This document shows, piece by piece, positions 1-52,423 of a stretch of DNA of 52,423 nt. The notes beneath the pieces are model-generated. The model searched no databases. It was not told where the DNA came from and saw nothing but the letters and a program-made list of their open reading frames with translations. Each line of letters begins with the position of its first letter. Position 1 is the first letter of the stretch. Position numbers and translations under genes: made by a program. Source of the DNA: a virus (lineage: Duplodnaviria; Caudoviricetes); IMG/VR virus record IMGVR_UViG_3300001918_000036, positions 1 through 52,423 of that record; one strand, 5' to 3'.

Positions 1-471
1 TTATACCGGGGCCGTTAGATCAAGACCTGGCAGATTTAAGCCAATGGATTCTAGCGTGCTACCCAGAAAGTCAATGTGCTCCTGGCTGAAGTCGTCCACC
101 CCTGCTTCATGCCGCAGAGCAAGCCGGAGTTGATTCCAGCCAAAAACGAGATCGTTTGGGTTGCGGGTGTTGGTGAGGGCGATTAGGAGGAAGCTAGCAC
201 AGCCATTGGCCCGCACGTTGGAGGTCATTGCCACCCAGATGTGTGCCCATAGGGCTGTTTCTCTGAGGGCTGCCTCAAGCTGCTGGATTTTGGCGGCGAT
301 CGCCGCTGGATCGTCCTCTTCTGGGGGATCCTGGAAATTTGTGTAGGTTGCGTGGGCTGCGGCTTGCTGTTCAGGTGTCGCCTCGAGAGCAAACCAGATG
401 GTGCCATCACTGGAAACTCCATCAATCGGGCAAACTGCGGCGATCGCCTGGTGTAATTTGCCAAGGTTCAT
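1..471 (-). CDS. Hypothetical protein, possible tail fibre assembly/chaperone
   Basis: 156-aa ORF; its ATG overlaps the tail fibre stop (ATGA); call is positional only. Confidence 0.55.
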   Translation of the reverse strand: MNLGKLHQAIAAVCPIDGVSSDGTIWFALEATPEQQAAAHATYTNFQDPPEEDDPAAIAAKIQQLEAALRETALWAHIWVAMTSNVRANGCASFLLIALTNTRNPNDLVFGWNQLRLALRHEAGVDDFSQEHIDFLGSTLESIGLNLPGLDLTAPV

Positions 472-1511
472 GTTTCGATTACTCCTATGATTCCGTTTCC
501 TTGCGCACCTAGAAGGACCTGAAAAAGTGATGCTCCGTTGGTCATCCCTTCTTCAAGTTGCTGGAAGTAGTGATAGCCAATTCCTGGAGAGAATAAGCCG
601 AGAGCGTAGACCGTAAATTGGTCTGCGGTGTTTGCTCGATCGGTAACAATCTGAGCATCCTGAGCATTGGTTCTGTTCCAGCCGATTCCGGTTCTTCCTC
701 CAGGGACGGGGTTTGAATCGCTGGAATTGCAAGCCAGCCCAGCATCCAGCCTTACTGAAGTGCCAGCAATCCCAATAACACAACGAACCTGATTACTTGT
801 GTCGTTGTTGAGCGCTCTATATGCCAAGGTTCCGTAGGTGTATGTTGCAGCTCCAGGAATTCTTTGCCAGCTTCTAGAGATGCGATTTTCAGCATTCCAT
901 ACGTAGCGGTTTTGGGCTGAATCCTCGCACTGCCCTGCTGCAACTGTGCGAATGGTGCCCAGGTAACGCCTGTTATCGGAAGTTTTCACCCAGACCCCAT
1001 TGCGGCGACTGATAGCCAATGCCCTTGTAGATGTGCCAGCCCCGCTGCTAGACCACGCTACAGCTTGCAGGGTGAGTGTTCCGGCGTTATCGAAGATAAA
1101 GATGTCGTAGTTTGTATTGGCTAATAGGCCGCTTAGCGAAAGCGATCGCTCGGTAAACTGGCGGGCCTCCCATCGACTCACCGAAGCATTCCAAATGCTT
1201 ACGTAGTCGCCAATGTAGGGGGTATAGAAAATCGTCCCCTGGGCTGTGAGATCGCTCGAAGGTTGAGGGTTTCCGGTTGCAAGGGTCAACCTGCCTTGGG
1301 CAATCGCCGCAATCCCTACGGCTTGGAGTTGGGTGATGCTGTTCTGCGCTGCCGTATCAGGTGCAATCAGGTCGCGCAGATACTTATCCCGACTGGCGAG
1401 CTGCTTCAGTTGTAGGTTTGGGGCGTTGATTTCATTCCCGCCCAAGGCGATATCGGATACCTCGATCCGCTGAACGCCAGTAAATCCAAGATTGTCGTTA
1501 AGTTCTACCAT
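468..1511 (-). CDS. Tail fibre protein
   Basis: Follows gpI; N-terminal NLQLKQLASRDKYL motif typical of P2/Mu-type fibre anchors; G/S/T-rich beta-type body. Confidence 0.8.
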   Translation of the reverse strand: MVELNDNLGFTGVQRIEVSDIALGGNEINAPNLQLKQLASRDKYLRDLIAPDTAAQNSITQLQAVGIAAIAQGRLTLATGNPQPSSDLTAQGTIFYTPYIGDYVSIWNASVSRWEARQFTERSLSLSGLLANTNYDIFIFDNAGTLTLQAVAWSSSGAGTSTRALAISRRNGVWVKTSDNRRYLGTIRTVAAGQCEDSAQNRYVWNAENRISRSWQRIPGAATYTYGTLAYRALNNDTSNQVRCVIGIAGTSVRLDAGLACNSSDSNPVPGGRTGIGWNRTNAQDAQIVTDRANTADQFTVYALGLFSPGIGYHYFQQLEEGMTNGASLFQVLLGAQGNGIIGVIET

Positions 1512-1533
1512 GCCGCCCTCTCAATCTGCGGTG

Positions 1534-1542
1534 AAAGTTCCC
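1534..1542 (-). promoter_or_regulatory. Putative late promoter -10 element GGGAACTTT
   Basis: Matches the RGGAAYNNT consensus; hexamer about 26 nt upstream of the fibre ATG. Confidence 0.6.
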
Positions 1543-1546
1543 TAGA

Positions 1547-2146
1547 CTAGATATTTCGCTCGCCATCAAAAGTTTGTGCTCCGTTGTGGCTCCAGTTGCC
1601 GTCGTAAAGCAGTAGGTTGCTGAATAGGCTGATGCTGCCAATCCGCAAGTCTAGGAGCTGCGATCGCACATTTTTCCATTCCTCTATCAGGCTGACAATT
1701 TCCGTCACCAGGGTAGAGGAAACCTGGCTTTGTACTGGATCAAGAGTGACGATGAAGCCAAACCACCGGATCCCCGAGTAGCTCTCAATGCCGTCGTAAC
1801 TCCAGGCCCCGTTGTAGGTCAGCGGCGGGTTCTCCTGAACAGTTGTGTTGGGATAGCCCACGCTGGCCATCGCCAGTTTGATGGCATAGGGAGTTCCGGC
1901 CCGACGATGCAGCTCGATCGCCTGCTTCACCAGCTCCCGCCTCTCCGCCTCTGTGGTAGCCAGATTCCACCCGCGACGGCCCAGCACATTGAATTGCTCG
2001 GCCAGGTGAGGCAAGGCTTCTGCGTCTACGTTGTCGATGTCATAGATTCCAAGCACTCCCAGTGACAACCCACCAAGCAGGTTGATAACCTCCTGCATGG
2101 CCAAAAACCTCTCATCCCGTATAGCTGGAGGTAACAGGTCAGCCAT
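1547..2146 (-). CDS. Baseplate/tail protein, P2 gpI-like
   Basis: ALPHLAEQFNV..W......RRELVKQAIELHRRAGT motif; lies after gpJ. Confidence 0.88.
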   Translation of the reverse strand: MADLLPPAIRDERFLAMQEVINLLGGLSLGVLGIYDIDNVDAEALPHLAEQFNVLGRRGWNLATTEAERRELVKQAIELHRRAGTPYAIKLAMASVGYPNTTVQENPPLTYNGAWSYDGIESYSGIRWFGFIVTLDPVQSQVSSTLVTEIVSLIEEWKNVRSQLLDLRIGSISLFSNLLLYDGNWSHNGAQTFDGERNI

Positions 2147-3248
2147 CGTTCGATCCCGTCACACTAATCGTTATGGAGGTGGCATTAGCCCACTCATTGC
2201 CAGCCACTACCACGTCGGCCACTGGTGAAGTCAAGGTGACGCTGTAGACTCCAGGCAAGCTGAGAGCGGCGATCGCCTGTGAGCGAATCACATCTCGCCC
2301 CAGGCCAGCCCTGAGGTTAGCCACATAAGTATCCGCAGCGGTATCGAGTTGGGTTGCGAGTGTGGCTGCATCGGCAGAGGTGTAGAGCACCACGCTGGCA
2401 GTAAGGGTGAAGTTCACCTCAGTGGGAGCCAGAACCGATAAGTCATCGGTCAGGGGTCTAATTTTTTCGTCATCCAGCACCGTCTCTACCTTTTCCAAGA
2501 TTTCGCTGGAGGGTAGTCCTGTATTCAGAAGGGGGTAGATAATCACCTGACCACGGTAAGGGTTCAAGATGGCCACATCAACAATTGAATTATCAGCGGT
2601 CAGTGCCCAGTAGCGGTAAGCCCCGACAGGGCCAGCCGTCGAAAACAGGTTCGGGGCGAGTTTGATCCGAGTCCTCAGCCGTTCATCGTCTTCGGCTGCT
2701 GCACCACCATTGCTCGTGGTGGTGTTACTCACACTGGCCACCAGGCTTACCGGATCCACCAGGATCACAATTTTGCCAGCGATGAGGCCGTTACCTGCTT
2801 CGCCAACCGCCTGGGCTTCAGCGATCGTCTCTCCAGTGGTTTGCCCTGCTGCAATGGTGAGATCTTCGAGAGTCGCGAATACCATACCGTCCTGAGTCTG
2901 GGTACGGGTGCCAGCAGGCACAACCACGCTGAGGGCTGTGGCCCCTGAATCCTTTGTAAATCGCAGCGTCACCAGCGCCGCCGCTGCATCTAGTCGCGTC
3001 ACACCCAGTAATGCCCCCAAGTGATCCAGGTTCACGCCACGGGCATAGTTCACCAGGTTTTGTTCGGCTGCATCCTGGATCGCCAGCCGTACCAAGGTTT
3101 CCCGGTAGTGCAGGACATTCAGCAGCAGGCGCTCTGGTTGGGCCGGGTAGAGCGTTTTCTGAGTCAGGGATTCGTAGAGTGCGATCGCCTCACTCTCCAC
3201 CACCGTCGCATCGCGCTCAATAAAATCGGGCATTGGTAAGTCGGTCAA
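2139..3248 (-). CDS. Baseplate wedge protein J (P2 gpJ/Mu gp47-like)
   Basis: NYARGVNLDHLGALLGVTR and GGAAAEDDERLRTRI...STAGP..AY motifs. Confidence 0.93.
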   Translation of the reverse strand: MTDLPMPDFIERDATVVESEAIALYESLTQKTLYPAQPERLLLNVLHYRETLVRLAIQDAAEQNLVNYARGVNLDHLGALLGVTRLDAAAALVTLRFTKDSGATALSVVVPAGTRTQTQDGMVFATLEDLTIAAGQTTGETIAEAQAVGEAGNGLIAGKIVILVDPVSLVASVSNTTTSNGGAAAEDDERLRTRIKLAPNLFSTAGPVGAYRYWALTADNSIVDVAILNPYRGQVIIYPLLNTGLPSSEILEKVETVLDDEKIRPLTDDLSVLAPTEVNFTLTASVVLYTSADAATLATQLDTAADTYVANLRAGLGRDVIRSQAIAALSLPGVYSVTLTSPVADVVVAGNEWANATSITISVTGSNDG

Positions 3249-3625
3249 AGCGATACCTCCGCACTCTGCACCAGGCTGGAATCAAGGAGCTGCCAGGTTA
3301 TTCGGATGATGGCCTGGGCTGGCTCTGGAATATTTACGTTGGCCTCCACCACCAGCACCTCAATGCGCGGCTCCCATCTGGCGATCGCCTCGAAGGTTTC
3401 ACGCACGATATTAGGGATAGCTGAATTGGTGGGATGGTCGATGTAGTCGCGGATCCTGCTACCAAACTCGGGGCGATGGATGTCCTCGCCTGGGTAGGTT
3501 TTGAGGATGATAGCGATCGCCTGGTTCACGTCAGCGGCATCCGTCACCACCTCACCGTGGCTACCAACCTTGGGACTGAACCATTCAGCCGTTATTTCTG
3601 AAAGGGAAATGGGGCGTACGCTCAT
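3245..3625 (-). CDS. Baseplate protein W / gp25-like
   Basis: IILKTYPGEDIHRPEFGS...AIARWEPRI motif. Start moved to ATG 3625 (MSVRP) because the upstream in-frame extension is the origin-like repeat. Confidence 0.9.
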   Translation of the reverse strand: MSVRPISLSEITAEWFSPKVGSHGEVVTDAADVNQAIAIILKTYPGEDIHRPEFGSRIRDYIDHPTNSAIPNIVRETFEAIARWEPRIEVLVVEANVNIPEPAQAIIRITWQLLDSSLVQSAEVSL

Positions 3626-3631
3626 GCCCCA

Positions 3632-3640
3632 AGCATTCCC
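3632..3640 (-). promoter_or_regulatory. Putative late promoter -10 element GGGAATGCT (near-leaderless gpW mRNA)
   Basis: RGGAAYNNT match about 10 nt upstream of ATG 3625. Confidence 0.5.
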
Positions 3641-3645
3641 CCGTG

Positions 3646-3795
3646 ATTTTTGTAAACGCTTGTAAAGCCAGGTTGGGGGGGTTAGGGCTTTAGAGATCAT
3701 CAAGATCATCAGCCTTCAAAAATTGGCTGAAATCGTTTCAGGCCAATGAATAGCTCTGATGATCTCAATGATCAATTGCGATCATCAGAGATCAG
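3646..3795 (-). repeat. Isolated half-copy of the primase-internal AGATCATCA/TGATGATCT iteron array
   Basis: The minus strand aligns to about 51577-51707; AGATCATCAAGATCATCAGCC is identical at 3694-3714 and 51409-51429. Confidence 0.8.
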
Positions 3796-3804
3796 TGGCC
3801 CTCA

Positions 3805-4098
3805 TTAAGGCCCACAAAACACATTGTCGGAGCCAGTGGCGACCGAGCTACCACACGCCACGGGATCCCCAATGCGGCCCATCTGGAGACCGTTCACAAA
3901 GACGGTAGGGCTTCCGCTTGCCAGTACAGAAGCATGAGTTTCCGGAATATCTGGGCAGGTATGCGCGGCCCATGCATCAGACTGGCGATGCACAGCAATT
4001 CCATTACAAAAGACATTAGGACTGGCTCCGGTTGCTGGCCGGGGTGGCCAGCAACCATGACCTGTGCAGTCGTCCCCTAGCCTGGTTACTGCTGGCAT
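3805..4098 (-). CDS. PAAR-domain spike tip protein
   Basis: MPAVTRLGDDCTGH...SPNVFCNG...GSPTVFVNG..GRIGDPVACGS. Confidence 0.93.
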   Translation of the reverse strand: MPAVTRLGDDCTGHGCWPPRPATGASPNVFCNGIAVHRQSDAWAAHTCPDIPETHASVLASGSPTVFVNGLQMGRIGDPVACGSSVATGSDNVFCGP

Positions 4099-4107
4099 TG
4101 TGGCCTC

Positions 4108-4578
4108 CTATGGGTTGAAGTCGATTCGAGTTGCTACTAGTTTAAGGTTGCCCCCGGCGATGATGTCGATGTCGCCAACGGTAACGATGGAAAGCTTGCC
4201 TGTGGTGCGGTTGAATTCCACCATCGTCCCGTCGCCAAAGGTGACGTGGTAGAGGTTGCGATCGCTCACTGGGGGTGGGTCGGTTTCGCTGTAGATAGCC
4301 CCCAGCACGCACCCAGCCTCAAGTTTTTCATCACACAAGATCCTCACCTGATCGTCGATATCAGGGAGCCAATAATCGCGGTTTCCAGCGCTTCCACGCT
4401 GCAAAACTTCCAGCCAGTAGCTCTCGACATTCCCCCGGCTGGGAACCCGCACCCTTACCCGGGCCTTGGCATCATCCACTTGGGTCACGATGCCCGTTTC
4501 AAATACTGGCCCTTTCTGTTCGCTTTTGCCGCTACTGCCCTTGCTCTGAGCTATTTTCGCCACTGGCCGCGCCTCCAC
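4108..4578 (-). CDS. Baseplate spike, P2 gpV-like
   Basis: OB-fold pattern GIVTQVDDAKARVRV..ESYWL..YWLPDIDDQV..GCVLGAIYS. Confidence 0.9.
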   Translation of the reverse strand: MEARPVAKIAQSKGSSGKSEQKGPVFETGIVTQVDDAKARVRVRVPSRGNVESYWLEVLQRGSAGNRDYWLPDIDDQVRILCDEKLEAGCVLGAIYSETDPPPVSDRNLYHVTFGDGTMVEFNRTTGKLSIVTVGDIDIIAGGNLKLVATRIDFNP

Positions 4579-5605
4579 TCGTCTTAATGCGCTCGATCTT
4601 CCGTAGCTTCAGCGTGCAGTCCCAACCTCGATTAAGGTTGATTTTGTGTGCTGCTTCGGATACCTGATATTTCCCGGAAAACAGGCCGTACCCATCGATC
4701 TGGATATTTACTCCGGCGATCGCCCAATTCCGGCCTTCCACTAAATCTATGGTGGGTTCCACCTGCTTGCGGTTGGCTTTCTTCAGAGCGGCCTTGCACT
4801 TTTCAATCGCCTGGGCCTGGCTCTCAACCCGGTCGTTCACCTTCAGGGTATCCCCCACTTCAATCTCCGGATCTACCTCAGTGTGGGTGATTTCCTTCTT
4901 CGTTTTGGGGTCCTGATAGGTCAGCGTGGCCTGCTTGTAGACAGAATCGGACTTCCAGGGAATTCGATAGCTCTTGATGTCGGCATCGGTCAGGGTAGCG
5001 ATGATGGGCCGTGCGTCCAGTTCATCCCAGGAATAGAAGATGAGTTTGTGGTTTTCGACCTTAACCACCAGGTCGTATTCCTCCGCCAGTTTGGTGATGA
5101 ACTGGAGGTCGGTTTCCTCATTCTGGGTGGCCCGGTCGATCTTCACCTCTGGCACTTCCCCTACCAGTTCAAGGTTGTGGCGTTTGGCAATATCCTCAGC
5201 GATCGCCCTGAGAGTCATTTTCTCGTAAGGTTCCGTGCGCTCTGTCCGTAGGTCAGCCGTGACATCAGTAGCCAGAAATCCCAGTGTCACCCTGTCCGGT
5301 GGCCCTGCGAAATCGGCATCGTCAAACTCAAACCGCCCCGCATCCAGCGGATCTTCATTTTCGTAACCGAACACCAGCAGGGCTTCATCACCCTTTGCCG
5401 GGAGCCACGTATCCATCCAACGGCGATCGCGGTTCTCACACACGATTTCCATGTCGGGACTCTGGGCGTGAAGGCGGTCAGTGTAATTGACGCTGGCCCC
5501 CACGTCAGCTAGGTCCTTGGAAATATCCACCCCCTCATAGGTCAGGGTGAAGGTTGGTTTCCGCACCGCTTGCGACTTGCGTGGGTTGCCTCCGGACTGC
5601 ACCAT
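4532..5605 (-). CDS. Baseplate hub / late control protein, P2 gpD-like
   Basis: TQNEETDLQFITKLAEEY and GYGLFSGKYQVSEAAH motifs. Confidence 0.9.
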   Translation of the reverse strand: MVQSGGNPRKSQAVRKPTFTLTYEGVDISKDLADVGASVNYTDRLHAQSPDMEIVCENRDRRWMDTWLPAKGDEALLVFGYENEDPLDAGRFEFDDADFAGPPDRVTLGFLATDVTADLRTERTEPYEKMTLRAIAEDIAKRHNLELVGEVPEVKIDRATQNEETDLQFITKLAEEYDLVVKVENHKLIFYSWDELDARPIIATLTDADIKSYRIPWKSDSVYKQATLTYQDPKTKKEITHTEVDPEIEVGDTLKVNDRVESQAQAIEKCKAALKKANRKQVEPTIDLVEGRNWAIAGVNIQIDGYGLFSGKYQVSEAAHKINLNRGWDCTLKLRKIERIKTSGGAASGENSSEQGQ

Positions 5606-5952
5606 TAGGCGACCGCCTGAGCTTCAATGATGGCGGTCGCACGCCGGGTTTCGAGCTTGGCTACGCTAAATTCGTTCAGCAGCAGGTTCAGCTCGATCTC
5701 GGCCTCCGTTGCCGTGTTGCGAGCCGCGCTGAGCGCGACAAGAAGTTTTTCATAATTCTCAGTTTGAAGCAGTTCCGCTCTCCGCACCTTGCGCTGAACG
5801 TCGTTCTTCAGATTTGCATCGAAAGCAACGGCTGAATCTACCGCAATCTCAGCCCGGGCAACCTGGATCTCCATCGCCTCCAGGTAGTCGCGAGCAAGCA
5901 TTCGACACTTTTGAGCACGGGCGATCGCTTCGGGATACTGATTTAGTTGCAT
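5605..5952 (-). CDS. Hypothetical coiled-coil protein
   Basis: Helical ORF (MQLNQYPEAIA); stop overlaps the gpD start (TAATG). Confidence 0.65.
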   Translation of the reverse strand: MQLNQYPEAIARAQKCRMLARDYLEAMEIQVARAEIAVDSAVAFDANLKNDVQRKVRRAELLQTENYEKLLVALSAARNTATEAEIELNLLLNEFSVAKLETRRATAIIEAQAVA

Positions 5953-6214
5953 ATTTCTCACTTAATTTCTGCATAGCCTTCCGAAAAGCGTGGCGATTGA
6001 AGGCATAATCGTCGCGGCCCTCAATGCAGTGAAACACGGCATCATTGGCCATCTCTTCTATGCTGCCTTCTATCCAGGCCACCAGTGCATCCACCAGCCA
6101 TTCCACGGGATAGCATTGCCCTTCCTCATTGATGTAGTGGGCTTGCAATTGCACCGCTGCATCCTGCAAACATTCAATAGCGGTGTCTGTGATCTGTGGT
6201 CTGGTAGTAAGCAT
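5849..6214 (-). CDS. Hypothetical protein
   Basis: ORF with GAGG RBS; 3' end overlaps the next gene. Confidence 0.55.
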   Translation of the reverse strand: MLTTRPQITDTAIECLQDAAVQLQAHYINEEGQCYPVEWLVDALVAWIEGSIEEMANDAVFHCIEGRDDYAFNRHAFRKAMQKLSEKYATKSVSRSDRPCSKVSNACSRLPGGDGDPGCPG

Positions 6215-6268
6215 GGCGGATCCTCATCTGAGTTGAGGATTCACGCACTACACCCTCACCCGGATCAC

Positions 6269-6302
6269 CTCACAGCACTCCGGAGATCCGGAGTGCTGTG
6301 AG
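6269..6302. repeat. Perfect inverted repeat (16-bp arms) whose core is the dispersed CTCCGGA-NN-TCCGGAG palindrome
   Basis: CTCACAGCACTCCGGA GA TCCGGAGTGCTGTGAG, between divergent genes. Confidence 0.85.
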
Positions 6303-6355
6303 AACACAGTTAGCATCAATCTGATTAGGATAGGCTGAAGAATTTACTAATCAAG

Positions 6356-7534
6356 ATGATGAGTGAACCCAGCTCCTTCATTAAATTTTTGTCTATATCT
6401 TCCCTTGATGAATCGATAATATTCAATCCAGGCCGCACCACTCCTCTGACTTTTCAATGTGATGATCCACCAATTAAGGTGTCAATTCGGTCAGAGTCGA
6501 GAGAAGGAAGAGGTTTTCCTGGTATATATGACCTGGTTTGCCGACTTGAGTGCGAAATACCTGTTGACAGCAATTTAGCTTCTTTTGTCGAGGGCTTGGA
6601 GAGAGAGGTTTATGTCCCTGTCCCTGGTGCACCTCTCAGCGTTCCGCTGGAATTAAAGGGCAAAACATTAATTGATGCTGAAGGGAAGATACAAGCCGGG
6701 ATTGAGCTCTTTATGGAACACTGCCCTCCGCCGCTTGAAGAACTTTGCAACCGTGTCCTGCAAATGCTGATGGATCAACAGAACAGGTTTCTCAGATTGT
6801 TGAGATGGCGGCAGAATATTGATGCGCCTCACTTTGCAACGGCCTGGGAGCCCGCGCTTTATTTCTGTGTAACAGGGCCAAGCTACATCATTACTCCTAG
6901 GAGGCGTGGTGCTCCTTTGACTGGATACTCGCCAATGGGAATTAGATGGTCTACGAACCACGAAGATGCACTCAGAAATCTTTGGGTACAGGAGACCTTG
7001 GTTGAACCAGTGGCGCATGAAATATTGAGAGAGGCTATGTATTTACAAGAGTCTTCTCCACGTAGTTGCCTGGCAATGACAGCTACCGCCCTTGAGATAG
7101 GCGTAAAAGATCATGTGGGCCGAGCGAAGCCTGATACGGCTTGGCTTCTCTCAAAAATGCCATCTCCCCCTGTTTATAGAATTCTTCGAGAACTTCTACC
7201 TGTAATTCATCAGGGAAATCCTATTATTTCCGACTGGTCGAAGTTGAAGCCTTTTTGGAATACGTGTCAGAAAATTGCAGAAGACCGCAATTCCTTGGTT
7301 CATGCAGGAGTCGCTCCTTCACCAGCTATGCTCACAGGCTATTTATTTGCAACTAACGATGTTCTTTACCTTCTTGATATCCTAAATGGGCAAGAATGGG
7401 CTCGTGATTTTGTTAGTGACGAGCTTCGTGCATCTCAAGGCTGGCCTGAGCCGTTAGAAAGAAAAAACTTTATTAGTGTTTCTGCACCAATCTCTTTTTT
7501 AGAGATGGACCAGTATTTCCCTGACAGCGATTAG
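6356..7534 (+). CDS. Moron; C-terminal HEPN-like domain (candidate anti-phage RNase)
   Basis: Opposite strand, lower GC, no HIP1 seen; helix ending ATALE followed by RNSLVH (Rx4H). Confidence 0.65.
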   Translation: MMSEPSSFIKFLSISSLDESIIFNPGRTTPLTFQCDDPPIKVSIRSESREGRGFPGIYDLVCRLECEIPVDSNLASFVEGLEREVYVPVPGAPLSVPLELKGKTLIDAEGKIQAGIELFMEHCPPPLEELCNRVLQMLMDQQNRFLRLLRWRQNIDAPHFATAWEPALYFCVTGPSYIITPRRRGAPLTGYSPMGIRWSTNHEDALRNLWVQETLVEPVAHEILREAMYLQESSPRSCLAMTATALEIGVKDHVGRAKPDTAWLLSKMPSPPVYRILRELLPVIHQGNPIISDWSKLKPFWNTCQKIAEDRNSLVHAGVAPSPAMLTGYLFATNDVLYLLDILNGQEWARDFVSDELRASQGWPEPLERKNFISVSAPISFLEMDQYFPDSD

Positions 7535-7536
7535 TC

Positions 7537-7778
7537 ACTGTCACACCTGGTCCAAACCCTTGCCTATCTGCCCAGTACGCAACTAGGCAAAACTAAGAAA
7601 ACCCCCAAAACCTTTGCCTGAGAGGTTTTGGGGGTTTTGCCGTGTCTTCTTTCACGCAACTGTCACACTCAGGCAGAATCAGGGTTTTCGTTCATAACCG
7701 AATAGCGATTAAGTCCAAAAATAGTCCACGATTTTTGGACTAAACTGTCACACCCCTGTCTGAGAAAAACTGTCACAC
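7537..7778. repeat. Four direct ACTGTCACAC repeats plus an inverted repeat at about 7712-7740
   Basis: Copies at 7537, 7659, 7744 and 7769. Confidence 0.75.
7598..7638. terminator. Bidirectional intrinsic terminator candidate
   Basis: AAAACCCCCAAAACCT-n9-AGGTTTTGGGGGTTTT between convergent genes. Confidence 0.6.
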
Positions 7779-8573
7779 TTCGCTTGACTTTTGGGACCGT
7801 GGTTTTCTCGCTTTCGTCGCTGGCTTCCGGGTGGCGCGAGTGGTTGTTTTCTTCTCCTCGGTTTTCTTGCCAGCCGTTGCAGCAGGTTTCCGGGTCGAAG
7901 TTTTGCGAGCCGGTTTGGTCGGAGCTTCAACAGGTGCTGGGGCGATCGCCGTTGCCGCCGTTCCATTTTGGGTAAAGCTGTCTTCGACCAGCAGGCCGCG
8001 CCGTTGCATTACTCGTTGCAAGCGGGATTTTTCAAACTGCTGATAGGCCAAAATAGCCATTTCTCCAGTTACCACTTCATCGTTTCCGTAGGGGATGACG
8101 ACGGCTCCATTACTTTCAAGCCACGTGCGAAGTTCGTCAACTCCTATTTCCAGGTCACTGGCTATTGCCTCCAGGTTCTGGCCGGGTAACCGCTTGTCGA
8201 TAGTTTTGGCGTTGGCCGTGGTGGAGCTTGGTCGGTCGAGGGTTGCTGTAGGCATAGGTTCAGGATCCACAGAAGTTTCCCCTGATTCTACTCCTTCAGA
8301 GAAAGGGGAAACCTCTGCCTCCCAAAGCAGTTCATTATTAAGCCAGAGTTTTACCGCCTCAACAGCAAGGATCAGACCGCTCGCCTTTGTGAGCAAAGCT
8401 CCGTAAACAATAGCCTCCGCTGCCACCTGCTGAGTTTCGCAGTGCAGGTTCAGGCAGTTATCCGAAATGCTGATGTGTTGCAGGCTGTCGGCTGCCAGAA
8501 CTGGAAAGCGATCGCGCCATCGCTTGATTTGTAGTCTACGAATTTGCCCAATGTCCCATGCGCTCAATTCCAC
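7773..8573 (-). CDS. Hypothetical protein with a K/R/A/T-rich basic C-terminal tail
   Basis: 266 aa; GAGG RBS; tail KPARKTSTRKPAATAGKK... Confidence 0.7.
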   Translation of the reverse strand: MELSAWDIGQIRRLQIKRWRDRFPVLAADSLQHISISDNCLNLHCETQQVAAEAIVYGALLTKASGLILAVEAVKLWLNNELLWEAEVSPFSEGVESGETSVDPEPMPTATLDRPSSTTANAKTIDKRLPGQNLEAIASDLEIGVDELRTWLESNGAVVIPYGNDEVVTGEMAILAYQQFEKSRLQRVMQRRGLLVEDSFTQNGTAATAIAPAPVEAPTKPARKTSTRKPAATAGKKTEEKKTTTRATRKPATKARKPRSQKSSEV

Positions 8574-8597
8574 GGCGTTATCCTCAAAACTGCCGTG

Positions 8598-8606
8598 AGA
8601 GTTCCT
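8598..8606 (-). promoter_or_regulatory. Putative late promoter -10 element AGGAACTCT
   Basis: RGGAAYNNT match about 28 nt upstream of GTG 8573. Confidence 0.55.
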
Positions 8607-8826
8607 ATCGTCTCCAGGGTGGAAGCCCCTCTTTTGCCTTGGCTGGAGTTGTTTTCAAAACCGGGATTTGGAGTTTCACACCGCTGGGGAGTTGTGGCTC
8701 TCCTACCAGGCTAATGTTCGCTTCAACAATCGTGTTATAGGCGTAGGGGTTGCCGTAGTAGAGATAGGCCAGGGAATCCCAGCGATCGCCCTCCACGGTC
8801 AGGTGTTCCAGGAATTGAGTCATCAT
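8605..8826 (-). CDS. Tail protein X (P2 gpX, LysM-like)
   Basis: TVEGDRWDSLAYLYYG...IVEAN...LPSGVKLQIP...LPPW. Confidence 0.9.
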   Translation of the reverse strand: MMTQFLEHLTVEGDRWDSLAYLYYGNPYAYNTIVEANISLVGEPQLPSGVKLQIPVLKTTPAKAKEGLPPWRR

Positions 8827-9293
8827 GCCCCCAGAAATGTTGAAGGATTTACACGGCTAACTTTTCGGAAGCCTTGGAATTTACTGGCTTTTGGTGCAAC
8901 TTCGCCCACCCATTCCTTCAGCTTTACCGTCACTTCAGCGCTGAGTAGGTTGGCCTGGGCATCAGTTACCCGATACACCAGGGGCATGGATTCAAGAATC
9001 CAGTAGCCGTGGAACTTGCCTCCAATGGTGAGGGGGATAGCTTCCTGGGTATCCCCCATTTTGCGGATTAGCTCGATCTCTTCTGCCGGATTACTGAAGT
9101 TGACATGAAAGCGCCACACAATCTCCCAGGTTTTGAGTTTGCCACCGACCTGTTGTAACAAGGGTTTGCCTTGGATGCGCTCATGTTGCACGTAGTTCCA
9201 CTCTTCGGTGGGCGTCATCTTGATGGGCGATCGCAGCCCTTGATAGGTTTGAGTGCCGAGCTGGCAGAAATCCTCAGCATTGAATTTGCTCAC
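8823..9293 (-). CDS. Tail tube initiator, P2 gpU-like
   Basis: YVQHERIQGKPLLQQVG...G.WILES...LKEW; lies after the tape measure gene. Confidence 0.85.
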   Translation of the reverse strand: MSKFNAEDFCQLGTQTYQGLRSPIKMTPTEEWNYVQHERIQGKPLLQQVGGKLKTWEIVWRFHVNFSNPAEEIELIRKMGDTQEAIPLTIGGKFHGYWILESMPLVYRVTDAQANLLSAEVTVKLKEWVGEVAPKASKFQGFRKVSRVNPSTFLGA

Positions 9294-9295
9294 GT

Positions 9296-11650
9296 CTAAG
9301 CCCCCGCATAGTTAATCCGGGCATCGCGCCGCTGCAAATCCTGCATCAATCGTCCGATTTCATCACGGTGCTCTTCGAGCATGGCTCTGAAATCCTGAGG
9401 ATTGGCACCAGGCCCAAGCGTTACCTGGGGGGCGTAGGTCAAGCTCATCCCCCCACTGGATCCCTGGGGGGCGATGCCCCCCCCAGAGTTGCCCAGTGGA
9501 ATTGGAGAAGCACTCGGTGCAGACATCATGCTCCCCACCGGACTCATTGCATTGCTCATCGCGCTTTGCAGTGGCCCTGGTACGATGCCGCTGGCGATCG
9601 AGTTCACGATATTGCCACCGGAACTCATGATGTCGGAGAGCGGTCCCCACTCGGGAGGGGAGAAAGGCAACGCGCCTCGGACCATACTTGCCACACTGCT
9701 AATGGCACTCCGCACCGCACCCGCACCGGACATAATCCCTTGTGCGATCGAGGTAACGATATTCCGCCCTGCGGCCACCATCTGCGATGCGATCGCCATC
9801 ACCGCTGATACCATCTGCGAACCCATTGCCCGCACCGCACCCACCGCAGCCGCCGTTCCTCCGGTGATAGCGGCCACCACCCCCTGGATAGCGGCTACCG
9901 CCTGGGCGCGAATCATAGCCCAGACCATTGCAAAGGCCATACCCATCGACTGGAAGGTGGCTGAAATCTGGGCAACAATTCCGGCAATCGTCGTTTGGAT
10001 GCCTTGGAAGGCCATCTGGGCGCTAAGACGTAAGTTAAAGAAAGCCATCTGCACTTGGAATAGCATGGCCTGGAAAATGGCGGCGATCGCTGCTGGGACT
10101 TGGGCAAGATTGGCTGGCATAGCGGCAAGGCTTGATTGGATTACTGCTATGAATTCCTGGAACGTGAAGGACGTTCCGGTGAGAGCTGCTCCGATTGAGA
10201 ACACGGCATACACCACACTCAGGAGAATGCCAGCCAGCGCTGCTGCTGAAGTGATCGCAGATACAATCCCACGAACAGCGTTGGCCGCAGCTACCAGGCC
10301 GGGATATTGGCCCGCTGCCAGTGCAAGTTGAAATGCTTGCCATGCCGCCATCGCACTCATCATTCCGCCAATAGCACTCACAACCATGCCGATTCCAATG
10401 ATGAGCGGCCCAATCGCGGCGGCTGCCAGGGCGATCGCTACTCCAACTTTGATGATGCCGGGATGAGCGGCTGCGAACTCAGCAAATCCAGAAACCAAGG
10501 GTGTAAGAGCGCTCAAGATTGAATTGATAGCAGGCAAGATTGCTGAACCAATGGAAGCTCCAAGGATGAACATTTGCGCTCGGAAGCTTTCCATCTGCGC
10601 CTGGGTGGTTTTCAGGCGGTTTTCGTAGCTAGCCTCCATTCCGCCAGATTGCACATTGCCGATAGATTCCAGCGTTGCTTTAAAGTTGTCCAGGTTTTGG
10701 GTCGCTGCCGTAAGTAAAGCCGAGTCTGAGCCAGTTCCAAATAGAGCCTGGAAAATGCCCGTATCGCCTGATTTTTGAGCGGCCTCCAGTAGGGTGGTAA
10801 TCGCGCCTGTCGCATCTTCGGCCACCATCTTCTCGAACTGGGCTGCTGGTAGATCGATACTTGCAAGCGCTTCCTGGAATCCCTCGGTTTGTTGGGTGGC
10901 ATTTTGCAATTTGGGAAGCATCGCGTTCATGGCCGTTCCCACCACTTCAGGTGGATACCCCAAATTTAGGAAGCCTGTGGCCAGGGCCGCGCCTTCTTCA
11001 TTCAGCAAGCCAAACATACGCATTGTCGAGCCGGAACGCTGCAACACACTGGCGATCGCCCTCTCGCTGGTTGCTCCAGTATCTGCCAGGTAGTTGATGG
11101 TATCCCCAAGCTGGCTGAGGCCCTGCAAGTCCACCATGCCAGTTTGTGAATCGAACAGGCCCATCACGTTGGTCAGGGTGGCTACGGCTCCCCCGGCCTC
11201 TTCCCCTGTCATGTCCCAGGCAACTCCCGCCTGGTTGACCAGTCGAGTATAGTCGCCAATCTGATTTCGAGCTACCCCCAATTTCCCGGCCTCTGCGTAG
11301 AAGTCGGCAATCGTTGTGGGCATTTGGCCCAACTCCGCAGAAAGCGCTACAACTTCAGCCTGAAGCGCCCGTGCTCCGTCTGTGTTCGGCTGCACTCCCA
11401 ACGCCTTATTGGTATCAGACATAGCCGATTCCAACTCGATCGCCGCATTTACCGAAGCCCCAAGCCCCTCCATAATGGGCCTGGAAACGTTATTGGTATA
11501 CTGCTGCCCAAAATTGGTGAGGCGCTCGCCCACCTCCAGGGTGTTGCGAGCGCGTTCCTGCATGCTTTCAATTTCTTGTGCAACGTCTCGAATTGGGCCG
11601 CTGGCTTCGTTAATGGCGCTGATCAAGATTTCGAGCTTTGATTGCGCCAT
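9296..11650 (-). CDS. Tail tape measure protein (TP901-type core)
   Basis: 784 aa, A/G-rich; AIELESAMSD motif; hydrophobic mid-section. Confidence 0.93.
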   Translation of the reverse strand: MAQSKLEILISAINEASGPIRDVAQEIESMQERARNTLEVGERLTNFGQQYTNNVSRPIMEGLGASVNAAIELESAMSDTNKALGVQPNTDGARALQAEVVALSAELGQMPTTIADFYAEAGKLGVARNQIGDYTRLVNQAGVAWDMTGEEAGGAVATLTNVMGLFDSQTGMVDLQGLSQLGDTINYLADTGATSERAIASVLQRSGSTMRMFGLLNEEGAALATGFLNLGYPPEVVGTAMNAMLPKLQNATQQTEGFQEALASIDLPAAQFEKMVAEDATGAITTLLEAAQKSGDTGIFQALFGTGSDSALLTAATQNLDNFKATLESIGNVQSGGMEASYENRLKTTQAQMESFRAQMFILGASIGSAILPAINSILSALTPLVSGFAEFAAAHPGIIKVGVAIALAAAAIGPLIIGIGMVVSAIGGMMSAMAAWQAFQLALAAGQYPGLVAAANAVRGIVSAITSAAALAGILLSVVYAVFSIGAALTGTSFTFQEFIAVIQSSLAAMPANLAQVPAAIAAIFQAMLFQVQMAFFNLRLSAQMAFQGIQTTIAGIVAQISATFQSMGMAFAMVWAMIRAQAVAAIQGVVAAITGGTAAAVGAVRAMGSQMVSAVMAIASQMVAAGRNIVTSIAQGIMSGAGAVRSAISSVASMVRGALPFSPPEWGPLSDIMSSGGNIVNSIASGIVPGPLQSAMSNAMSPVGSMMSAPSASPIPLGNSGGGIAPQGSSGGMSLTYAPQVTLGPGANPQDFRAMLEEHRDEIGRLMQDLQRRDARINYAGA

Positions 11651-11655
11651 TACTG

Positions 11656-11812
11656 TTACTTCCCTTTACCCTTTGCAGCTTTCCAAAACTCTTCTACTTG
11701 CTCACACCAGTAGGCCACCTCATCGGCCTCCATCTCATCGATTTCTTTTAAACTCCAACCAGTCGTGTGAGCGAGAGCAATTATGCTTTGCCCGGTTGGG
11801 TATTTGATTCCC
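11656..11812 (-). CDS. GpE'-like segment of the tail assembly chaperone, reached by -1 frameshift
   Basis: The -1 frame reads GIKYPTGQSIIALAHTTGWSLKEIDEMEADEVAYWCEQ...*, a P2 GpE'-type motif with no start codon of its own; G5 run at 11810-11814. Confidence 0.7.
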
Positions 11813-12083
11813 CCTTGCTTCCCTGTACCTCCTGAGCCAGGGTATTAAAATCATCCAGGTCAAGATCCATTACGTCCTCAAAGGTGAGGAAGGTTCCGTC
11901 TACTTCCACCAGCAAGGAAACCAGATAGTACACAACATCTTCGGGATGCTTCGGCCCAGCTTGCCGCTGAGCGTTTCTCAGATCGCGAGTTTTCGCGGTG
12001 TGCAATACCCGAAAGGTTCGGCCATCGGACAGCTTGGGAAGGGTGGCGATCGCCTCGCTCTGAGTCTCATTCGCTTTGGTCAT
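11781..12083 (-). CDS. Tail assembly chaperone (P2 gpE/Mu gp41-like)
   Basis: Between tube and tape measure genes; EDVMDLDLDDFNTL motif. Confidence 0.85.
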   Translation of the reverse strand: MTKANETQSEAIATLPKLSDGRTFRVLHTAKTRDLRNAQRQAGPKHPEDVVYYLVSLLVEVDGTFLTFEDVMDLDLDDFNTLAQEVQGSKGESNTQPGKA

Positions 12084-12128
12084 GGTCTACTCCAAGGGAA
12101 CGTGGAACTAAATAAAAACTGAAAAGTT

Positions 12129-12638
12129 TTACAGGGCCAGGTTTTGGCGGAATCCGGCGAGTAGGTCTACTCCACCTGCCTTGTAGATGTTGTTGTGGGC
12201 ATCAAACTCGACAATGACCTCCCGGCCAAACACCTGCTTGACGTAATGCACCGCCAGTTCCGACTCAAATTCGGCCTGCTCTTTCTGGCTGTAGGTGCCC
12301 AGGGGGTTGACTTTAAAGATGGCCCGCATAGTTGTGACCAGGGCGGTGGTCGATTCCCGGCCTGTTTGGCCATAGGTTTCGACGCTGGCTCGCACCTGTA
12401 GCTCGACGGCCCGAGTGAAATCAGCCGCAAGCCGCGCCCACTCGGGATAGAAGCTATCCCAGGTAATGGTTGCCTCTAGCGGCTCAATGCCATCGACATA
12501 CTCTGGGGTGCCAAAAATGCCCAGGCTTTCTTGCTCAGATAGGGTCAGCTCAATATCCGGCAATTCAATTTCCTTTGCACGGCCTACAAAGTTGTTGCCG
12601 TTCATGTAGATATTGGCGTTGCTGATACGGTTGGGCAT
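12129..12638 (-). CDS. Tail tube protein (P2 FII-like)
   Basis: NANIYMNG.NFVGRAKEIELP...YVKQV...EFD..NNIYK.GGVDLLA. Confidence 0.93.
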   Translation of the reverse strand: MPNRISNANIYMNGNNFVGRAKEIELPDIELTLSEQESLGIFGTPEYVDGIEPLEATITWDSFYPEWARLAADFTRAVELQVRASVETYGQTGRESTTALVTTMRAIFKVNPLGTYSQKEQAEFESELAVHYVKQVFGREVIVEFDAHNNIYKAGGVDLLAGFRQNLAL

Positions 12639-12690
12639 CGTGGGCCTCTTAAGGTGTCAGGTCAGAAGATAGAAGACAGAAGGTAGAAGG

Positions 12691-14148
12691 TTAGGCGTCA
12701 GCGAGCGATCGCCCTAACTGGTTCAAGAAAGTGATGTCAATCAGGCTCTCAAAGGTGATGCGCTCTGCTGGAGGCGGAGGCATGAAACTCAGACTGAAGG
12801 TGATGTGACCCAGAGCCAGTTCGGTTGCTGGGTTCAGGTCTGGGTTGTAGCTGCACTCGCCATCGATGAGTGCTCCACGCCCAATCAGGGTGCGGATGAA
12901 GGCGTTACAGGATTCGGTGATCGACTCGATCAGGGCGTTGTTGATGGGGCGATCGATGAACTGCAACATGCTGTATTCCAGCGACTCATGCAGGATGTCG
13001 GCCACCCGCCGAATATTGATGAAATTACGAGGTGCCGTCACCGTGGGCCATGCCGTTGAACGGTTCCCCCAGGTGCGGATGCCAGTCCCGAAATCCTTAA
13101 AGGTAGTAACGATGCCCTGCTCATTCAGCAGGTTCACCTCACTGGTATTGTCGTTGATCGAAGCCGTCAATCGACGCTCAACGCCAGTAATGCCATTGAT
13201 TTCGGTATTGGATGCGCTCCACCAGTAGCCGCGATCGTTGTCCTTCTTTGCCATTACCCCAGCCCAGTATGGGCTGAAGGGTACCAATTCCTCAGTGTTG
13301 GTGCTGATATTCAAGCGCTTCAGGTGGGGATAGCACGCTACCAAACGATCAGAACTGGTGTTGAAATCCACAGCTCCACCGACTCCACGGCTGGCGATCG
13401 CATTATCAAACGTAATGCTGACAGGCAGGTCGGCAACGGCGATCGCCCGTTCCTTCTCAGCGATTGTCACCATTTCAGTCCAGACGGCACGAGTACCGCT
13501 GAAGCCAGGAGCAATAAGCGTTTTGATGTGATAGCCGAAAGTGGGGTAGGCATCCAGGAACGCTTGCATCCCAGTGCGGTTGCCGCCAGCGTCTACCGTG
13601 CCGATGATTTCAGCATTGGTAACTTTGGTGGGATCCAGGTAGCTGTAATCCACCAGGATGCTTGTGCTGGTTGTGATAGCACTACCAGTCGCAGGTAGTG
13701 TCAGTTTGCCGTTGGTGGAATCCAGTGTGTAGTCTGTGTTTGCGACATAGGTAGGTGTTCCACCTGCGCCTGTTACCGTCACCGCCGAAACCTGCGAATG
13801 GGCCAGAGTGATTTCGCGATCATCCCCAAAGGTATGGGCCTCATCGGTAACAGTGGTGGTGTCGGTCGCCGTATCCAGGCAATTCACCACAATGCACAAA
13901 CCTGCGCCCTGGTCGAAGATGGCATCAAGGGCCTGCGGAATTGTGAAACCACTACGATCCTGGCCGAAGTAGCGCACCGCATCACGCTTGTTGGTGATGA
14001 GCTTCATGGTATTGAGGGTGCGATCGCCTGCTGCAACGTCCAGCATGGGAGCGCTGCCTACTAAACCAATCACCGCCGTCCGTACCTGTCGGATCGGAGT
14101 GAGGCCGCTATCAATTTCGATGGTTTCTACACCGTGCAAAAAGGTCAT
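12691..14148 (-). CDS. Contractile tail sheath protein (P2 FI-like)
   Basis: FLHGVETIE...TAVIGLVG; WWSASNTEING; WGNRS; FINIRR; PPPPAERITF. Confidence 0.95.
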   Translation of the reverse strand: MTFLHGVETIEIDSGLTPIRQVRTAVIGLVGSAPMLDVAAGDRTLNTMKLITNKRDAVRYFGQDRSGFTIPQALDAIFDQGAGLCIVVNCLDTATDTTTVTDEAHTFGDDREITLAHSQVSAVTVTGAGGTPTYVANTDYTLDSTNGKLTLPATGSAITTSTSILVDYSYLDPTKVTNAEIIGTVDAGGNRTGMQAFLDAYPTFGYHIKTLIAPGFSGTRAVWTEMVTIAEKERAIAVADLPVSITFDNAIASRGVGGAVDFNTSSDRLVACYPHLKRLNISTNTEELVPFSPYWAGVMAKKDNDRGYWWSASNTEINGITGVERRLTASINDNTSEVNLLNEQGIVTTFKDFGTGIRTWGNRSTAWPTVTAPRNFINIRRVADILHESLEYSMLQFIDRPINNALIESITESCNAFIRTLIGRGALIDGECSYNPDLNPATELALGHITFSLSFMPPPPAERITFESLIDITFLNQLGRSLADA

Positions 14149-14369
14149 TGTGCGGCTTCCTCGGTTGATTTACTGGATTTGCGGGTGGGTTTTGCAGGGG
14201 CTTCCACCTTTGATAAAAACTTGTTGCAGACCATAGCCTGCACCTGGGAGTTATCCGCTGGCAGGTCATAGTCCTTGCCAGGGTGGAGGGTGATGTCGGT
14301 GACTGATTCTCCATCTCGCAGGGAGAGAGAACACACCGGGCCTTGATACTTAAACCGGGATACCGCCAA
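14145..14369 (-). CDS. Small hypothetical virion-region protein
   Basis: 74 aa; stop overlaps the sheath start (ATGA). Confidence 0.65.
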   Translation of the reverse strand: MAVSRFKYQGPVCSLSLRDGESVTDITLHPGKDYDLPADNSQVQAMVCNKFLSKVEAPAKPTRKSSKSTEEAAQ

Positions 14370-14841
14370 CGGTCAATCCTCCAAAATCGTCAATTGCCTG
14401 GATCTGGGTGAGTAAGCTCCCCAGTTCATCACTTGCTGCCTCTACCACGTAGGCTTCGGCCACGTAAACTGCCTCGCAAACCCAGTAGTTTTCTAGCTGT
14501 CCTAAGAATTCCCGACTCTTTAAATAGAGCTTTTGGCAGTGCGGCGGCTGCCAACCGTACAGCAGCAGGTTTACCGCCTTCAACAAAGCCTCAGCCCCAG
14601 ATTCATCCCGCCATGAGGACGATCGCACCTCTATCCGCCAGTCCATCCGTACCGACTGGAACTGTAGGTCGGTCATTTCGGGAGCCTCTGGCCGATCCTC
14701 TTTCCAGAAGATCAGCACCTGTGGAGCGCCATTCAGCTCACCATATTCCTTCATCTTGTTGGGAAGGCCACGGACGATGACCCCAGCATCACGGATGGGG
14801 GCCAGCCGACTCACCAAAGCCTCTCGAATTTCGCTTAACAT
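14350..14841 (-). CDS. Tail completion/terminator protein (Mu gp37-like)
   Basis: Position upstream of the sheath; LLYGWQPP motif. Confidence 0.65.
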   Translation of the reverse strand: MLSEIREALVSRLAPIRDAGVIVRGLPNKMKEYGELNGAPQVLIFWKEDRPEAPEMTDLQFQSVRMDWRIEVRSSSWRDESGAEALLKAVNLLLYGWQPPHCQKLYLKSREFLGQLENYWVCEAVYVAEAYVVEAASDELGSLLTQIQAIDDFGGLTVGGIPV

Positions 14842-14943
14842 CAGGCAACTCCAGGCAGGTATTCAGGTGGGTGATGCGCTTGCGGAGGCGATCGCCCTTG
14901 CATAACAGGGGCCAATAGAGCAATGCCCACAGCCGAAATGTCC

Positions 14944-15360
14944 TCATAGCGTCCCCAGATAGCTTTCAAAAATTCGTTCAATGGGTGGCTTGTGCCGTGC
15001 GGCAATGCCGATAAATGGCCGCGACACCATCTTGCTGGTACCAGTGGCGTGGAAGATGCCGTATCTCACACCCTCAGAGCGCACTCGCACGCTGCTGGCA
15101 CTGGCAGGTTCTTTGGCAATGCTGCCAGCCAGGGCGCTACTTTCCCTGAGGATGGCGCTACCACGCTTCTGGCGAAGTGTGGAGGGTTTCAGCGCGGCCC
15201 ACGGTTTTCCATCGGGATCTGATTGGCGTGCAAAATTAAGGCGGGTCTCCCTTTCCATGTAGAGGCCCGCTTCATCAAGTGGCTCCTGGAGGTTGTCCAG
15301 CCCTTCGCTAAGCCGATTTAGATCCGCTAAAACCTTCTCTGCCTTGATGCGAATCCTCAC
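14944..15360 (-). CDS. Virion morphogenesis protein (Mu gpG/P2 gpS-like)
   Basis: NFARQSDPDGKPWAALKPST...YGIFH.TG...SRPFIG. Confidence 0.88.
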   Translation of the reverse strand: MRIRIKAEKVLADLNRLSEGLDNLQEPLDEAGLYMERETRLNFARQSDPDGKPWAALKPSTLRQKRGSAILRESSALAGSIAKEPASASSVRVRSEGVRYGIFHATGTSKMVSRPFIGIAARHKPPIERIFESYLGTL

Positions 15361-15388
15361 TGCAAAAGCCTTGTAACGCTACATTTAG

Positions 15389-15397
15389 ACAATTCCT
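15389..15397 (-). promoter_or_regulatory. Putative late promoter -10 element AGGAATTGT
   Basis: RGGAAYNNT match about 32 nt upstream of GTG 15360; would restart transcription after the antisense moron. Confidence 0.5.
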
Positions 15398-15414
15398 ATG
15401 GAGGTGATCGATTT

Positions 15415-15744
15415 ATGAAATGCGAACTGATGGTTACTGAAAATCAAGACGTTGAAGAAACCTTCCACTGGTTGAGGTCAATAGGAATTTATTTGGATAC
15501 ACCCGATGACATAATCGATTTTGTCCCTGTTATTTATCTTGAGCTAATAGAAATACCAACAGTTTTAGAGATTCTTGGGCAGAGTGGCGAGCTAATAGTC
15601 AAGAAAATTACAAGCCACGGAATTTTGTTCTACATCAGTCAGTTTTCTATTGAGGATCCAGAGTTGAAGCGCCGTGTGTTGGGTGATTTCGCTGACAAGG
15701 TTATCTTTTGTCCGATGAGCAATGTGAAAGCCATTTGGGTTTGA
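15415..15744 (+). CDS. AT-rich moron, hypothetical protein
   Basis: GGAGG RBS; opposite strand; low GC. Confidence 0.7.
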   Translation: MKCELMVTENQDVEETFHWLRSIGIYLDTPDDIIDFVPVIYLELIEIPTVLEILGQSGELIVKKITSHGILFYISQFSIEDPELKRRVLGDFADKVIFCPMSNVKAIWV

Positions 15745-15751
15745 TTTGCCC

Positions 15752-16189
15752 CTACAGAAGCGCTTCACCCCAGTTCACTGTCTGGGTTAAATACCCTTCA
15801 ATTGGAGCACCCAGTGCCGCGCTAGTGCCGAAAGCGGAGGCGATCGCCATCTCCAGGTAGAAGTCTCCGGTGACGGGAGCTGCGAATCCGCCCAGGTCGT
15901 TGATAGTGGCTGTGGCCTTTGCCCCTACCTGCACCGTAGCAGGTAGGGCCGCTGGGATTCGCTCCACGCCACCCACCGAAACCGATACAATCCGGCCTTT
16001 TATGTAGATTCGCGGCATCTCTCCAGCTTCGACGGCTTTGGGCTGGGCTGTCCGGTTCTGCGCTCTGAGGTAGCACTGCACCACCCATTCCTCCACCATC
16101 GCCACGGGTTCTCCCAGGTCGTTGATGTCGGGTTCTCCAGTTGGCACCAGAAAGGTAAGGGTGGCATTAGCAGGAAACGGGCTGGCCAT
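15752..16189 (-). CDS. Putative head-tail joining protein
   Basis: GAGGAG RBS; position in the neck module. Confidence 0.55.
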   Translation of the reverse strand: MASPFPANATLTFLVPTGEPDINDLGEPVAMVEEWVVQCYLRAQNRTAQPKAVEAGEMPRIYIKGRIVSVSVGGVERIPAALPATVQVGAKATATINDLGGFAAPVTGDFYLEMAIASAFGTSAALGAPIEGYLTQTVNWGEALL

Positions 16190-16191
16190 CG

Positions 16192-16293
16192 TTACTCCTC
16201 GGGATAGCGTGGGTCACGGTCCTGGCTCACAGCCCACACCATCGCAACGGGTGCAACTATCAGAAGACCACAGAGCAGAATCAGTATCGCCAT
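16192..16293 (-). CDS. 33-aa single-transmembrane peptide downstream of the endolysin (not in ORF track)
   Basis: MAILILLCGLLIVAPVAMVWAVSQDRDPRYPEE*; AAGGAAG upstream; stop lies 2 nt before the next ATG. Confidence 0.55.
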   Translation of the reverse strand: MAILILLCGLLIVAPVAMVWAVSQDRDPRYPEE

Positions 16294-16362
16294 TCTTCCT
16301 TTTCCAGGATTAGGTGGATAGCAGTCAGGGCGATCGCCGCAACGACGATCGCCCATTCAGGT

Positions 16363-17043
16363 TTATTTCAGGTAGAGACTTCGTTCTTCCTGTCGCCTGC
16401 GGGTCAATCCGGGCAACACCCTTCCACCGCCTTTATTCCAAAGCAGGAAGGCGTCAGCAGCCCGTGCAAAGTCCCTCTGGTTGTGGAATTTCACTACACT
16501 GCTGCGGGCGATCGCCCCTGTGCCGATGTTGTAAGCAAGGCTGGTCAGAGCGTCGAACTGATTTTGGCTGGCTGGCACTTTCAGGCAGTCCAGTACGCCT
16601 TTCTCATAGCGCTGTACTTCCTTACGGAGGCGTTGAGCGGCTTCTGGCTCGCTAATCCACTGGCCTCTCAGGACTCCATGGGTACTGCCGTAGCCAATCG
16701 TCCACACCCCTGCCGGACAGAGGTAGGCGTTTGCTCTGAAGCCCTCGTACCGCTTGATCAGGCTCAGTCCTGTTTCTGAAATATGGGTGTCAATGTCCAG
16801 ATCGGCAACAATGGGCTGTTCAAATTCAATGTGAGATTTGAATACACACCAGGTGTTCCAGCGTTGCGAACCCAGGTTTTGAGCAAAGGTAACGGTCCAG
16901 TGGTTTCCCCCGGCCTCACGATAGGCTAAAACCTCAAAGACTTCACCTGTTTTTACATTTAGCTTGTGAGTATCCGGAACTTGGCTTGAAGGCAGAATGC
17001 TGTTTTTCTTGAAGATGGTCTGGTGAGTGATGAAGCCTTTCAC
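16363..17043 (-). CDS. Endolysin, GH24 lysozyme with an N-terminal accessory domain
   Basis: IKRYEGFRANAYLCPAGVWTIGYG...NQFDAL.S.AYNIG...GLTRRRQEERSL; GGAGG precedes GTG 17043. Confidence 0.92.
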   Translation of the reverse strand: MKGFITHQTIFKKNSILPSSQVPDTHKLNVKTGEVFEVLAYREAGGNHWTVTFAQNLGSQRWNTWCVFKSHIEFEQPIVADLDIDTHISETGLSLIKRYEGFRANAYLCPAGVWTIGYGSTHGVLRGQWISEPEAAQRLRKEVQRYEKGVLDCLKVPASQNQFDALTSLAYNIGTGAIARSSVVKFHNQRDFARAADAFLLWNKGGGRVLPGLTRRRQEERSLYLK

Positions 17044-17149
17044 GGCATTCCTCCGGATATTTTTTTGGGTCGCACGGTGGATTTTTCGCATGGGCAACCG
17101 ACGCCATTAATAGGGCTGTGGCGATCGCCAGCAGTAGAGTACGGATCAT
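16943..17149 (-). CDS. Small protein with a signal peptide, overlapping the endolysin 5' end
   Basis: MIRTLLLAIATALLMASVAHA|K...; ATGA-coupled to the upstream gene. Confidence 0.5.
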   Translation of the reverse strand: MIRTLLLAIATALLMASVAHAKNPPCDPKKYPEECRERLHHSPDHLQEKQHSAFKPSSGYSQAKCKNR

Positions 17150-17523
17150 GGCCTGAAAGCCGCTGAGTAGGATCGAGGAATGCGTCGGTTGCTGGCAGTT
17201 CCGGAGCTAGAGCCAGCCTCAAAGCCAGGAGGGGGTGTAACACCGTTGGCGGTATCGTAGGCCAGTTGTAGAGCCAAAAGGGATGCGATTGGCGTGGCCA
17301 TGCCAGTGAATTTAGCTCCATCGGCCTCGCTGATGGACTGATCAGGCCGGTTCTGTTCAAGCCACTTCGCAGCCACGTAGAACGGCCTGTAGTGCTTCAC
17401 CCCGCTAGTGTCTAGCCCTGCTGATAGCTCCAGTAATTCACCCATGTAGGCGTCAGCACTGGCGGGAGCGGTTGCCCTTTCTTTGGCACGGGTCAGGGCT
17501 TCAGAAAGTACGGTATAAGCCAC
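17146..17523 (-). CDS. Putative head completion/connector protein
   Basis: 125 aa; position after the capsid genes. Confidence 0.6.
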   Translation of the reverse strand: MAYTVLSEALTRAKERATAPASADAYMGELLELSAGLDTSGVKHYRPFYVAAKWLEQNRPDQSISEADGAKFTGMATPIASLLALQLAYDTANGVTPPPGFEAGSSSGTASNRRIPRSYSAAFRP

Positions 17524-17525
17524 AG

Positions 17526-17945
17526 CTATGCCTCACCCTCAGGGAACTGCCATTGGGCGATCGCATCCCAGTCCACCAACTTGTCACCCAGCATTGAAGC
17601 GGCCTGGTCAAGGCTCAGGTACCCATACTCAGGCCGTTTTGTCAGGAGCTTCGCCCCACGGCCCGCCCCGATGCTGGGTAAGGGTTTCAGGTCATCAGCC
17701 GTGATGGCGGTGTTGAGCAGAAGCAGAGCATCGGAGATGGGGATGGTGTCAGGCTCCGGAGTTCCGGAGTCATTGGAGGGAAGCTCCACCTCGTTTAGTT
17801 GGTTCCCCGTTTGAGGTGGAGCAATTTCGTCATGAGTTGATGCACCCAAACCGAGCGCCGCTGCCAGATCAGCAGGAATGTCGCGATCGCCCTTTGGGTA
17901 AAGGCGACCACGCCAGAGCTTATCTTCGGTCAGGTGAGTTTTCAT
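17526..17945 (-). CDS. Helix-hairpin-helix motif protein
   Basis: LLNTA.TADDLKPLPSIGAGRGAKL (HhH, ComEA-like). Confidence 0.7.
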   Translation of the reverse strand: MKTHLTEDKLWRGRLYPKGDRDIPADLAAALGLGASTHDEIAPPQTGNQLNEVELPSNDSGTPEPDTIPISDALLLLNTAITADDLKPLPSIGAGRGAKLLTKRPEYGYLSLDQAASMLGDKLVDWDAIAQWQFPEGEA

Positions 17946-19123
17946 TAGGCAGTGGGCCGTAGAACTTGAATCACGAAAATGGCATCAGGCTCGGTGATGA
18001 CGGGCAATCCGGCCTGATATGCTTCGCCGTACAACCCCTGAGGCTTACGGTTTTGGGGTTCTGTCAGTACCGTGCGACCACTGGAGGACTGCCCTACGTT
18101 GCGACCTACACCGTAGTAGCCCAGGGTATTCGACAAGACGATCGCCTGGTCGCTGAAAGAGCTGGTGTCAATTCCTTCAACTCGGCTGGCATAATCGGTC
18201 TTCATGTCCCATTGACGCTGCGAGCGGCCCAACATGATCAGGTAATCGCGATCGCCATCGGGGGCATCCAGGAACCGCTTAAACCCGGTGGCCGACTCAT
18301 AACCGCCGTTGTAGGACGTAAAGGGAGGAAGGCCATTATCAGAGTTGATCTGATTGAGTTCAGCCATTGAAATCTGAGAGCTGAGGCTGGTGATCTGCCC
18401 GGAAGCATTGACCACTACAGAGCTGTTACGCTTGGCGACTTCGGCATTCTTCCGCATCACCGAAAACAGCTTCGGCGTCAGGATCATGTCGGTCACCATA
18501 TAGCCCAGGTCTTCCAGCTTTTCCTTGCCAGCGAAGATGTCGTCGTAAGGATCGTAGGTGTTGCTGTACCAACCTTCAGGCGTGCCAGCAGTCCCACCGC
18601 TTACCTCAGGACGATGGCCGACTGGCTTGTGGTAATTCACCACTTCCGAATATCCATTGCTGCCTTTGCGGGTAACTTGCCCCTGAATGATGGCTTCCCA
18701 ACGCTGCAATTCGTTCTTGATGGTGTGAGGCCGTACCAGGGTGCTATCACTCCAGCGGATTAGTTGGGCGATCGCCTCTTCTTCTCCGTCGCGCATCAGT
18801 AGCTTGATCACGCCGTCATGGTCTTGTCCAGTGAACTGGGAAGCCGTGTCGGTGTTTCCCAGGTCCACTTTGAAGCTCCCCACTAGCGCACCATTGCTTT
18901 GGAGTTGAGCGGGACTGTAGCGGGTACCATCGAGGGCGGGCATGGAGCGGTAACGCACCTGCGTTTCTTCGTAGCTGTTCTCGCCTACCAGAACTTCAGG
19001 CAGGTAGCGAGCGCCCAGGAGGGGTTGATCCTCAGAGCCAAATTGAGCCAGTGGATTGAGGGCTACCCGATGAAAGTAGCGGTCCTCATCCAGTTGGCGG
19101 TAAAGTTCGAGCCAGGTTTTCAT
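17945..19123 (-). CDS. Major capsid protein (capsid E-like)
   Basis: 392 aa after the scaffold and decoration genes; NELQRWEAIIQG and GLPVITEPDAIF motifs. Confidence 0.85.
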   Translation of the reverse strand: MKTWLELYRQLDEDRYFHRVALNPLAQFGSEDQPLLGARYLPEVLVGENSYEETQVRYRSMPALDGTRYSPAQLQSNGALVGSFKVDLGNTDTASQFTGQDHDGVIKLLMRDGEEEAIAQLIRWSDSTLVRPHTIKNELQRWEAIIQGQVTRKGSNGYSEVVNYHKPVGHRPEVSGGTAGTPEGWYSNTYDPYDDIFAGKEKLEDLGYMVTDMILTPKLFSVMRKNAEVAKRNSSVVVNASGQITSLSSQISMAELNQINSDNGLPPFTSYNGGYESATGFKRFLDAPDGDRDYLIMLGRSQRQWDMKTDYASRVEGIDTSSFSDQAIVLSNTLGYYGVGRNVGQSSSGRTVLTEPQNRKPQGLYGEAYQAGLPVITEPDAIFVIQVLRPTA

Positions 19124-19179
19124 AGGTCAGGGATTTTCCTTGATGGGTTGGTCTTAGCGAATCACGAAGGAGCTATCAG

Positions 19180-19833
19180 TTAGCCAGCACTGGCGATGCA
19201 GCGATAGCGGGTGCGAATAGCAGTTTTTGCTGTAGTGCTTAAACCTGCCCATCCCGGCAGTTTGTCCTCGTAAATCAACGTTCCGTGCTTCAGCAGGGTC
19301 ACGTCTGCATTAATCAGCGCATCATCAACAGCAAAGGCCGTGAGGAAAAGCTCATCATCAGGCGTGGCAACATCGGGAGTTCCAAACCCTGTACCAGCGC
19401 CCCGCTCGGTGAATGTGCGACCTACCAGAATGCCGCTTGCAACAGGCTTCCGCATTACAGTGCCGATGTAAGTGGCCACATCCGCATCCACTAGGGCCGT
19501 CACCAGGGCGCGTACCGTCAGCGAGGTTGCAGCGAGGTTGACCGCTGCGGTCAGTGTGGCGTACTTATCGCCACCGAAATCGAGCACCGCCTCCACGGGA
19601 ATCACGGGATCCGCTTTGGTGCTGATGGGGTTCAAGCGAGTAATGGCAACAGGTACGCTGGTGGCGTCTACGGCTGCACCCGCCGCGCCTACGTCTACCT
19701 GCACCGCATCAAGATAGGGGAATGCAGAGGCGACCAACTTAGCGCCTCCTGGCATCAATTTCTCAGGGGTTAGTTCCTCCGCCGCCCAAGCAGGCATTGC
19801 AAAGCTGGAGGTCGAAAAACTCATTTGGGCCAT
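19180..19833 (-). CDS. Head decoration protein
   Basis: Between scaffold and major capsid genes; A/T/V-rich. Confidence 0.65.
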   Translation of the reverse strand: MAQMSFSTSSFAMPAWAAEELTPEKLMPGGAKLVASAFPYLDAVQVDVGAAGAAVDATSVPVAITRLNPISTKADPVIPVEAVLDFGGDKYATLTAAVNLAATSLTVRALVTALVDADVATYIGTVMRKPVASGILVGRTFTERGAGTGFGTPDVATPDDELFLTAFAVDDALINADVTLLKHGTLIYEDKLPGWAGLSTTAKTAIRTRYRCIASAG

Positions 19834-19944
19834 TTGGCTAAGCCTCTAGCAAAAAGTTCTGTGTACGCCTCACGCCTTCAATGCGGAGGGGCGATCGCCC
19901 ACAACCCCACCAGGGAATTGCAACGATCTGTCATTTCGGATCTG

Positions 19945-20655
19945 TTATTTCGAGGATTCCCCCGGCACAAAAGCCTTGAAGCCGCTGTAAGCCCTGTCCA
20001 TGTAGGTCTTTGCTGGGTCAGACTTTGTTTCTTCTGTCTTGCCCTGCGGAGAACCACCCGGAAGCTTCGGCGGGGCTTTGGTGTCGGTCGATTTCGTGTC
20101 TGTGGTGCTGGTGGTGGGAAATAGCGCTGCCTCAAAAAGCTTCAAGCCCTCATCGGCTGCGATCGCCTCCTTCAAGGGCTTCTCGCCCAACTTCACCACA
20201 CGGGCCTCACCTTCGCCTTCCACCTTCAGTTGGTCAAATTTGTCGCCTAAAAGCTTCTCAAGTACCGCTGGATTAGCGCCCGCAACAGTTGCGATTTCAG
20301 CCAGTTTGCTTTTGCGTTCAGCGGCCTGCACCTTGCCCTCCGCTTCAGTGGCACGGGTTTCCAGTGCGGTTTTGTCGGTGCGGAGCTGGGTCGCTTCGGT
20401 GGCCAGTGCCCGGATCTTCGGCTCTGCACCAGCCAGAATCGCCTCCAGATCACCTTCCACTCCTGCTGCGGTGGCGATAGCCTTCATCGCCGTTTCGAGT
20501 GTCGCCACCCGCGAAGTTGATTGCCGCTTCTCGCCAATCACCTCAAAATTCTTGCCTTCCAGCCGCGATACTTCACCCTCAATGGCCGAGATCAACTCGT
20601 CTTTGCCCTCCAGATCCAGTCCTTTGAGCTTTGCCAGGGCTGCTTTGAAATCCAT
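19945..20655 (-). CDS. Capsid scaffolding protein
   Basis: Coiled coil, K/E/A-rich, PPKLPGGSP tail; position. Confidence 0.75.
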   Translation of the reverse strand: MDFKAALAKLKGLDLEGKDELISAIEGEVSRLEGKNFEVIGEKRQSTSRVATLETAMKAIATAAGVEGDLEAILAGAEPKIRALATEATQLRTDKTALETRATEAEGKVQAAERKSKLAEIATVAGANPAVLEKLLGDKFDQLKVEGEGEARVVKLGEKPLKEAIAADEGLKLFEAALFPTTSTTDTKSTDTKAPPKLPGGSPQGKTEETKSDPAKTYMDRAYSGFKAFVPGESSK

Positions 20656-20681
20656 ACGGAAACCCGCGATACATCGCTCGC

Positions 20682-20690
20682 AGAGTTCCC
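20682..20690 (-). promoter_or_regulatory. Putative late promoter -10 element GGGAACTCT
   Basis: RGGAAYNNT match about 30 nt upstream of the scaffold ATG. Confidence 0.65.
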
Positions 20691-20691
20691 A

Positions 20692-21132
20692 CTACTGCAA
20701 GGTTCCGTCTGGATTGAAAACCAGCCCCAGGAGGTTGTGCTCATTGGCCGATTGCTGCCACTCTGGTACGTTTGCAGACTGGTCGGCGGCCACCGCAATC
20801 AGGTCGTTCCAAAGAATTTTGATGATTGCTACGTCCGGCGCATCCACGATCAACGCTGGCATCACGCAGGCGAATTCTCCAGGGTGCGATCGCCGCAGCG
20901 CAATGATAGAAGGAAGTGCCAAGAACTTGCGCCGGAATTCTGGCCAGAAGGGGATTGGTGAGGGAGGATCGTAAACTGCCGGGGGAATTTCGGCTAAATC
21001 AGTGTAAAAAATTGCCCGTCCGTTTGGGTGGGCCGGAGATGGCAACTCCACCCTGACTTGCAGCGTCCCTGATGGTTCTGGGGGCACTTTCAGTTTTCCG
21101 TTTTCATCGAAGATTAATTCCTGGATTATCAC
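20692..21132 (-). CDS. Hypothetical protein (possible fibre chaperone)
   Basis: Last gene of a tightly coupled four-gene block. Confidence 0.55.
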   Translation of the reverse strand: MIIQELIFDENGKLKVPPEPSGTLQVRVELPSPAHPNGRAIFYTDLAEIPPAVYDPPSPIPFWPEFRRKFLALPSIIALRRSHPGEFACVMPALIVDAPDVAIIKILWNDLIAVAADQSANVPEWQQSANEHNLLGLVFNPDGTLQ

Positions 21133-21135
21133 GGG

Positions 21136-21777
21136 TTACGCTCCTACGGTTGTGGTGGGGCGGTAGTGGCAAAGCGCCAGGTTTTCGAGCCACCAGGCTC
21201 CAATGTCACCCACCACGCACTGAACGATGATTTGTACCGGATTAGCCGAGTAATCGAAAGAAACACGGTCCTGCACGGTACTGGTCGTTGTGAAGCTGGC
21301 GTTGTTGTTAGTGTCTAGCGGCAACATTAGGTTGTTGGACAGGAAAACTAATTGATAAAGGCCGCAAAAATGGCCTGAAAAAAACGGCGTACTCATCCAC
21401 CGCTTTGCAACGTTGCTGGATCCAACCGACTCATTAACATAGCCTTCCACACGAACGTTGAGGCCGTTTCCAACACGGACCCCAAAGTTGAGATAACACT
21501 GCAAATAATCGCCAGCCTCAAACGTTCCGGCTGGAAATGTATGGTCGAACAGGGGCAAGTATTGAGACCCGGAAACGGAAGTTGTAAATTCGGTAGTGGG
21601 CCGTTGAAGGCTATTAATAATCGGCCCACCGCCCGCTGGAAGGTTTTTGATGGCTGCCGCATCAAGGCGATCGCTATCAGTAAGGCCGCTCAGCAGATCG
21701 CGCACAGCGACCCGCGAAGTGACCTCGCTCATCATCTCGTCTTTGCCAGTGCTACCAACGCGAACTAGCCGTGTCAT
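21136..21777 (-). CDS. Hypothetical beta-rich virion accessory protein
   Basis: TAATG-coupled to the upstream gene. Confidence 0.55.
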   Translation of the reverse strand: MTRLVRVGSTGKDEMMSEVTSRVAVRDLLSGLTDSDRLDAAAIKNLPAGGGPIINSLQRPTTEFTTSVSGSQYLPLFDHTFPAGTFEAGDYLQCYLNFGVRVGNGLNVRVEGYVNESVGSSNVAKRWMSTPFFSGHFCGLYQLVFLSNNLMLPLDTNNNASFTTTSTVQDRVSFDYSANPVQIIVQCVVGDIGAWWLENLALCHYRPTTTVGA

Positions 21778-22289
21778 TACGCAATCAGGGTGGGGGAGTT
21801 GAATACGAACAGGATTTCAGTCGCGTCACTGGCATACCCTAGCGATTGAATTAACTGCGCTGGGGCGGCAACTGCTGGTGTCGCCGTTACTGCGCCGTTG
21901 TTACCCAGGAAGTATTCGGTGCCAGGAGTAAGAGCCGAAAGAGCAGTATTTGTTCCAGTCTTGTAAACCGTTGCAGTCTGCCCAGAAGAAAAGTTGGCAA
22001 TCACAAAACCGTGGGCGGGCCTCCCATTATCCACAGCGGCCTTCCGGCAGTTGCGAGTGCCCGTATTATCGTAAAGATTGATAAAATCCCCAGCCAGCAA
22101 AGCTTCCGAGGTTAACACTGCCTCAGTTTCCGCCCCAATTCCTGTAGGCATTAGCGTGGGATCCAGGCGTCCGTCCGTACCAGTTGAAACAATTTTGCTT
22201 GCATCTCCCGCTCCGGCAGAGCTGGCGATCGCTGTCGTCAGTGTGTCTTTTCCGGAAGCGCTAATGGTCAAAAATTTGTTGGTGCTCAT
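21777..22289 (-). CDS. Head fibre/capsid cement-like protein
   Basis: SEALLAGDFIN...AHGFV...LTPGTEYFLG..GAVTAT.P...QSLGYA pattern. Confidence 0.6.
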   Translation of the reverse strand: MSTNKFLTISASGKDTLTTAIASSAGAGDASKIVSTGTDGRLDPTLMPTGIGAETEAVLTSEALLAGDFINLYDNTGTRNCRKAAVDNGRPAHGFVIANFSSGQTATVYKTGTNTALSALTPGTEYFLGNNGAVTATPAVAAPAQLIQSLGYASDATEILFVFNSPTLIA

Positions 22290-23128
22290 AACAAGATTGC
22301 CTCTCCAGGATTAAACGAAAGAGTTGTTTGGTTGACTGGCTCTGCGACGCTTCGCAGAAACGCCCCGTCGAGAGGCGGGGTTTGGGTTGGTAGGCCATTG
22401 GCCCCTAGCCAAATTGACTCTCCAGACCAGTTCCAGGAAGGATCGGTGTATACGCCAGCGTTATAGGCCGTGGCCAAAGCCCCTAAATCAACCGCTGCCG
22501 ACACAAACCACAACGGCAAACTGGCGTGAGCAAGCGTGTTGCAATCGGCATAGACGAATTGCCCACCCACAACACACACCACCCGCAATGCTGAAATGCT
22601 CTGGCCAGCCGTAGCAGAGTAGGCGATCGCACCCGCCCCACCAATCAGGCCCGGTAACTCAGCAGGGGTCACGTACTGGGGGTGTGGATCTGCGTCCAGT
22701 AGGTGCTGATCCATCACCGACCGTTGCACCGTACCCGTGCTGGCTGTGGGAGTGCTGGCGACAATCGTGAGCTTGCCCTGGTAGGTGATTGGCTCACCCC
22801 CTACTGGCGTAATTTCCAGATCCCATGTGGCTTCCTTGCCCAGGCCACTCACTGGGAGCGAGGCCGTGAGGTCCCCATCGAGCACAAAGCTGATACCTAG
22901 CCCACTGGCCGATTCGCTGGTGATAGTGATCTGGGCTGCTGCCCTAGTGAGGGTGCAGATGTGCTGCCAACCCGTTCCGGCCCGCATTGCCATCACGAAG
23001 CGCACCGCAGCCCCCACCAGGCTGGTATCAGAAGTGATGGTGGCCGACACTAAACGGCCATCGCCAGCAATGAGGCGATCGCCATCCAGTTGATTGAGCG
23101 TGCGTTGATAAATGAGCGGAGTGGGCAC
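22286..23128 (-). CDS. Virion accessory protein (BppU-like N-terminus, head-fibre-like C-terminus)
   Basis: WDLEIT...YQGKLTI, HLLDADPHPQY and WNWSGESIWLG.NG.PTQTPP motifs. Confidence 0.55.
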   Translation of the reverse strand: MPTPLIYQRTLNQLDGDRLIAGDGRLVSATITSDTSLVGAAVRFVMAMRAGTGWQHICTLTRAAAQITITSESASGLGISFVLDGDLTASLPVSGLGKEATWDLEITPVGGEPITYQGKLTIVASTPTASTGTVQRSVMDQHLLDADPHPQYVTPAELPGLIGGAGAIAYSATAGQSISALRVVCVVGGQFVYADCNTLAHASLPLWFVSAAVDLGALATAYNAGVYTDPSWNWSGESIWLGANGLPTQTPPLDGAFLRSVAEPVNQTTLSFNPGEAILL

Positions 23129-23152
23129 TCTGGAGCCTCAATATCTGTGGGG

Positions 23153-23161
23153 AAGGTTCCC
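23153..23161 (-). promoter_or_regulatory. Putative late promoter -10 element GGGAACCTT
   Basis: RGGAAYNNT match about 28 nt upstream of GTG 23128. Confidence 0.6.
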
Positions 23162-23213
23162 CAATGGCTCCGGAAATGCCCTCTAAAATATGCCGAGGAA
23201 AACACTTTGTATG

Positions 23214-24248
23214 CTACTTGCCCCTAGATATAGAGGTTAAGCGTAATCCTTGTTCCAAAAAGTACTTATTTAGAGCAGAAGTGTATTGCTCATCTGGCTC
23301 TATCTCAACAATGTTTGATAGCTCCTTACCTGCGTTGGACAAGCACACACCATACACCTTGAGGAGCCTGTCTGGTTGCCAATCACCAGGATTATCTGGG
23401 ACAAGCCCCCAGAGCGAACCTCCATATCTCAGGCAACATCCCACCGTATTGTTGTGCGCGATTGCAGGCCCGTAATTCATAAAAGAGTTGTAGTCAGAAA
23501 TTATCAAGCCATACTCTTGCAAAACATTGAGTTCCCCAAAGCTCAATCCATATCGCGAAAGGGAGTTCTGGGCAGCACTGCCAAATGAGGGTACACGGCA
23601 ATCAAGCATATAGATATTATTTTCCATCACTACGGATAAAGAACATAGTCGACGGAAGAGATTTGCAGCTCGACTGTCTAGCTGGCCCATGAGTTTCACC
23701 GTTCTAATTGAGAAGGACTCAGGCTTCTTGATTTCTCCGGCGAGAATTTTGCCAAACAGAATTTGCATTTCTTCGCTGCTCTTACCGCATGCCTCTTTGC
23801 TGAAGCTATCCAGCCAATCGTCACTCATTTGGGGCCCTTTCTCATCCTCCTCAATCTCTGAACTTTTAGCTTGAGATGCTGTCGAAGAGAGTTCTTGAGC
23901 GGCAACGTTGCACACCTTGTCAAGGTTGATTTGCTCTTGAATAACCCGCTGAGTATACTTAGCCGCAGCAATGCGAGCATATGCAGGGTCTACGCTCATT
24001 TGGCTGGCTACCTGCTCTGCACTGGTGTTTATTAACATAGTACGAGCTTGGGATTCAGCACGCGCCTCTGCGGCTTTTCCTTCCATAATGGCTGCGGGCC
24101 AGTCAGCAGCGGCTGAACAGAGTTGCCCAAAAGCTTTCCAAAAATTTTTACGTATTGGGGCTGGTAATGCTGTTGCTCCATCAACCACTAAGTCAGCAAC
24201 AGCGTCAGTGATTTTGGATAAAGCACCTGTGGTTTGTTCCTCACTCAT
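23214..24248 (-). CDS. DUF2806-like protein (moron)
   Basis: DDWLDSF...SSEEMQILFGKILAGEIKKPESFSIRT motif; lower GC; no HIP1 seen. Confidence 0.75.
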   Translation of the reverse strand: MSEEQTTGALSKITDAVADLVVDGATALPAPIRKNFWKAFGQLCSAAADWPAAIMEGKAAEARAESQARTMLINTSAEQVASQMSVDPAYARIAAAKYTQRVIQEQINLDKVCNVAAQELSSTASQAKSSEIEEDEKGPQMSDDWLDSFSKEACGKSSEEMQILFGKILAGEIKKPESFSIRTVKLMGQLDSRAANLFRRLCSLSVVMENNIYMLDCRVPSFGSAAQNSLSRYGLSFGELNVLQEYGLIISDYNSFMNYGPAIAHNNTVGCCLRYGGSLWGLVPDNPGDWQPDRLLKVYGVCLSNAGKELSNIVEIEPDEQYTSALNKYFLEQGLRLTSISRGK

Positions 24249-24704
24249 GTCTTGAAACCTAGAATTAGTGCAGTTAGAAGACAAGCAATTGAGGCGATCG
24301 CCTCAATTGCTTGTCTGATCGAACTCTCGGAGCGAAACCAGTTGTATCCTTATAAGCTAAGTGCTGGCCCCGCCAGCTTTGAAAATAACGGAGCCAGTAT
24401 GCCAAAAAGCGCCGCTAATACTAGCGGCGCTTTATCGTTATTTCGGTTCGGATCTTGACCGGAACCGTCGTCCGGCCAATACGGACGTGCTTCGTAACCG
24501 TGCGAACTCGTTTGATCATGACTCATGCCTCCTTGAGACAGAGATAACACCTTGCTGGATTGCAGGATACCGCGATCTTAATCAATAGACTTAAAAACGA
24601 TCAAGATTTAAGTTATAAGTTTTATTAATTAAATTTGGTCAGCCAATGGCAAAATTGTAGATATGATGTGGTCTTACGATGTGTGATGTCTAATTTTTTA
24701 AATT

Positions 24705-25217
24705 ATGAGTAACGTAATTGATGGTTTTACAAGACAGGAGACACTAGCTTTAACCGGGACAACCCCAAATCAGCTCTTTTATCTTGAAAAGACTGGCTTG
24801 ATCATCCCGACTCGGATTGGCAGTAATAAACGCCCGACAGTCATATTTTCCTGGGAACAAATCCTTGAAATTCGCGCTATCAGGAGCCTTCGCTCTGATA
24901 CCTCGCTCCAAAGCATCAGGAAGGTAATCGATTATTTAAATGAATACGGATTTGAAGACCAGCTTAGAGACAAGCTCTTGGTTGCGGTAGATGATCAGGT
25001 CTTCTGGATTCGCTCTGACTGGAGTGACTTTCACAAGCAGAAAGAAATGAAAGCTCTTGTTGTAGCTAGCAAAGGGAACAAGGGGCTTGGCCAATACACT
25101 CTGACAGTTCTCCCGTCATTTAAAGACATCGTTGAGGAAATCTGGAGAGCTGCGGAATCCTCAAGCGTTGTTGATTTTGAAAGCTTTAAAGCAAGGGCAA
25201 AGGCAAAGCCAGCCTGA
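24705..25217 (+). CDS. MerR-type HTH protein (moron)
   Basis: FTRQETLALTG.T.NQL.YLEKTGLI.P...FSWEQILEIRAIRSLR...SLQ.IRK. Confidence 0.8.
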   Translation: MSNVIDGFTRQETLALTGTTPNQLFYLEKTGLIIPTRIGSNKRPTVIFSWEQILEIRAIRSLRSDTSLQSIRKVIDYLNEYGFEDQLRDKLLVAVDDQVFWIRSDWSDFHKQKEMKALVVASKGNKGLGQYTLTVLPSFKDIVEEIWRAAESSSVVDFESFKARAKAKPA

Positions 25218-25957
25218 TTTTGGCAAGCCCATTTTTAGATACCGTTTCAGCGCTCATCGTCAGCATGCAGAGGAAGTTTCAGGTCTTTCCCTGCACTGTA
25301 ATGGGTTGCTCGCCCATCGATACTATTCCAAGATCAAACTGCGCTTTGCTTTCTACTCGCCTCAGAGATAGACATATAATGACTCGCTTTATGTAGCCGA
25401 GATCGTTGCAGGCATAAGCATTTGAGCGATTGCACTTCTCGCGCTTCAATCGGCCACACCCTTTGCGCTATAGGGCTTTTTGGTTATAGAGGGTCAGGAT
25501 TTTAACCGATTTTCATGAAGTTGACGGCGATCGCCCTCCCATACGGAGGCGCGATTATATGTGCCCAGGTGTACTACTTTTTCGGTACAGTTCGCGGGGC
25601 CAAAAGTAGCACCAGGACATCACTTCACGAAGCCTTCACGCAACTTTGCCACCAGTTGATCGAAACGACCTCATTCGTGACACTTTCGCAATACTCGCCG
25701 AAACCCTAGCAAACAATAAGGTTGTGGGCGATCGCCCCTCGTTTAAATCAGTTGTTTTAATTGCTGAAACCTGCCAGGGATAAGCAATACACAACAGTCG
25801 GCGTACTGATCGGCTACGAGAGAATGCGGGTTTGAGCGATCGCCCCTTTGAATCGTTTTGCAAAAGCCTTGCTGTAAGCGAGTTTGGGCGATTTTACGAA
25901 ACGGGTTGACGCGCCGAAAATAGAGGTGTTGTTTACCTCGTTAGGAGGCACCCCATC

Positions 25958-26341
25958 ATGTCCGGTCTCGAAATCGTTCTCGACATCACCGTTTCCGTCG
26001 TCCTGCTCTGGCTCTGCGGAGAATCCCGCAAGCGGGAGTACGTTTCCCCCGTTCCGGTTGTGGAGCCACAGGCCCCCGCCGAAGTGGCAGAGGTGGCGAT
26101 CGCCCCTGTGCCACCTGCACCCATCACCCCCGCCCCTGTTCTCGACCTCAGCCTGGAGGAAATCGAGGCGGAGGAAGCCCGCTTCCCAGTTCTCTCCACC
26201 CGCCCCATCCGGGCCACTAATGGCCGCAAGCGGGTAGACGACCTACTCGCCCGGATACACGCCCAGCAGGAGGTGGAGGCCGTCTGGGATGCCGCCGCCC
26301 TAGCCACAGCCCAGGTAGCTGTCACCGCCCTGCGAAGGTAG
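25958..26341 (+). CDS. Membrane-anchored hypothetical protein
   Basis: AGGAGG RBS; N-terminal TM segment and P/A/E-rich linker; strong hairpin follows. Confidence 0.7.
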   Translation: MSGLEIVLDITVSVVLLWLCGESRKREYVSPVPVVEPQAPAEVAEVAIAPVPPAPITPAPVLDLSLEEIEAEEARFPVLSTRPIRATNGRKRVDDLLARIHAQQEVEAVWDAAALATAQVAVTALRR

Positions 26342-26355
26342 CAGGGCTACGCAAC

Positions 26356-26399
26356 AAAAAAGTGGGGGGGGTGGCGATCGCCACCCCCCCCACTTTTTT
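26356..26399. terminator. 44-bp perfect palindrome centred on HIP1; probable bidirectional terminator
   Basis: AAAAAAGTG8TGGCGA|TCGCCAC8ACTTTTTT between convergent genes. Confidence 0.7.
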
Positions 26400-26578
26400 T
26401 GGCTATCTCTCCAGTAGGCTTTCGATTCCTCCGTCTACCAGGAATGCCTCAATTAGGTCGCCAATCTTCGAGGCTTCCTCCTCAGATTCAGCCTGATCAG
26501 CCAAACCCTCCAACTCCTCTAAGGCTGCCTCGCTACGGTCGCTACCCCGTACAATTTCTAGCGCTTTTTCAAGGTTTG

Positions 26579-28276
26579 TCATTCGAGCCTTCTAGGGGCG
26601 GATACCGCCTGGTTAACAGCATTTTCAATAAATTCAGCTCCAACCGGATCATATCTCCGATACTCGTCAGCATCCAGCATCCAGGCAGTAAAGTGTTCTG
26701 CAAACCATTCCCTATCGTTGGTTTGAGAATATTCGCTGAGATTCTTTGCAGCTCCCGGTCGTGGTGGTGTGCCAGCCGTGAAATGTACCTGATGACCCAT
26801 CTCGTGCAGGTAGGTCACGAAATTTTGAGAATCTACGGCGCTGACTGAGTCACTCTGCCCCCTAGCTGCCGATGATGCCGACCAGCGAAGTTTGCTCTCG
26901 GAGTCACGAACTAAGGTTTGCACAACCTGCCTGAGCCGTGCAGGGTCGGGGGTGAAATCACTGCCTTGTCCAGCAGAATTAGTGGATACAACTACATGCC
27001 GAAACACATTAGCAGTAAAACCATTGGAACCGCTCTTGGGAGCGATCGCAATAGGCATCACCTTTTTGTTATTGAATCCCTTTTGATAGCGAAGTTGCTG
27101 CAACGCAAGCGTGACCTGCCTGGCTCGTGATTGCGAGCTATCCCATAGAAAAACCTGAAGATCTTGCTGTTGAACAAACTGTCGAAACAGGCCAACTCTC
27201 CCACTCGCCCCAGGAGTATCGATTGAATCCAGTGCTGAATCCAACGAATTTGGCTTAAAGCGTTGATTTAGCGTTATGACATGACCTTCAGGCATAGCAG
27301 AAGGTGAGGTTACGCTGCCCCTGTTCTGCGATCTCCCGCTTTGCTGTGGTGGATTTAGGCGAGCTTGCCCCGGTTTCCAGATTGGCTCAGGTGCGGTGGT
27401 GAGACCTGCTGCCCGCTCAAAGGGTGATGGGCCATAGTTAGGACTTCCGCCATCCCGTTCCAGGTCGCGGAGGCGATCGCTCACGTATTGAGCCATGAAT
27501 TCATCGTCAGTATCCCAGGAAGCTTTCCAGGGAACCGGGATGCATCTGCACCGGGGGTGTGCTGGGATGCGGATTTTTCCGGTTTCATACACCCGACCAT
27601 TACGGGCCACGCAAAAAGGGCACACCTCGCCAACTGACACCACCCACTGCACCCCTTCAACGCCACCCTGCTGGTATCGCCGTTGCGCGGCATCGTTCAG
27701 GGCTGACATAGTTTCTGTGCGTGCGATCGTCTCCGCACGGAACCGGGTGATGCCCAGTTGCCCTCTCAACTGCTCTGTGGCCCTGCGTGGTCCCCACCCC
27801 TGGATGAGCGATTGCTCGATGATGCCGCTTGCTCTCCCCCGGAACTCCTCATTCCAGCGATACAGTCGCCGCACCCCATCACGGGCCTGCAACGCTACTG
27901 CCTCAATCGGGATAGCCGTGTACTGGCGAAGGTCACTGTTAGGGGCGATCGCCGCTGCCAGTTCCCCAGCCATCTCTGCCCCCAGGGCTTCAGCCTCTTG
28001 CAGCATGGCCTCAAACCTTTGCGTGTATGCCTCTTCCTGGCTGGGGTCGATGATGTCGAGTAGTGGCCCCAGCTCCGACATCAGGGCTGCTGCCTGCGCC
28101 CGTGCGGTGAGGCTCAACTGCTCATCCTGCATCCGGCTGTACAACCGCACAAATTCTGCTTCCAGGTCGTCGTAGGCTGCCAGCAGCGAGGCATCGAGCG
28201 ACCGCACAACGTTGTCTTCCAGGTCGTTCGCTACTCCGTCGTACCGTTGGATTAGCCGTAGCGCTTCCTCATTCAC
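26579..28276 (-). CDS. MuF/SPP1 gp7 head morphogenesis protein with a C-terminal zinc metallopeptidase domain
   Basis: RAETIARTE..CPFC..HPRCRC (MuF), then YLHEMGHQVH...SEYSQTNDREWFAEHF. Confidence 0.88.
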   Translation of the reverse strand: MNEEALRLIQRYDGVANDLEDNVVRSLDASLLAAYDDLEAEFVRLYSRMQDEQLSLTARAQAAALMSELGPLLDIIDPSQEEAYTQRFEAMLQEAEALGAEMAGELAAAIAPNSDLRQYTAIPIEAVALQARDGVRRLYRWNEEFRGRASGIIEQSLIQGWGPRRATEQLRGQLGITRFRAETIARTETMSALNDAAQRRYQQGGVEGVQWVVSVGEVCPFCVARNGRVYETGKIRIPAHPRCRCIPVPWKASWDTDDEFMAQYVSDRLRDLERDGGSPNYGPSPFERAAGLTTAPEPIWKPGQARLNPPQQSGRSQNRGSVTSPSAMPEGHVITLNQRFKPNSLDSALDSIDTPGASGRVGLFRQFVQQQDLQVFLWDSSQSRARQVTLALQQLRYQKGFNNKKVMPIAIAPKSGSNGFTANVFRHVVVSTNSAGQGSDFTPDPARLRQVVQTLVRDSESKLRWSASSAARGQSDSVSAVDSQNFVTYLHEMGHQVHFTAGTPPRPGAAKNLSEYSQTNDREWFAEHFTAWMLDADEYRRYDPVGAEFIENAVNQAVSAPRRLE

Positions 28277-28389
28277 TCCGTCACCTTCAGCCAAAACTCA
28301 ACCTTCGCCTCAGGGTTGGAGCCGCTCAGGTGAAAGGCTAAGGCCAGAAATTCTTCCATCTCCAGGGGGCGATCGCCGCTCTGCACCAT
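28273..28389 (-). CDS. Small hypothetical protein (38 aa)
   Basis: GAGG RBS; stop overlaps the MuF GTG (GTGA). Confidence 0.45.
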   Translation of the reverse strand: MVQSGDRPLEMEEFLALAFHLSGSNPEAKVEFWLKVTE

Positions 28390-28414
28390 CACCTCGCAGC
28401 CTGGAATCACAAAG

Positions 28415-29878
28415 TTACGCCGCTGCGGGGGTTGGATTTGGGTCTCTGGTTCCGTTTGCGGGGGCTGGGTCTTCCGTTTGCTGTTGCCTTTGCCTGCTGC
28501 TGCCATTGCCGTTATCTCCTAGCCCCATCGGGTCTGGGGGTGTGCGTCGTGCGGTCTGGGTTCGCTTCTCCTCATCGATGAGGGCTATCTCTGCGTCGGG
28601 GTCATCGGCCAGTCCAGATTTGGCGATCGCCGACGCTCGGCTCAATAGTCCGGCCTGATAGTCGGCCCGAATCTCAGCACGTTCTGGTGCACTAAGCTTT
28701 CCAGTCGTGATGCTTAGTTCCACCACAGCTTCAAGGTCCTCATAGCCAAGAATCCTCAGCACGATATTCAGGGTGTTGGCGATCGCCGACTCAATGGGGC
28801 GTTTCCAGCCGCGCAGATGCAGCTCAAACCCTGCACGGGCCTGAAGCCGGGATTCGCCTGATAAGCCGCCGTCGCCCGTGCTCAGTAGGTGCCCCTGGCG
28901 AAATTCCAGGTAGAGCAGGGTGCGGTTGATTTGGATGGATTGCTCAAAGGTCGAAATCTGTACTGGCTGCGATTCGTAGATAGATGGGCTGGTGTAGCTG
29001 GGGTTCTGCTCGTCCCCGCTGGGGATGCCGTAAAGGTATTGGTCGATTCCAGGGCCGCGCTCCACCTCAATCGGGTTGCCGTCCTCATCCTGAGGAAATT
29101 CTGCATTCAGTAGGGTGCGCTCGCGAAACCCGGCAATTTCCTGATTTCGCACCATCATGGTCAGCGAATGGCAGATGGCCCCCTGCTTCTGCTTTGCGCT
29201 GGGGGTCAGTAGTGATGGCATACGGATGGACTGGCAGAGCCAGCGGCCACCCGTATCAAGGGTTATAGGCTCTGCGCCAGTCCCATCTGCAATGACGAGT
29301 TTCCGGTCCTCGTTAAATTGCTGGGTTTCCGTTCCCTGAGCGTGGCTGTAGGTGAGCTTATCCACAAAGCCATCCATACCCCTGGTCACCTGCACAGAAC
29401 CCGCCTTGGGGGCGTGCAGATGAATCCTGTGGAGCGGGTCTGGATCATTGGAAAAACGTTCTGGTTGCCACAACCGCAGCGAACCCTCGCCTGTAACTCC
29501 GACGGATAAAACAAATTCGCTCCACGGGTCGGACTGCTGGAAATTGGTGGCCAGTGGGTCAATTTCTAAGCTCTGCTGCTCTACCCAATCGATCCACCGT
29601 TGCAGTAGGCCCTCTGCCTGGGTGACGCGATCGCCCTCTGCCCTCTGCCCTGTGCTGTCTTTCAGATGCCAGGTAAATGGCTCCGAGATGAGGCCGTCCT
29701 TCCAATTGCCCACCAGCTCTGCCACCACGTTGTGGCCCTGAAAAACGCGCCTCAGGGCTGCCATGCGATCGGTGTATTTGGGATCGCGCGGGTTGAACGT
29801 AGGCCCGATCCAGGCCACGTTGAACAGGTCATCCCCCTTGTAATAGGCAATATTCTCTTGGATTAAGTTGGAGGCCAT
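28415..29878 (-). CDS. Portal protein
   Basis: 487 aa between TerL and MuF; YYKGD, SGESR and DPDAEIALIDEE motifs (SPP1 gp6-like). Confidence 0.85.
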   Translation of the reverse strand: MASNLIQENIAYYKGDDLFNVAWIGPTFNPRDPKYTDRMAALRRVFQGHNVVAELVGNWKDGLISEPFTWHLKDSTGQRAEGDRVTQAEGLLQRWIDWVEQQSLEIDPLATNFQQSDPWSEFVLSVGVTGEGSLRLWQPERFSNDPDPLHRIHLHAPKAGSVQVTRGMDGFVDKLTYSHAQGTETQQFNEDRKLVIADGTGAEPITLDTGGRWLCQSIRMPSLLTPSAKQKQGAICHSLTMMVRNQEIAGFRERTLLNAEFPQDEDGNPIEVERGPGIDQYLYGIPSGDEQNPSYTSPSIYESQPVQISTFEQSIQINRTLLYLEFRQGHLLSTGDGGLSGESRLQARAGFELHLRGWKRPIESAIANTLNIVLRILGYEDLEAVVELSITTGKLSAPERAEIRADYQAGLLSRASAIAKSGLADDPDAEIALIDEEKRTQTARRTPPDPMGLGDNGNGSSRQRQQQTEDPAPANGTRDPNPTPAAA

Positions 29879-29909
29879 GTGGGAATACGCAGGCGATCGC
29901 TACGGCCTG

Positions 29910-29918
29910 AGTATTCCT
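29910..29918 (-). promoter_or_regulatory. Putative late promoter -10 element AGGAATACT
   Basis: RGGAAYNNT match about 35 nt upstream of the portal ATG. Confidence 0.5.
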
Positions 29919-29927
29919 GAGAGACGC

Positions 29928-31271
29928 TTATCCCCAGTTAGAGGCAGATCTAGCCCTGTGACCCTTGGCTGGTTTCCGTGCCTTCATGACGGGTTCAAGA
30001 GCATAGCGGAGCGCATCGATGAGGTGGTTGTGCGCGTCGATAATGATGGGCAACACGTCTCCACTAAGGCGATCGACCTTGTAGCTGTAAAGCCGCGCCT
30101 CTTCAATAGCGTGCTTACACCTGGGATGGAACACAATCTGCTCGTAACTCCGCAGATGGGCGATGCCATCCTCCACAGAACCTGCCCCTTTCACAGCTCC
30201 AACCAGTTGCGGGATTGCAGGGCATCCAGCATCGTTACCCGATGGCGATCGCCCCTTTCGCACATGATTGATGGACTCAGGCCGTGAGCTGTCGGCCCTC
30301 ACTGGGTAACGGTCGATTTCCGGAATATCAGCCAGCCACAGTGCCCCTACATCATCCAACTCCAGGCTGTGGGCATAGCTCTCGCGCTCCACGTACAGCT
30401 TCCGGCCATAAATCCAGCAGCGCACCGCTGTGGTCGGGTCAGAGCCAAAACCCCAGTCGCCTCCGTGGTAGGGGCCATCCCAATCAGCACCAGGCTCAAA
30501 CTCTGCGATCGCCCACTTGCCATTCAGAATCTGAGCATGCGACCGCACCCAGAAACCGCCTTCCCAAATGTGTTGGTAAGCATCTGGATCGGTCGCAGCC
30601 ATCTCGCGCCGCTCCTCATCCAGCACCGATGGGAAATGGGGGTTTTCGTCCCAGTTGACTCGCCGCACATAGGCATTCTGGCGAGTTTTGGCTACTAGCT
30701 CCTGATAGACCGTATCCGCTTCATTTAATGGGTTAAAGGAAACCCAAACCTCGCTCCCCTCCTCTCGAATGGTGGGGATGACGGTTCTCCAGGATTCCTG
30801 GCTGATGGTCTGCGCCTCCTCAAACCAGCAGTGAGTAATGCCAGCCATCGATTTGATGCTGGAGACGTTGTGCCTCACCCCTTTAAACAGGAACTGGGAG
30901 CCATTCAGGCCAATGATGGTATCCGTCTGCACCCGGTAGAAATCATCCAGGCCCAGCTCAGAAATCCGCTCCTTGAGTAGGGCATGAACCGATTCCTTGA
31001 TGGATTCCTGGAACTCGCGAGCGCACAGCACACGGATTTTGCGAGCCAGGCCCGTGATGAGCAGCGCATCGGCGATCGCATAACTCTTACCACTGCCACG
31101 GCCCCCGTAGAGGCACTTGTAACGAGCCGGGTCGAATAGGGGTCGTGCCCACTCCACAATTGCTGCTGCTAGCCGTGCAGCATCTTCTGGGCGATCGCTC
31201 CCCTCGGCAATGCCCAACTCCGCCTCTAATCCTTCAACAAAATCCTGCTTTAGGCTCGCTGCTGTTGCCAC
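29928..31271 (-). CDS. terL: Terminase large subunit, PBSX family
   Basis: YGGRGSGKS, WFEEA, SFNP, DWGFGSDP and HNHLIDALRYA motifs. Confidence 0.96.
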   Translation of the reverse strand: MATAASLKQDFVEGLEAELGIAEGSDRPEDAARLAAAIVEWARPLFDPARYKCLYGGRGSGKSYAIADALLITGLARKIRVLCAREFQESIKESVHALLKERISELGLDDFYRVQTDTIIGLNGSQFLFKGVRHNVSSIKSMAGITHCWFEEAQTISQESWRTVIPTIREEGSEVWVSFNPLNEADTVYQELVAKTRQNAYVRRVNWDENPHFPSVLDEERREMAATDPDAYQHIWEGGFWVRSHAQILNGKWAIAEFEPGADWDGPYHGGDWGFGSDPTTAVRCWIYGRKLYVERESYAHSLELDDVGALWLADIPEIDRYPVRADSSRPESINHVRKGRSPSGNDAGCPAIPQLVGAVKGAGSVEDGIAHLRSYEQIVFHPRCKHAIEEARLYSYKVDRLSGDVLPIIIDAHNHLIDALRYALEPVMKARKPAKGHRARSASNWG

Positions 31272-31759
31272 TGCCGTCTCAACTCAGCAGCAAATTCCTG
31301 GGGCGAGTAGCCGAGGGCGATCGCCCGTTCTGCTAAGGCTTCAGCCGTAGGTGGGGCCAGTTTTAACCGCAACTCAATCAACTTACAAAGGGCGCTGGCT
31401 AGGCTCGCCATATCCCGACCGCTGATCAGTGTGATTGGGCCATCATCCCCCACGCATTCCCGGCCTGCCATCATGCCACTTACGTCAGTCAGGGCCAGGT
31501 CTACAAGCTCTAACGGCTTAAAATCTTCAGGCTTCTGCGATCGCCTCGATCGAGTGGTGTTATCCTCTCTGGCTGCGCGGGCTTCGCTGATACCCACGAC
31601 CTTCCGAGCGGTCTTAAGGTCAGTCCATTTACCCTCTTCATCCTCCGTAGCCCAACGCTCTACTGTACGCCTGCTCACGCCAAGCTTTTGGGCTATCGCA
31701 TCCATCGATAGCCCTTCATTTAGGTACAGCCGCTTGCCTTCCGATCTGTTGTCCGACAC
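31250..31759 (-). CDS. terS: Terminase small subunit (N-terminal HTH)
   Basis: LYLNEGLSMDAIAQKLGVSRRTVERW; overlaps terL. Confidence 0.8.
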   Translation of the reverse strand: MSDNRSEGKRLYLNEGLSMDAIAQKLGVSRRTVERWATEDEEGKWTDLKTARKVVGISEARAAREDNTTRSRRSQKPEDFKPLELVDLALTDVSGMMAGRECVGDDGPITLISGRDMASLASALCKLIELRLKLAPPTAEALAERAIALGYSPQEFAAELRRQWQQQRA

Positions 31760-31826
31760 GTTCCGACATATTCCGATCCGACATTCTCAGAGTTCCCTCT
31801 GTGCTTGTGTTTCGTGGTTTGTCGGA
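31740..31826. repeat. TCCGACA repeats at the terS start; pac-site candidate
   Basis: Direct copies at 31752, 31762 and 31777; inverted copy at 31820. Confidence 0.55.
31789..31797 (-). promoter_or_regulatory. Putative late promoter -10 element GGGAACTCT
   Basis: RGGAAYNNT match about 33 nt upstream of terS, at the head of the late operon. Confidence 0.65.
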
Positions 31827-31864
31827 GCGTGAGATTTCTGACATTAGAGGACGATTGGGCAAGT

Positions 31865-32137
31865 TTATTCCACTACCCAAAAAGTTATGGCACGGGCACC
31901 CTCTGCTTCTTCTTCAACATATTCAAAGGGGTAAAACACGCCTTCCTGAGGATCTTCAACGGTTGCCACGTAGCTGTGAACTACTCTCCCCTCAGGTGGC
32001 TTGCCATACTCCGCCTCAATAGCGGATAGAAACTGCTCTGGATCGTGTTTGCCATAGGAGTAGTACCGGATAAACCTATCCTCTGAGCTAGGTTTAGTCA
32101 GTTCGAGGGGGTTTAATTCATTGCCTGTATTCATCAC
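31865..32137 (-). CDS. Hypothetical protein
   Basis: 90-aa ORF filling the gap. Confidence 0.6.
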   Translation of the reverse strand: MMNTGNELNPLELTKPSSEDRFIRYYSYGKHDPEQFLSAIEAEYGKPPEGRVVHSYVATVEDPQEGVFYPFEYVEEEAEGARAITFWVVE

Positions 32138-32188
32138 AGTTCACTTGAAAGGTTACTCCGCCAGTGTCTTCTATCCCCAAAACTTTCT

Positions 32189-32214
32189 TCAAGACAAGCT
32201 TAGGCTTGTCTTGA
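32189..32214. promoter_or_regulatory. Inverted repeat, operator-like
   Basis: TCAAGACAAGC TTAG GCTTGTCTTGA upstream of ORF 31865-32137. Confidence 0.45.
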
Positions 32215-32221
32215 CAGCGCT

Positions 32222-32244
32222 AAAAAAGCCCCCTTTTGGGGGCT
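32222..32244 (-). terminator. Intrinsic terminator of the HU gene
   Basis: GC stem followed by a U6 tract on the minus strand. Confidence 0.7.
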
Positions 32245-32278
32245 CGCATAGCTGTTGAGGAGGAGAACATTGAGGTCG

Positions 32279-32557
32279 TTATTCCGGAGATACCATCTCC
32301 TTGAAAAGTTTGCCTGCGCTGAATCCAGGAACCGTTGTGGCCGGGATTTCTATCGTTTCTCCTGTTTTTGGATTGCGGCCTTCGCGGGCCTTGCGCTCGC
32401 GGGGCTCGAAAGAACCGAAGCCTACCAGAACGACCTTTTCGCCCTGGGATACAGCTTCCATGATGGACTCCATCGCAGCAGTCACGATGCCTTCAGCAAC
32501 CTTCTTTGTGACATTGGCTTTCTCAGCCACTTTGTCCACCAGTTCACCTTTGTTCAT
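32279..32557 (-). CDS. hup: HU DNA-binding protein
   Basis: MNKGELVDKVAEKA...LVGFGSFE.RERKAREGRNPKTGE..IPA. Confidence 0.97.
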   Translation of the reverse strand: MNKGELVDKVAEKANVTKKVAEGIVTAAMESIMEAVSQGEKVVLVGFGSFEPRERKAREGRNPKTGETIEIPATTVPGFSAGKLFKEMVSPE

Positions 32558-32686
32558 AGTCAGATCTCCGAAAGGCTTGATTCAGGGGAATTGTAGCAAC
32601 AGTTCAGAAGTTTGAGACATGTTTGAGTTTTTTCTGCTTTTGGCTGCGATCGCCCTAACCACAAGCCTTTTCCTGGATTCTGCCAC

Positions 32687-33487
32687 TCACAACCCCAGAT
32701 AGTTGCTGCTGGAGTCGTCTGGAGAGGCTTCCAGGTATACGTTCGTCACCGCAATGCTGCTGTGGCCCAGAGTATCGCGCACCAACTGTAGAGGGGCACC
32801 CCCAGCTAGCGAGTGTTGGGCATGAGCGTGCCGGAGCCAGTGCGGAGATACGTTCTCACCCAATCCAGCACGTCTGGCCGCTGCCTTCACCACAGCCCAC
32901 AGCGTAAACCGTGTCAGTCCGAAAACTGGGGCCGTTTGGGGGCGATCGCCCCGCAACTGACGTACCAAACCCCACACCTGCTCTGGCAACAGTACCACCC
33001 GCGATTTGCCGCCCTTGCCCTGGAGTCGGCACTGCACCGCACCGCCGTCGCGTTCCTGAAGGTCAGCCCAGGTAAGGCTGCACACCTCAGAGGCTCTAGC
33101 ACCCGTGCCATACAGCAGGGCCAGCACTGCTTTATCCTGAGCTTCCGGCACGTCCAGTAGTGCTCGCACTTGGTCACGGCTGAGAATTCTCCCAGCCAGA
33201 TTCATCCGGCCTACTTTCAGCTTCACCGCAGCAGCCGGAGATTTGGGAAGTGCCCCCACCTCCACAGCAAAGGCCAGAAAGCTTTTCAGGGCTGCCAGCT
33301 TGTTGCGGCGCGTGGTGTGTTTTAGGTGGCCCAGGCTATCGCTCCACGCCTGGACATCCTCCAAGCTCACTTCCGCCAGAGGCTTTTTCACAAACTCTTT
33401 AAACTGCCGGATCGATAGGGCGTAGTTGTTCTGGGTGGTGGTTGGGCGATCGTGCAACCACTGCTCAATCAGTTTCTGCTCTTGCAT
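32687..33487 (-). CDS. Xer-like tyrosine recombinase/resolvase
   Basis: TGARASE, GKGGKSR, SPHWLRH, LGHSSI and VY catalytic residues; no arm-binding domain; GGAGG before ATG 33487. Confidence 0.93.
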   Translation of the reverse strand: MQEQKLIEQWLHDRPTTTQNNYALSIRQFKEFVKKPLAEVSLEDVQAWSDSLGHLKHTTRRNKLAALKSFLAFAVEVGALPKSPAAAVKLKVGRMNLAGRILSRDQVRALLDVPEAQDKAVLALLYGTGARASEVCSLTWADLQERDGGAVQCRLQGKGGKSRVVLLPEQVWGLVRQLRGDRPQTAPVFGLTRFTLWAVVKAAARRAGLGENVSPHWLRHAHAQHSLAGGAPLQLVRDTLGHSSIAVTNVYLEASPDDSSSNYLGL

Positions 33488-33513
33488 TTTCGGGTTCCTC
33501 CACTGATGGGGTT

Positions 33514-33541
33514 CCCGCACACAACTGGGGTTGTGTTGAAA
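33514..33541 (+). other. dif-like 11-6-11 recombination site
   Basis: CCCGCACACAA CTGGGG TTGTGTTGAAA versus E. coli dif GGTGCGCATAA TGTATA TTATGTTAAAT (arms match 6/11 and 8/11). Confidence 0.6.
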
Positions 33542-33620
33542 CTGTTGAGAGTTTTGTTTAGAAGTTTTGTGAAGTTGGGAGGTTTTTTCCGTGGATCCTC
33601 GCGTATGCCTTTAGGCGTAG

Positions 33621-34508
33621 ATGGCTACGCTTGGATCAGCAATTTACGATCGGAAATTGCTGACTCGCTTCGCCTCACCTCACTACCCTGACGGTTCGCC
33701 GTTCCTGAAAATCCGTATGCCATCTATTCATGTCTGCGAGCGCGCCTGGGCGGAGGTCAGGCGTGTTAACCCAAAGCAGGCAAACCCAAAGCAGAAGACA
33801 GCAGAGCTTTTTGCCCTCTACCTGGAAACCCGTTCCACTCTTCTACGCAATCAAATCTCCCTTATCAACCAGGGCCTGGTGGTGGCGATCGCTGAGCGAT
33901 ATGCCGCCCATTGTTCGCTTCCCCTGGAAGATCTGATTCAGCTAGGCCACATCGGCCTGATCCGCGCCATTGAGAAGTTCGATCCCGCTGAGGGAGTTGC
34001 CTTTAGCAGTTTTGCGGTGCCCTATATCAAGGGTGAGATGCAACATTTTCAACGGGATAAGAAAAACCTGGCTAAGGTGCCCCGCCGCTGGCAGGAAACC
34101 AGCGATAGCGCCCGAATGCTGCAATCCAAGCTGGCCAAAGCTGGCCGCGCTGACCTGAGCCTGGATGAAGTTGCCCATAAGGGTCTAAATCTCCCCCCTG
34201 ATCAGTGGAAGGCCATTCATCAGGCAACACAAAGCCAGGTCTGGATCAGTCTGGACGAAGAGAACCACGATTTAGCGGCTACCCCTGGCCTATCCCTGGA
34301 AGCTCGCGAACAGATCGAAGCAATGCAGGATGCAGCCATTGCAGCCCTGGATTCTTTGCCAGAGTTGGAGCGGGCCTGTTTATTGGAGCGCTTCTGGGGA
34401 GAGTTGGGTGAAGACGTTATTGGGAAGCGACATCGCATCAGCACCGTTGAGGTGCAGCAGGCGATCGCCAGTGGTTTGCAACACTTACGGGAGATTGCCG
34501 CCGTATGA
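33621..34508 (+). CDS. Group 3 sigma-70 factor, SigB/SigF/SigJ-like
   Basis: LRNQI...NQGLV...EDLIQLGHIGLIRAIEKFDP..G.AFSSFAVPYIKGEMQHF.RD; start uncertain. Confidence 0.92.
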   Translation: MATLGSAIYDRKLLTRFASPHYPDGSPFLKIRMPSIHVCERAWAEVRRVNPKQANPKQKTAELFALYLETRSTLLRNQISLINQGLVVAIAERYAAHCSLPLEDLIQLGHIGLIRAIEKFDPAEGVAFSSFAVPYIKGEMQHFQRDKKNLAKVPRRWQETSDSARMLQSKLAKAGRADLSLDEVAHKGLNLPPDQWKAIHQATQSQVWISLDEENHDLAATPGLSLEAREQIEAMQDAAIAALDSLPELERACLLERFWGELGEDVIGKRHRISTVEVQQAIASGLQHLREIAAV

Positions 34509-35230
34509 TGACTATCGAAATTTTGACCGTCAGCGAGCAGAATGAACTGAGCCGCCTGGAGGAACGCATCGCCCTTTCCTTCTACGAAGCAGGGCGGGCA
34601 TTGGCGGCAATCCGCGACAGGAAGCTCTATCGAGCTACTCACTCAAGCTTTGAAGCTTACTGTGATGGTCGCTGGAAATTTAGCCGCCAGCAGGCTTACC
34701 GCCTCATTGATGCCGCTGAAGTGGCCGAAGATCTGTCACCAATTGGTGACACTGGCACTCCCCAGCCAGTCAACGAGGCTCAATGCAGATCGCTCACACC
34801 GCTGGCACCGGAGCAACGGCGCGAAGCCTGGGTAGAAGCCGTCAACTCAGCCGAGGGCGATCGCCCCACCGCAGCCGAGGTGAAACAGGCCGTCGATAGG
34901 TTGCAACGTCGCAACAATGCCCTGACCCCTGGAAGCCGTGCCCTAGTCGTGGCCGGAGAGCACAAGGGCAAAGAAGTAGTGGTGGGGAAGGTAGAGAATG
35001 GGGCGATCGCCCACAGTGCTCTACCCGATGAAGGTTCTTACCCATTCATGGTTGGGGAACTGGAGGTGGTAGAACTGGCACCGGCTCCGGAGCCTGCACC
35101 TAAGAAACCCAGCCTCAAAGACGAGTGTGATGCACTGAAATCCCTGCTACGTCAGGTTTATGAGGCGTTCGTTGACGATCGAGAGCTAGATGAAGATCTG
35201 GTAGTGGCCATCGAACGCGCCCTGGCGTAG
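34505..35230 (+). CDS. Putative DNA-binding protein (DUF3102-like helical/HTH domain)
   Basis: FYEAGRAL..IRDRKLYR.TH.SFE.YC...FSR..AYRLI.AA...P.NE.Q.R.L. Confidence 0.65.
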   Translation: MMTIEILTVSEQNELSRLEERIALSFYEAGRALAAIRDRKLYRATHSSFEAYCDGRWKFSRQQAYRLIDAAEVAEDLSPIGDTGTPQPVNEAQCRSLTPLAPEQRREAWVEAVNSAEGDRPTAAEVKQAVDRLQRRNNALTPGSRALVVAGEHKGKEVVVGKVENGAIAHSALPDEGSYPFMVGELEVVELAPAPEPAPKKPSLKDECDALKSLLRQVYEAFVDDRELDEDLVVAIERALA

Positions 35231-35239
35231 GGGAACGTT
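35231..35239 (+). promoter_or_regulatory. Putative late promoter -10 element GGGAACGTT
   Basis: RGGAAYNNT match about 28 nt upstream of ATG 35264. Confidence 0.55.
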
Positions 35240-35263
35240 CCGGGGGAGAGCGGAGTACCCCCA

Positions 35264-35497
35264 ATGGCCTCAAAATCCTGGCACCAGAAGCTTCTGTGCA
35301 CTGAAACTACCTTTCATACGCTGGCCATAGCCTGTGTGTTGAAGGCACTTACGGCTCCTTCTGGAGAGGCAATGGCCTGGATTGCTGCGGCTGGAAGTGT
35401 TTCGGCACTGGGGCGATCGATGCCAACCGAGAAGGTGGACGATGCACTCTCAATTCCACTGGTGAAACCCCAGGAAAACAGCCCTCCTGAGTTCTAG
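35264..35497 (+). CDS. Small membrane protein, holin candidate
   Basis: 77 aa; two moderately hydrophobic segments and a charged tail; GGAG RBS. Confidence 0.45.
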   Translation: MASKSWHQKLLCTETTFHTLAIACVLKALTAPSGEAMAWIAAAGSVSALGRSMPTEKVDDALSIPLVKPQENSPPEF

Positions 35498-35500
35498 GAG

Positions 35501-36037
35501 GTGTCTGTGCAGAAATCCCAGAAACCATTGCGCCCCGGCCTGATTTGCGAATTCACTGGGGAGCTTCCACTGACCAAAGGTAGGGCCACCCATGCATTCC
35601 GAGGATTCAAGCTTAATCGCGCCACACCACTACGCCCAGATCTCAAAGAGGATCGAGGCATCGTTGCGGCGGTACTCCGCCAAGAACCCTCCATTGACCG
35701 CAAAAAGTTGGCCGATCGCCTCTTCTATAGCCGCCCTACTCACTGGGTCAGTTTTGAGGCCCAAATTCTTGGCAATCCTCAGCGGCGCGTATCACTCCTG
35801 AAACTAGCCCTGGCCCTGGATGAACCGGGCCGCGACAGCAATTCCCTGTTGCATAAGATGCTCAAATTCTGCGCATTCCAGGCCACTGAGTTGCAGCAAG
35901 GAGTTCTGATCTTCAACGACGGACCTTTCAAGATCTACGAAGAATCACTCCTGATGACCGGAGGACCTCTTACAAAGCTCTACTGGACTACTTCTCTTCT
36001 CATCAAATTCGAGGATTTGCTTCAACCTCCTCTATAA
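35501..36037 (+). CDS. Hypothetical protein
   Basis: AGGAGG RBS; ends at a terminator. Confidence 0.65.
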   Translation: MSVQKSQKPLRPGLICEFTGELPLTKGRATHAFRGFKLNRATPLRPDLKEDRGIVAAVLRQEPSIDRKKLADRLFYSRPTHWVSFEAQILGNPQRRVSLLKLALALDEPGRDSNSLLHKMLKFCAFQATELQQGVLIFNDGPFKIYEESLLMTGGPLTKLYWTTSLLIKFEDLLQPPL

Positions 36038-36040
36038 CAG

Positions 36041-36081
36041 CCAAACAAAAGCCCCCGGCATGGCTGGGGGCTTTTGTTTGG
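36041..36081. terminator. Bidirectional intrinsic terminator
   Basis: CCAAACAAAAGCCCCC...GGGGGCTTTTGTTTGG between convergent genes. Confidence 0.8.
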
Positions 36082-36106
36082 TGACACTCCGGAACTCCGG
36101 AGTGCA

Positions 36107-36307
36107 TCACTTGAAGCTTTCAGGGTTATCTCTCACCCAGGCTATCGATTGCTCAATCGTGTAACTGAGAGCATTTGCCAGCACCGCCTGAATCTCAGGG
36201 TGCGGATTCTTACTCGCAATCTTGAGCAGGCATTGCGCCTGGTACTGCCGAAGATTGGCGATCGCCTCTGACTGGGTAATGCTGAGGGGATTCACAAGAT
36301 CACTCAT
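36107..36307 (-). CDS. Small hypothetical protein
   Basis: Overlaps the 3' end of the XRE gene. Confidence 0.55.
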   Translation of the reverse strand: MSDLVNPLSITQSEAIANLRQYQAQCLLKIASKNPHPEIQAVLANALSYTIEQSIAWVRDNPESFK

Positions 36308-36563
36308 TAAGCTGCACAAGCTCTGAAAGCGTGCAAACACCAAAATCTTCTTGACTCAAATCAGTAATAGCAACGCGAATCTCCTCGATCGCATCACCTC
36401 CAATCTCAGGAAGCGTATCCTGCGCTTTCAACCTGGCAATAGTCGTGGGATGCTTCCCCAGTCGCTCAGCCAAAGCCTTGTTTGTAATCTTCCTGCGGGC
36501 CATCGTTTCACGCAGAAGCCAGGATACCTTGCTCACTTCCGATGCACTTAAAACAGCATTCAT
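36300..36563 (-). CDS. XRE/Cro-C1-type HTH regulator
   Basis: WLLRETMARRKITNKALAERLGKHPTTIARLK. Confidence 0.85.
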   Translation of the reverse strand: MNAVLSASEVSKVSWLLRETMARRKITNKALAERLGKHPTTIARLKAQDTLPEIGGDAIEEIRVAITDLSQEDFGVCTLSELVQLNE

Positions 36564-36619
36564 CAGTATCTCCCGATAGCAACAATTTGCTACAAATATA
36601 GCTCCAAAAGCCTTTTATA

Positions 36620-36713
36620 TAGCGCTTAACGCAATCAGCATCGCTAATGGCGCAGCAGGTAACGATAAGATTTTTGAATGCGTTCAGCGCTATTTCGATA
36701 GCGTTCAGCGCTA
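36620..36713. promoter_or_regulatory. Three GCGTT(C/A)AGCGCTA operator-like boxes in the divergent promoter
   Basis: Inverted at 36620, direct at 36679 and 36700; TATACT at 36712. Confidence 0.65.
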
Positions 36714-36806
36714 TACTTTAGACACAAGAGAGGGCGATCGCCCAGTGCGTAGGAAACACAGCGATCGCCCTCTCCAAAACAAACCACCAAAGAGGTGATA
36801 AATCCG

Positions 36807-37019
36807 ATGGTATCTCAAATCCTCGAAAAGCCAATTACGGAAACTGCTACATTTGCTCCTGTTTGTGGGCAGTGTGCGTACTTTGTGGAGGCTCGGATGC
36901 GGGGCTCTCAGCTTCGCCCCTCCTACTGCCGCCTGTTGATGATGGCCGATTGCGACGACTACCGCAAAGCTGCCTCTGACAAGGTTTGCAGCCAGTACGG
37001 CGAGGCAGTGCCCTTCTAA
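36807..37019 (+). CDS. Small Cys-rich hypothetical protein
   Basis: CGQC...C...C pattern; GAGG RBS. Confidence 0.6.
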   Translation: MVSQILEKPITETATFAPVCGQCAYFVEARMRGSQLRPSYCRLLMMADCDDYRKAASDKVCSQYGEAVPF

Positions 37020-37030
37020 AGTCCATTGCT

Positions 37031-37051
37031 GGGAGCCTTTCGGCTCCCTTT
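37031..37051 (+). terminator. Intrinsic terminator/attenuator candidate
   Basis: GGGAGCC TTTC GGCTCCC followed by TTT. Confidence 0.5.
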
Positions 37052-37084
37052 CGTTACTCCGCAGTCGTTTCAGGAATTACGGAA

Positions 37085-37288
37085 ATGCTCACACTATCTC
37101 AAGTTGGCTACATCAAAACCCAGATTCAACGCCTCGAAAGTGGGCGCTACGATGCCGATGATTGTCTGTGGCGTATCGCCAGCGCCGCCGACCTGATTGC
37201 GCCTGACGCCGAACTCGACAGCAGCAGCCGGGAGTACATCCAGCGCTGGATCGACGGCTTTAAACAGCAGTTCAGCCACGTTATGTAG
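37085..37288 (+). CDS. Hypothetical protein
   Basis: MLTLSQVGYIK...; part of the early-type operon. Confidence 0.55.
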   Translation: MLTLSQVGYIKTQIQRLESGRYDADDCLWRIASAADLIAPDAELDSSSREYIQRWIDGFKQQFSHVM

Positions 37289-37365
37289 TCGAGTGCGATC
37301 GCCCCCACCAGACAGCAGAGGGCGATCGCCATCCTCTGAAACCCTAAGCCCTACAGGAGTTCCGC

Positions 37366-37560
37366 ATGATGGCATCGATTTACGAGTGGGTAATTGGCAA
37401 AGGCAAGCGTGCCGAGATTGATCGGACTGGAGGAACACCCCAACTGCTCATCAAGCACGCTTTGTTTGAGCATCACCTGGAGGTCGTCGCTATCCAGAGC
37501 AAACAGGAAGCCGAGCTGCTCATTCGTGCCCTGAAGCAAGCCAAAGAATATCTACCCTAA
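37366..37560 (+). CDS. Hypothetical protein
   Basis: AGGAG RBS. Confidence 0.6.
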   Translation: MMASIYEWVIGKGKRAEIDRTGGTPQLLIKHALFEHHLEVVAIQSKQEAELLIRALKQAKEYLP

Positions 37561-37591
37561 TTTCTGCAAAGCCTTATCTGGAGAAGCTTTC

Positions 37592-37816
37592 ATGCTCAGT
37601 TGTTTCTGTCGCGACATCGAAGAGATCTATGCGGCCCTAATGGATTCCGAATCCGATGACCTGGACACGATGGGCAATGCGCTCACAGCCCTGGTAGCGA
37701 TCGCCCGTGAACAACAGGCAGAAATCAAACGTCTAAAGCGCGTTGAAACTGAATACGGAGAGGCCATCTTTGAGCTGAAGCAGCAGGTCAAAGCCCTCCA
37801 AGAACTCAGCCACTAA
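37592..37816 (+). CDS. Hypothetical coiled-coil protein
   Basis: GGAG RBS. Confidence 0.6.
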   Translation: MLSCFCRDIEEIYAALMDSESDDLDTMGNALTALVAIAREQQAEIKRLKRVETEYGEAIFELKQQVKALQELSH

Positions 37817-37880
37817 CCCACCCGATCGCCCCTTGTGCCCTCGCCTGGGGGCGATCGCACACCCTCACCCTTGACCCACC

Positions 37881-38441
37881 ATGACACAGACTCTAGATTC
37901 AACAGACCTGGCCAACATTCTGGCCTCTGCCCTCGCAGAGCAGAGCCACTTGCTGCAACAGATCCTCCTCAAACTCGATCGCCCACAGTTGGGCTTCCAC
38001 TACGGCGGTGGGCCGTTGCGGGTTTACTGCAACCGCAGCAACGGAGGACTGTGGTACACGATGGCAGGTGACCAGCCTCAACTCATTCCCCAAACGGCCC
38101 TCACTGGCTACCTGAAGGAGATCAGCTTCCCTAAGGTGGAGCGCCGGGGAAAAGAGTGCATCAAGCTTCAGGCCGTGATTGTGGGCGATCGCCCCTACAT
38201 CCTCGAAGCTGGCCACGATAGCCACTTCAGCAAGGGGTTTCTGAGCGCAGTGGCCCTGCTGCTACCTGCTCAGGTAAGCCAGCCACTTACAATCGCACCC
38301 CAGGCCGGAGAAGATGAGGCGGTGCTATTCTGCCGGGTCTACTCCGGTGGCAGCTTGGTAAAAGGCCCATACGATGAGGGTACTGACTTCAGGCTGGTGG
38401 CCCAGGCGGCGATCGCCGCCGTTCGTGGTAGCCAGCGATAG
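37881..38441 (+). CDS. Hypothetical protein
   Basis: 186 aa; ends at a terminator. Confidence 0.7.
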   Translation: MTQTLDSTDLANILASALAEQSHLLQQILLKLDRPQLGFHYGGGPLRVYCNRSNGGLWYTMAGDQPQLIPQTALTGYLKEISFPKVERRGKECIKLQAVIVGDRPYILEAGHDSHFSKGFLSAVALLLPAQVSQPLTIAPQAGEDEAVLFCRVYSGGSLVKGPYDEGTDFRLVAQAAIAAVRGSQR

Positions 38442-38452
38442 CCACAGACCAA

Positions 38453-38500
38453 CAAAGCGAAGCCCCCAGCAGCCTATCGGTTGCTGGGGGCTTCGCTTTG
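38453..38500. terminator. Bidirectional intrinsic terminator
   Basis: CAAAGCGAAGCCCCCAGCAGCC...GGTTGCTGGGGGCTTCGCTTTG. Confidence 0.75.
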
Positions 38501-38507
38501 GGGTGGA

Positions 38508-38795
38508 TCACTCAGCCTCGTCGTCTTCAACGGCTCCAGTGAATCCAGACTTCTGCAATAGCTCTGCCTTCAGTTCGTCCACGCTGATTCCACGGTCAGA
38601 GGCCATCTCCGCAAGCATTTCCTCAATCAAGTCCTTGTTGTGCTCAATCCTGGCCTGGAGAGTGTTCTGGGCCAGTCCAGTTTTTGAGGTGCCCTTACAG
38701 GCCGCCCACCAGATCAGACGCTTCTCATGCCAGGGAGGCAACTTGATAGGAAACCGTTTTGCAGCCACTTCTGTACCTTCATCAATCCTCCCCAT
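38508..38795 (-). CDS. Ribbon-helix-helix-like regulator
   Basis: KRFPIKLPPWHEKRL..WA..KG.SKT.LA pattern; divergent from the membrane/ATPase operon. Confidence 0.6.
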   Translation of the reverse strand: MGRIDEGTEVAAKRFPIKLPPWHEKRLIWWAACKGTSKTGLAQNTLQARIEHNKDLIEEMLAEMASDRGISVDELKAELLQKSGFTGAVEDDEAE

Positions 38796-38903
38796 ATTGC
38801 CGTGAGCCTCCAGGTTTTTCTAGATGGTTCTAATCTAGCTACAAATAAGGCTACAAGGAAGTAGCTAAATCAGAATCACCCGTGCTATGCTCACCCTCAG
38901 AAA

Positions 38904-39077
38904 GTGACACGGAGATGACACGACAATGACAGCCGCCAAACCTATAGGATTTTCAAGGACTGCAAGAATTCGTGACTACCAAAACCGCCGCAACTACGGC
39001 AAAGGAAATGACAACGTGACACAAGAGAATGACAGCTTAGTGACAAAAATTCAGGCCGGTGACACCGAGAATGTCAC
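38904..39077 (+). repeat. RTGACA repeat array (8 direct, 1 inverted)
   Basis: Direct copies at 38904, 38915, 38926, 39008, 39016, 39029, 39040 and 39059; inverted at 39072. Confidence 0.7.
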
Positions 39078-39648
39078 CTTCCGCCAAATCGCTGAATGGC
39101 TCGACGAAAAATCCAACACGGTCAGTGCCCGCTACTTTCCAAAGGTCGTAATGGCACACGAAGGGCTGAAAGGCCACCCCAGCCTTCAATCGGCCCCCGG
39201 AAAACCCACCGGATACGCCGCCAAGTGCATCGCTGAGTACCTGGACATGAACAAAGACTTTGAGGGCTTTGTCACCGTCCTGAAAGGTAGATACAGCAAG
39301 CCTCTCGCTGCCGTCGATGGCGATGTTGTCATCGCTGAAGTGATGGACGATGACACGCTTCAGGTAAGTGGTGGGGGCGATCGCCGCGAGATTGCCGGGA
39401 AACTCGCTCTACGCAAGCAACAGAGCGAAGATGACACGGACGGAATGCTGGGGGAACTGGCGGTTACCGTCCAGCAGTTCAAGGAGCAGGACCAGGATTT
39501 TTTCGGAAGCGAAGACGAGCGGCTCTATCAGGAAGCGTACCAGCGCAAACTAGCCGAACTGGGAAAAGGGCTAAAGCGCAAGATGATCGAGCGCAAAGCC
39601 GAACTGGACGCAGAGAAAGCTTTCAAGGAGTTGATGGAGGAATCGTAA
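38926..39648 (+). CDS. Hypothetical protein (possible N-terminal HTH, C-terminal coiled coil)
   Basis: TFRQIAEWLDEKSNTVS segment; charged helical C-terminus. Confidence 0.65.
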   Translation: MTAAKPIGFSRTARIRDYQNRRNYGKGNDNVTQENDSLVTKIQAGDTENVTFRQIAEWLDEKSNTVSARYFPKVVMAHEGLKGHPSLQSAPGKPTGYAAKCIAEYLDMNKDFEGFVTVLKGRYSKPLAAVDGDVVIAEVMDDDTLQVSGGGDRREIAGKLALRKQQSEDDTDGMLGELAVTVQQFKEQDQDFFGSEDERLYQEAYQRKLAELGKGLKRKMIERKAELDAEKAFKELMEES

Positions 39649-39763
39649 TTCTCGCTTTGGTGCTGGCCTTCCTGGCCACCGCCATTTCCCTGGTGGGGCT
39701 GTTTGCCCTCATGCGTCAGCAAGCCCCACCTCCTGTAAACCCTACGCAAACGGAGAATCTTGG

Positions 39764-39958
39764 ATGACTACTAATGACTACGCTTGCCTGGCTGATTTTT
39801 CATGGCGCTGCTTCCGCACCTGGGATAGCTTCTACCGCCGTGCCAAAGATCCGCAGGATGCCCATCAGTTTCGCATACAGGCCCGTTACTTTCGCCGCTG
39901 TGCAATTCGGTGGGAGGCCCGATTGCTCAGATCTACCAATCAAGTCAAAGCCGCATGA
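39764..39958 (+). CDS. Small basic hypothetical protein
   Basis: GGAG RBS; ATGA-coupled. Confidence 0.5.
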   Translation: MTTNDYACLADFSWRCFRTWDSFYRRAKDPQDAHQFRIQARYFRRCAIRWEARLLRSTNQVKAA

Positions 39959-40092
39959 AAAGTCTATTCGACGATTTCTTTGCTGGGTTGGGATTGGCTC
40001 TAGCTGCCTACTTTTTCCTCAACGGCCTGGGCCTTTGGCCAGAGCCACCAAAGCCCTTCCCCCAGCAAACCCACCAAACTCCCAAAGGGTAA
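39955..40092 (+). CDS. Small single-TM protein
   Basis: MKSLFDDFFAGLGLALAAYFFLNGLGLW... Confidence 0.55.
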   Translation: MKSLFDDFFAGLGLALAAYFFLNGLGLWPEPPKPFPQQTHQTPKG

Positions 40093-40159
40093 GCGATCGC
40101 CCTAGTTTCTCAGGCCACGGCGATCGCCCCCTATCCCTTCTGCAAAGGACATTTAAACC

Positions 40160-40549
40160 ATGACACAAACAGCCACCAAAGACCTCACACTGCAAGAATT
40201 TCAGCAGGATATGGGAGCCGAGCGAATCACCGACAGCTCGCACCTGATGCCCGTCGCCAACTTCACCGATTGCAAACAGGCCGCTGCCCTGGTGGAGAAG
40301 TTTGGCGATAAGGATTTGGCAAAGCTCTCCGACATTGACCAGGCCGCATTGCTCTGTATCCTCTCTGCCATCGTCTACCGGGATGTATGCACCACTGGCA
40401 AGCAGCCGCTCACTATCTGGGAAGCCGCCGATCGCGCCATTCCTGAGGATGAGGATCACACCTCAGAGGCAATGGAAGACGCTCTGGAGGCGCTCGAAGG
40501 CATTGACCCGGATGATGCGATCGCCCTGATTCAGTTTTTGGTGCAGTGA
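40160..40549 (+). CDS. Acidic hypothetical protein
   Basis: AAGGA RBS. Confidence 0.65.
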   Translation: MTQTATKDLTLQEFQQDMGAERITDSSHLMPVANFTDCKQAAALVEKFGDKDLAKLSDIDQAALLCILSAIVYRDVCTTGKQPLTIWEAADRAIPEDEDHTSEAMEDALEALEGIDPDDAIALIQFLVQ

Positions 40550-40550
40550 T

Positions 40551-41057
40551 ATGGATCAGCTTTTCAATCCTCTTACTTCGCCTGGAACGACGATTTTGCT
40601 AGGGCTGAGTGCCGTAGCCGGGGGCGTATCTCTTTCGATGGTGCGATTGGAAACGGCAATGGCAGAACGAACCCACACGCAGATAGCGCTGCAACGTGCT
40701 GAGGTCTGCCGGATTTTGCCCCCCACTGAGAAGTTGGAGCTGGGAGCCTACTACTTCCAGCCCACTACCTTCAATCCAGACGGAGGCCGTAGCGGCGTCC
40801 TTTTGGAGGAAGGGCGTTACGTGTGCGATCGCTTTGGTGCTACCGCCCGCATTGAGCGCGGTGGGTACGCGCAATTCATGGCGATCGCTGCGGATATCAC
40901 CGCATTCAATAGGGTGCTTCAGATACGCCTGGACGATCCGGCTAATCCGGATGCCAACCAGGAAACTCAGGTGCAACGCGCCCACAACATGGGGGTCTGG
41001 AAAGAACCCCCGCAGGCTACCGAGCCTGAAAAGCCCGATTTCTTTGATGTTCAATAA
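40551..41057 (+). CDS. Single-TM protein with a putative extracytoplasmic domain
   Basis: TILLGLSAVAGGVSL; two Cys residues. Confidence 0.65.
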   Translation: MDQLFNPLTSPGTTILLGLSAVAGGVSLSMVRLETAMAERTHTQIALQRAEVCRILPPTEKLELGAYYFQPTTFNPDGGRSGVLLEEGRYVCDRFGATARIERGGYAQFMAIAADITAFNRVLQIRLDDPANPDANQETQVQRAHNMGVWKEPPQATEPEKPDFFDVQ

Positions 41058-41071
41058 ACGGAGAATTAACT

Positions 41072-41782
41072 ATGGCAGTTCGTAGAAAGCCCAAGCCTCA
41101 AGCCGCCAAGCCTGAAGCCCCACCCTCAGCCGATCCCTTTGCCAGTGAGGAGAAGGAGGATCAAGGCATCATCCTGAAGCTTGCCAAGCTTATGCAAGAC
41201 ATCTTCAGTCACAAGGGGATGTTTTGGTTGGGTGTGTCGGTTGCAGTTGTCTGCTTCTTAGGGAACCTCTGGTTTTACTACAGCCTCTTTGGGGAGTTAA
41301 CCGAATATGCAATCTGGCAGTGTGCAGGGCTAGCCCTGCTCGTATCATGCTCAACCACCTTGTTTGAGCTAATGCCAGTCATCATGACCCAGGGGCGGCG
41401 AAACCGACTTCGCCAAATTCTTCACGCTGGGGCCAAGCCTCGGGATCTTCCAGAACTGAATCCAAAGGTCGTAGGCGATGCCGAGGATCTAATGAAGGCA
41501 TACCGGAACAGCGACAAAGAAACCAAAGAGTTTTTCGAGATGGGCCGATGGATCGCCATCTTCCTCGAAGCCATAGTGGGCTTCATCTTCATGGGATCTT
41601 TAGGGTCCGGTTTCGGTGCCCTCATCAGCTTGGGCCTATTCATCGCCTCGATCTTTGGGTGCGAGTGGGGAGTTTCGCTTGCTCTCCGGGCCGCTGAATG
41701 GGAGTTGCCCCCGGCTATTCGCCAACAACTCGATGAACTCCTTGCCAATGCTGGCAAAGCCCTGAATTTGAAGCGCATCTAA
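41072..41782 (+). CDS. Integral membrane protein (about 4 TM segments)
   Basis: Two hydrophobic hairpins; GGAG RBS. Confidence 0.75.
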   Translation: MAVRRKPKPQAAKPEAPPSADPFASEEKEDQGIILKLAKLMQDIFSHKGMFWLGVSVAVVCFLGNLWFYYSLFGELTEYAIWQCAGLALLVSCSTTLFELMPVIMTQGRRNRLRQILHAGAKPRDLPELNPKVVGDAEDLMKAYRNSDKETKEFFEMGRWIAIFLEAIVGFIFMGSLGSGFGALISLGLFIASIFGCEWGVSLALRAAEWELPPAIRQQLDELLANAGKALNLKRI

Positions 41783-41799
41783 CCCTCAAATAGCTACGA

Positions 41800-41829
41800 A
41801 AAAGGCGTGAGGGGCAACTCACGCCTTTT
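41800..41829. terminator. Hairpin/terminator upstream of the ATPase gene
   Basis: AAAAGGCGTGAG GGGCAA CTCACGCCTTTT. Confidence 0.55.
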
Positions 41830-41856
41830 ATTTGCCCATTACCACAGGAACTTAGT

Positions 41857-43785
41857 ATGAGCATTCGTCGTAATCGTAACCGCGATCGCCAGAATGAAGC
41901 CGTAGCAGAGCCACTCATTCAACCCACCACACCCCCGCCCCGGATCGAGCGCCGCAAGCCTAATGAACGGAATGGCTACCTCGATCCAGACCAAACCCTG
42001 GTGAACTTCGCCATTCGCGAAAAAGGGATGACCTTTGAACAACTCATCGCAGAAGACCCCAGCCGCTTACTCCGAACCTGGCTGAAGCTCTACAGAAAAG
42101 CCAGGGCGACGGCGATCGCCACCGCAGTACTGGGCGCTGCTGCGACGGTGGTGGGGGTGGGAGTTGGGGCCACACCGCTGATGGTCGCCGGAATCGCCAC
42201 CATCGGCGGGTCTGGAATGCTGGCAAAGCACCACAACGCTGGGGTGAAGGCGTGCGAGCTGGAAGCCGAGATTTTAGACGAAATCCGGCCCATCCTGGAA
42301 CTGTTTCACACACTGGAAACCCGTGGGGCAAACCCCTCCGACCTGGTAAGCCTGTACGACAGATTGATCCGTCAGTACGCTGCACAAAACCCCGTATTCG
42401 GGGCCATCGGGGATCCCGCTGGGCTGAAAGAATTCTTCGAGGTGGAGCTAGCCAAGCACCTCACCGTTTCGAGCGTTGCAGCCACCCAGACAGGGTTTGC
42501 TGCTGCTGCCAAACCTCAGCCACCAGCGATCGCCCCCGCAGCTCCACCACCTGTCCAACCTCCCTCGCCTTCTGTTGCACCAGTGATTCATGGGCAGCCA
42601 GAAGCACCCATCGCCCAATCTGCCCATGAATCATCGACTGAAATTCAGGTTGCGACCGAAATTCAGACCGTGGAAGCGGAGGTGGAGGTGGAGGTGCCCA
42701 CCACTGACCTGGCAGGTGTATTGGCAGAGCAGTTGAAGTCTCTGGTGATTGCGGCTTTCCCACGCACTGGCAAAGGCATCACCGTAGCCCACGGAGGCCG
42801 CAGAGTGAAGGAGATGTACCCCGACCTGGAGATCTGGCTACTTGACCCAAAGAATGAGGCGAGTGAAAGCGGCTACTGGTCGTTCGTTGACCTGGATAAA
42901 AGGATTCATTTCGACCTAAGGGATTTCTGCTTGGACATTCCGAAGACCGAAACCCTGGTCAATGACTTCCTGACTCGGTTCAACAATTCGACCGCAGTGG
43001 CCAAGCTCCTGATTGTGGACGAATTCGTGGCCTTGAATGCTCGACTCTCCAGTGAGTTCATGAAACGCCTAAAAGATTTTCTGGTGGCCATTTCCTCTTC
43101 TGGGGAATCCAGCTCGGGTGACGCAAGCCAGAAGCCTCAAGGCAAGTTTGCCTGGGTAATCACTCAATCCCCCTACGTTGCAGATCTGGGCTTCCGCACC
43201 AAAGGACAGCGAGCGGCCTTCAACCGAATTCTGCTATTCAATGACACCAATCAGGGCTATCTAACACTGGCTGAAGGGGCTGATTTTTGCCCAAAGATTA
43301 GAGACGAAGAAAAGCAGAAATTGTTGTCTTCAACAGGCCGCGCTTTCTACTACTCACTGGGCGATCGCTGGGGTGCAATTTGCAACTACCAAGGATTTGC
43401 GCCGGATGCTAGGACTTCACCCAATTCGCACCCGTTCAGCGCTCAACCCGTGGTCAACCAGCAAGCAACTGAAGCTGAGGTAGAAGTAGCCACAGAGGAA
43501 GTAGCAACAGCGGTTTTTGATACAGAAGAAATCGCTGCAAAACTCCTCAACTGGCTTAAAGGCAGAGGGCAAGAGTTTTTCACGGATGGATTCATTTCTG
43601 GCCCTGTTATTGTCAAAAACTTTGGGTACTGGAACAAGGGTAAAACTTATAGGGTTTCCAAGCCAGAACTCACCCAGCTTGTAATGCATTTAGTTCATAT
43701 CAAAGAAGTGGAAGTTGTCGCAGGGAAAGGAGTAAGACTGCTCTCATTTGAGGATGAGTTGGGCCTGTTCGATGATGTGGCGTAA
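41857..43785 (+). CDS. Membrane-anchored FtsK/HerA/TraB-superfamily P-loop ATPase
   Basis: TM hairpin; Pro-rich linker; Walker A AFPRTGKG; WLLDPK; Walker B LLIVDEF; VITQS; small C-terminal wHTH-sized domain. Confidence 0.72.
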   Translation: MSIRRNRNRDRQNEAVAEPLIQPTTPPPRIERRKPNERNGYLDPDQTLVNFAIREKGMTFEQLIAEDPSRLLRTWLKLYRKARATAIATAVLGAAATVVGVGVGATPLMVAGIATIGGSGMLAKHHNAGVKACELEAEILDEIRPILELFHTLETRGANPSDLVSLYDRLIRQYAAQNPVFGAIGDPAGLKEFFEVELAKHLTVSSVAATQTGFAAAAKPQPPAIAPAAPPPVQPPSPSVAPVIHGQPEAPIAQSAHESSTEIQVATEIQTVEAEVEVEVPTTDLAGVLAEQLKSLVIAAFPRTGKGITVAHGGRRVKEMYPDLEIWLLDPKNEASESGYWSFVDLDKRIHFDLRDFCLDIPKTETLVNDFLTRFNNSTAVAKLLIVDEFVALNARLSSEFMKRLKDFLVAISSSGESSSGDASQKPQGKFAWVITQSPYVADLGFRTKGQRAAFNRILLFNDTNQGYLTLAEGADFCPKIRDEEKQKLLSSTGRAFYYSLGDRWGAICNYQGFAPDARTSPNSHPFSAQPVVNQQATEAEVEVATEEVATAVFDTEEIAAKLLNWLKGRGQEFFTDGFISGPVIVKNFGYWNKGKTYRVSKPELTQLVMHLVHIKEVEVVAGKGVRLLSFEDELGLFDDVA

Positions 43786-43934
43786 TGGCGTAAGGAAGGT
43801 GCTGTTTTCCGGCGTAAGGTGGCGTAAGGCCAGCGTAAGGGAGCCTGTAAGGCCCATTCTTCCGTTCACTGGCGTAAGGATTGTAAGGCCAGTGTAAGGA
43901 TTGTAAGGCCAGCGTAAGGGATGTCATTACGCCA
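43779..43934 (+). repeat. Phased array of ten (N)3GTAAGG repeats directly after the ATPase stop
   Basis: Copies at 43787, 43811, 43821, 43832, 43844, 43871, 43880, 43891, 43900 and 43911; flanked by GGCGTAAT and an inverted ATTACGCC. Confidence 0.9.
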
Positions 43935-44049
43935 CCATCACGCCCAAGAATCTATTAGTTAATCCAGGAATTCAGGCTGAGAAAAATGAACAAACCTAAG
44001 CCATTCAGGCAAAGCTACAATCGAAGCAGAGATGATACACCCTGAAGAC

Positions 44050-44081
44050 AAAAGCCCCCAGCTCTACACCGGGGGCTTTTT
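44050..44081. terminator. Bidirectional intrinsic terminator
   Basis: AAAAGCCCCC...GGGGGCTTTTT. Confidence 0.75.
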
Positions 44082-44119
44082 CATTATTTAGCTTGAGAGA
44101 GATCGCTCCTTTTGCGGTA

Positions 44120-44836
44120 TCAACGCGGCTTAATTGTGAGGGTAAAGATTCCCATTTCCTTAATCACGTTGAGAGTTGCCTGTTTATCAGAAAAAGTTGT
44201 AGATGCTTCGGTTGAAGCGCCATTAGCCATTGCCACAATTTGGTCGTTGAACCAGGTCGGACCATCTATCCATTCGGGAGCGGCGTGTTTAATAAAACCC
44301 AAAGTGTAGGCAACGTTTAAATTTCTTGCCTGAGTATCATCATTAGGGATGCCAATCAAGATTGAAGCGCTTACCAATTCACTGGATGGGCCAATGAGTT
44401 CAATCGTTGCCAAACGATTACGAGAAGTTCCCATCACTCGTGGTTGGCTAGCCACGCTGGAGGACGATTCAAACGTAAATCCTATTTCTGATTGCTCAAA
44501 AATAGACTGAATGGCCGTTCGGCTGACGCCAATTCCAGGCGATCGCACCACCTGAGGTGTTGGTGAAGGTGCAACAGAAGGCGAGGGAGGTGCTGCGGTT
44601 GTAGCAGGTGAGGCCACTACGACTGGTTGAGGAGATGCTGTTGTAGATGGAGGCTCAGACTTAGGGGCGGTAAGGCCCGTGAGCAGCAATGACGCGAAAA
44701 AAGTACCACCCCAAACTTTCATGGATAACTGTCGAGTGGGCTTTTCAACCTTAGGAAGAACCCAGCGAGGCTTAATTAAACCAACGAAAAATGTCGGAAC
44801 CGAGGCTAGAAAAATCAAGGCAAAAAGAGAAGCCAC
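44120..44836 (-). CDS. Membrane-anchored protein with a P/S/T linker and an extracytoplasmic domain
   Basis: Two N-terminal TM segments; GAGG RBS. Confidence 0.7.
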   Translation of the reverse strand: MASLFALIFLASVPTFFVGLIKPRWVLPKVEKPTRQLSMKVWGGTFFASLLLTGLTAPKSEPPSTTASPQPVVVASPATTAAPPSPSVAPSPTPQVVRSPGIGVSRTAIQSIFEQSEIGFTFESSSSVASQPRVMGTSRNRLATIELIGPSSELVSASILIGIPNDDTQARNLNVAYTLGFIKHAAPEWIDGPTWFNDQIVAMANGASTEASTTFSDKQATLNVIKEMGIFTLTIKPR

Positions 44837-45053
44837 AGCCTTACCTCTCAGGGGTTTGTTTGCTGCCCTTTAAAGTGCCCAATCACCAGAAACTCTAACG
44901 GCCATAAAAAGGGAGCGATCGCCCCCAAACAACCGCCCCAACAAACAAGCCCCCTTTTGGGTACCTCAATACTACCCGCCCTCACTGGGTTGCTCACGGT
45001 CTACTGGAGGAACCGATGCCTGGGGGCGAAAGACGGCGGTGGCGATCGCCCCT

Positions 45054-45269
45054 TCAACAGTCATCACAATCGCTATTTACAAGAGCTTCAAGCTGTGACC
45101 GTTGAAACGGACCTAAAACACCACGGCGGTAAGCATTGTTCAATATGGCGATCGCAGCGCTGATGGCGTGCGCTTCCCACAGTTCTATCTGCTCCTGTCC
45201 AGTAGAGATTTTGTAGAACCCATTTGCTGTACTAACTACAAGCTCCCCATCAATCCAGATGTCATTCAT
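45054..45269 (-). CDS. Small hypothetical protein
   Basis: GAGG RBS. Confidence 0.55.
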   Translation of the reverse strand: MNDIWIDGELVVSTANGFYKISTGQEQIELWEAHAISAAIAILNNAYRRGVLGPFQRSQLEALVNSDCDDC

Positions 45270-45281
45270 AGCGATCGCCTC

Positions 45282-45917
45282 TCACCCCTTCTTCAGCTTT
45301 TTCTCACACCGCTCTATCCGCTTCTCCCAATCCCCCGCCCAGCCTTGCTCCTGAGCCAGCCTGCAAATCTGAATGGCACTGGCATAATCCTTCTGCTTTT
45401 CCAGAATGATCGCCAATTGCTCAAACCCTACATGGGTAGGCAGGTTGAAGACACTCTCAGGCAATCGCTCATCAGAATGTTTAGCGAGATCCCTCGCTTC
45501 TTTTTGAAACAACTTGGCTACCTGGGGAGCAATGGCAACTTGTTTTCTACATGCATCAATTGCTATTTCTAGGGCCGCTGGATCTTCACGGTCTTTGTAG
45601 TAGACCTGCACCACCTGCTGATAGGTGAAGTGCAGCCCCATCAAATCATTCTCCGTCAGGCTCACTTCCTCAGCTTTGGCCAGGATACGTCGGACGATCG
45701 AGCGATCGCCCGGCTTCTTAAACCACGTTGCCAAGCCTGAAAACAACATAGCTGGGCTGATCGTCCTGCCACTGATCTTGCCCTGGCTTAACGGTCGCGA
45801 TCCTGGTTCACCCCCCAGCGGCTGGTAAACCTGCTCAATGTACTCTCTCTCTGCTGCGGTGAAGGTGGAAAGCCACCAGTCAGTCAGGCCGTAATACTCA
45901 ATCTGCCCAGCGATCAT
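45282..45917 (-). CDS. Helical (TPR-like) hypothetical protein
   Basis: FEQLAIILEKQKDYASAIQICRLA motif; start uncertain. Confidence 0.65.
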   Translation of the reverse strand: MIAGQIEYYGLTDWWLSTFTAAEREYIEQVYQPLGGEPGSRPLSQGKISGRTISPAMLFSGLATWFKKPGDRSIVRRILAKAEEVSLTENDLMGLHFTYQQVVQVYYKDREDPAALEIAIDACRKQVAIAPQVAKLFQKEARDLAKHSDERLPESVFNLPTHVGFEQLAIILEKQKDYASAIQICRLAQEQGWAGDWEKRIERCEKKLKKG

Positions 45918-46163
45918 AATCTGATATAAAAAACAGGTTTTAGTTAGTTGATATCTTGTCAACTTGTTACCAAGTTATTGTCTAAATCTTGACTCGAAAA
46001 TTATGCGCTTTCACTGCTAGATTCTTTACCCTGTAAGACATTGGAAACTTCTTTCTCTTAAGAAAAGCCGTTTTTTCCATAAGTAAGAGTAGAATATTCT
46101 TTCCCCTGACGTGTGTTCCCTCCTTGTTCGGTTACGCCCCTAACCTGAAAGTTGTGATGGAGT

Positions 46164-46412
46164 ATGGATCCTGCAAAGTCACTTGCTGTCTCTTTGGGAC
46201 TGCCGTTCTTAGCTGATTGCAAGATTTCTGAAGAGACTGAAAAACTGATAATTTCACCCCCCAACAGCAGCATCTACCAGAAAGTTTTAGACCACGGGGA
46301 AGCTATCCTTAAGGCCGCTCAAAGTAAGGGTCAGAGCTTGATTGTCCAGTACAGAGATTGCGACGGCGACCACACTGTTCGCTGGCCTATAAATCAGAGA
46401 TTACGCACTTGA
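46164..46412 (+). CDS. Small hypothetical protein
   Basis: GGAG RBS; convergent with the repressor gene. Confidence 0.5.
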   Translation: MDPAKSLAVSLGLPFLADCKISEETEKLIISPPNSSIYQKVLDHGEAILKAAQSKGQSLIVQYRDCDGDHTVRWPINQRLRT

Positions 46413-46955
46413 ATTAGGCAAGGGTGCATCCTCTGCCATTCCATAAGCACGCCCTAAGGGCAACGGATTTCCATCCTCAAAAAGAACGCCCATTCTTAGA
46501 AGCTGGCCCACAGTAGGCCGTTGCCCTGAAAGAATCGCTTCGAGATCTCTGGGCTTCATACTGAGCTTTTTTGCAAAGTCCTCAACACTCTGCCTTCCTT
46601 TCTTTTTCAGCAATAGTGCTACAGCCTCTGGATAGGCAGTTTTTGCCGGGTCTGGAGTTGCTAATGCTGGTGGCTGCTTCATCTCACACGCAATCTCATT
46701 GAAGTCCTGTGCAGTCAAAGGGTTTCCCTCGTTGTCTGTAAACAGCTTCAATTCAGCGATCGCAAAAATCAGGTCAAGCCGCAAATACGTAGCCTTGCCA
46801 CCTACAAGCCTGTGAATGGCATCATTATTTGTCTTGAAGCCAATCGCAGCAAGCCGATCAACCAGGTCTATCTGTTGTAAATCAGCTTCCTCCAATTGCC
46901 TTCGCAAATATGCACCTAAGACACGGACTCCTTCTGGTGTGATGTTCCGTCCCAT
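46401..46955 (-). CDS. XRE-type repressor candidate (two HTH-like units)
   Basis: LRRQLEEADLQQIDLVDRL and SVEDFAKKLSMKPRDLEAILSGQRPT; divergent from the replication operon. Confidence 0.65.
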   Translation of the reverse strand: MGRNITPEGVRVLGAYLRRQLEEADLQQIDLVDRLAAIGFKTNNDAIHRLVGGKATYLRLDLIFAIAELKLFTDNEGNPLTAQDFNEIACEMKQPPALATPDPAKTAYPEAVALLLKKKGRQSVEDFAKKLSMKPRDLEAILSGQRPTVGQLLRMGVLFEDGNPLPLGRAYGMAEDAPLPNSSA

Positions 46956-47081
46956 GTACAGCCCCGAACAGCACAGCTACATCAGAATAATCTTTCACTA
47001 ATTACTGTCCTCGTAAGGTGTAGATTGCTGATCTTTTGCTTGCTAATTGCATATTTCTGATCTACGATCGCCTCAGCGCAA

Positions 47082-47285
47082 ATGCACAAAAACACAAGCG
47101 CACAAGGAGGCAAGGTGAGTAGCTCAAGACTTCACGTTCAGGTACCTGAAGACTTAGACCGGGAAATTCGCATTTATGCGGCCAGCAATCGCATGAGGTT
47201 GAACGAGGTCGCGACCGAAGCCTTTGAGATGTATCTCAACGCAAAAAAGCCCCCACAGGAAGCACCGATCTCGATCGCTTCCTAG
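47082..47285 (+). CDS. Ribbon-helix-helix protein (Cro-equivalent position)
   Basis: RLHVQVPEDLDREIRIYAASNRMRLNEVATEAFEMYL. Confidence 0.75.
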   Translation: MHKNTSAQGGKVSSSRLHVQVPEDLDREIRIYAASNRMRLNEVATEAFEMYLNAKKPPQEAPISIAS

Positions 47286-47390
47286 GACAATCCCAACCTG
47301 CAAAAAAGCTCAAAAAACAGAGATAGCCGCCCACTTCCCCAAGCGTTGCGGCTATCTCTTCATCCCCCAGCTACAACAACCAGAGGATTT

Positions 47391-47615
47391 ATGCAATTAA
47401 CAGAAGTACATACAACTGTATCACCTCAGGTCTCGGATGGGTTGCAGCCCGTTCAACGGACTCTAGAAAACCTGCTGGCACTTTCTGATCTTGACGAATA
47501 CGAGAGAACGCTACTGACCTGGCTCTGTTACCGCCCCGACCCCCTCATCAAAGTGGATGAGCTGATGGCGATCGCCAAGATTCGGGATATCCACATGGGG
47601 AGGGGTGAGCAATGA
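47391..47615 (+). CDS. Hypothetical protein
   Basis: GAGG RBS before ATG 47391. Confidence 0.55.
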   Translation: MQLTEVHTTVSPQVSDGLQPVQRTLENLLALSDLDEYERTLLTWLCYRPDPLIKVDELMAIAKIRDIHMGRGEQ

Positions 47616-48445
47616 CTTGGGACCGCGCCCCCATGCTACAGCGCTGCTGCACATGCCTGGAATTACGGCAAATCGTCCGATGGAAGGGTAATCGCAAGTT
47701 CTGCAAGGGTTGTGCAGATGAACGCGATCGCCTTGCCTGTCGAAGCTACACAGACCCCAGCGTCATCCAACCCTATAACACCCAGCGGCGAAGCACCAAC
47801 GATCTTCCGACCGCTACAGCTTTCGCCAACAAACCCAAGGAGTCTGCCATGAGTAAGCCTCGGAAAACCGAAGCCGAGATCCGCGCGGCTATTCAAGACG
47901 CTCTGACAGAGCTATCAGCAGAGGGAAAACCCTTCAACCTCTACCAACTCTCTGGCAGAGCAGGTATCGCCAATTCTCTGCTGTTCGACAAGAAATACGC
48001 CGACCTGAAGAAACAGGCCCGAGAAGTCATCGATCAACTCGGTGGCAAAAAGAAGGTCAATCAGCCCGTGGAAGATCCCACCTACACGGCCCTTCAAGAG
48101 GAATTGGAGGCAACCCGCCAACGCAATGCAGAGCTGCGGCAACAGTTGGCTGAGATGCAGGAGCAATTGCAGTCCAAACCCGGAGTGGAGGCGGTTGAAG
48201 TATTCCGCCCTACCACCTGGCTGGAAGGCCAAGCCCAGGCGTGGAAGGATGCGATCGCCGATTACGAGCAGGAGTTGGAAGTTATTCAATCCGACCTCGA
48301 ATCAGCCAGGTCGAACCTCGCCGCAGTCGAGCGGTTACTGGAACTAACCGAAGTGCCAGAGGCAGTGGTAACGATGGAGGCCATCAATGCCGCTCTGGGC
48401 AACTATCCCAACGGCAAAGCCACAACCGCAGACCTTGAATCTTAA
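47612..48445 (+). CDS. HTH plus coiled-coil protein with a possible N-terminal Zn ribbon
   Basis: CTC/CKGC motifs; internal AAGGAG-ATG at 47849 starts a DUF6262/TnpC-like HTH; long coiled coil. Confidence 0.6.
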   Translation: MTWDRAPMLQRCCTCLELRQIVRWKGNRKFCKGCADERDRLACRSYTDPSVIQPYNTQRRSTNDLPTATAFANKPKESAMSKPRKTEAEIRAAIQDALTELSAEGKPFNLYQLSGRAGIANSLLFDKKYADLKKQAREVIDQLGGKKKVNQPVEDPTYTALQEELEATRQRNAELRQQLAEMQEQLQSKPGVEAVEVFRPTTWLEGQAQAWKDAIADYEQELEVIQSDLESARSNLAAVERLLELTEVPEAVVTMEAINAALGNYPNGKATTADLES

Positions 48446-48531
48446 ACCTTGCTGGGGCGACACACTCACACCACTTGCCGCGATCGCCCCTTTCCTCTTC
48501 GTTCGTTTTCAGTTCGTTTGGAGTTCCCCTC

Positions 48532-51500
48532 ATGACCTACACCGGATCGCAGGAGATTAGACAGGAAGCATCTTCCTCAGTTCCCTGTCCTCTTTGCGAA
48601 CGTGATCATTACTGCTACCTGTTCCTGGATGTGCAGGGGCAGGTTTTTAAGAGCATTTGTCAGTGGACCGACCACCCACCCGAGGGTTGGGATAGGGTGG
48701 GTACCGCCAAGGATAACCGTGGCATTTTCTGCCGACAGGGCTACAACCGTAGCCAGCGGCGCACATTCCCTGATTACCTCACTTTGAGTCCTCGCGACTT
48801 TGGGGATATTCCCCAGTGGCAACCGACTGACCCTGGCGATCGCCCCATTATTGCGGGTGACTTGGTTCTCTTCCACTCCGGAGTTCCGGAGGGTGTCTGG
48901 GTGGTAGTGAAAACTCGCGGGGGTAAACACCAGGGGCAGCACCAAATCCTGGTCACAGTTCGCCGCCCTGATACCCATCACGGTGGCATGGAGGTACCAG
49001 AGTCGGATTTGGCGATCGCCACCACTGATCCAACCACTGGGGCCGTTGAGCACTTCATTGAGTACCACTACCACGGAGCAGATCTGCTGCCACTGGGAAA
49101 AGTCGTGCGTACCCAGTGGACTGACCGACGGCGGGCATATGAAAAATTCCGCAAGTCAAAGCAGATTCGCCCCTATCACTGGCTTGGCTCCCAGGCTGAA
49201 GGCTTCTGGAGTTCTGGAAAGGGCGATCGACCTTGGCCCCTGTACCGTGAAATTGAGGCCAAAGATGAAATCCTCAGAGGTGGAGTCGTGTTCGCCGTCG
49301 CGGGTGAACAGGCTGTGGAAACATACCGTGCTATGGGGCTGGTTGCAACCTCCTGCCAGGGTGGCGAATCGAACTTTAAGGACTTCATTGAGCGACTAGA
49401 AGCTGTATTCCAGGAAGCTAAGGGCTTACAACTCAAGCCCGTTTTGGTAATTCACCCCGACCACGACCTTACGGGTGAAACCAAGTTTGCGGAGTTACTG
49501 AAGGAATGCGAATTCAAGAAGATTCCAGCGGTGATGCTCGAACCGCTGGATCTCTGGAATGAGCTTCCCCCTGGGGGCGACATCTGGGATGTCGTCAATC
49601 GCAGCGGCATGAATACCGCCACGATCTTGCAACGGCTCGAAGGTGCGGTGGATGAAGCCATTGATAGGCAGGAAGGCGAGATATTCGCCCGCCAACAGCG
49701 TGAGCGCTGGCAGGCCCCTGAAGTCTACCGGGGGGAGTTGGGCTACTGGCGTGAGGATAAAGAGACTGGGAAGCGGTACTTTCGACCCCAGGCTGATTTT
49801 GATTTTCAGGTGGAGCGCGAGCTGATTTCTGAAGACGGCGGTGGGTTGGTGCTCCAAATCAAACGCACCGACGATTCCAGCCAGCGCCGGGTTTACATCA
49901 AATCCGCAGAGTATAGCTCCACTCAGCTTTTCACCAACGCCCTGAAACGAAGCCTGGGTGGTGGTGTGGTGTGCAACCTATCCAGCGATCGCCTGCAAGC
50001 CCTCATCCGTGTGCGGCTGCACGAATACCGCACCACACGCAGGGGCAAAGCTTATCGACTCATCGACCGCATCGGCCAGCAACCAGACGGTTGCTGGGTT
50101 TTTGAGCACATCCAATTCACCAAACACGGTGAGTCAACTAATGAAGATAGGAGTTTGTGGGTGTTTAATCCAGAAATCACGGGCAACAATGCCCATTTCA
50201 AACCACCAGCTATCCCACCGCATGACCCAGGAGCATTGCCCAAACTCGTTGCTGCAATGCAACGGGCCTTCGGCTCCAACTTTGCCCCGGCCATGCTGAC
50301 GTTGGGCTATGCCGCCGCCGCCTGCCACTATCAGGAGATTCAGGAGAAAGAGGGAGCCTTCCCCATCCTGAACCTGTACGGTGACCCAGGGAGCGGCAAA
50401 ACCACCGCTGCTGAATGTGCCCTTTCCCTGGTGGGCCAGCACAAGGAAGGCATGATGGTCGAGGTTTCAGTTTCAGCCGCCTACGAGCGACTGAAACTTG
50501 CTGGGGGCCTGCTGCACTGCCTGGATGACCCAAAGCGTGATGAGCTGCTGGATGAGTTCCTGAAGGGCTTCTACAACGCCAAAGCCAGGGTGGTCAGGGG
50601 CAAAGATGCCGCTGGTTTCAACACTCAGAAACCACATAGCCCCCTAATGGTGACTTCAAACCATGCGTGTGGGGAGAACAGCGCGGCCACCCAGAGCCGC
50701 CTGGTTCGTCTTTTCTTCCCCAAGACAACTGACGGCGATGGCTCCGCATTTCGGGAGCTGCCACGACTTCAGGAAGAGGCCAGCGCCTGCTTCACTGACC
50801 TGGTGAAACTGGGCTATCCAGCAGAGGCCATCTACGAGCTGGAACAAGAAATTGCAGAGCATGTCCCCAATGCCCACTTAAGGATCGCCAAATCCCTGGC
50901 TTTGGTACTTTGCTATGCCATGCGGGTTGCAGCTCTGGCTGGAATCGACGGTCAAATCCTGAAGGACTACGTGATGAACGTAGTCGCCGCCCAGGTGAAC
51001 GACCCTGATGAATCTGGGGATTCGCTGAGAGACTTCCTGGAGAAGGTATTCACCCTGGAGTCCGAGGCCAAAATTGGTGAGTGGAATTTCCGGTGGGTGG
51101 AAAAGAAGGATGGCGATCGCGCCCTCACCATCTACATGCCTGGTGTATGGGCGGCTCTTGATAAGAATTTCAAGGTTTCCTACAACAAGCGCATCATTGA
51201 AGCCCTGCTGCAATCGAAGGGACTGAGCAAGACACGGGGCAACTTCGACAGTGACGAGGATCAATCCCGGCACTACAAACGGATGAAGCTCACCATGAAT
51301 GAGGAGAGCTTAGCCGACTGCAAGCCAGAGCGAACCACCCGATGGTGCTACGAACTTCCTGCTTCCCTCCTGAAGGAGTACAGCGAAAAGTCTGGAAGCT
51401 CACAAAAAAGATCATCAAGATCATCAGCCGATTTTGAAGAGCCTCAAGGCATTGATACGCCTAGCGAGGAGGTTGATGATCTAAAAGATCATCAGAGATC

Positions 51501-52041
51501 ATCAGAGATCATCAAGGCCCCCACGCCTGAAAATGCCGCCCAGGGGTCTGATGATCTTTTTGCCCCCGTGATGACATCTGATGATCTCATAGATCATCAA
51601 CCTCAACCCCAAGCAGAGCATGGGGTTGATGCCTCTCAAAAGGACGTGATGATCTTGATGATCTCAAATACGCCTACCCCCCAACCTAGCTTTACAACCG
51701 TTAACAATCCCTCAGCAAGCTCCGGAACTCCGGAGGCGATCGCCACAGAGATCGCCCCTGGTGACTTCGTTGTGATTTCAGCCAGTGGAAGTTGGATTAA
51801 GGCCGGGAGCGATCGCATCGAATGGAACGACATTCCCCACGGCTTCCGTGACCGGGAAACGAAGGAAGTACCCCTGAGCCGCTTCGAGGATATGGAGTTG
51901 CTGCAAGAACTGACAGACCGCTCGCTGGTGATTGGCATCTCTGAGGATGGCAAGCGGGTGAGGGTTCGTAACTGCACCACGAACCGAATCAGCGTGTTTG
52001 GGCGAGGGTTTGTCCACCTAATCAAGAAAGGAGGCTCCTGA
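48532..52041 (+). CDS. Primase-helicase (Zn finger, TOPRIM-like, DUF927-like/P-loop NTPase)
   Basis: CPLCERDHYC; AGEQAV...PDHD; GGDIWD; YGDPGSGKT; LDD; VTSN. Confidence 0.85.
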   Translation: MTYTGSQEIRQEASSSVPCPLCERDHYCYLFLDVQGQVFKSICQWTDHPPEGWDRVGTAKDNRGIFCRQGYNRSQRRTFPDYLTLSPRDFGDIPQWQPTDPGDRPIIAGDLVLFHSGVPEGVWVVVKTRGGKHQGQHQILVTVRRPDTHHGGMEVPESDLAIATTDPTTGAVEHFIEYHYHGADLLPLGKVVRTQWTDRRRAYEKFRKSKQIRPYHWLGSQAEGFWSSGKGDRPWPLYREIEAKDEILRGGVVFAVAGEQAVETYRAMGLVATSCQGGESNFKDFIERLEAVFQEAKGLQLKPVLVIHPDHDLTGETKFAELLKECEFKKIPAVMLEPLDLWNELPPGGDIWDVVNRSGMNTATILQRLEGAVDEAIDRQEGEIFARQQRERWQAPEVYRGELGYWREDKETGKRYFRPQADFDFQVERELISEDGGGLVLQIKRTDDSSQRRVYIKSAEYSSTQLFTNALKRSLGGGVVCNLSSDRLQALIRVRLHEYRTTRRGKAYRLIDRIGQQPDGCWVFEHIQFTKHGESTNEDRSLWVFNPEITGNNAHFKPPAIPPHDPGALPKLVAAMQRAFGSNFAPAMLTLGYAAAACHYQEIQEKEGAFPILNLYGDPGSGKTTAAECALSLVGQHKEGMMVEVSVSAAYERLKLAGGLLHCLDDPKRDELLDEFLKGFYNAKARVVRGKDAAGFNTQKPHSPLMVTSNHACGENSAATQSRLVRLFFPKTTDGDGSAFRELPRLQEEASACFTDLVKLGYPAEAIYELEQEIAEHVPNAHLRIAKSLALVLCYAMRVAALAGIDGQILKDYVMNVVAAQVNDPDESGDSLRDFLEKVFTLESEAKIGEWNFRWVEKKDGDRALTIYMPGVWAALDKNFKVSYNKRIIEALLQSKGLSKTRGNFDSDEDQSRHYKRMKLTMNEESLADCKPERTTRWCYELPASLLKEYSEKSGSSQKRSSRSSADFEEPQGIDTPSEEVDDLKDHQRSSEIIKAPTPENAAQGSDDLFAPVMTSDDLIDHQPQPQAEHGVDASQKDVMILMISNTPTPQPSFTTVNNPSASSGTPEAIATEIAPGDFVVISASGSWIKAGSDRIEWNDIPHGFRDRETKEVPLSRFEDMELLQELTDRSLVIGISEDGKRVRVRNCTTNRISVFGRGFVHLIKKGGS
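51409..51707. repeat. AGATCATCA/TGATGATCT iteron array with overall dyad symmetry; putative replication origin
   Basis: About 11 nonamers inside the low-complexity 3' part of the primase gene. Confidence 0.75.
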
Positions 52042-52042
52042 T

Positions 52043-52423
52043 ATGCCGATGGAGCGCGATCGCTACCCGCGTCAGTGGCGAAAGATCGCCCGTGCCTATA
52101 AGACCTTGCGGGAGTGGAGGTGTGAGGACTGTGGCCGGGAATGTCGATGCCCAACTGAGGACTTTTCAGACTTCATTGAGCGAATTCGTACAGCCCGGAT
52201 GTCTGAATGTCCTGTAGTGGCTGAATTCTTCGAGGCCCCCACCCGATTTGTTCTTACGGTTGCCCATCTGAATCAAGACCCAGGTGACAACCGCATGGCC
52301 AATCTCCGTGCCCTTTGCTCCGTTTGCCATCTCCGTTATGATGCGCCGTTTCGTGAAGCCAACCGGATGGCAAAGCGAGAACGGCATGGCCAGTTAACAC
52401 TTCCCCTCTCTGAAAACCTATGA
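52043..52423 (+). CDS. HNH endonuclease
   Basis: CEDC...LTVAHL.QDP.DN...NLRALCSVCHLRYD. Confidence 0.88.
   Translation: MPMERDRYPRQWRKIARAYKTLREWRCEDCGRECRCPTEDFSDFIERIRTARMSECPVVAEFFEAPTRFVLTVAHLNQDPGDNRMANLRALCSVCHLRYDAPFREANRMAKRERHGQLTLPLSENL

Follow-up and report, generated by a model that had tools for sequence, protein, structure and literature searches.

A putative TraB/clt-like DNA translocation module on cyanobacterial mobile elements

The unit at positions 38508–44085 of the window (the whole 52,423-nt stretch of viral DNA analysed here) belongs to an undescribed type of module carried by cyanobacterial mobile elements and composed of a small divergent regulator, a single-pass protein of ~150 aa, a multi-pass protein of ~240 aa and a membrane-anchored ATPase. 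Established in this description are the fold class and domain architecture, a gene order that is conserved, the repeat arrays and the co-variation of array motif and ATPase C-terminus. Our preferred reading, to which we give slightly less than an even chance, is that the unit may be a relaxase-independent dsDNA translocation module resembling the TraB, clt and Spd system. Its outcome would be intercellular DNA transfer, and the module hints at virus-particle-free transfer of DNA in cyanobacteria.

Layout and boundaries of the unit

The unit runs from a divergent small regulator through small and multi-pass membrane proteins to a 642-aa protein, repeats and a terminator-like hairpin (Table 1), confirming as a whole what an earlier note had observed from the letters of this DNA (layout, membrane proteins, 642-aa protein and array). 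That note had also called the unit terminator-bounded, which is partly shown: the right hairpin with its T-run was scored in the terminator scan, but the left hairpin (inverted repeat I8, 95% complementary, 4-nt loop) was unscored because it has no clear T-run. Short repeats suggest a candidate promoter and operator region between the divergent genes, where the promoter/terminator scan scored no promoter. As for the divergent small repressor, the divergent 95-aa ORF stands, and the repressor label, that of a candidate, comes from a ribbon-helix-helix (RHH)-like pattern judged by eye and a weak RelB-like antitoxin match (E 0.0056, below the cut-off); the protein had no Pfam match. In the homologous locus L003, a divergent 56B_RHH protein occupies the same relative place, with no BLASTP similarity to the 95-aa protein.

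Table 1. Features of the unit and its boundaries in the window
Feature	Positions	Strand	Description
Hairpin, 22-nt arms	38453..38500		Left boundary; separates the regulator gene from the 186-aa gene upstream
95-aa small regulator candidate	38508..38795	-	Divergent ORF, ribbon-helix-helix-like
Divergent intergenic region	38796..38925		Short direct and inverted repeats: CTAGA...TCTAG; GCTACAA x2
240-aa soluble acidic protein	38926..39648	+	First gene of the plus-strand operon; without membrane segment or family
Two overlapping small candidate ORFs	39764..40092	+	64 aa at 39764-39958; 60 aa at 39910-40092
129-aa acidic soluble protein	40160..40549	+	ORF
168-aa protein	40551..41057	+	One N-terminal membrane segment (Kyte-Doolittle); conserved module component
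236-aa protein	41072..41782	+	~4 membrane segments (Kyte-Doolittle); immediately upstream of the ATPase
642-aa membrane-anchored FtsK/HerA-like putative ATPase	41857..43785	+	ORF, AF2 model and family comparison
YGTAAGG array	43779..43935	+	10 repeats; in addition a degenerate copy that overlaps the stop codon and an inverted half-copy; candidate clt-like cis site
Right boundary	44052..44085	+	Terminator-like; GC-rich hairpin (stem 44060-44077), then T-run TTTTCATTAT; scored in the terminator scan

Membrane segments, called by a crude Kyte-Doolittle scan, were found in the 60-aa candidate ORF (one segment) and in the 168-aa, 236-aa and 642-aa proteins, in agreement with the several small and multi-pass membrane proteins described earlier. 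Iterated HMM searches recovered an equivalent of the 168-aa protein, which has three close homologues, as an ORF of 136–170 aa that lies two genes before the ATPase gene in L002, L003, L004, L006, L010 (pCC7120alpha) and L011, and no homologue of the 240-aa protein in the other loci. None of the 30 homologues of the 236-aa protein has a Pfam domain, and in 16 of 18 loci the ATPase gene directly follows a gene for a multi-pass membrane protein; profile comparison linked the 236-aa protein weakly to one of two membrane-protein families (hhalign probability 56%, E 1.2e-4) and not to the other.

Six-frame searches of the window for relaxase, VirB4 and coupling-protein (T4CP) families gave 0 matches at E<=0.01 to each of PF03432, PF01076, PF03135 and PF02534, as expected from the earlier remark that relaxase and type IV secretion (T4SS) genes are absent. 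Elsewhere the window encodes a XerD-like recombinase and a 1188-aa SF3-helicase/prim-pol replication protein, and within this primase-like gene lies a second iteron-like array (AGATCATC x11), a better replication-origin candidate than the array at the ATPase gene.

Architecture and predicted fold of the ATPase

The 642-aa protein has, in order, a basic N-terminus, a TM hairpin (~86-124), a helical domain, a Pro-rich linker (203-276) that is disordered in the AF2 model, a P-loop domain (~280-527), an acidic linker and a winged helix (556-628). Although the hydropathy scan scored one peak (86-104), the model places a long helical hairpin there (H68-103 and H106-155), so that the layout first noticed by eye is reproduced by the AF2 model together with Walker A (AFPRTGKG, 300-307) and Walker B (LLIVDEF, 384-390). 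K306, D388 and E389 are invariant across 19 homologues, and the protein would form a ring and hydrolyse ATP.

An FtsK/HerA fold and a winged helix in the last ~75 aa had been suggested as checks, and both were borne out in the models. The best structural matches of the ATPase domain (280-520) were STIV B204 (Z 13.5), TrwK/VirB4 (13.0), the FtsK motor (13.0), EssC (12.9) and TcpA (12.6), with Rho nearly tying in fold score with the FtsK/HerA motors (Z ~12.3). The top Foldseek match was the E. coli FtsK motor (E 5.3e-5), and ESM Atlas features and structure led to FtsK_SpoIIIE/DUF87 clusters. For the C-terminal domain, modelled at pLDDT 80, the best 50 PDB matches were mostly winged-helix proteins (Vps25, Z-alpha, RPA32C, IclR, MarR, ScpA/B and ORC) at Z 7.2-8.7, the upper value being modestly above the level often reached by models without a clear match. 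The models thus predict an FtsK/HerA-type fold in the ATPase domain and a winged helix at the C-terminus. PF01580 gave no match in the protein at E<=0.1, a profile search of PDB sequences returned nothing relevant and, judged by sequence, it is not a member of TraB or FtsK.

The protein belongs to an unnamed family of 462 cluster representatives, for which Pfam, PHROG, NCBIfam and PADLOC hold no model. At least one hydrophobic segment precedes the P-loop in 144 of 155 family proteins, and PF01580 reached a sub-threshold match in 2 of the 110 members scanned. The ending of Walker A in GKG had been raised as a warning about ATPase activity, a concern that we set aside: [AG]xxxxGKG occurs in 140 of the 155 proteins, making it a family hallmark, and it matches the TraG/VirD4 coupling-protein motif APTRSGKG, reported in the ATP-hydrolysing TraK (PMC2831815; also PMC13381706), so GKG is no sign of a dead ATPase.

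Repeat arrays and their co-variation with the C-terminal domain

Immediately after the ATPase gene, as the earlier note had seen, 10 plus-strand copies of YGTAAGG lie within 131 bp (43789-43919), grouped into two clusters at 9-12-bp spacing; the inverted half-copy is GCGTAA at 43927. The 52-kb window as a whole holds 16 matches (chance expectation 7.9), the six outside the array being on mixed strands, and none of 200 shuffles gave as many as 10 copies when 6-mer clusters were tested. The winged helix would be the candidate binding domain for this array, in the manner of clt.

Arrays occupy the same place in homologues, and their motif follows the C-terminal domain, two points that the note had proposed to check. 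Among 23 unique homologous loci, 14 (the window and 13 further) have 6-8-bp repeats packed densely at the 3' end of the ATPase gene, either inside it or directly beyond it, at -370 to +190 nt from its stop codon, the observed count being reached in 0 of 200 shuffles; an array is absent in seven, including pCC7120alpha, and two are borderline. The array is the densest cluster of its locus in 11 of 12 loci tested (in L028, all 14 CCCGACA copies of the 12.8-kb locus fall within it), and in seven loci it sits in the part of the gene that encodes the linker.

The array motif varies by lineage and tracks a swappable C-terminal domain rather than the motor. L006 and L003 are similar over the rest of the protein (score 974) but have unrelated C-termini (25) and the motifs CCGGAAG and CTGAAAC, and L018 and L017 differ likewise (919 against 36; CGATACC and ACCCTAC). 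Conversely, L018 is unrelated to L002, L003, L004 and L011 over the rest of the protein (34-47) whilst the C-termini are related (95-157) and the motifs share 4-5 of 7 bases. Mantel correlation with the motif was 0.58 for the C-terminus (0/5000 permutations) and 0.40 for the rest of the protein, values that are not independent tests, since related loci have inherited both arrays and domains from common ancestors.

Distribution of the module

Above all, this is a module of plasmids and integrative elements, and the cyanophage setting holds for this window only. Searches of 50,697 phage records and of IMG/VR contigs returned no homologue, and no phage structural gene lay within ~8 kb in the five Pfam-scanned loci from genome contigs (L002-L006). 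The earlier placement in a cyanophage is therefore correct for the window, but the homologous loci are plasmids and elements with integrase and primase genes near the ATPase gene. The named records of the family are cyanobacterial, and 22-23 cyanobacterial plasmids carry it, including ones of 13, 17, 24 and 39 kb. The window itself has a full virion module, with its own terminase, portal and capsid genes; a prophage so equipped would not obviously need a second exit, and the module may therefore be a passenger of a plasmid-like backbone. Two homologous loci come from a MAG of Waterburya, a non-filamentous genus, a point against the preferred reading.

Proposed working and alternative readings

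In the preferred, TraB-like reading, an ATPase oligomer, probably a hexamer, would load through its C-terminal winged helices on the repeat array of the element's dsDNA. The TM hairpin would hold the motor at the cytoplasmic membrane, where the upstream membrane proteins would cooperate, and the motor would pump unprocessed dsDNA from the cell, either through a septum into a neighbour or towards a recipient, without a relaxase. TraB, clt and the Spd proteins work in this way in Streptomyces, where the system, with TraR, is described from plasmids and AICEs such as pSVH1 (PMC4447253, PMC3429521, PMC5365140). The module likewise combines a membrane-associated FtsK-like motor with a putative C-terminal DNA-recognition domain, and a candidate cis site of short (~8-bp) repeats particular to the cognate protein, just as clt is a set of 8-bp direct repeats to which the cognate TraB binds (PMC4447253). 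It also shares small membrane proteins encoded in the motor's operon, a 4-TM partner among them, a divergent small regulator, the lack of a relaxase and carriage on plasmids and integrase-bearing elements. The 236-aa protein is the positional counterpart of SpdB2, which forms pores, has four TM segments and occurs in homologous form on actinophages (PMC4447253). In contrast to TraB, homologues of which are, according to PMC3548315, reported only in Actinobacteria, the module ATPase has no detectable sequence homology and a Walker A of coupling-protein type. Its regulator looks RHH-like rather than GntR-like, its membrane partners are unrelated in sequence to Spd proteins, its array, unlike clt, can lie within the linker coding sequence, and its hosts are diderm. 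The TraB/clt-like interpretation offered earlier is partly supported: it came through every computational test named for it favourably, but without sequence-level homology to TraB or FtsK.

The FtsK/SpoIIIE gamma winged helix reads a short DNA motif (KOPS/SRS), and these translocases share with the module protein a membrane anchor, a long disordered linker, a RecA-like motor (FtsK motor structures being among its best matches) and a winged helix. The unit could thus be a private segregation pump, tethered at the membrane or septum and reading the array as FtsK reads KOPS, which would clear or deliver element copies into daughters at division, possibly with a Xer-like recombinase resolving dimers, and with no intercellular transfer. 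The XerD-like recombinase in the window, relatives of which (41-43% identity) are found in L003 and L008 no further than ~3-4 kb from the ATPase gene, fits this, and activation of XerD by the gamma domain of FtsK provides a precedent (PMC3130261). We nevertheless consider it unlikely. The motif is clustered beside the gene (10 of 16 window copies in 131 bp, the other six mixed-strand), not dispersed and polar like KOPS, and carriers already have ParA or ParB systems (L007, L008, L011) or an actin-like ALP_N gene (L005). A conserved multi-pass membrane partner and an M23 peptidoglycan peptidase within the same gene run of a Leptolyngbya BL0902 plasmid (L009) would be unexpected for purely cytoplasmic segregation. 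Unlike FtsK/SpoIIIE, the module protein has no PF01580 match, a compact motor (~250 aa) and two TM helices rather than more, and its gene sits on mobile elements and is not a housekeeping gene.

Distinctly less probable is a minimal type IV coupling protein that would supply a conjugation channel with a nucleoprotein substrate, or serve a relaxase encoded elsewhere or unrecognisable, with the array in an oriT-like region. To our knowledge, coupling proteins lack a sequence-specific C-terminal domain with cognate repeats, which the module protein putatively adds. TraG/VirD4 proteins and TcpA of pCW3 do share its N-terminal hairpin of two TM helices and cytoplasmic P-loop domain, TcpA and TrwK/VirB4 match its motor (Z 12.6-13.0), and its Walker A (A-x-x-R-x-G-K-G) resembles APTRSGKG (PMC2831815, PMC13381706). 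MOB-suite typing (via PLSDB) classed 14 of 22 carrier plasmids as conjugative or mobilizable, but eight as non-mobilizable, small ones included. PF02534, relaxase and VirB4 families are without matches in the window, and sub-threshold Pfam matches of the family were to FtsK_SpoIIIE, DUF87 and AAA families, never T4SS-DNA_transf.

A membrane-tethered replication initiator or origin anchor, whose winged helix would bind the array as an iteron origin whilst the ATPase remodels or loads replication factors, is very unlikely: iteron-like arrays beside a winged-helix ATPase gene recall initiators, and Orc1/Cdc6 chains were among the Foldseek matches (though at rmsd 18-20), but the elements have separate replication proteins (the 1188-aa protein of the window, with the second array inside its gene; CyRepA1 in L009; D5_N/DUF5906 in L002), the motor fold is nearest translocases and not AAA+ initiators, and membrane anchoring and the multi-pass partner are conserved. 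Equally improbable is some other membrane ATPase role, be it genome packaging in a membrane-containing virus-like element, the array serving as pac, for which STIV B204 as best single structural match and the runs of small membrane proteins also found in membrane-containing viruses would speak, or superinfection exclusion or defence that expels or blocks incoming DNA; the window already encodes a terminase, a portal and capsid proteins, Pfam scans of the module and of L002-L006 turned up no capsid protein, no PADLOC defence family matched, and a cis site matching the element's own protein argues for action on self DNA.

Against the preferred reading of intercellular transfer stands the outer membrane of cyanobacteria, the M23 peptidase of one plasmid being the only envelope-crossing component identified. 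Diderm use of such a DNA pump may have a model in TdtA, the transjugation donor ATPase of Thermus thermophilus, a relaxase-independent, membrane-bound hexameric FtsK/HerA-type protein on a mobile element that pushes DNA from a diderm donor, after which the recipient's competence system takes it up (PMC5365140). Compared by description, TdtA has no reported cognate repeats or winged-helix tail; it is HerA-like and has a NurA nuclease and a restriction enzyme as partners.

A predicted membrane-anchored motor of the FtsK/HerA superfamily

The 642-aa ATPase of the module consists, in order, of a basic N-terminus, a helical hairpin, a Pro-rich linker, an alpha/beta domain, an acidic linker and a small C-terminal domain. 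Based on the structure model (mean pLDDT 68, mostly 80-90 in the ATPase domain) and hydropathy, the transmembrane hairpin is formed by helices at residues 68-155 with a hydrophobic stretch at ~86-124 (scored peak 86-104), followed by a Pro-rich segment modelled as disordered (203-276), the alpha/beta domain (~280-527) and the small domain (556-628). A word-seeded search recovered 21 relatives, and an exhaustive profile search extended these to 462 cluster representatives at E<=0.001, with 305 at E<=1e-10. Curated resources were largely uninformative for this family: PF01580 (FtsK_SpoIIIE) gave no match to the 642-aa protein at E<=0.1, a profile search of PDB sequences returned one irrelevant match (E 0.98), and a Pfam scan of 110 family members yielded sub-threshold matches to FtsK_SpoIIIE (PF01580) in 2, DUF87 in 1 and generic AAA families in several.

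Structural comparison recovered the FtsK/HerA fold that the earlier note had proposed, with the motor (residues 280-520) aligning over 174-211 residues to the FtsK motor (VIA Z 13.0) and to B204 (13.5), and with Rho within ~1 Z. The matches comprised the STIV B204 packaging ATPase (4kfs, Z 13.5), TrwK/VirB4 (8rtd, Z 13.0), the FtsK motor (6t8b, Z 13.0), EssC (4lya, Z 12.9), the coupling protein TcpA (6o1w, Z 12.6) and several Rho chains (Z about 12.3). The E. coli FtsK motor was also the top Foldseek match (E 5.3e-5), and the ESM Atlas, by sequence features as well as by structure, pointed to FtsK_SpoIIIE/DUF87 clusters, the nearest unnamed clusters being mostly cyanobacterial. From the modelled fold, we conclude that the ATPase domain is an FtsK/HerA-superfamily motor from a lineage that lacks a curated model.

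The Walker A motif of the protein reads AFPRTGKG (300-307), and the absence of a serine or threonine after the lysine had raised the concern of a dead enzyme. This concern is not borne out, as a glycine follows the lysine, and hydrophobic residues follow in turn, in 140 of the 155 family proteins with a locatable P-loop, making GKG a conserved hallmark of the family. Across the 19 closest homologues, A299, A300, P302, R303, G305, K306 and G307 of Walker A were invariant, as were D388 and E389 (Walker B, KLLIVDEF) and T436-Q437-S438-P439. TraG/VirD4 coupling proteins carry the motif APTRSGKG according to excerpts from PMC2831815 and PMC13381706, the latter describing it together with two N-terminal transmembrane helices. 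The 642-aa protein shares with them the GKG, the arginine two residues ahead of the conserved glycine, and the two N-terminal transmembrane helices, but PF02534 matched neither the 642-aa protein, nor the window in six frames, nor any of the 110 family members, and the likeness in Walker A is therefore one of resemblance rather than membership.

The C-terminal domain (residues 541-642), modelled alone with three close homologues, was predicted to adopt a helix/helix/hairpin/helix/wing arrangement (pLDDT 80). When compared with 48,161 PDB representatives, winged-helix domains dominated the best 50 matches at moderate Z (7.2-8.7, over 57-86 residues), among them Vps25, Z-alpha, RPA32C, IclR, MarR, ScpA, ScpB, ORC/Cdc6 and cullin WHB, in agreement with the winged helix suspected earlier within the last ~75 aa. 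Foldseek with the same model returned nothing at E<=0.001. The modelled domain is thus likely, rather than proven, to be a winged helix. Among the homologues, P0002 (Leptolyngbya sp. FACHB-16), P0003 and P0004 have the window's C-terminal domain, at 43-62% identity.

Repeat arrays co-vary with the C-terminal domain

The densest cluster of 6-mers or 7-mers, counted on both strands within 200 bp, was sought in the interval -500 to +350 around each ATPase stop codon in 23 non-redundant loci (the window, 5 species-representative genomes, 5 plasmids, 10 loci from genome searches and 2 from metagenomes), with 200 shuffles and the rest of the same locus as controls. Clusters of GCGATCGC, which we take to be the cyanobacterial HIP1 element, were left out of the counts and were the sole clusters in L010 (plasmid pCC7120alpha) and L031. 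In 12 loci, 6-14 copies were found that 0/200 shuffles reached, and in 11 of these the array was the densest cluster of the entire locus, the window array tying with a second array, of AGATCATC. Two further loci qualified, L011 with 10 of the locus's 35 RGTTCA within 250 bp and L030 with 7 copies that in part make up a simple GGCA tandem. Hence, on a check named in the earlier note, homologues do carry arrays near the ATPase 3' end, in 14 of 23 loci. Arrays in L024 (1/200 shuffles) and L017 (3/200 shuffles) were borderline, and L007, L009, L010, L021, L025, L026 and L031 (7 of the 23) had none near the stop codon. Within the window as a whole, YGTAAGG occurred 16 times against 7.9 expected, and two imperfect copies edge its array, a degenerate one across the stop codon and, at the far end, an inverted half-copy.

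Repeat arrays at ATPase genes in 12 loci where no shuffle reached the observed count
Locus	Motif	Copies
Window	YGTAAGG	10
L018	CGATACC	14
L028	CCCGACA	13
L002	CCGAAAC	13
L006	CCGGAAGT	11
L029	CCGGAAGT	11
L008	CGCCACA	10
L023	TGCTACA	9
L003	CTGAAAC	8
L005	CATCTA	7
L004	TGAAAC	6
L027	GCACAC	6

Eight or nine arrays lie beyond the stop codon; those of the window, L028, L005, L023, L008, L027 and L030 begin after or at it, and those of L002, L003, L004, L006, L029, L018 and L011 lie within the linker coding sequence ahead of the C-terminal domain (-367 to -60). That the arrays are a mere by-product of repetitive linker peptides was considered and set aside, since some arrays lie outside genes and those in coding sequence include inverted copies, which indicates that the DNA itself is conserved, and not solely a repetitive peptide.

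Pairwise comparison of 16 loci by the last 85 residues of the ATPase (tail), the rest of the protein (body) and the array motif revealed that the motif tracks the tail, a co-variation that the earlier note had asked to check, with the discordant pairs being the informative part. Loci with similar bodies and unrelated tails had different motifs: L006 and L003 (body 974, tail 25; CCGGAAG vs CTGAAAC), L018 and L017 (919, 36; CGATACC vs ACCCTAC) and L027 and L011 (920, 39; AGCACAC vs CTGAACC). Conversely, L018 compared with L002, L003, L004 and L011 had body values of 34-47 and tail values of 95-157, and motifs with 4-5 of 7 bases in common, and within each of the pairs L006/L029 and L003/L004, tail type and motif were both shared. 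Mantel correlations, inflated by common descent, were 0.58 for tail against motif (0/5000 permutations) and 0.40 for body against motif (1/5000). We accordingly regard the repeat array as a candidate clt-like site specific for the tail of its cognate ATPase.

In the homologues P0012 and P0021, and in those at L018 1444-3438 and L017 1471-3330, the N-terminal and/or C-terminal domains are kept around a different-looking ATPase core, with a GKS Walker A in P0012, P0021 and L017. L017 and L018 retain the C-terminal and/or N-terminal domain plus an array (borderline in L017). These variant cores point to domain shuffling inside the ATPase family. P0005, P0006 and P0007, in turn, combine almost identical motors with three different C-termini.

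Membrane partners and limits of the module

All elements described in the earlier note (regulator, membrane proteins, ATPase and array) were present in the window, and its statement that relaxase and T4SS genes are missing held in a six-frame search of the window, where PF03432, PF01076, PF03135 and PF02534 (relaxase, VirB4 and T4CP families) gave 0 matches. The description of the unit as terminator-bounded was upheld on the right, where a terminator-like hairpin is followed by a T-run, but only in part on the left, where the hairpin is strong and has no clear T-run. One hydrophobic segment each was predicted in a 60-aa ORF and the 168-aa protein, and ~4 in the 236-aa protein. No useful family was assigned to the module proteins in Pfam, PADLOC or NCBIfam, PHROGs gave weak matches to families of unknown function, and BLASTP detected no similarity between the 95-aa regulator and the RHH protein of L003.

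In 16 of the 18 loci with enough upstream sequence, a membrane protein with several segments was encoded immediately ahead of the ATPase gene or separated from it by a single ORF. This partner measured 200-290 aa in 15 of the 16, the L027 copy being cut by the locus start, and in most cases had a 135-170-aa protein encoded ahead of it; by iterated HMM, the family of the window's 168-aa protein was recovered in L002, L003, L004, L006, L010 and L011. At least two sequence families are represented among the multi-pass proteins. For the 236-aa protein of the window, 30 homologues were found, together with a weak profile link to one multi-pass family (probability 56%, E 1.2e-4) and none to the other, membrane-protein family A, for which hhalign gave a probability of 1%; the ESM Atlas offered no informative cluster (best score 0.84). 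P0012 and the 236-aa homologue P0186 seemingly derive from one source, which suggests, short of proof, that the N-terminal domain and the membrane partner move as a pair.

The module is carried by plasmids of filamentous cyanobacteria

Three family queries (tblastn) each retrieved the same 22-23 of 72,556 plasmids, exclusively cyanobacterial records, from Nostoc, Tolypothrix, Aulosira, Trichormus, Microchaete, Calothrix, Scytonema, Fischerella and Leptolyngbya. All nine genera are filamentous. Plasmids of Gloeothece, Synechocystis and Chondrocystis gave no ATPase match, though they are in the collection, as evident from their matches to the window's replication protein. The carriers include plasmids of 13, 17, 24 and 39 kb, and a homologous triad, WP_010999622 to WP_010999624, is encoded on pCC7120alpha of Nostoc sp. 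PCC 7120. The ATPase family is sparse: it turned up in 5 of the 401 genomes sampled across the phylum and 5 of 301 of the order (3 of these already known), a scan of genome contigs returned 5 loci, none with the window's C-terminal type, and a metagenome scan returned 2. Two loci came from one MAG of Waterburya, a non-filamentous genus.

The module had been presented as a feature of a cyanophage, a description that holds for the window only. Searches of viral sequence gave no further case: the 642-aa protein had no tblastn match in 50,697 phage records, and of 24 pattern matches in the IMG/VR contig scan, 0 were confirmed. Pfam recognised no phage structural genes in L002-L006. Neighbouring genes encoded ParA or ParB, a Xer-like integrase (41-43% identity to that of the window), CyRepA1 or D5_N/DUF5906 replication proteins, and ALP_N. 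On a Leptolyngbya BL0902 plasmid (L009), an M23 metallopeptidase acting on peptidoglycan (10868-12064) ends a same-strand run with the ATPase homologue, beside a CyRepA1-family gene; a hydrolase of the cell wall would be in keeping with an apparatus that crosses the envelope.

In the Symplocastrum locus (L005), an actin-like ALP_N gene heads the operon, and the ATPase is divided over two overlapping frames, an N-terminal membrane part of 258 aa (7183-7959) and an ATPase part of 356 aa (7929-8999), representing either a natural split or a frameshift.

Layout of the provirus

The IMG/VR record is classed as a provirus of 52,423 bp with a CheckV completeness of 75%. The named relatives of its proteins belong to Leptolyngbya, Oculatella and Microcoleus, and the GCGATCGC octamer recurs in its repeat tables. 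The virion module encodes small and large terminases, a portal-like protein, Mu F, major capsid, lysozyme, sheath, tube, tape measure and baseplate proteins, the large terminase sharing 47.7% identity with its counterpart in Leptolyngbya phage Lbo-JY16. From 33.6 kb onwards, the plus strand carries the SigF-like sigma factor, small regulators, the module and a 1188-aa replication protein, which joins an SF3-helicase/DUF5906 part to a primase-polymerase part and has relatives on cyanobacterial plasmids.

Features of the provirus and of the module
Feature	Position	Strand	Remarks
Contractile-tail virion module	1-31.8 kb	minus
AGATCATC x3	3694-3765		baseplate region
XerD-like tyrosine recombinase gene	32687-33520	minus	mid-provirus, away from both ends
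SigF/SigB-type sigma factor	33621-34508	plus	start of plus-strand arm; Sigma70_r2 and r4; NF005644 E 1.5e-51, under curated cut-off
Small HTH-type regulator gene	36300-36563	minus
Inverted and tandem repeats	36594-36718		44-nt imperfect inverted repeat (73% complementary); tandem 21-nt repeats
Left hairpin	38453-38500
95-aa regulator	38508-38795	minus
168-aa protein	40551-41057	plus
236-aa multi-pass protein	41072-41782	plus
642-aa ATPase	41857-43785	plus
YGTAAGG array, 10 copies	43789-43919	plus	all on one strand, mostly 9-12 bp apart
Right hairpin	~44060-44085
AGATCATC x11	51409-51664	both	within 3' part of 1188-aa SF3-helicase/prim-pol gene
Truncated HNH endonuclease gene	window's end

The second, iteron-like array brings AGATCATC to 14 copies in the window against 1.7 expected, and is probably a replication origin, or sites for the C-terminal part of the replication protein. 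Repeats between the small HTH-type regulator gene and the early plus-strand genes are likely to form the operator region of a lysogeny switch. A tRNA scan of the window returned none, hence no clue to an att site, and Rfam reported no family in the window at gathering score. The right arm has a plasmid-like look because the neighbours and carriers of the module are plasmids and integrative elements rather than virion loci, and it may represent a plasmid-like or integrative backbone that either has been joined to the virion module or simply borders it. The provirus may be a single phage, a phage-plasmid or a pair of neighbouring elements.

A putative dsDNA translocation system

As the same combination of parts is found on Streptomyces plasmids and AICEs, we read the module, by analogy, as a TraB/clt/Spd-like dsDNA translocation module, a reading that we regard as nearly, if not quite, an even proposition. 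The likeness lies in a membrane-anchored FtsK/HerA motor with a swappable sequence-reading tail and matching repeats at the end of its own gene, in conserved membrane partners, a divergent small regulator and the lack of relaxase or T4SS genes in the window, and in residence on mobile elements with their own replication and partition genes; the 642-aa protein differs in that no sequence homology to TraB/FtsK (PF01580) was detected. As described in excerpts from PMC4447253, PMC3429521 and PMC5365140, the C-terminus of Streptomyces TraB binds 8-bp clt repeats, and the protein forms a hexameric channel that pumps unprocessed dsDNA, with Spd proteins, including the four-TM pore-former SpdB2, aiding mycelial spread and SpdB2 homologues occurring on actinophages. 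To pass the diderm envelope of cyanobacteria, DNA might cross the septa inside a filament, where presumably only cytoplasmic membranes and septal peptidoglycan separate the cells. Alternatively, the donor might export DNA for uptake by the competence system of the recipient, as described for TdtA of Thermus in part of PMC5365140.

Among other explanations, it is unlikely that the ATPase is a private segregation pump, possibly working with a Xer-like recombinase; relatives of the window's recombinase (41-43% identity) were located ~3-4 kb or less from the ATPase modules of L003 (12416-13054) and L008, a 24-kb Fischerella plasmid (9083-10009). A role as a minimal coupling protein, serving a channel or relaxase that has escaped recognition, would accord with its Walker A motif, but the relaxase and VirB4-type T4SS partners of coupling proteins were not found in the window and 8 of 22 carrier plasmids were typed as non-mobilizable, and we consider this role improbable. 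A membrane-tethered replication initiator seems very improbable, given that the AGATCATC array in the replication gene is a better origin candidate. A packaging or exclusion role, to which the best structural match (STIV B204) lends some weight, is highly doubtful, as the window itself encodes a terminase, a portal and a capsid, and Pfam, which a divergent capsid protein might escape, detected capsid families neither in the module nor in L002-L006.

Extending the TraB/clt/Spd-like reading, we tentatively propose, while considering it more apt to fail than to hold, that cyanobacteria, mostly filamentous, possess an independently evolved, relaxase-free dsDNA conjugation or spreading pump, which at least one temperate phage would use without virions, as would plasmids and integrative elements. 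At its core would stand an FtsK/HerA pump resembling coupling proteins, with interchangeable heads that read DNA and with arrays to match, and the genomes of these elements would move from cell to cell, along or between filaments. The PMC3548315 survey of conjugation ATPases places TraB homologues in Actinobacteria only, assigns the cyanobacterial type to a VirB4-based class, and holds dsDNA conjugation by a single FtsK-like pump to be peculiar to mycelial Actinobacteria. Our literature text search (supplements aside) found no description of TraB/FtsK-like transfer in cyanobacteria. The working principle is known; the protein family, the coupling-protein-like P-loop, the modular heads with in-gene arrays and the host phylum would be new.

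If true, this would be the first such system beyond Actinobacteria and the first instance of a prophage able to spread by a further route that needs no particles. A cyanobacterial module with an equivalent function but unrelated sequences would mean that multicellular bacteria have arrived at dsDNA pumping repeatedly. The system would also supply a mechanism for the spread of plasmids and prophages in cyanobacterial mats and blooms, and could account for the movement or persistence of large Nostoc and Tolypothrix plasmids. Natural matched pairs of head and motif, spanning at least 10 motifs, could be used for studying or engineering DNA recognition. With a homologous triad on pCC7120alpha, the question is directly testable in the genetically tractable Nostoc sp. 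PCC 7120.
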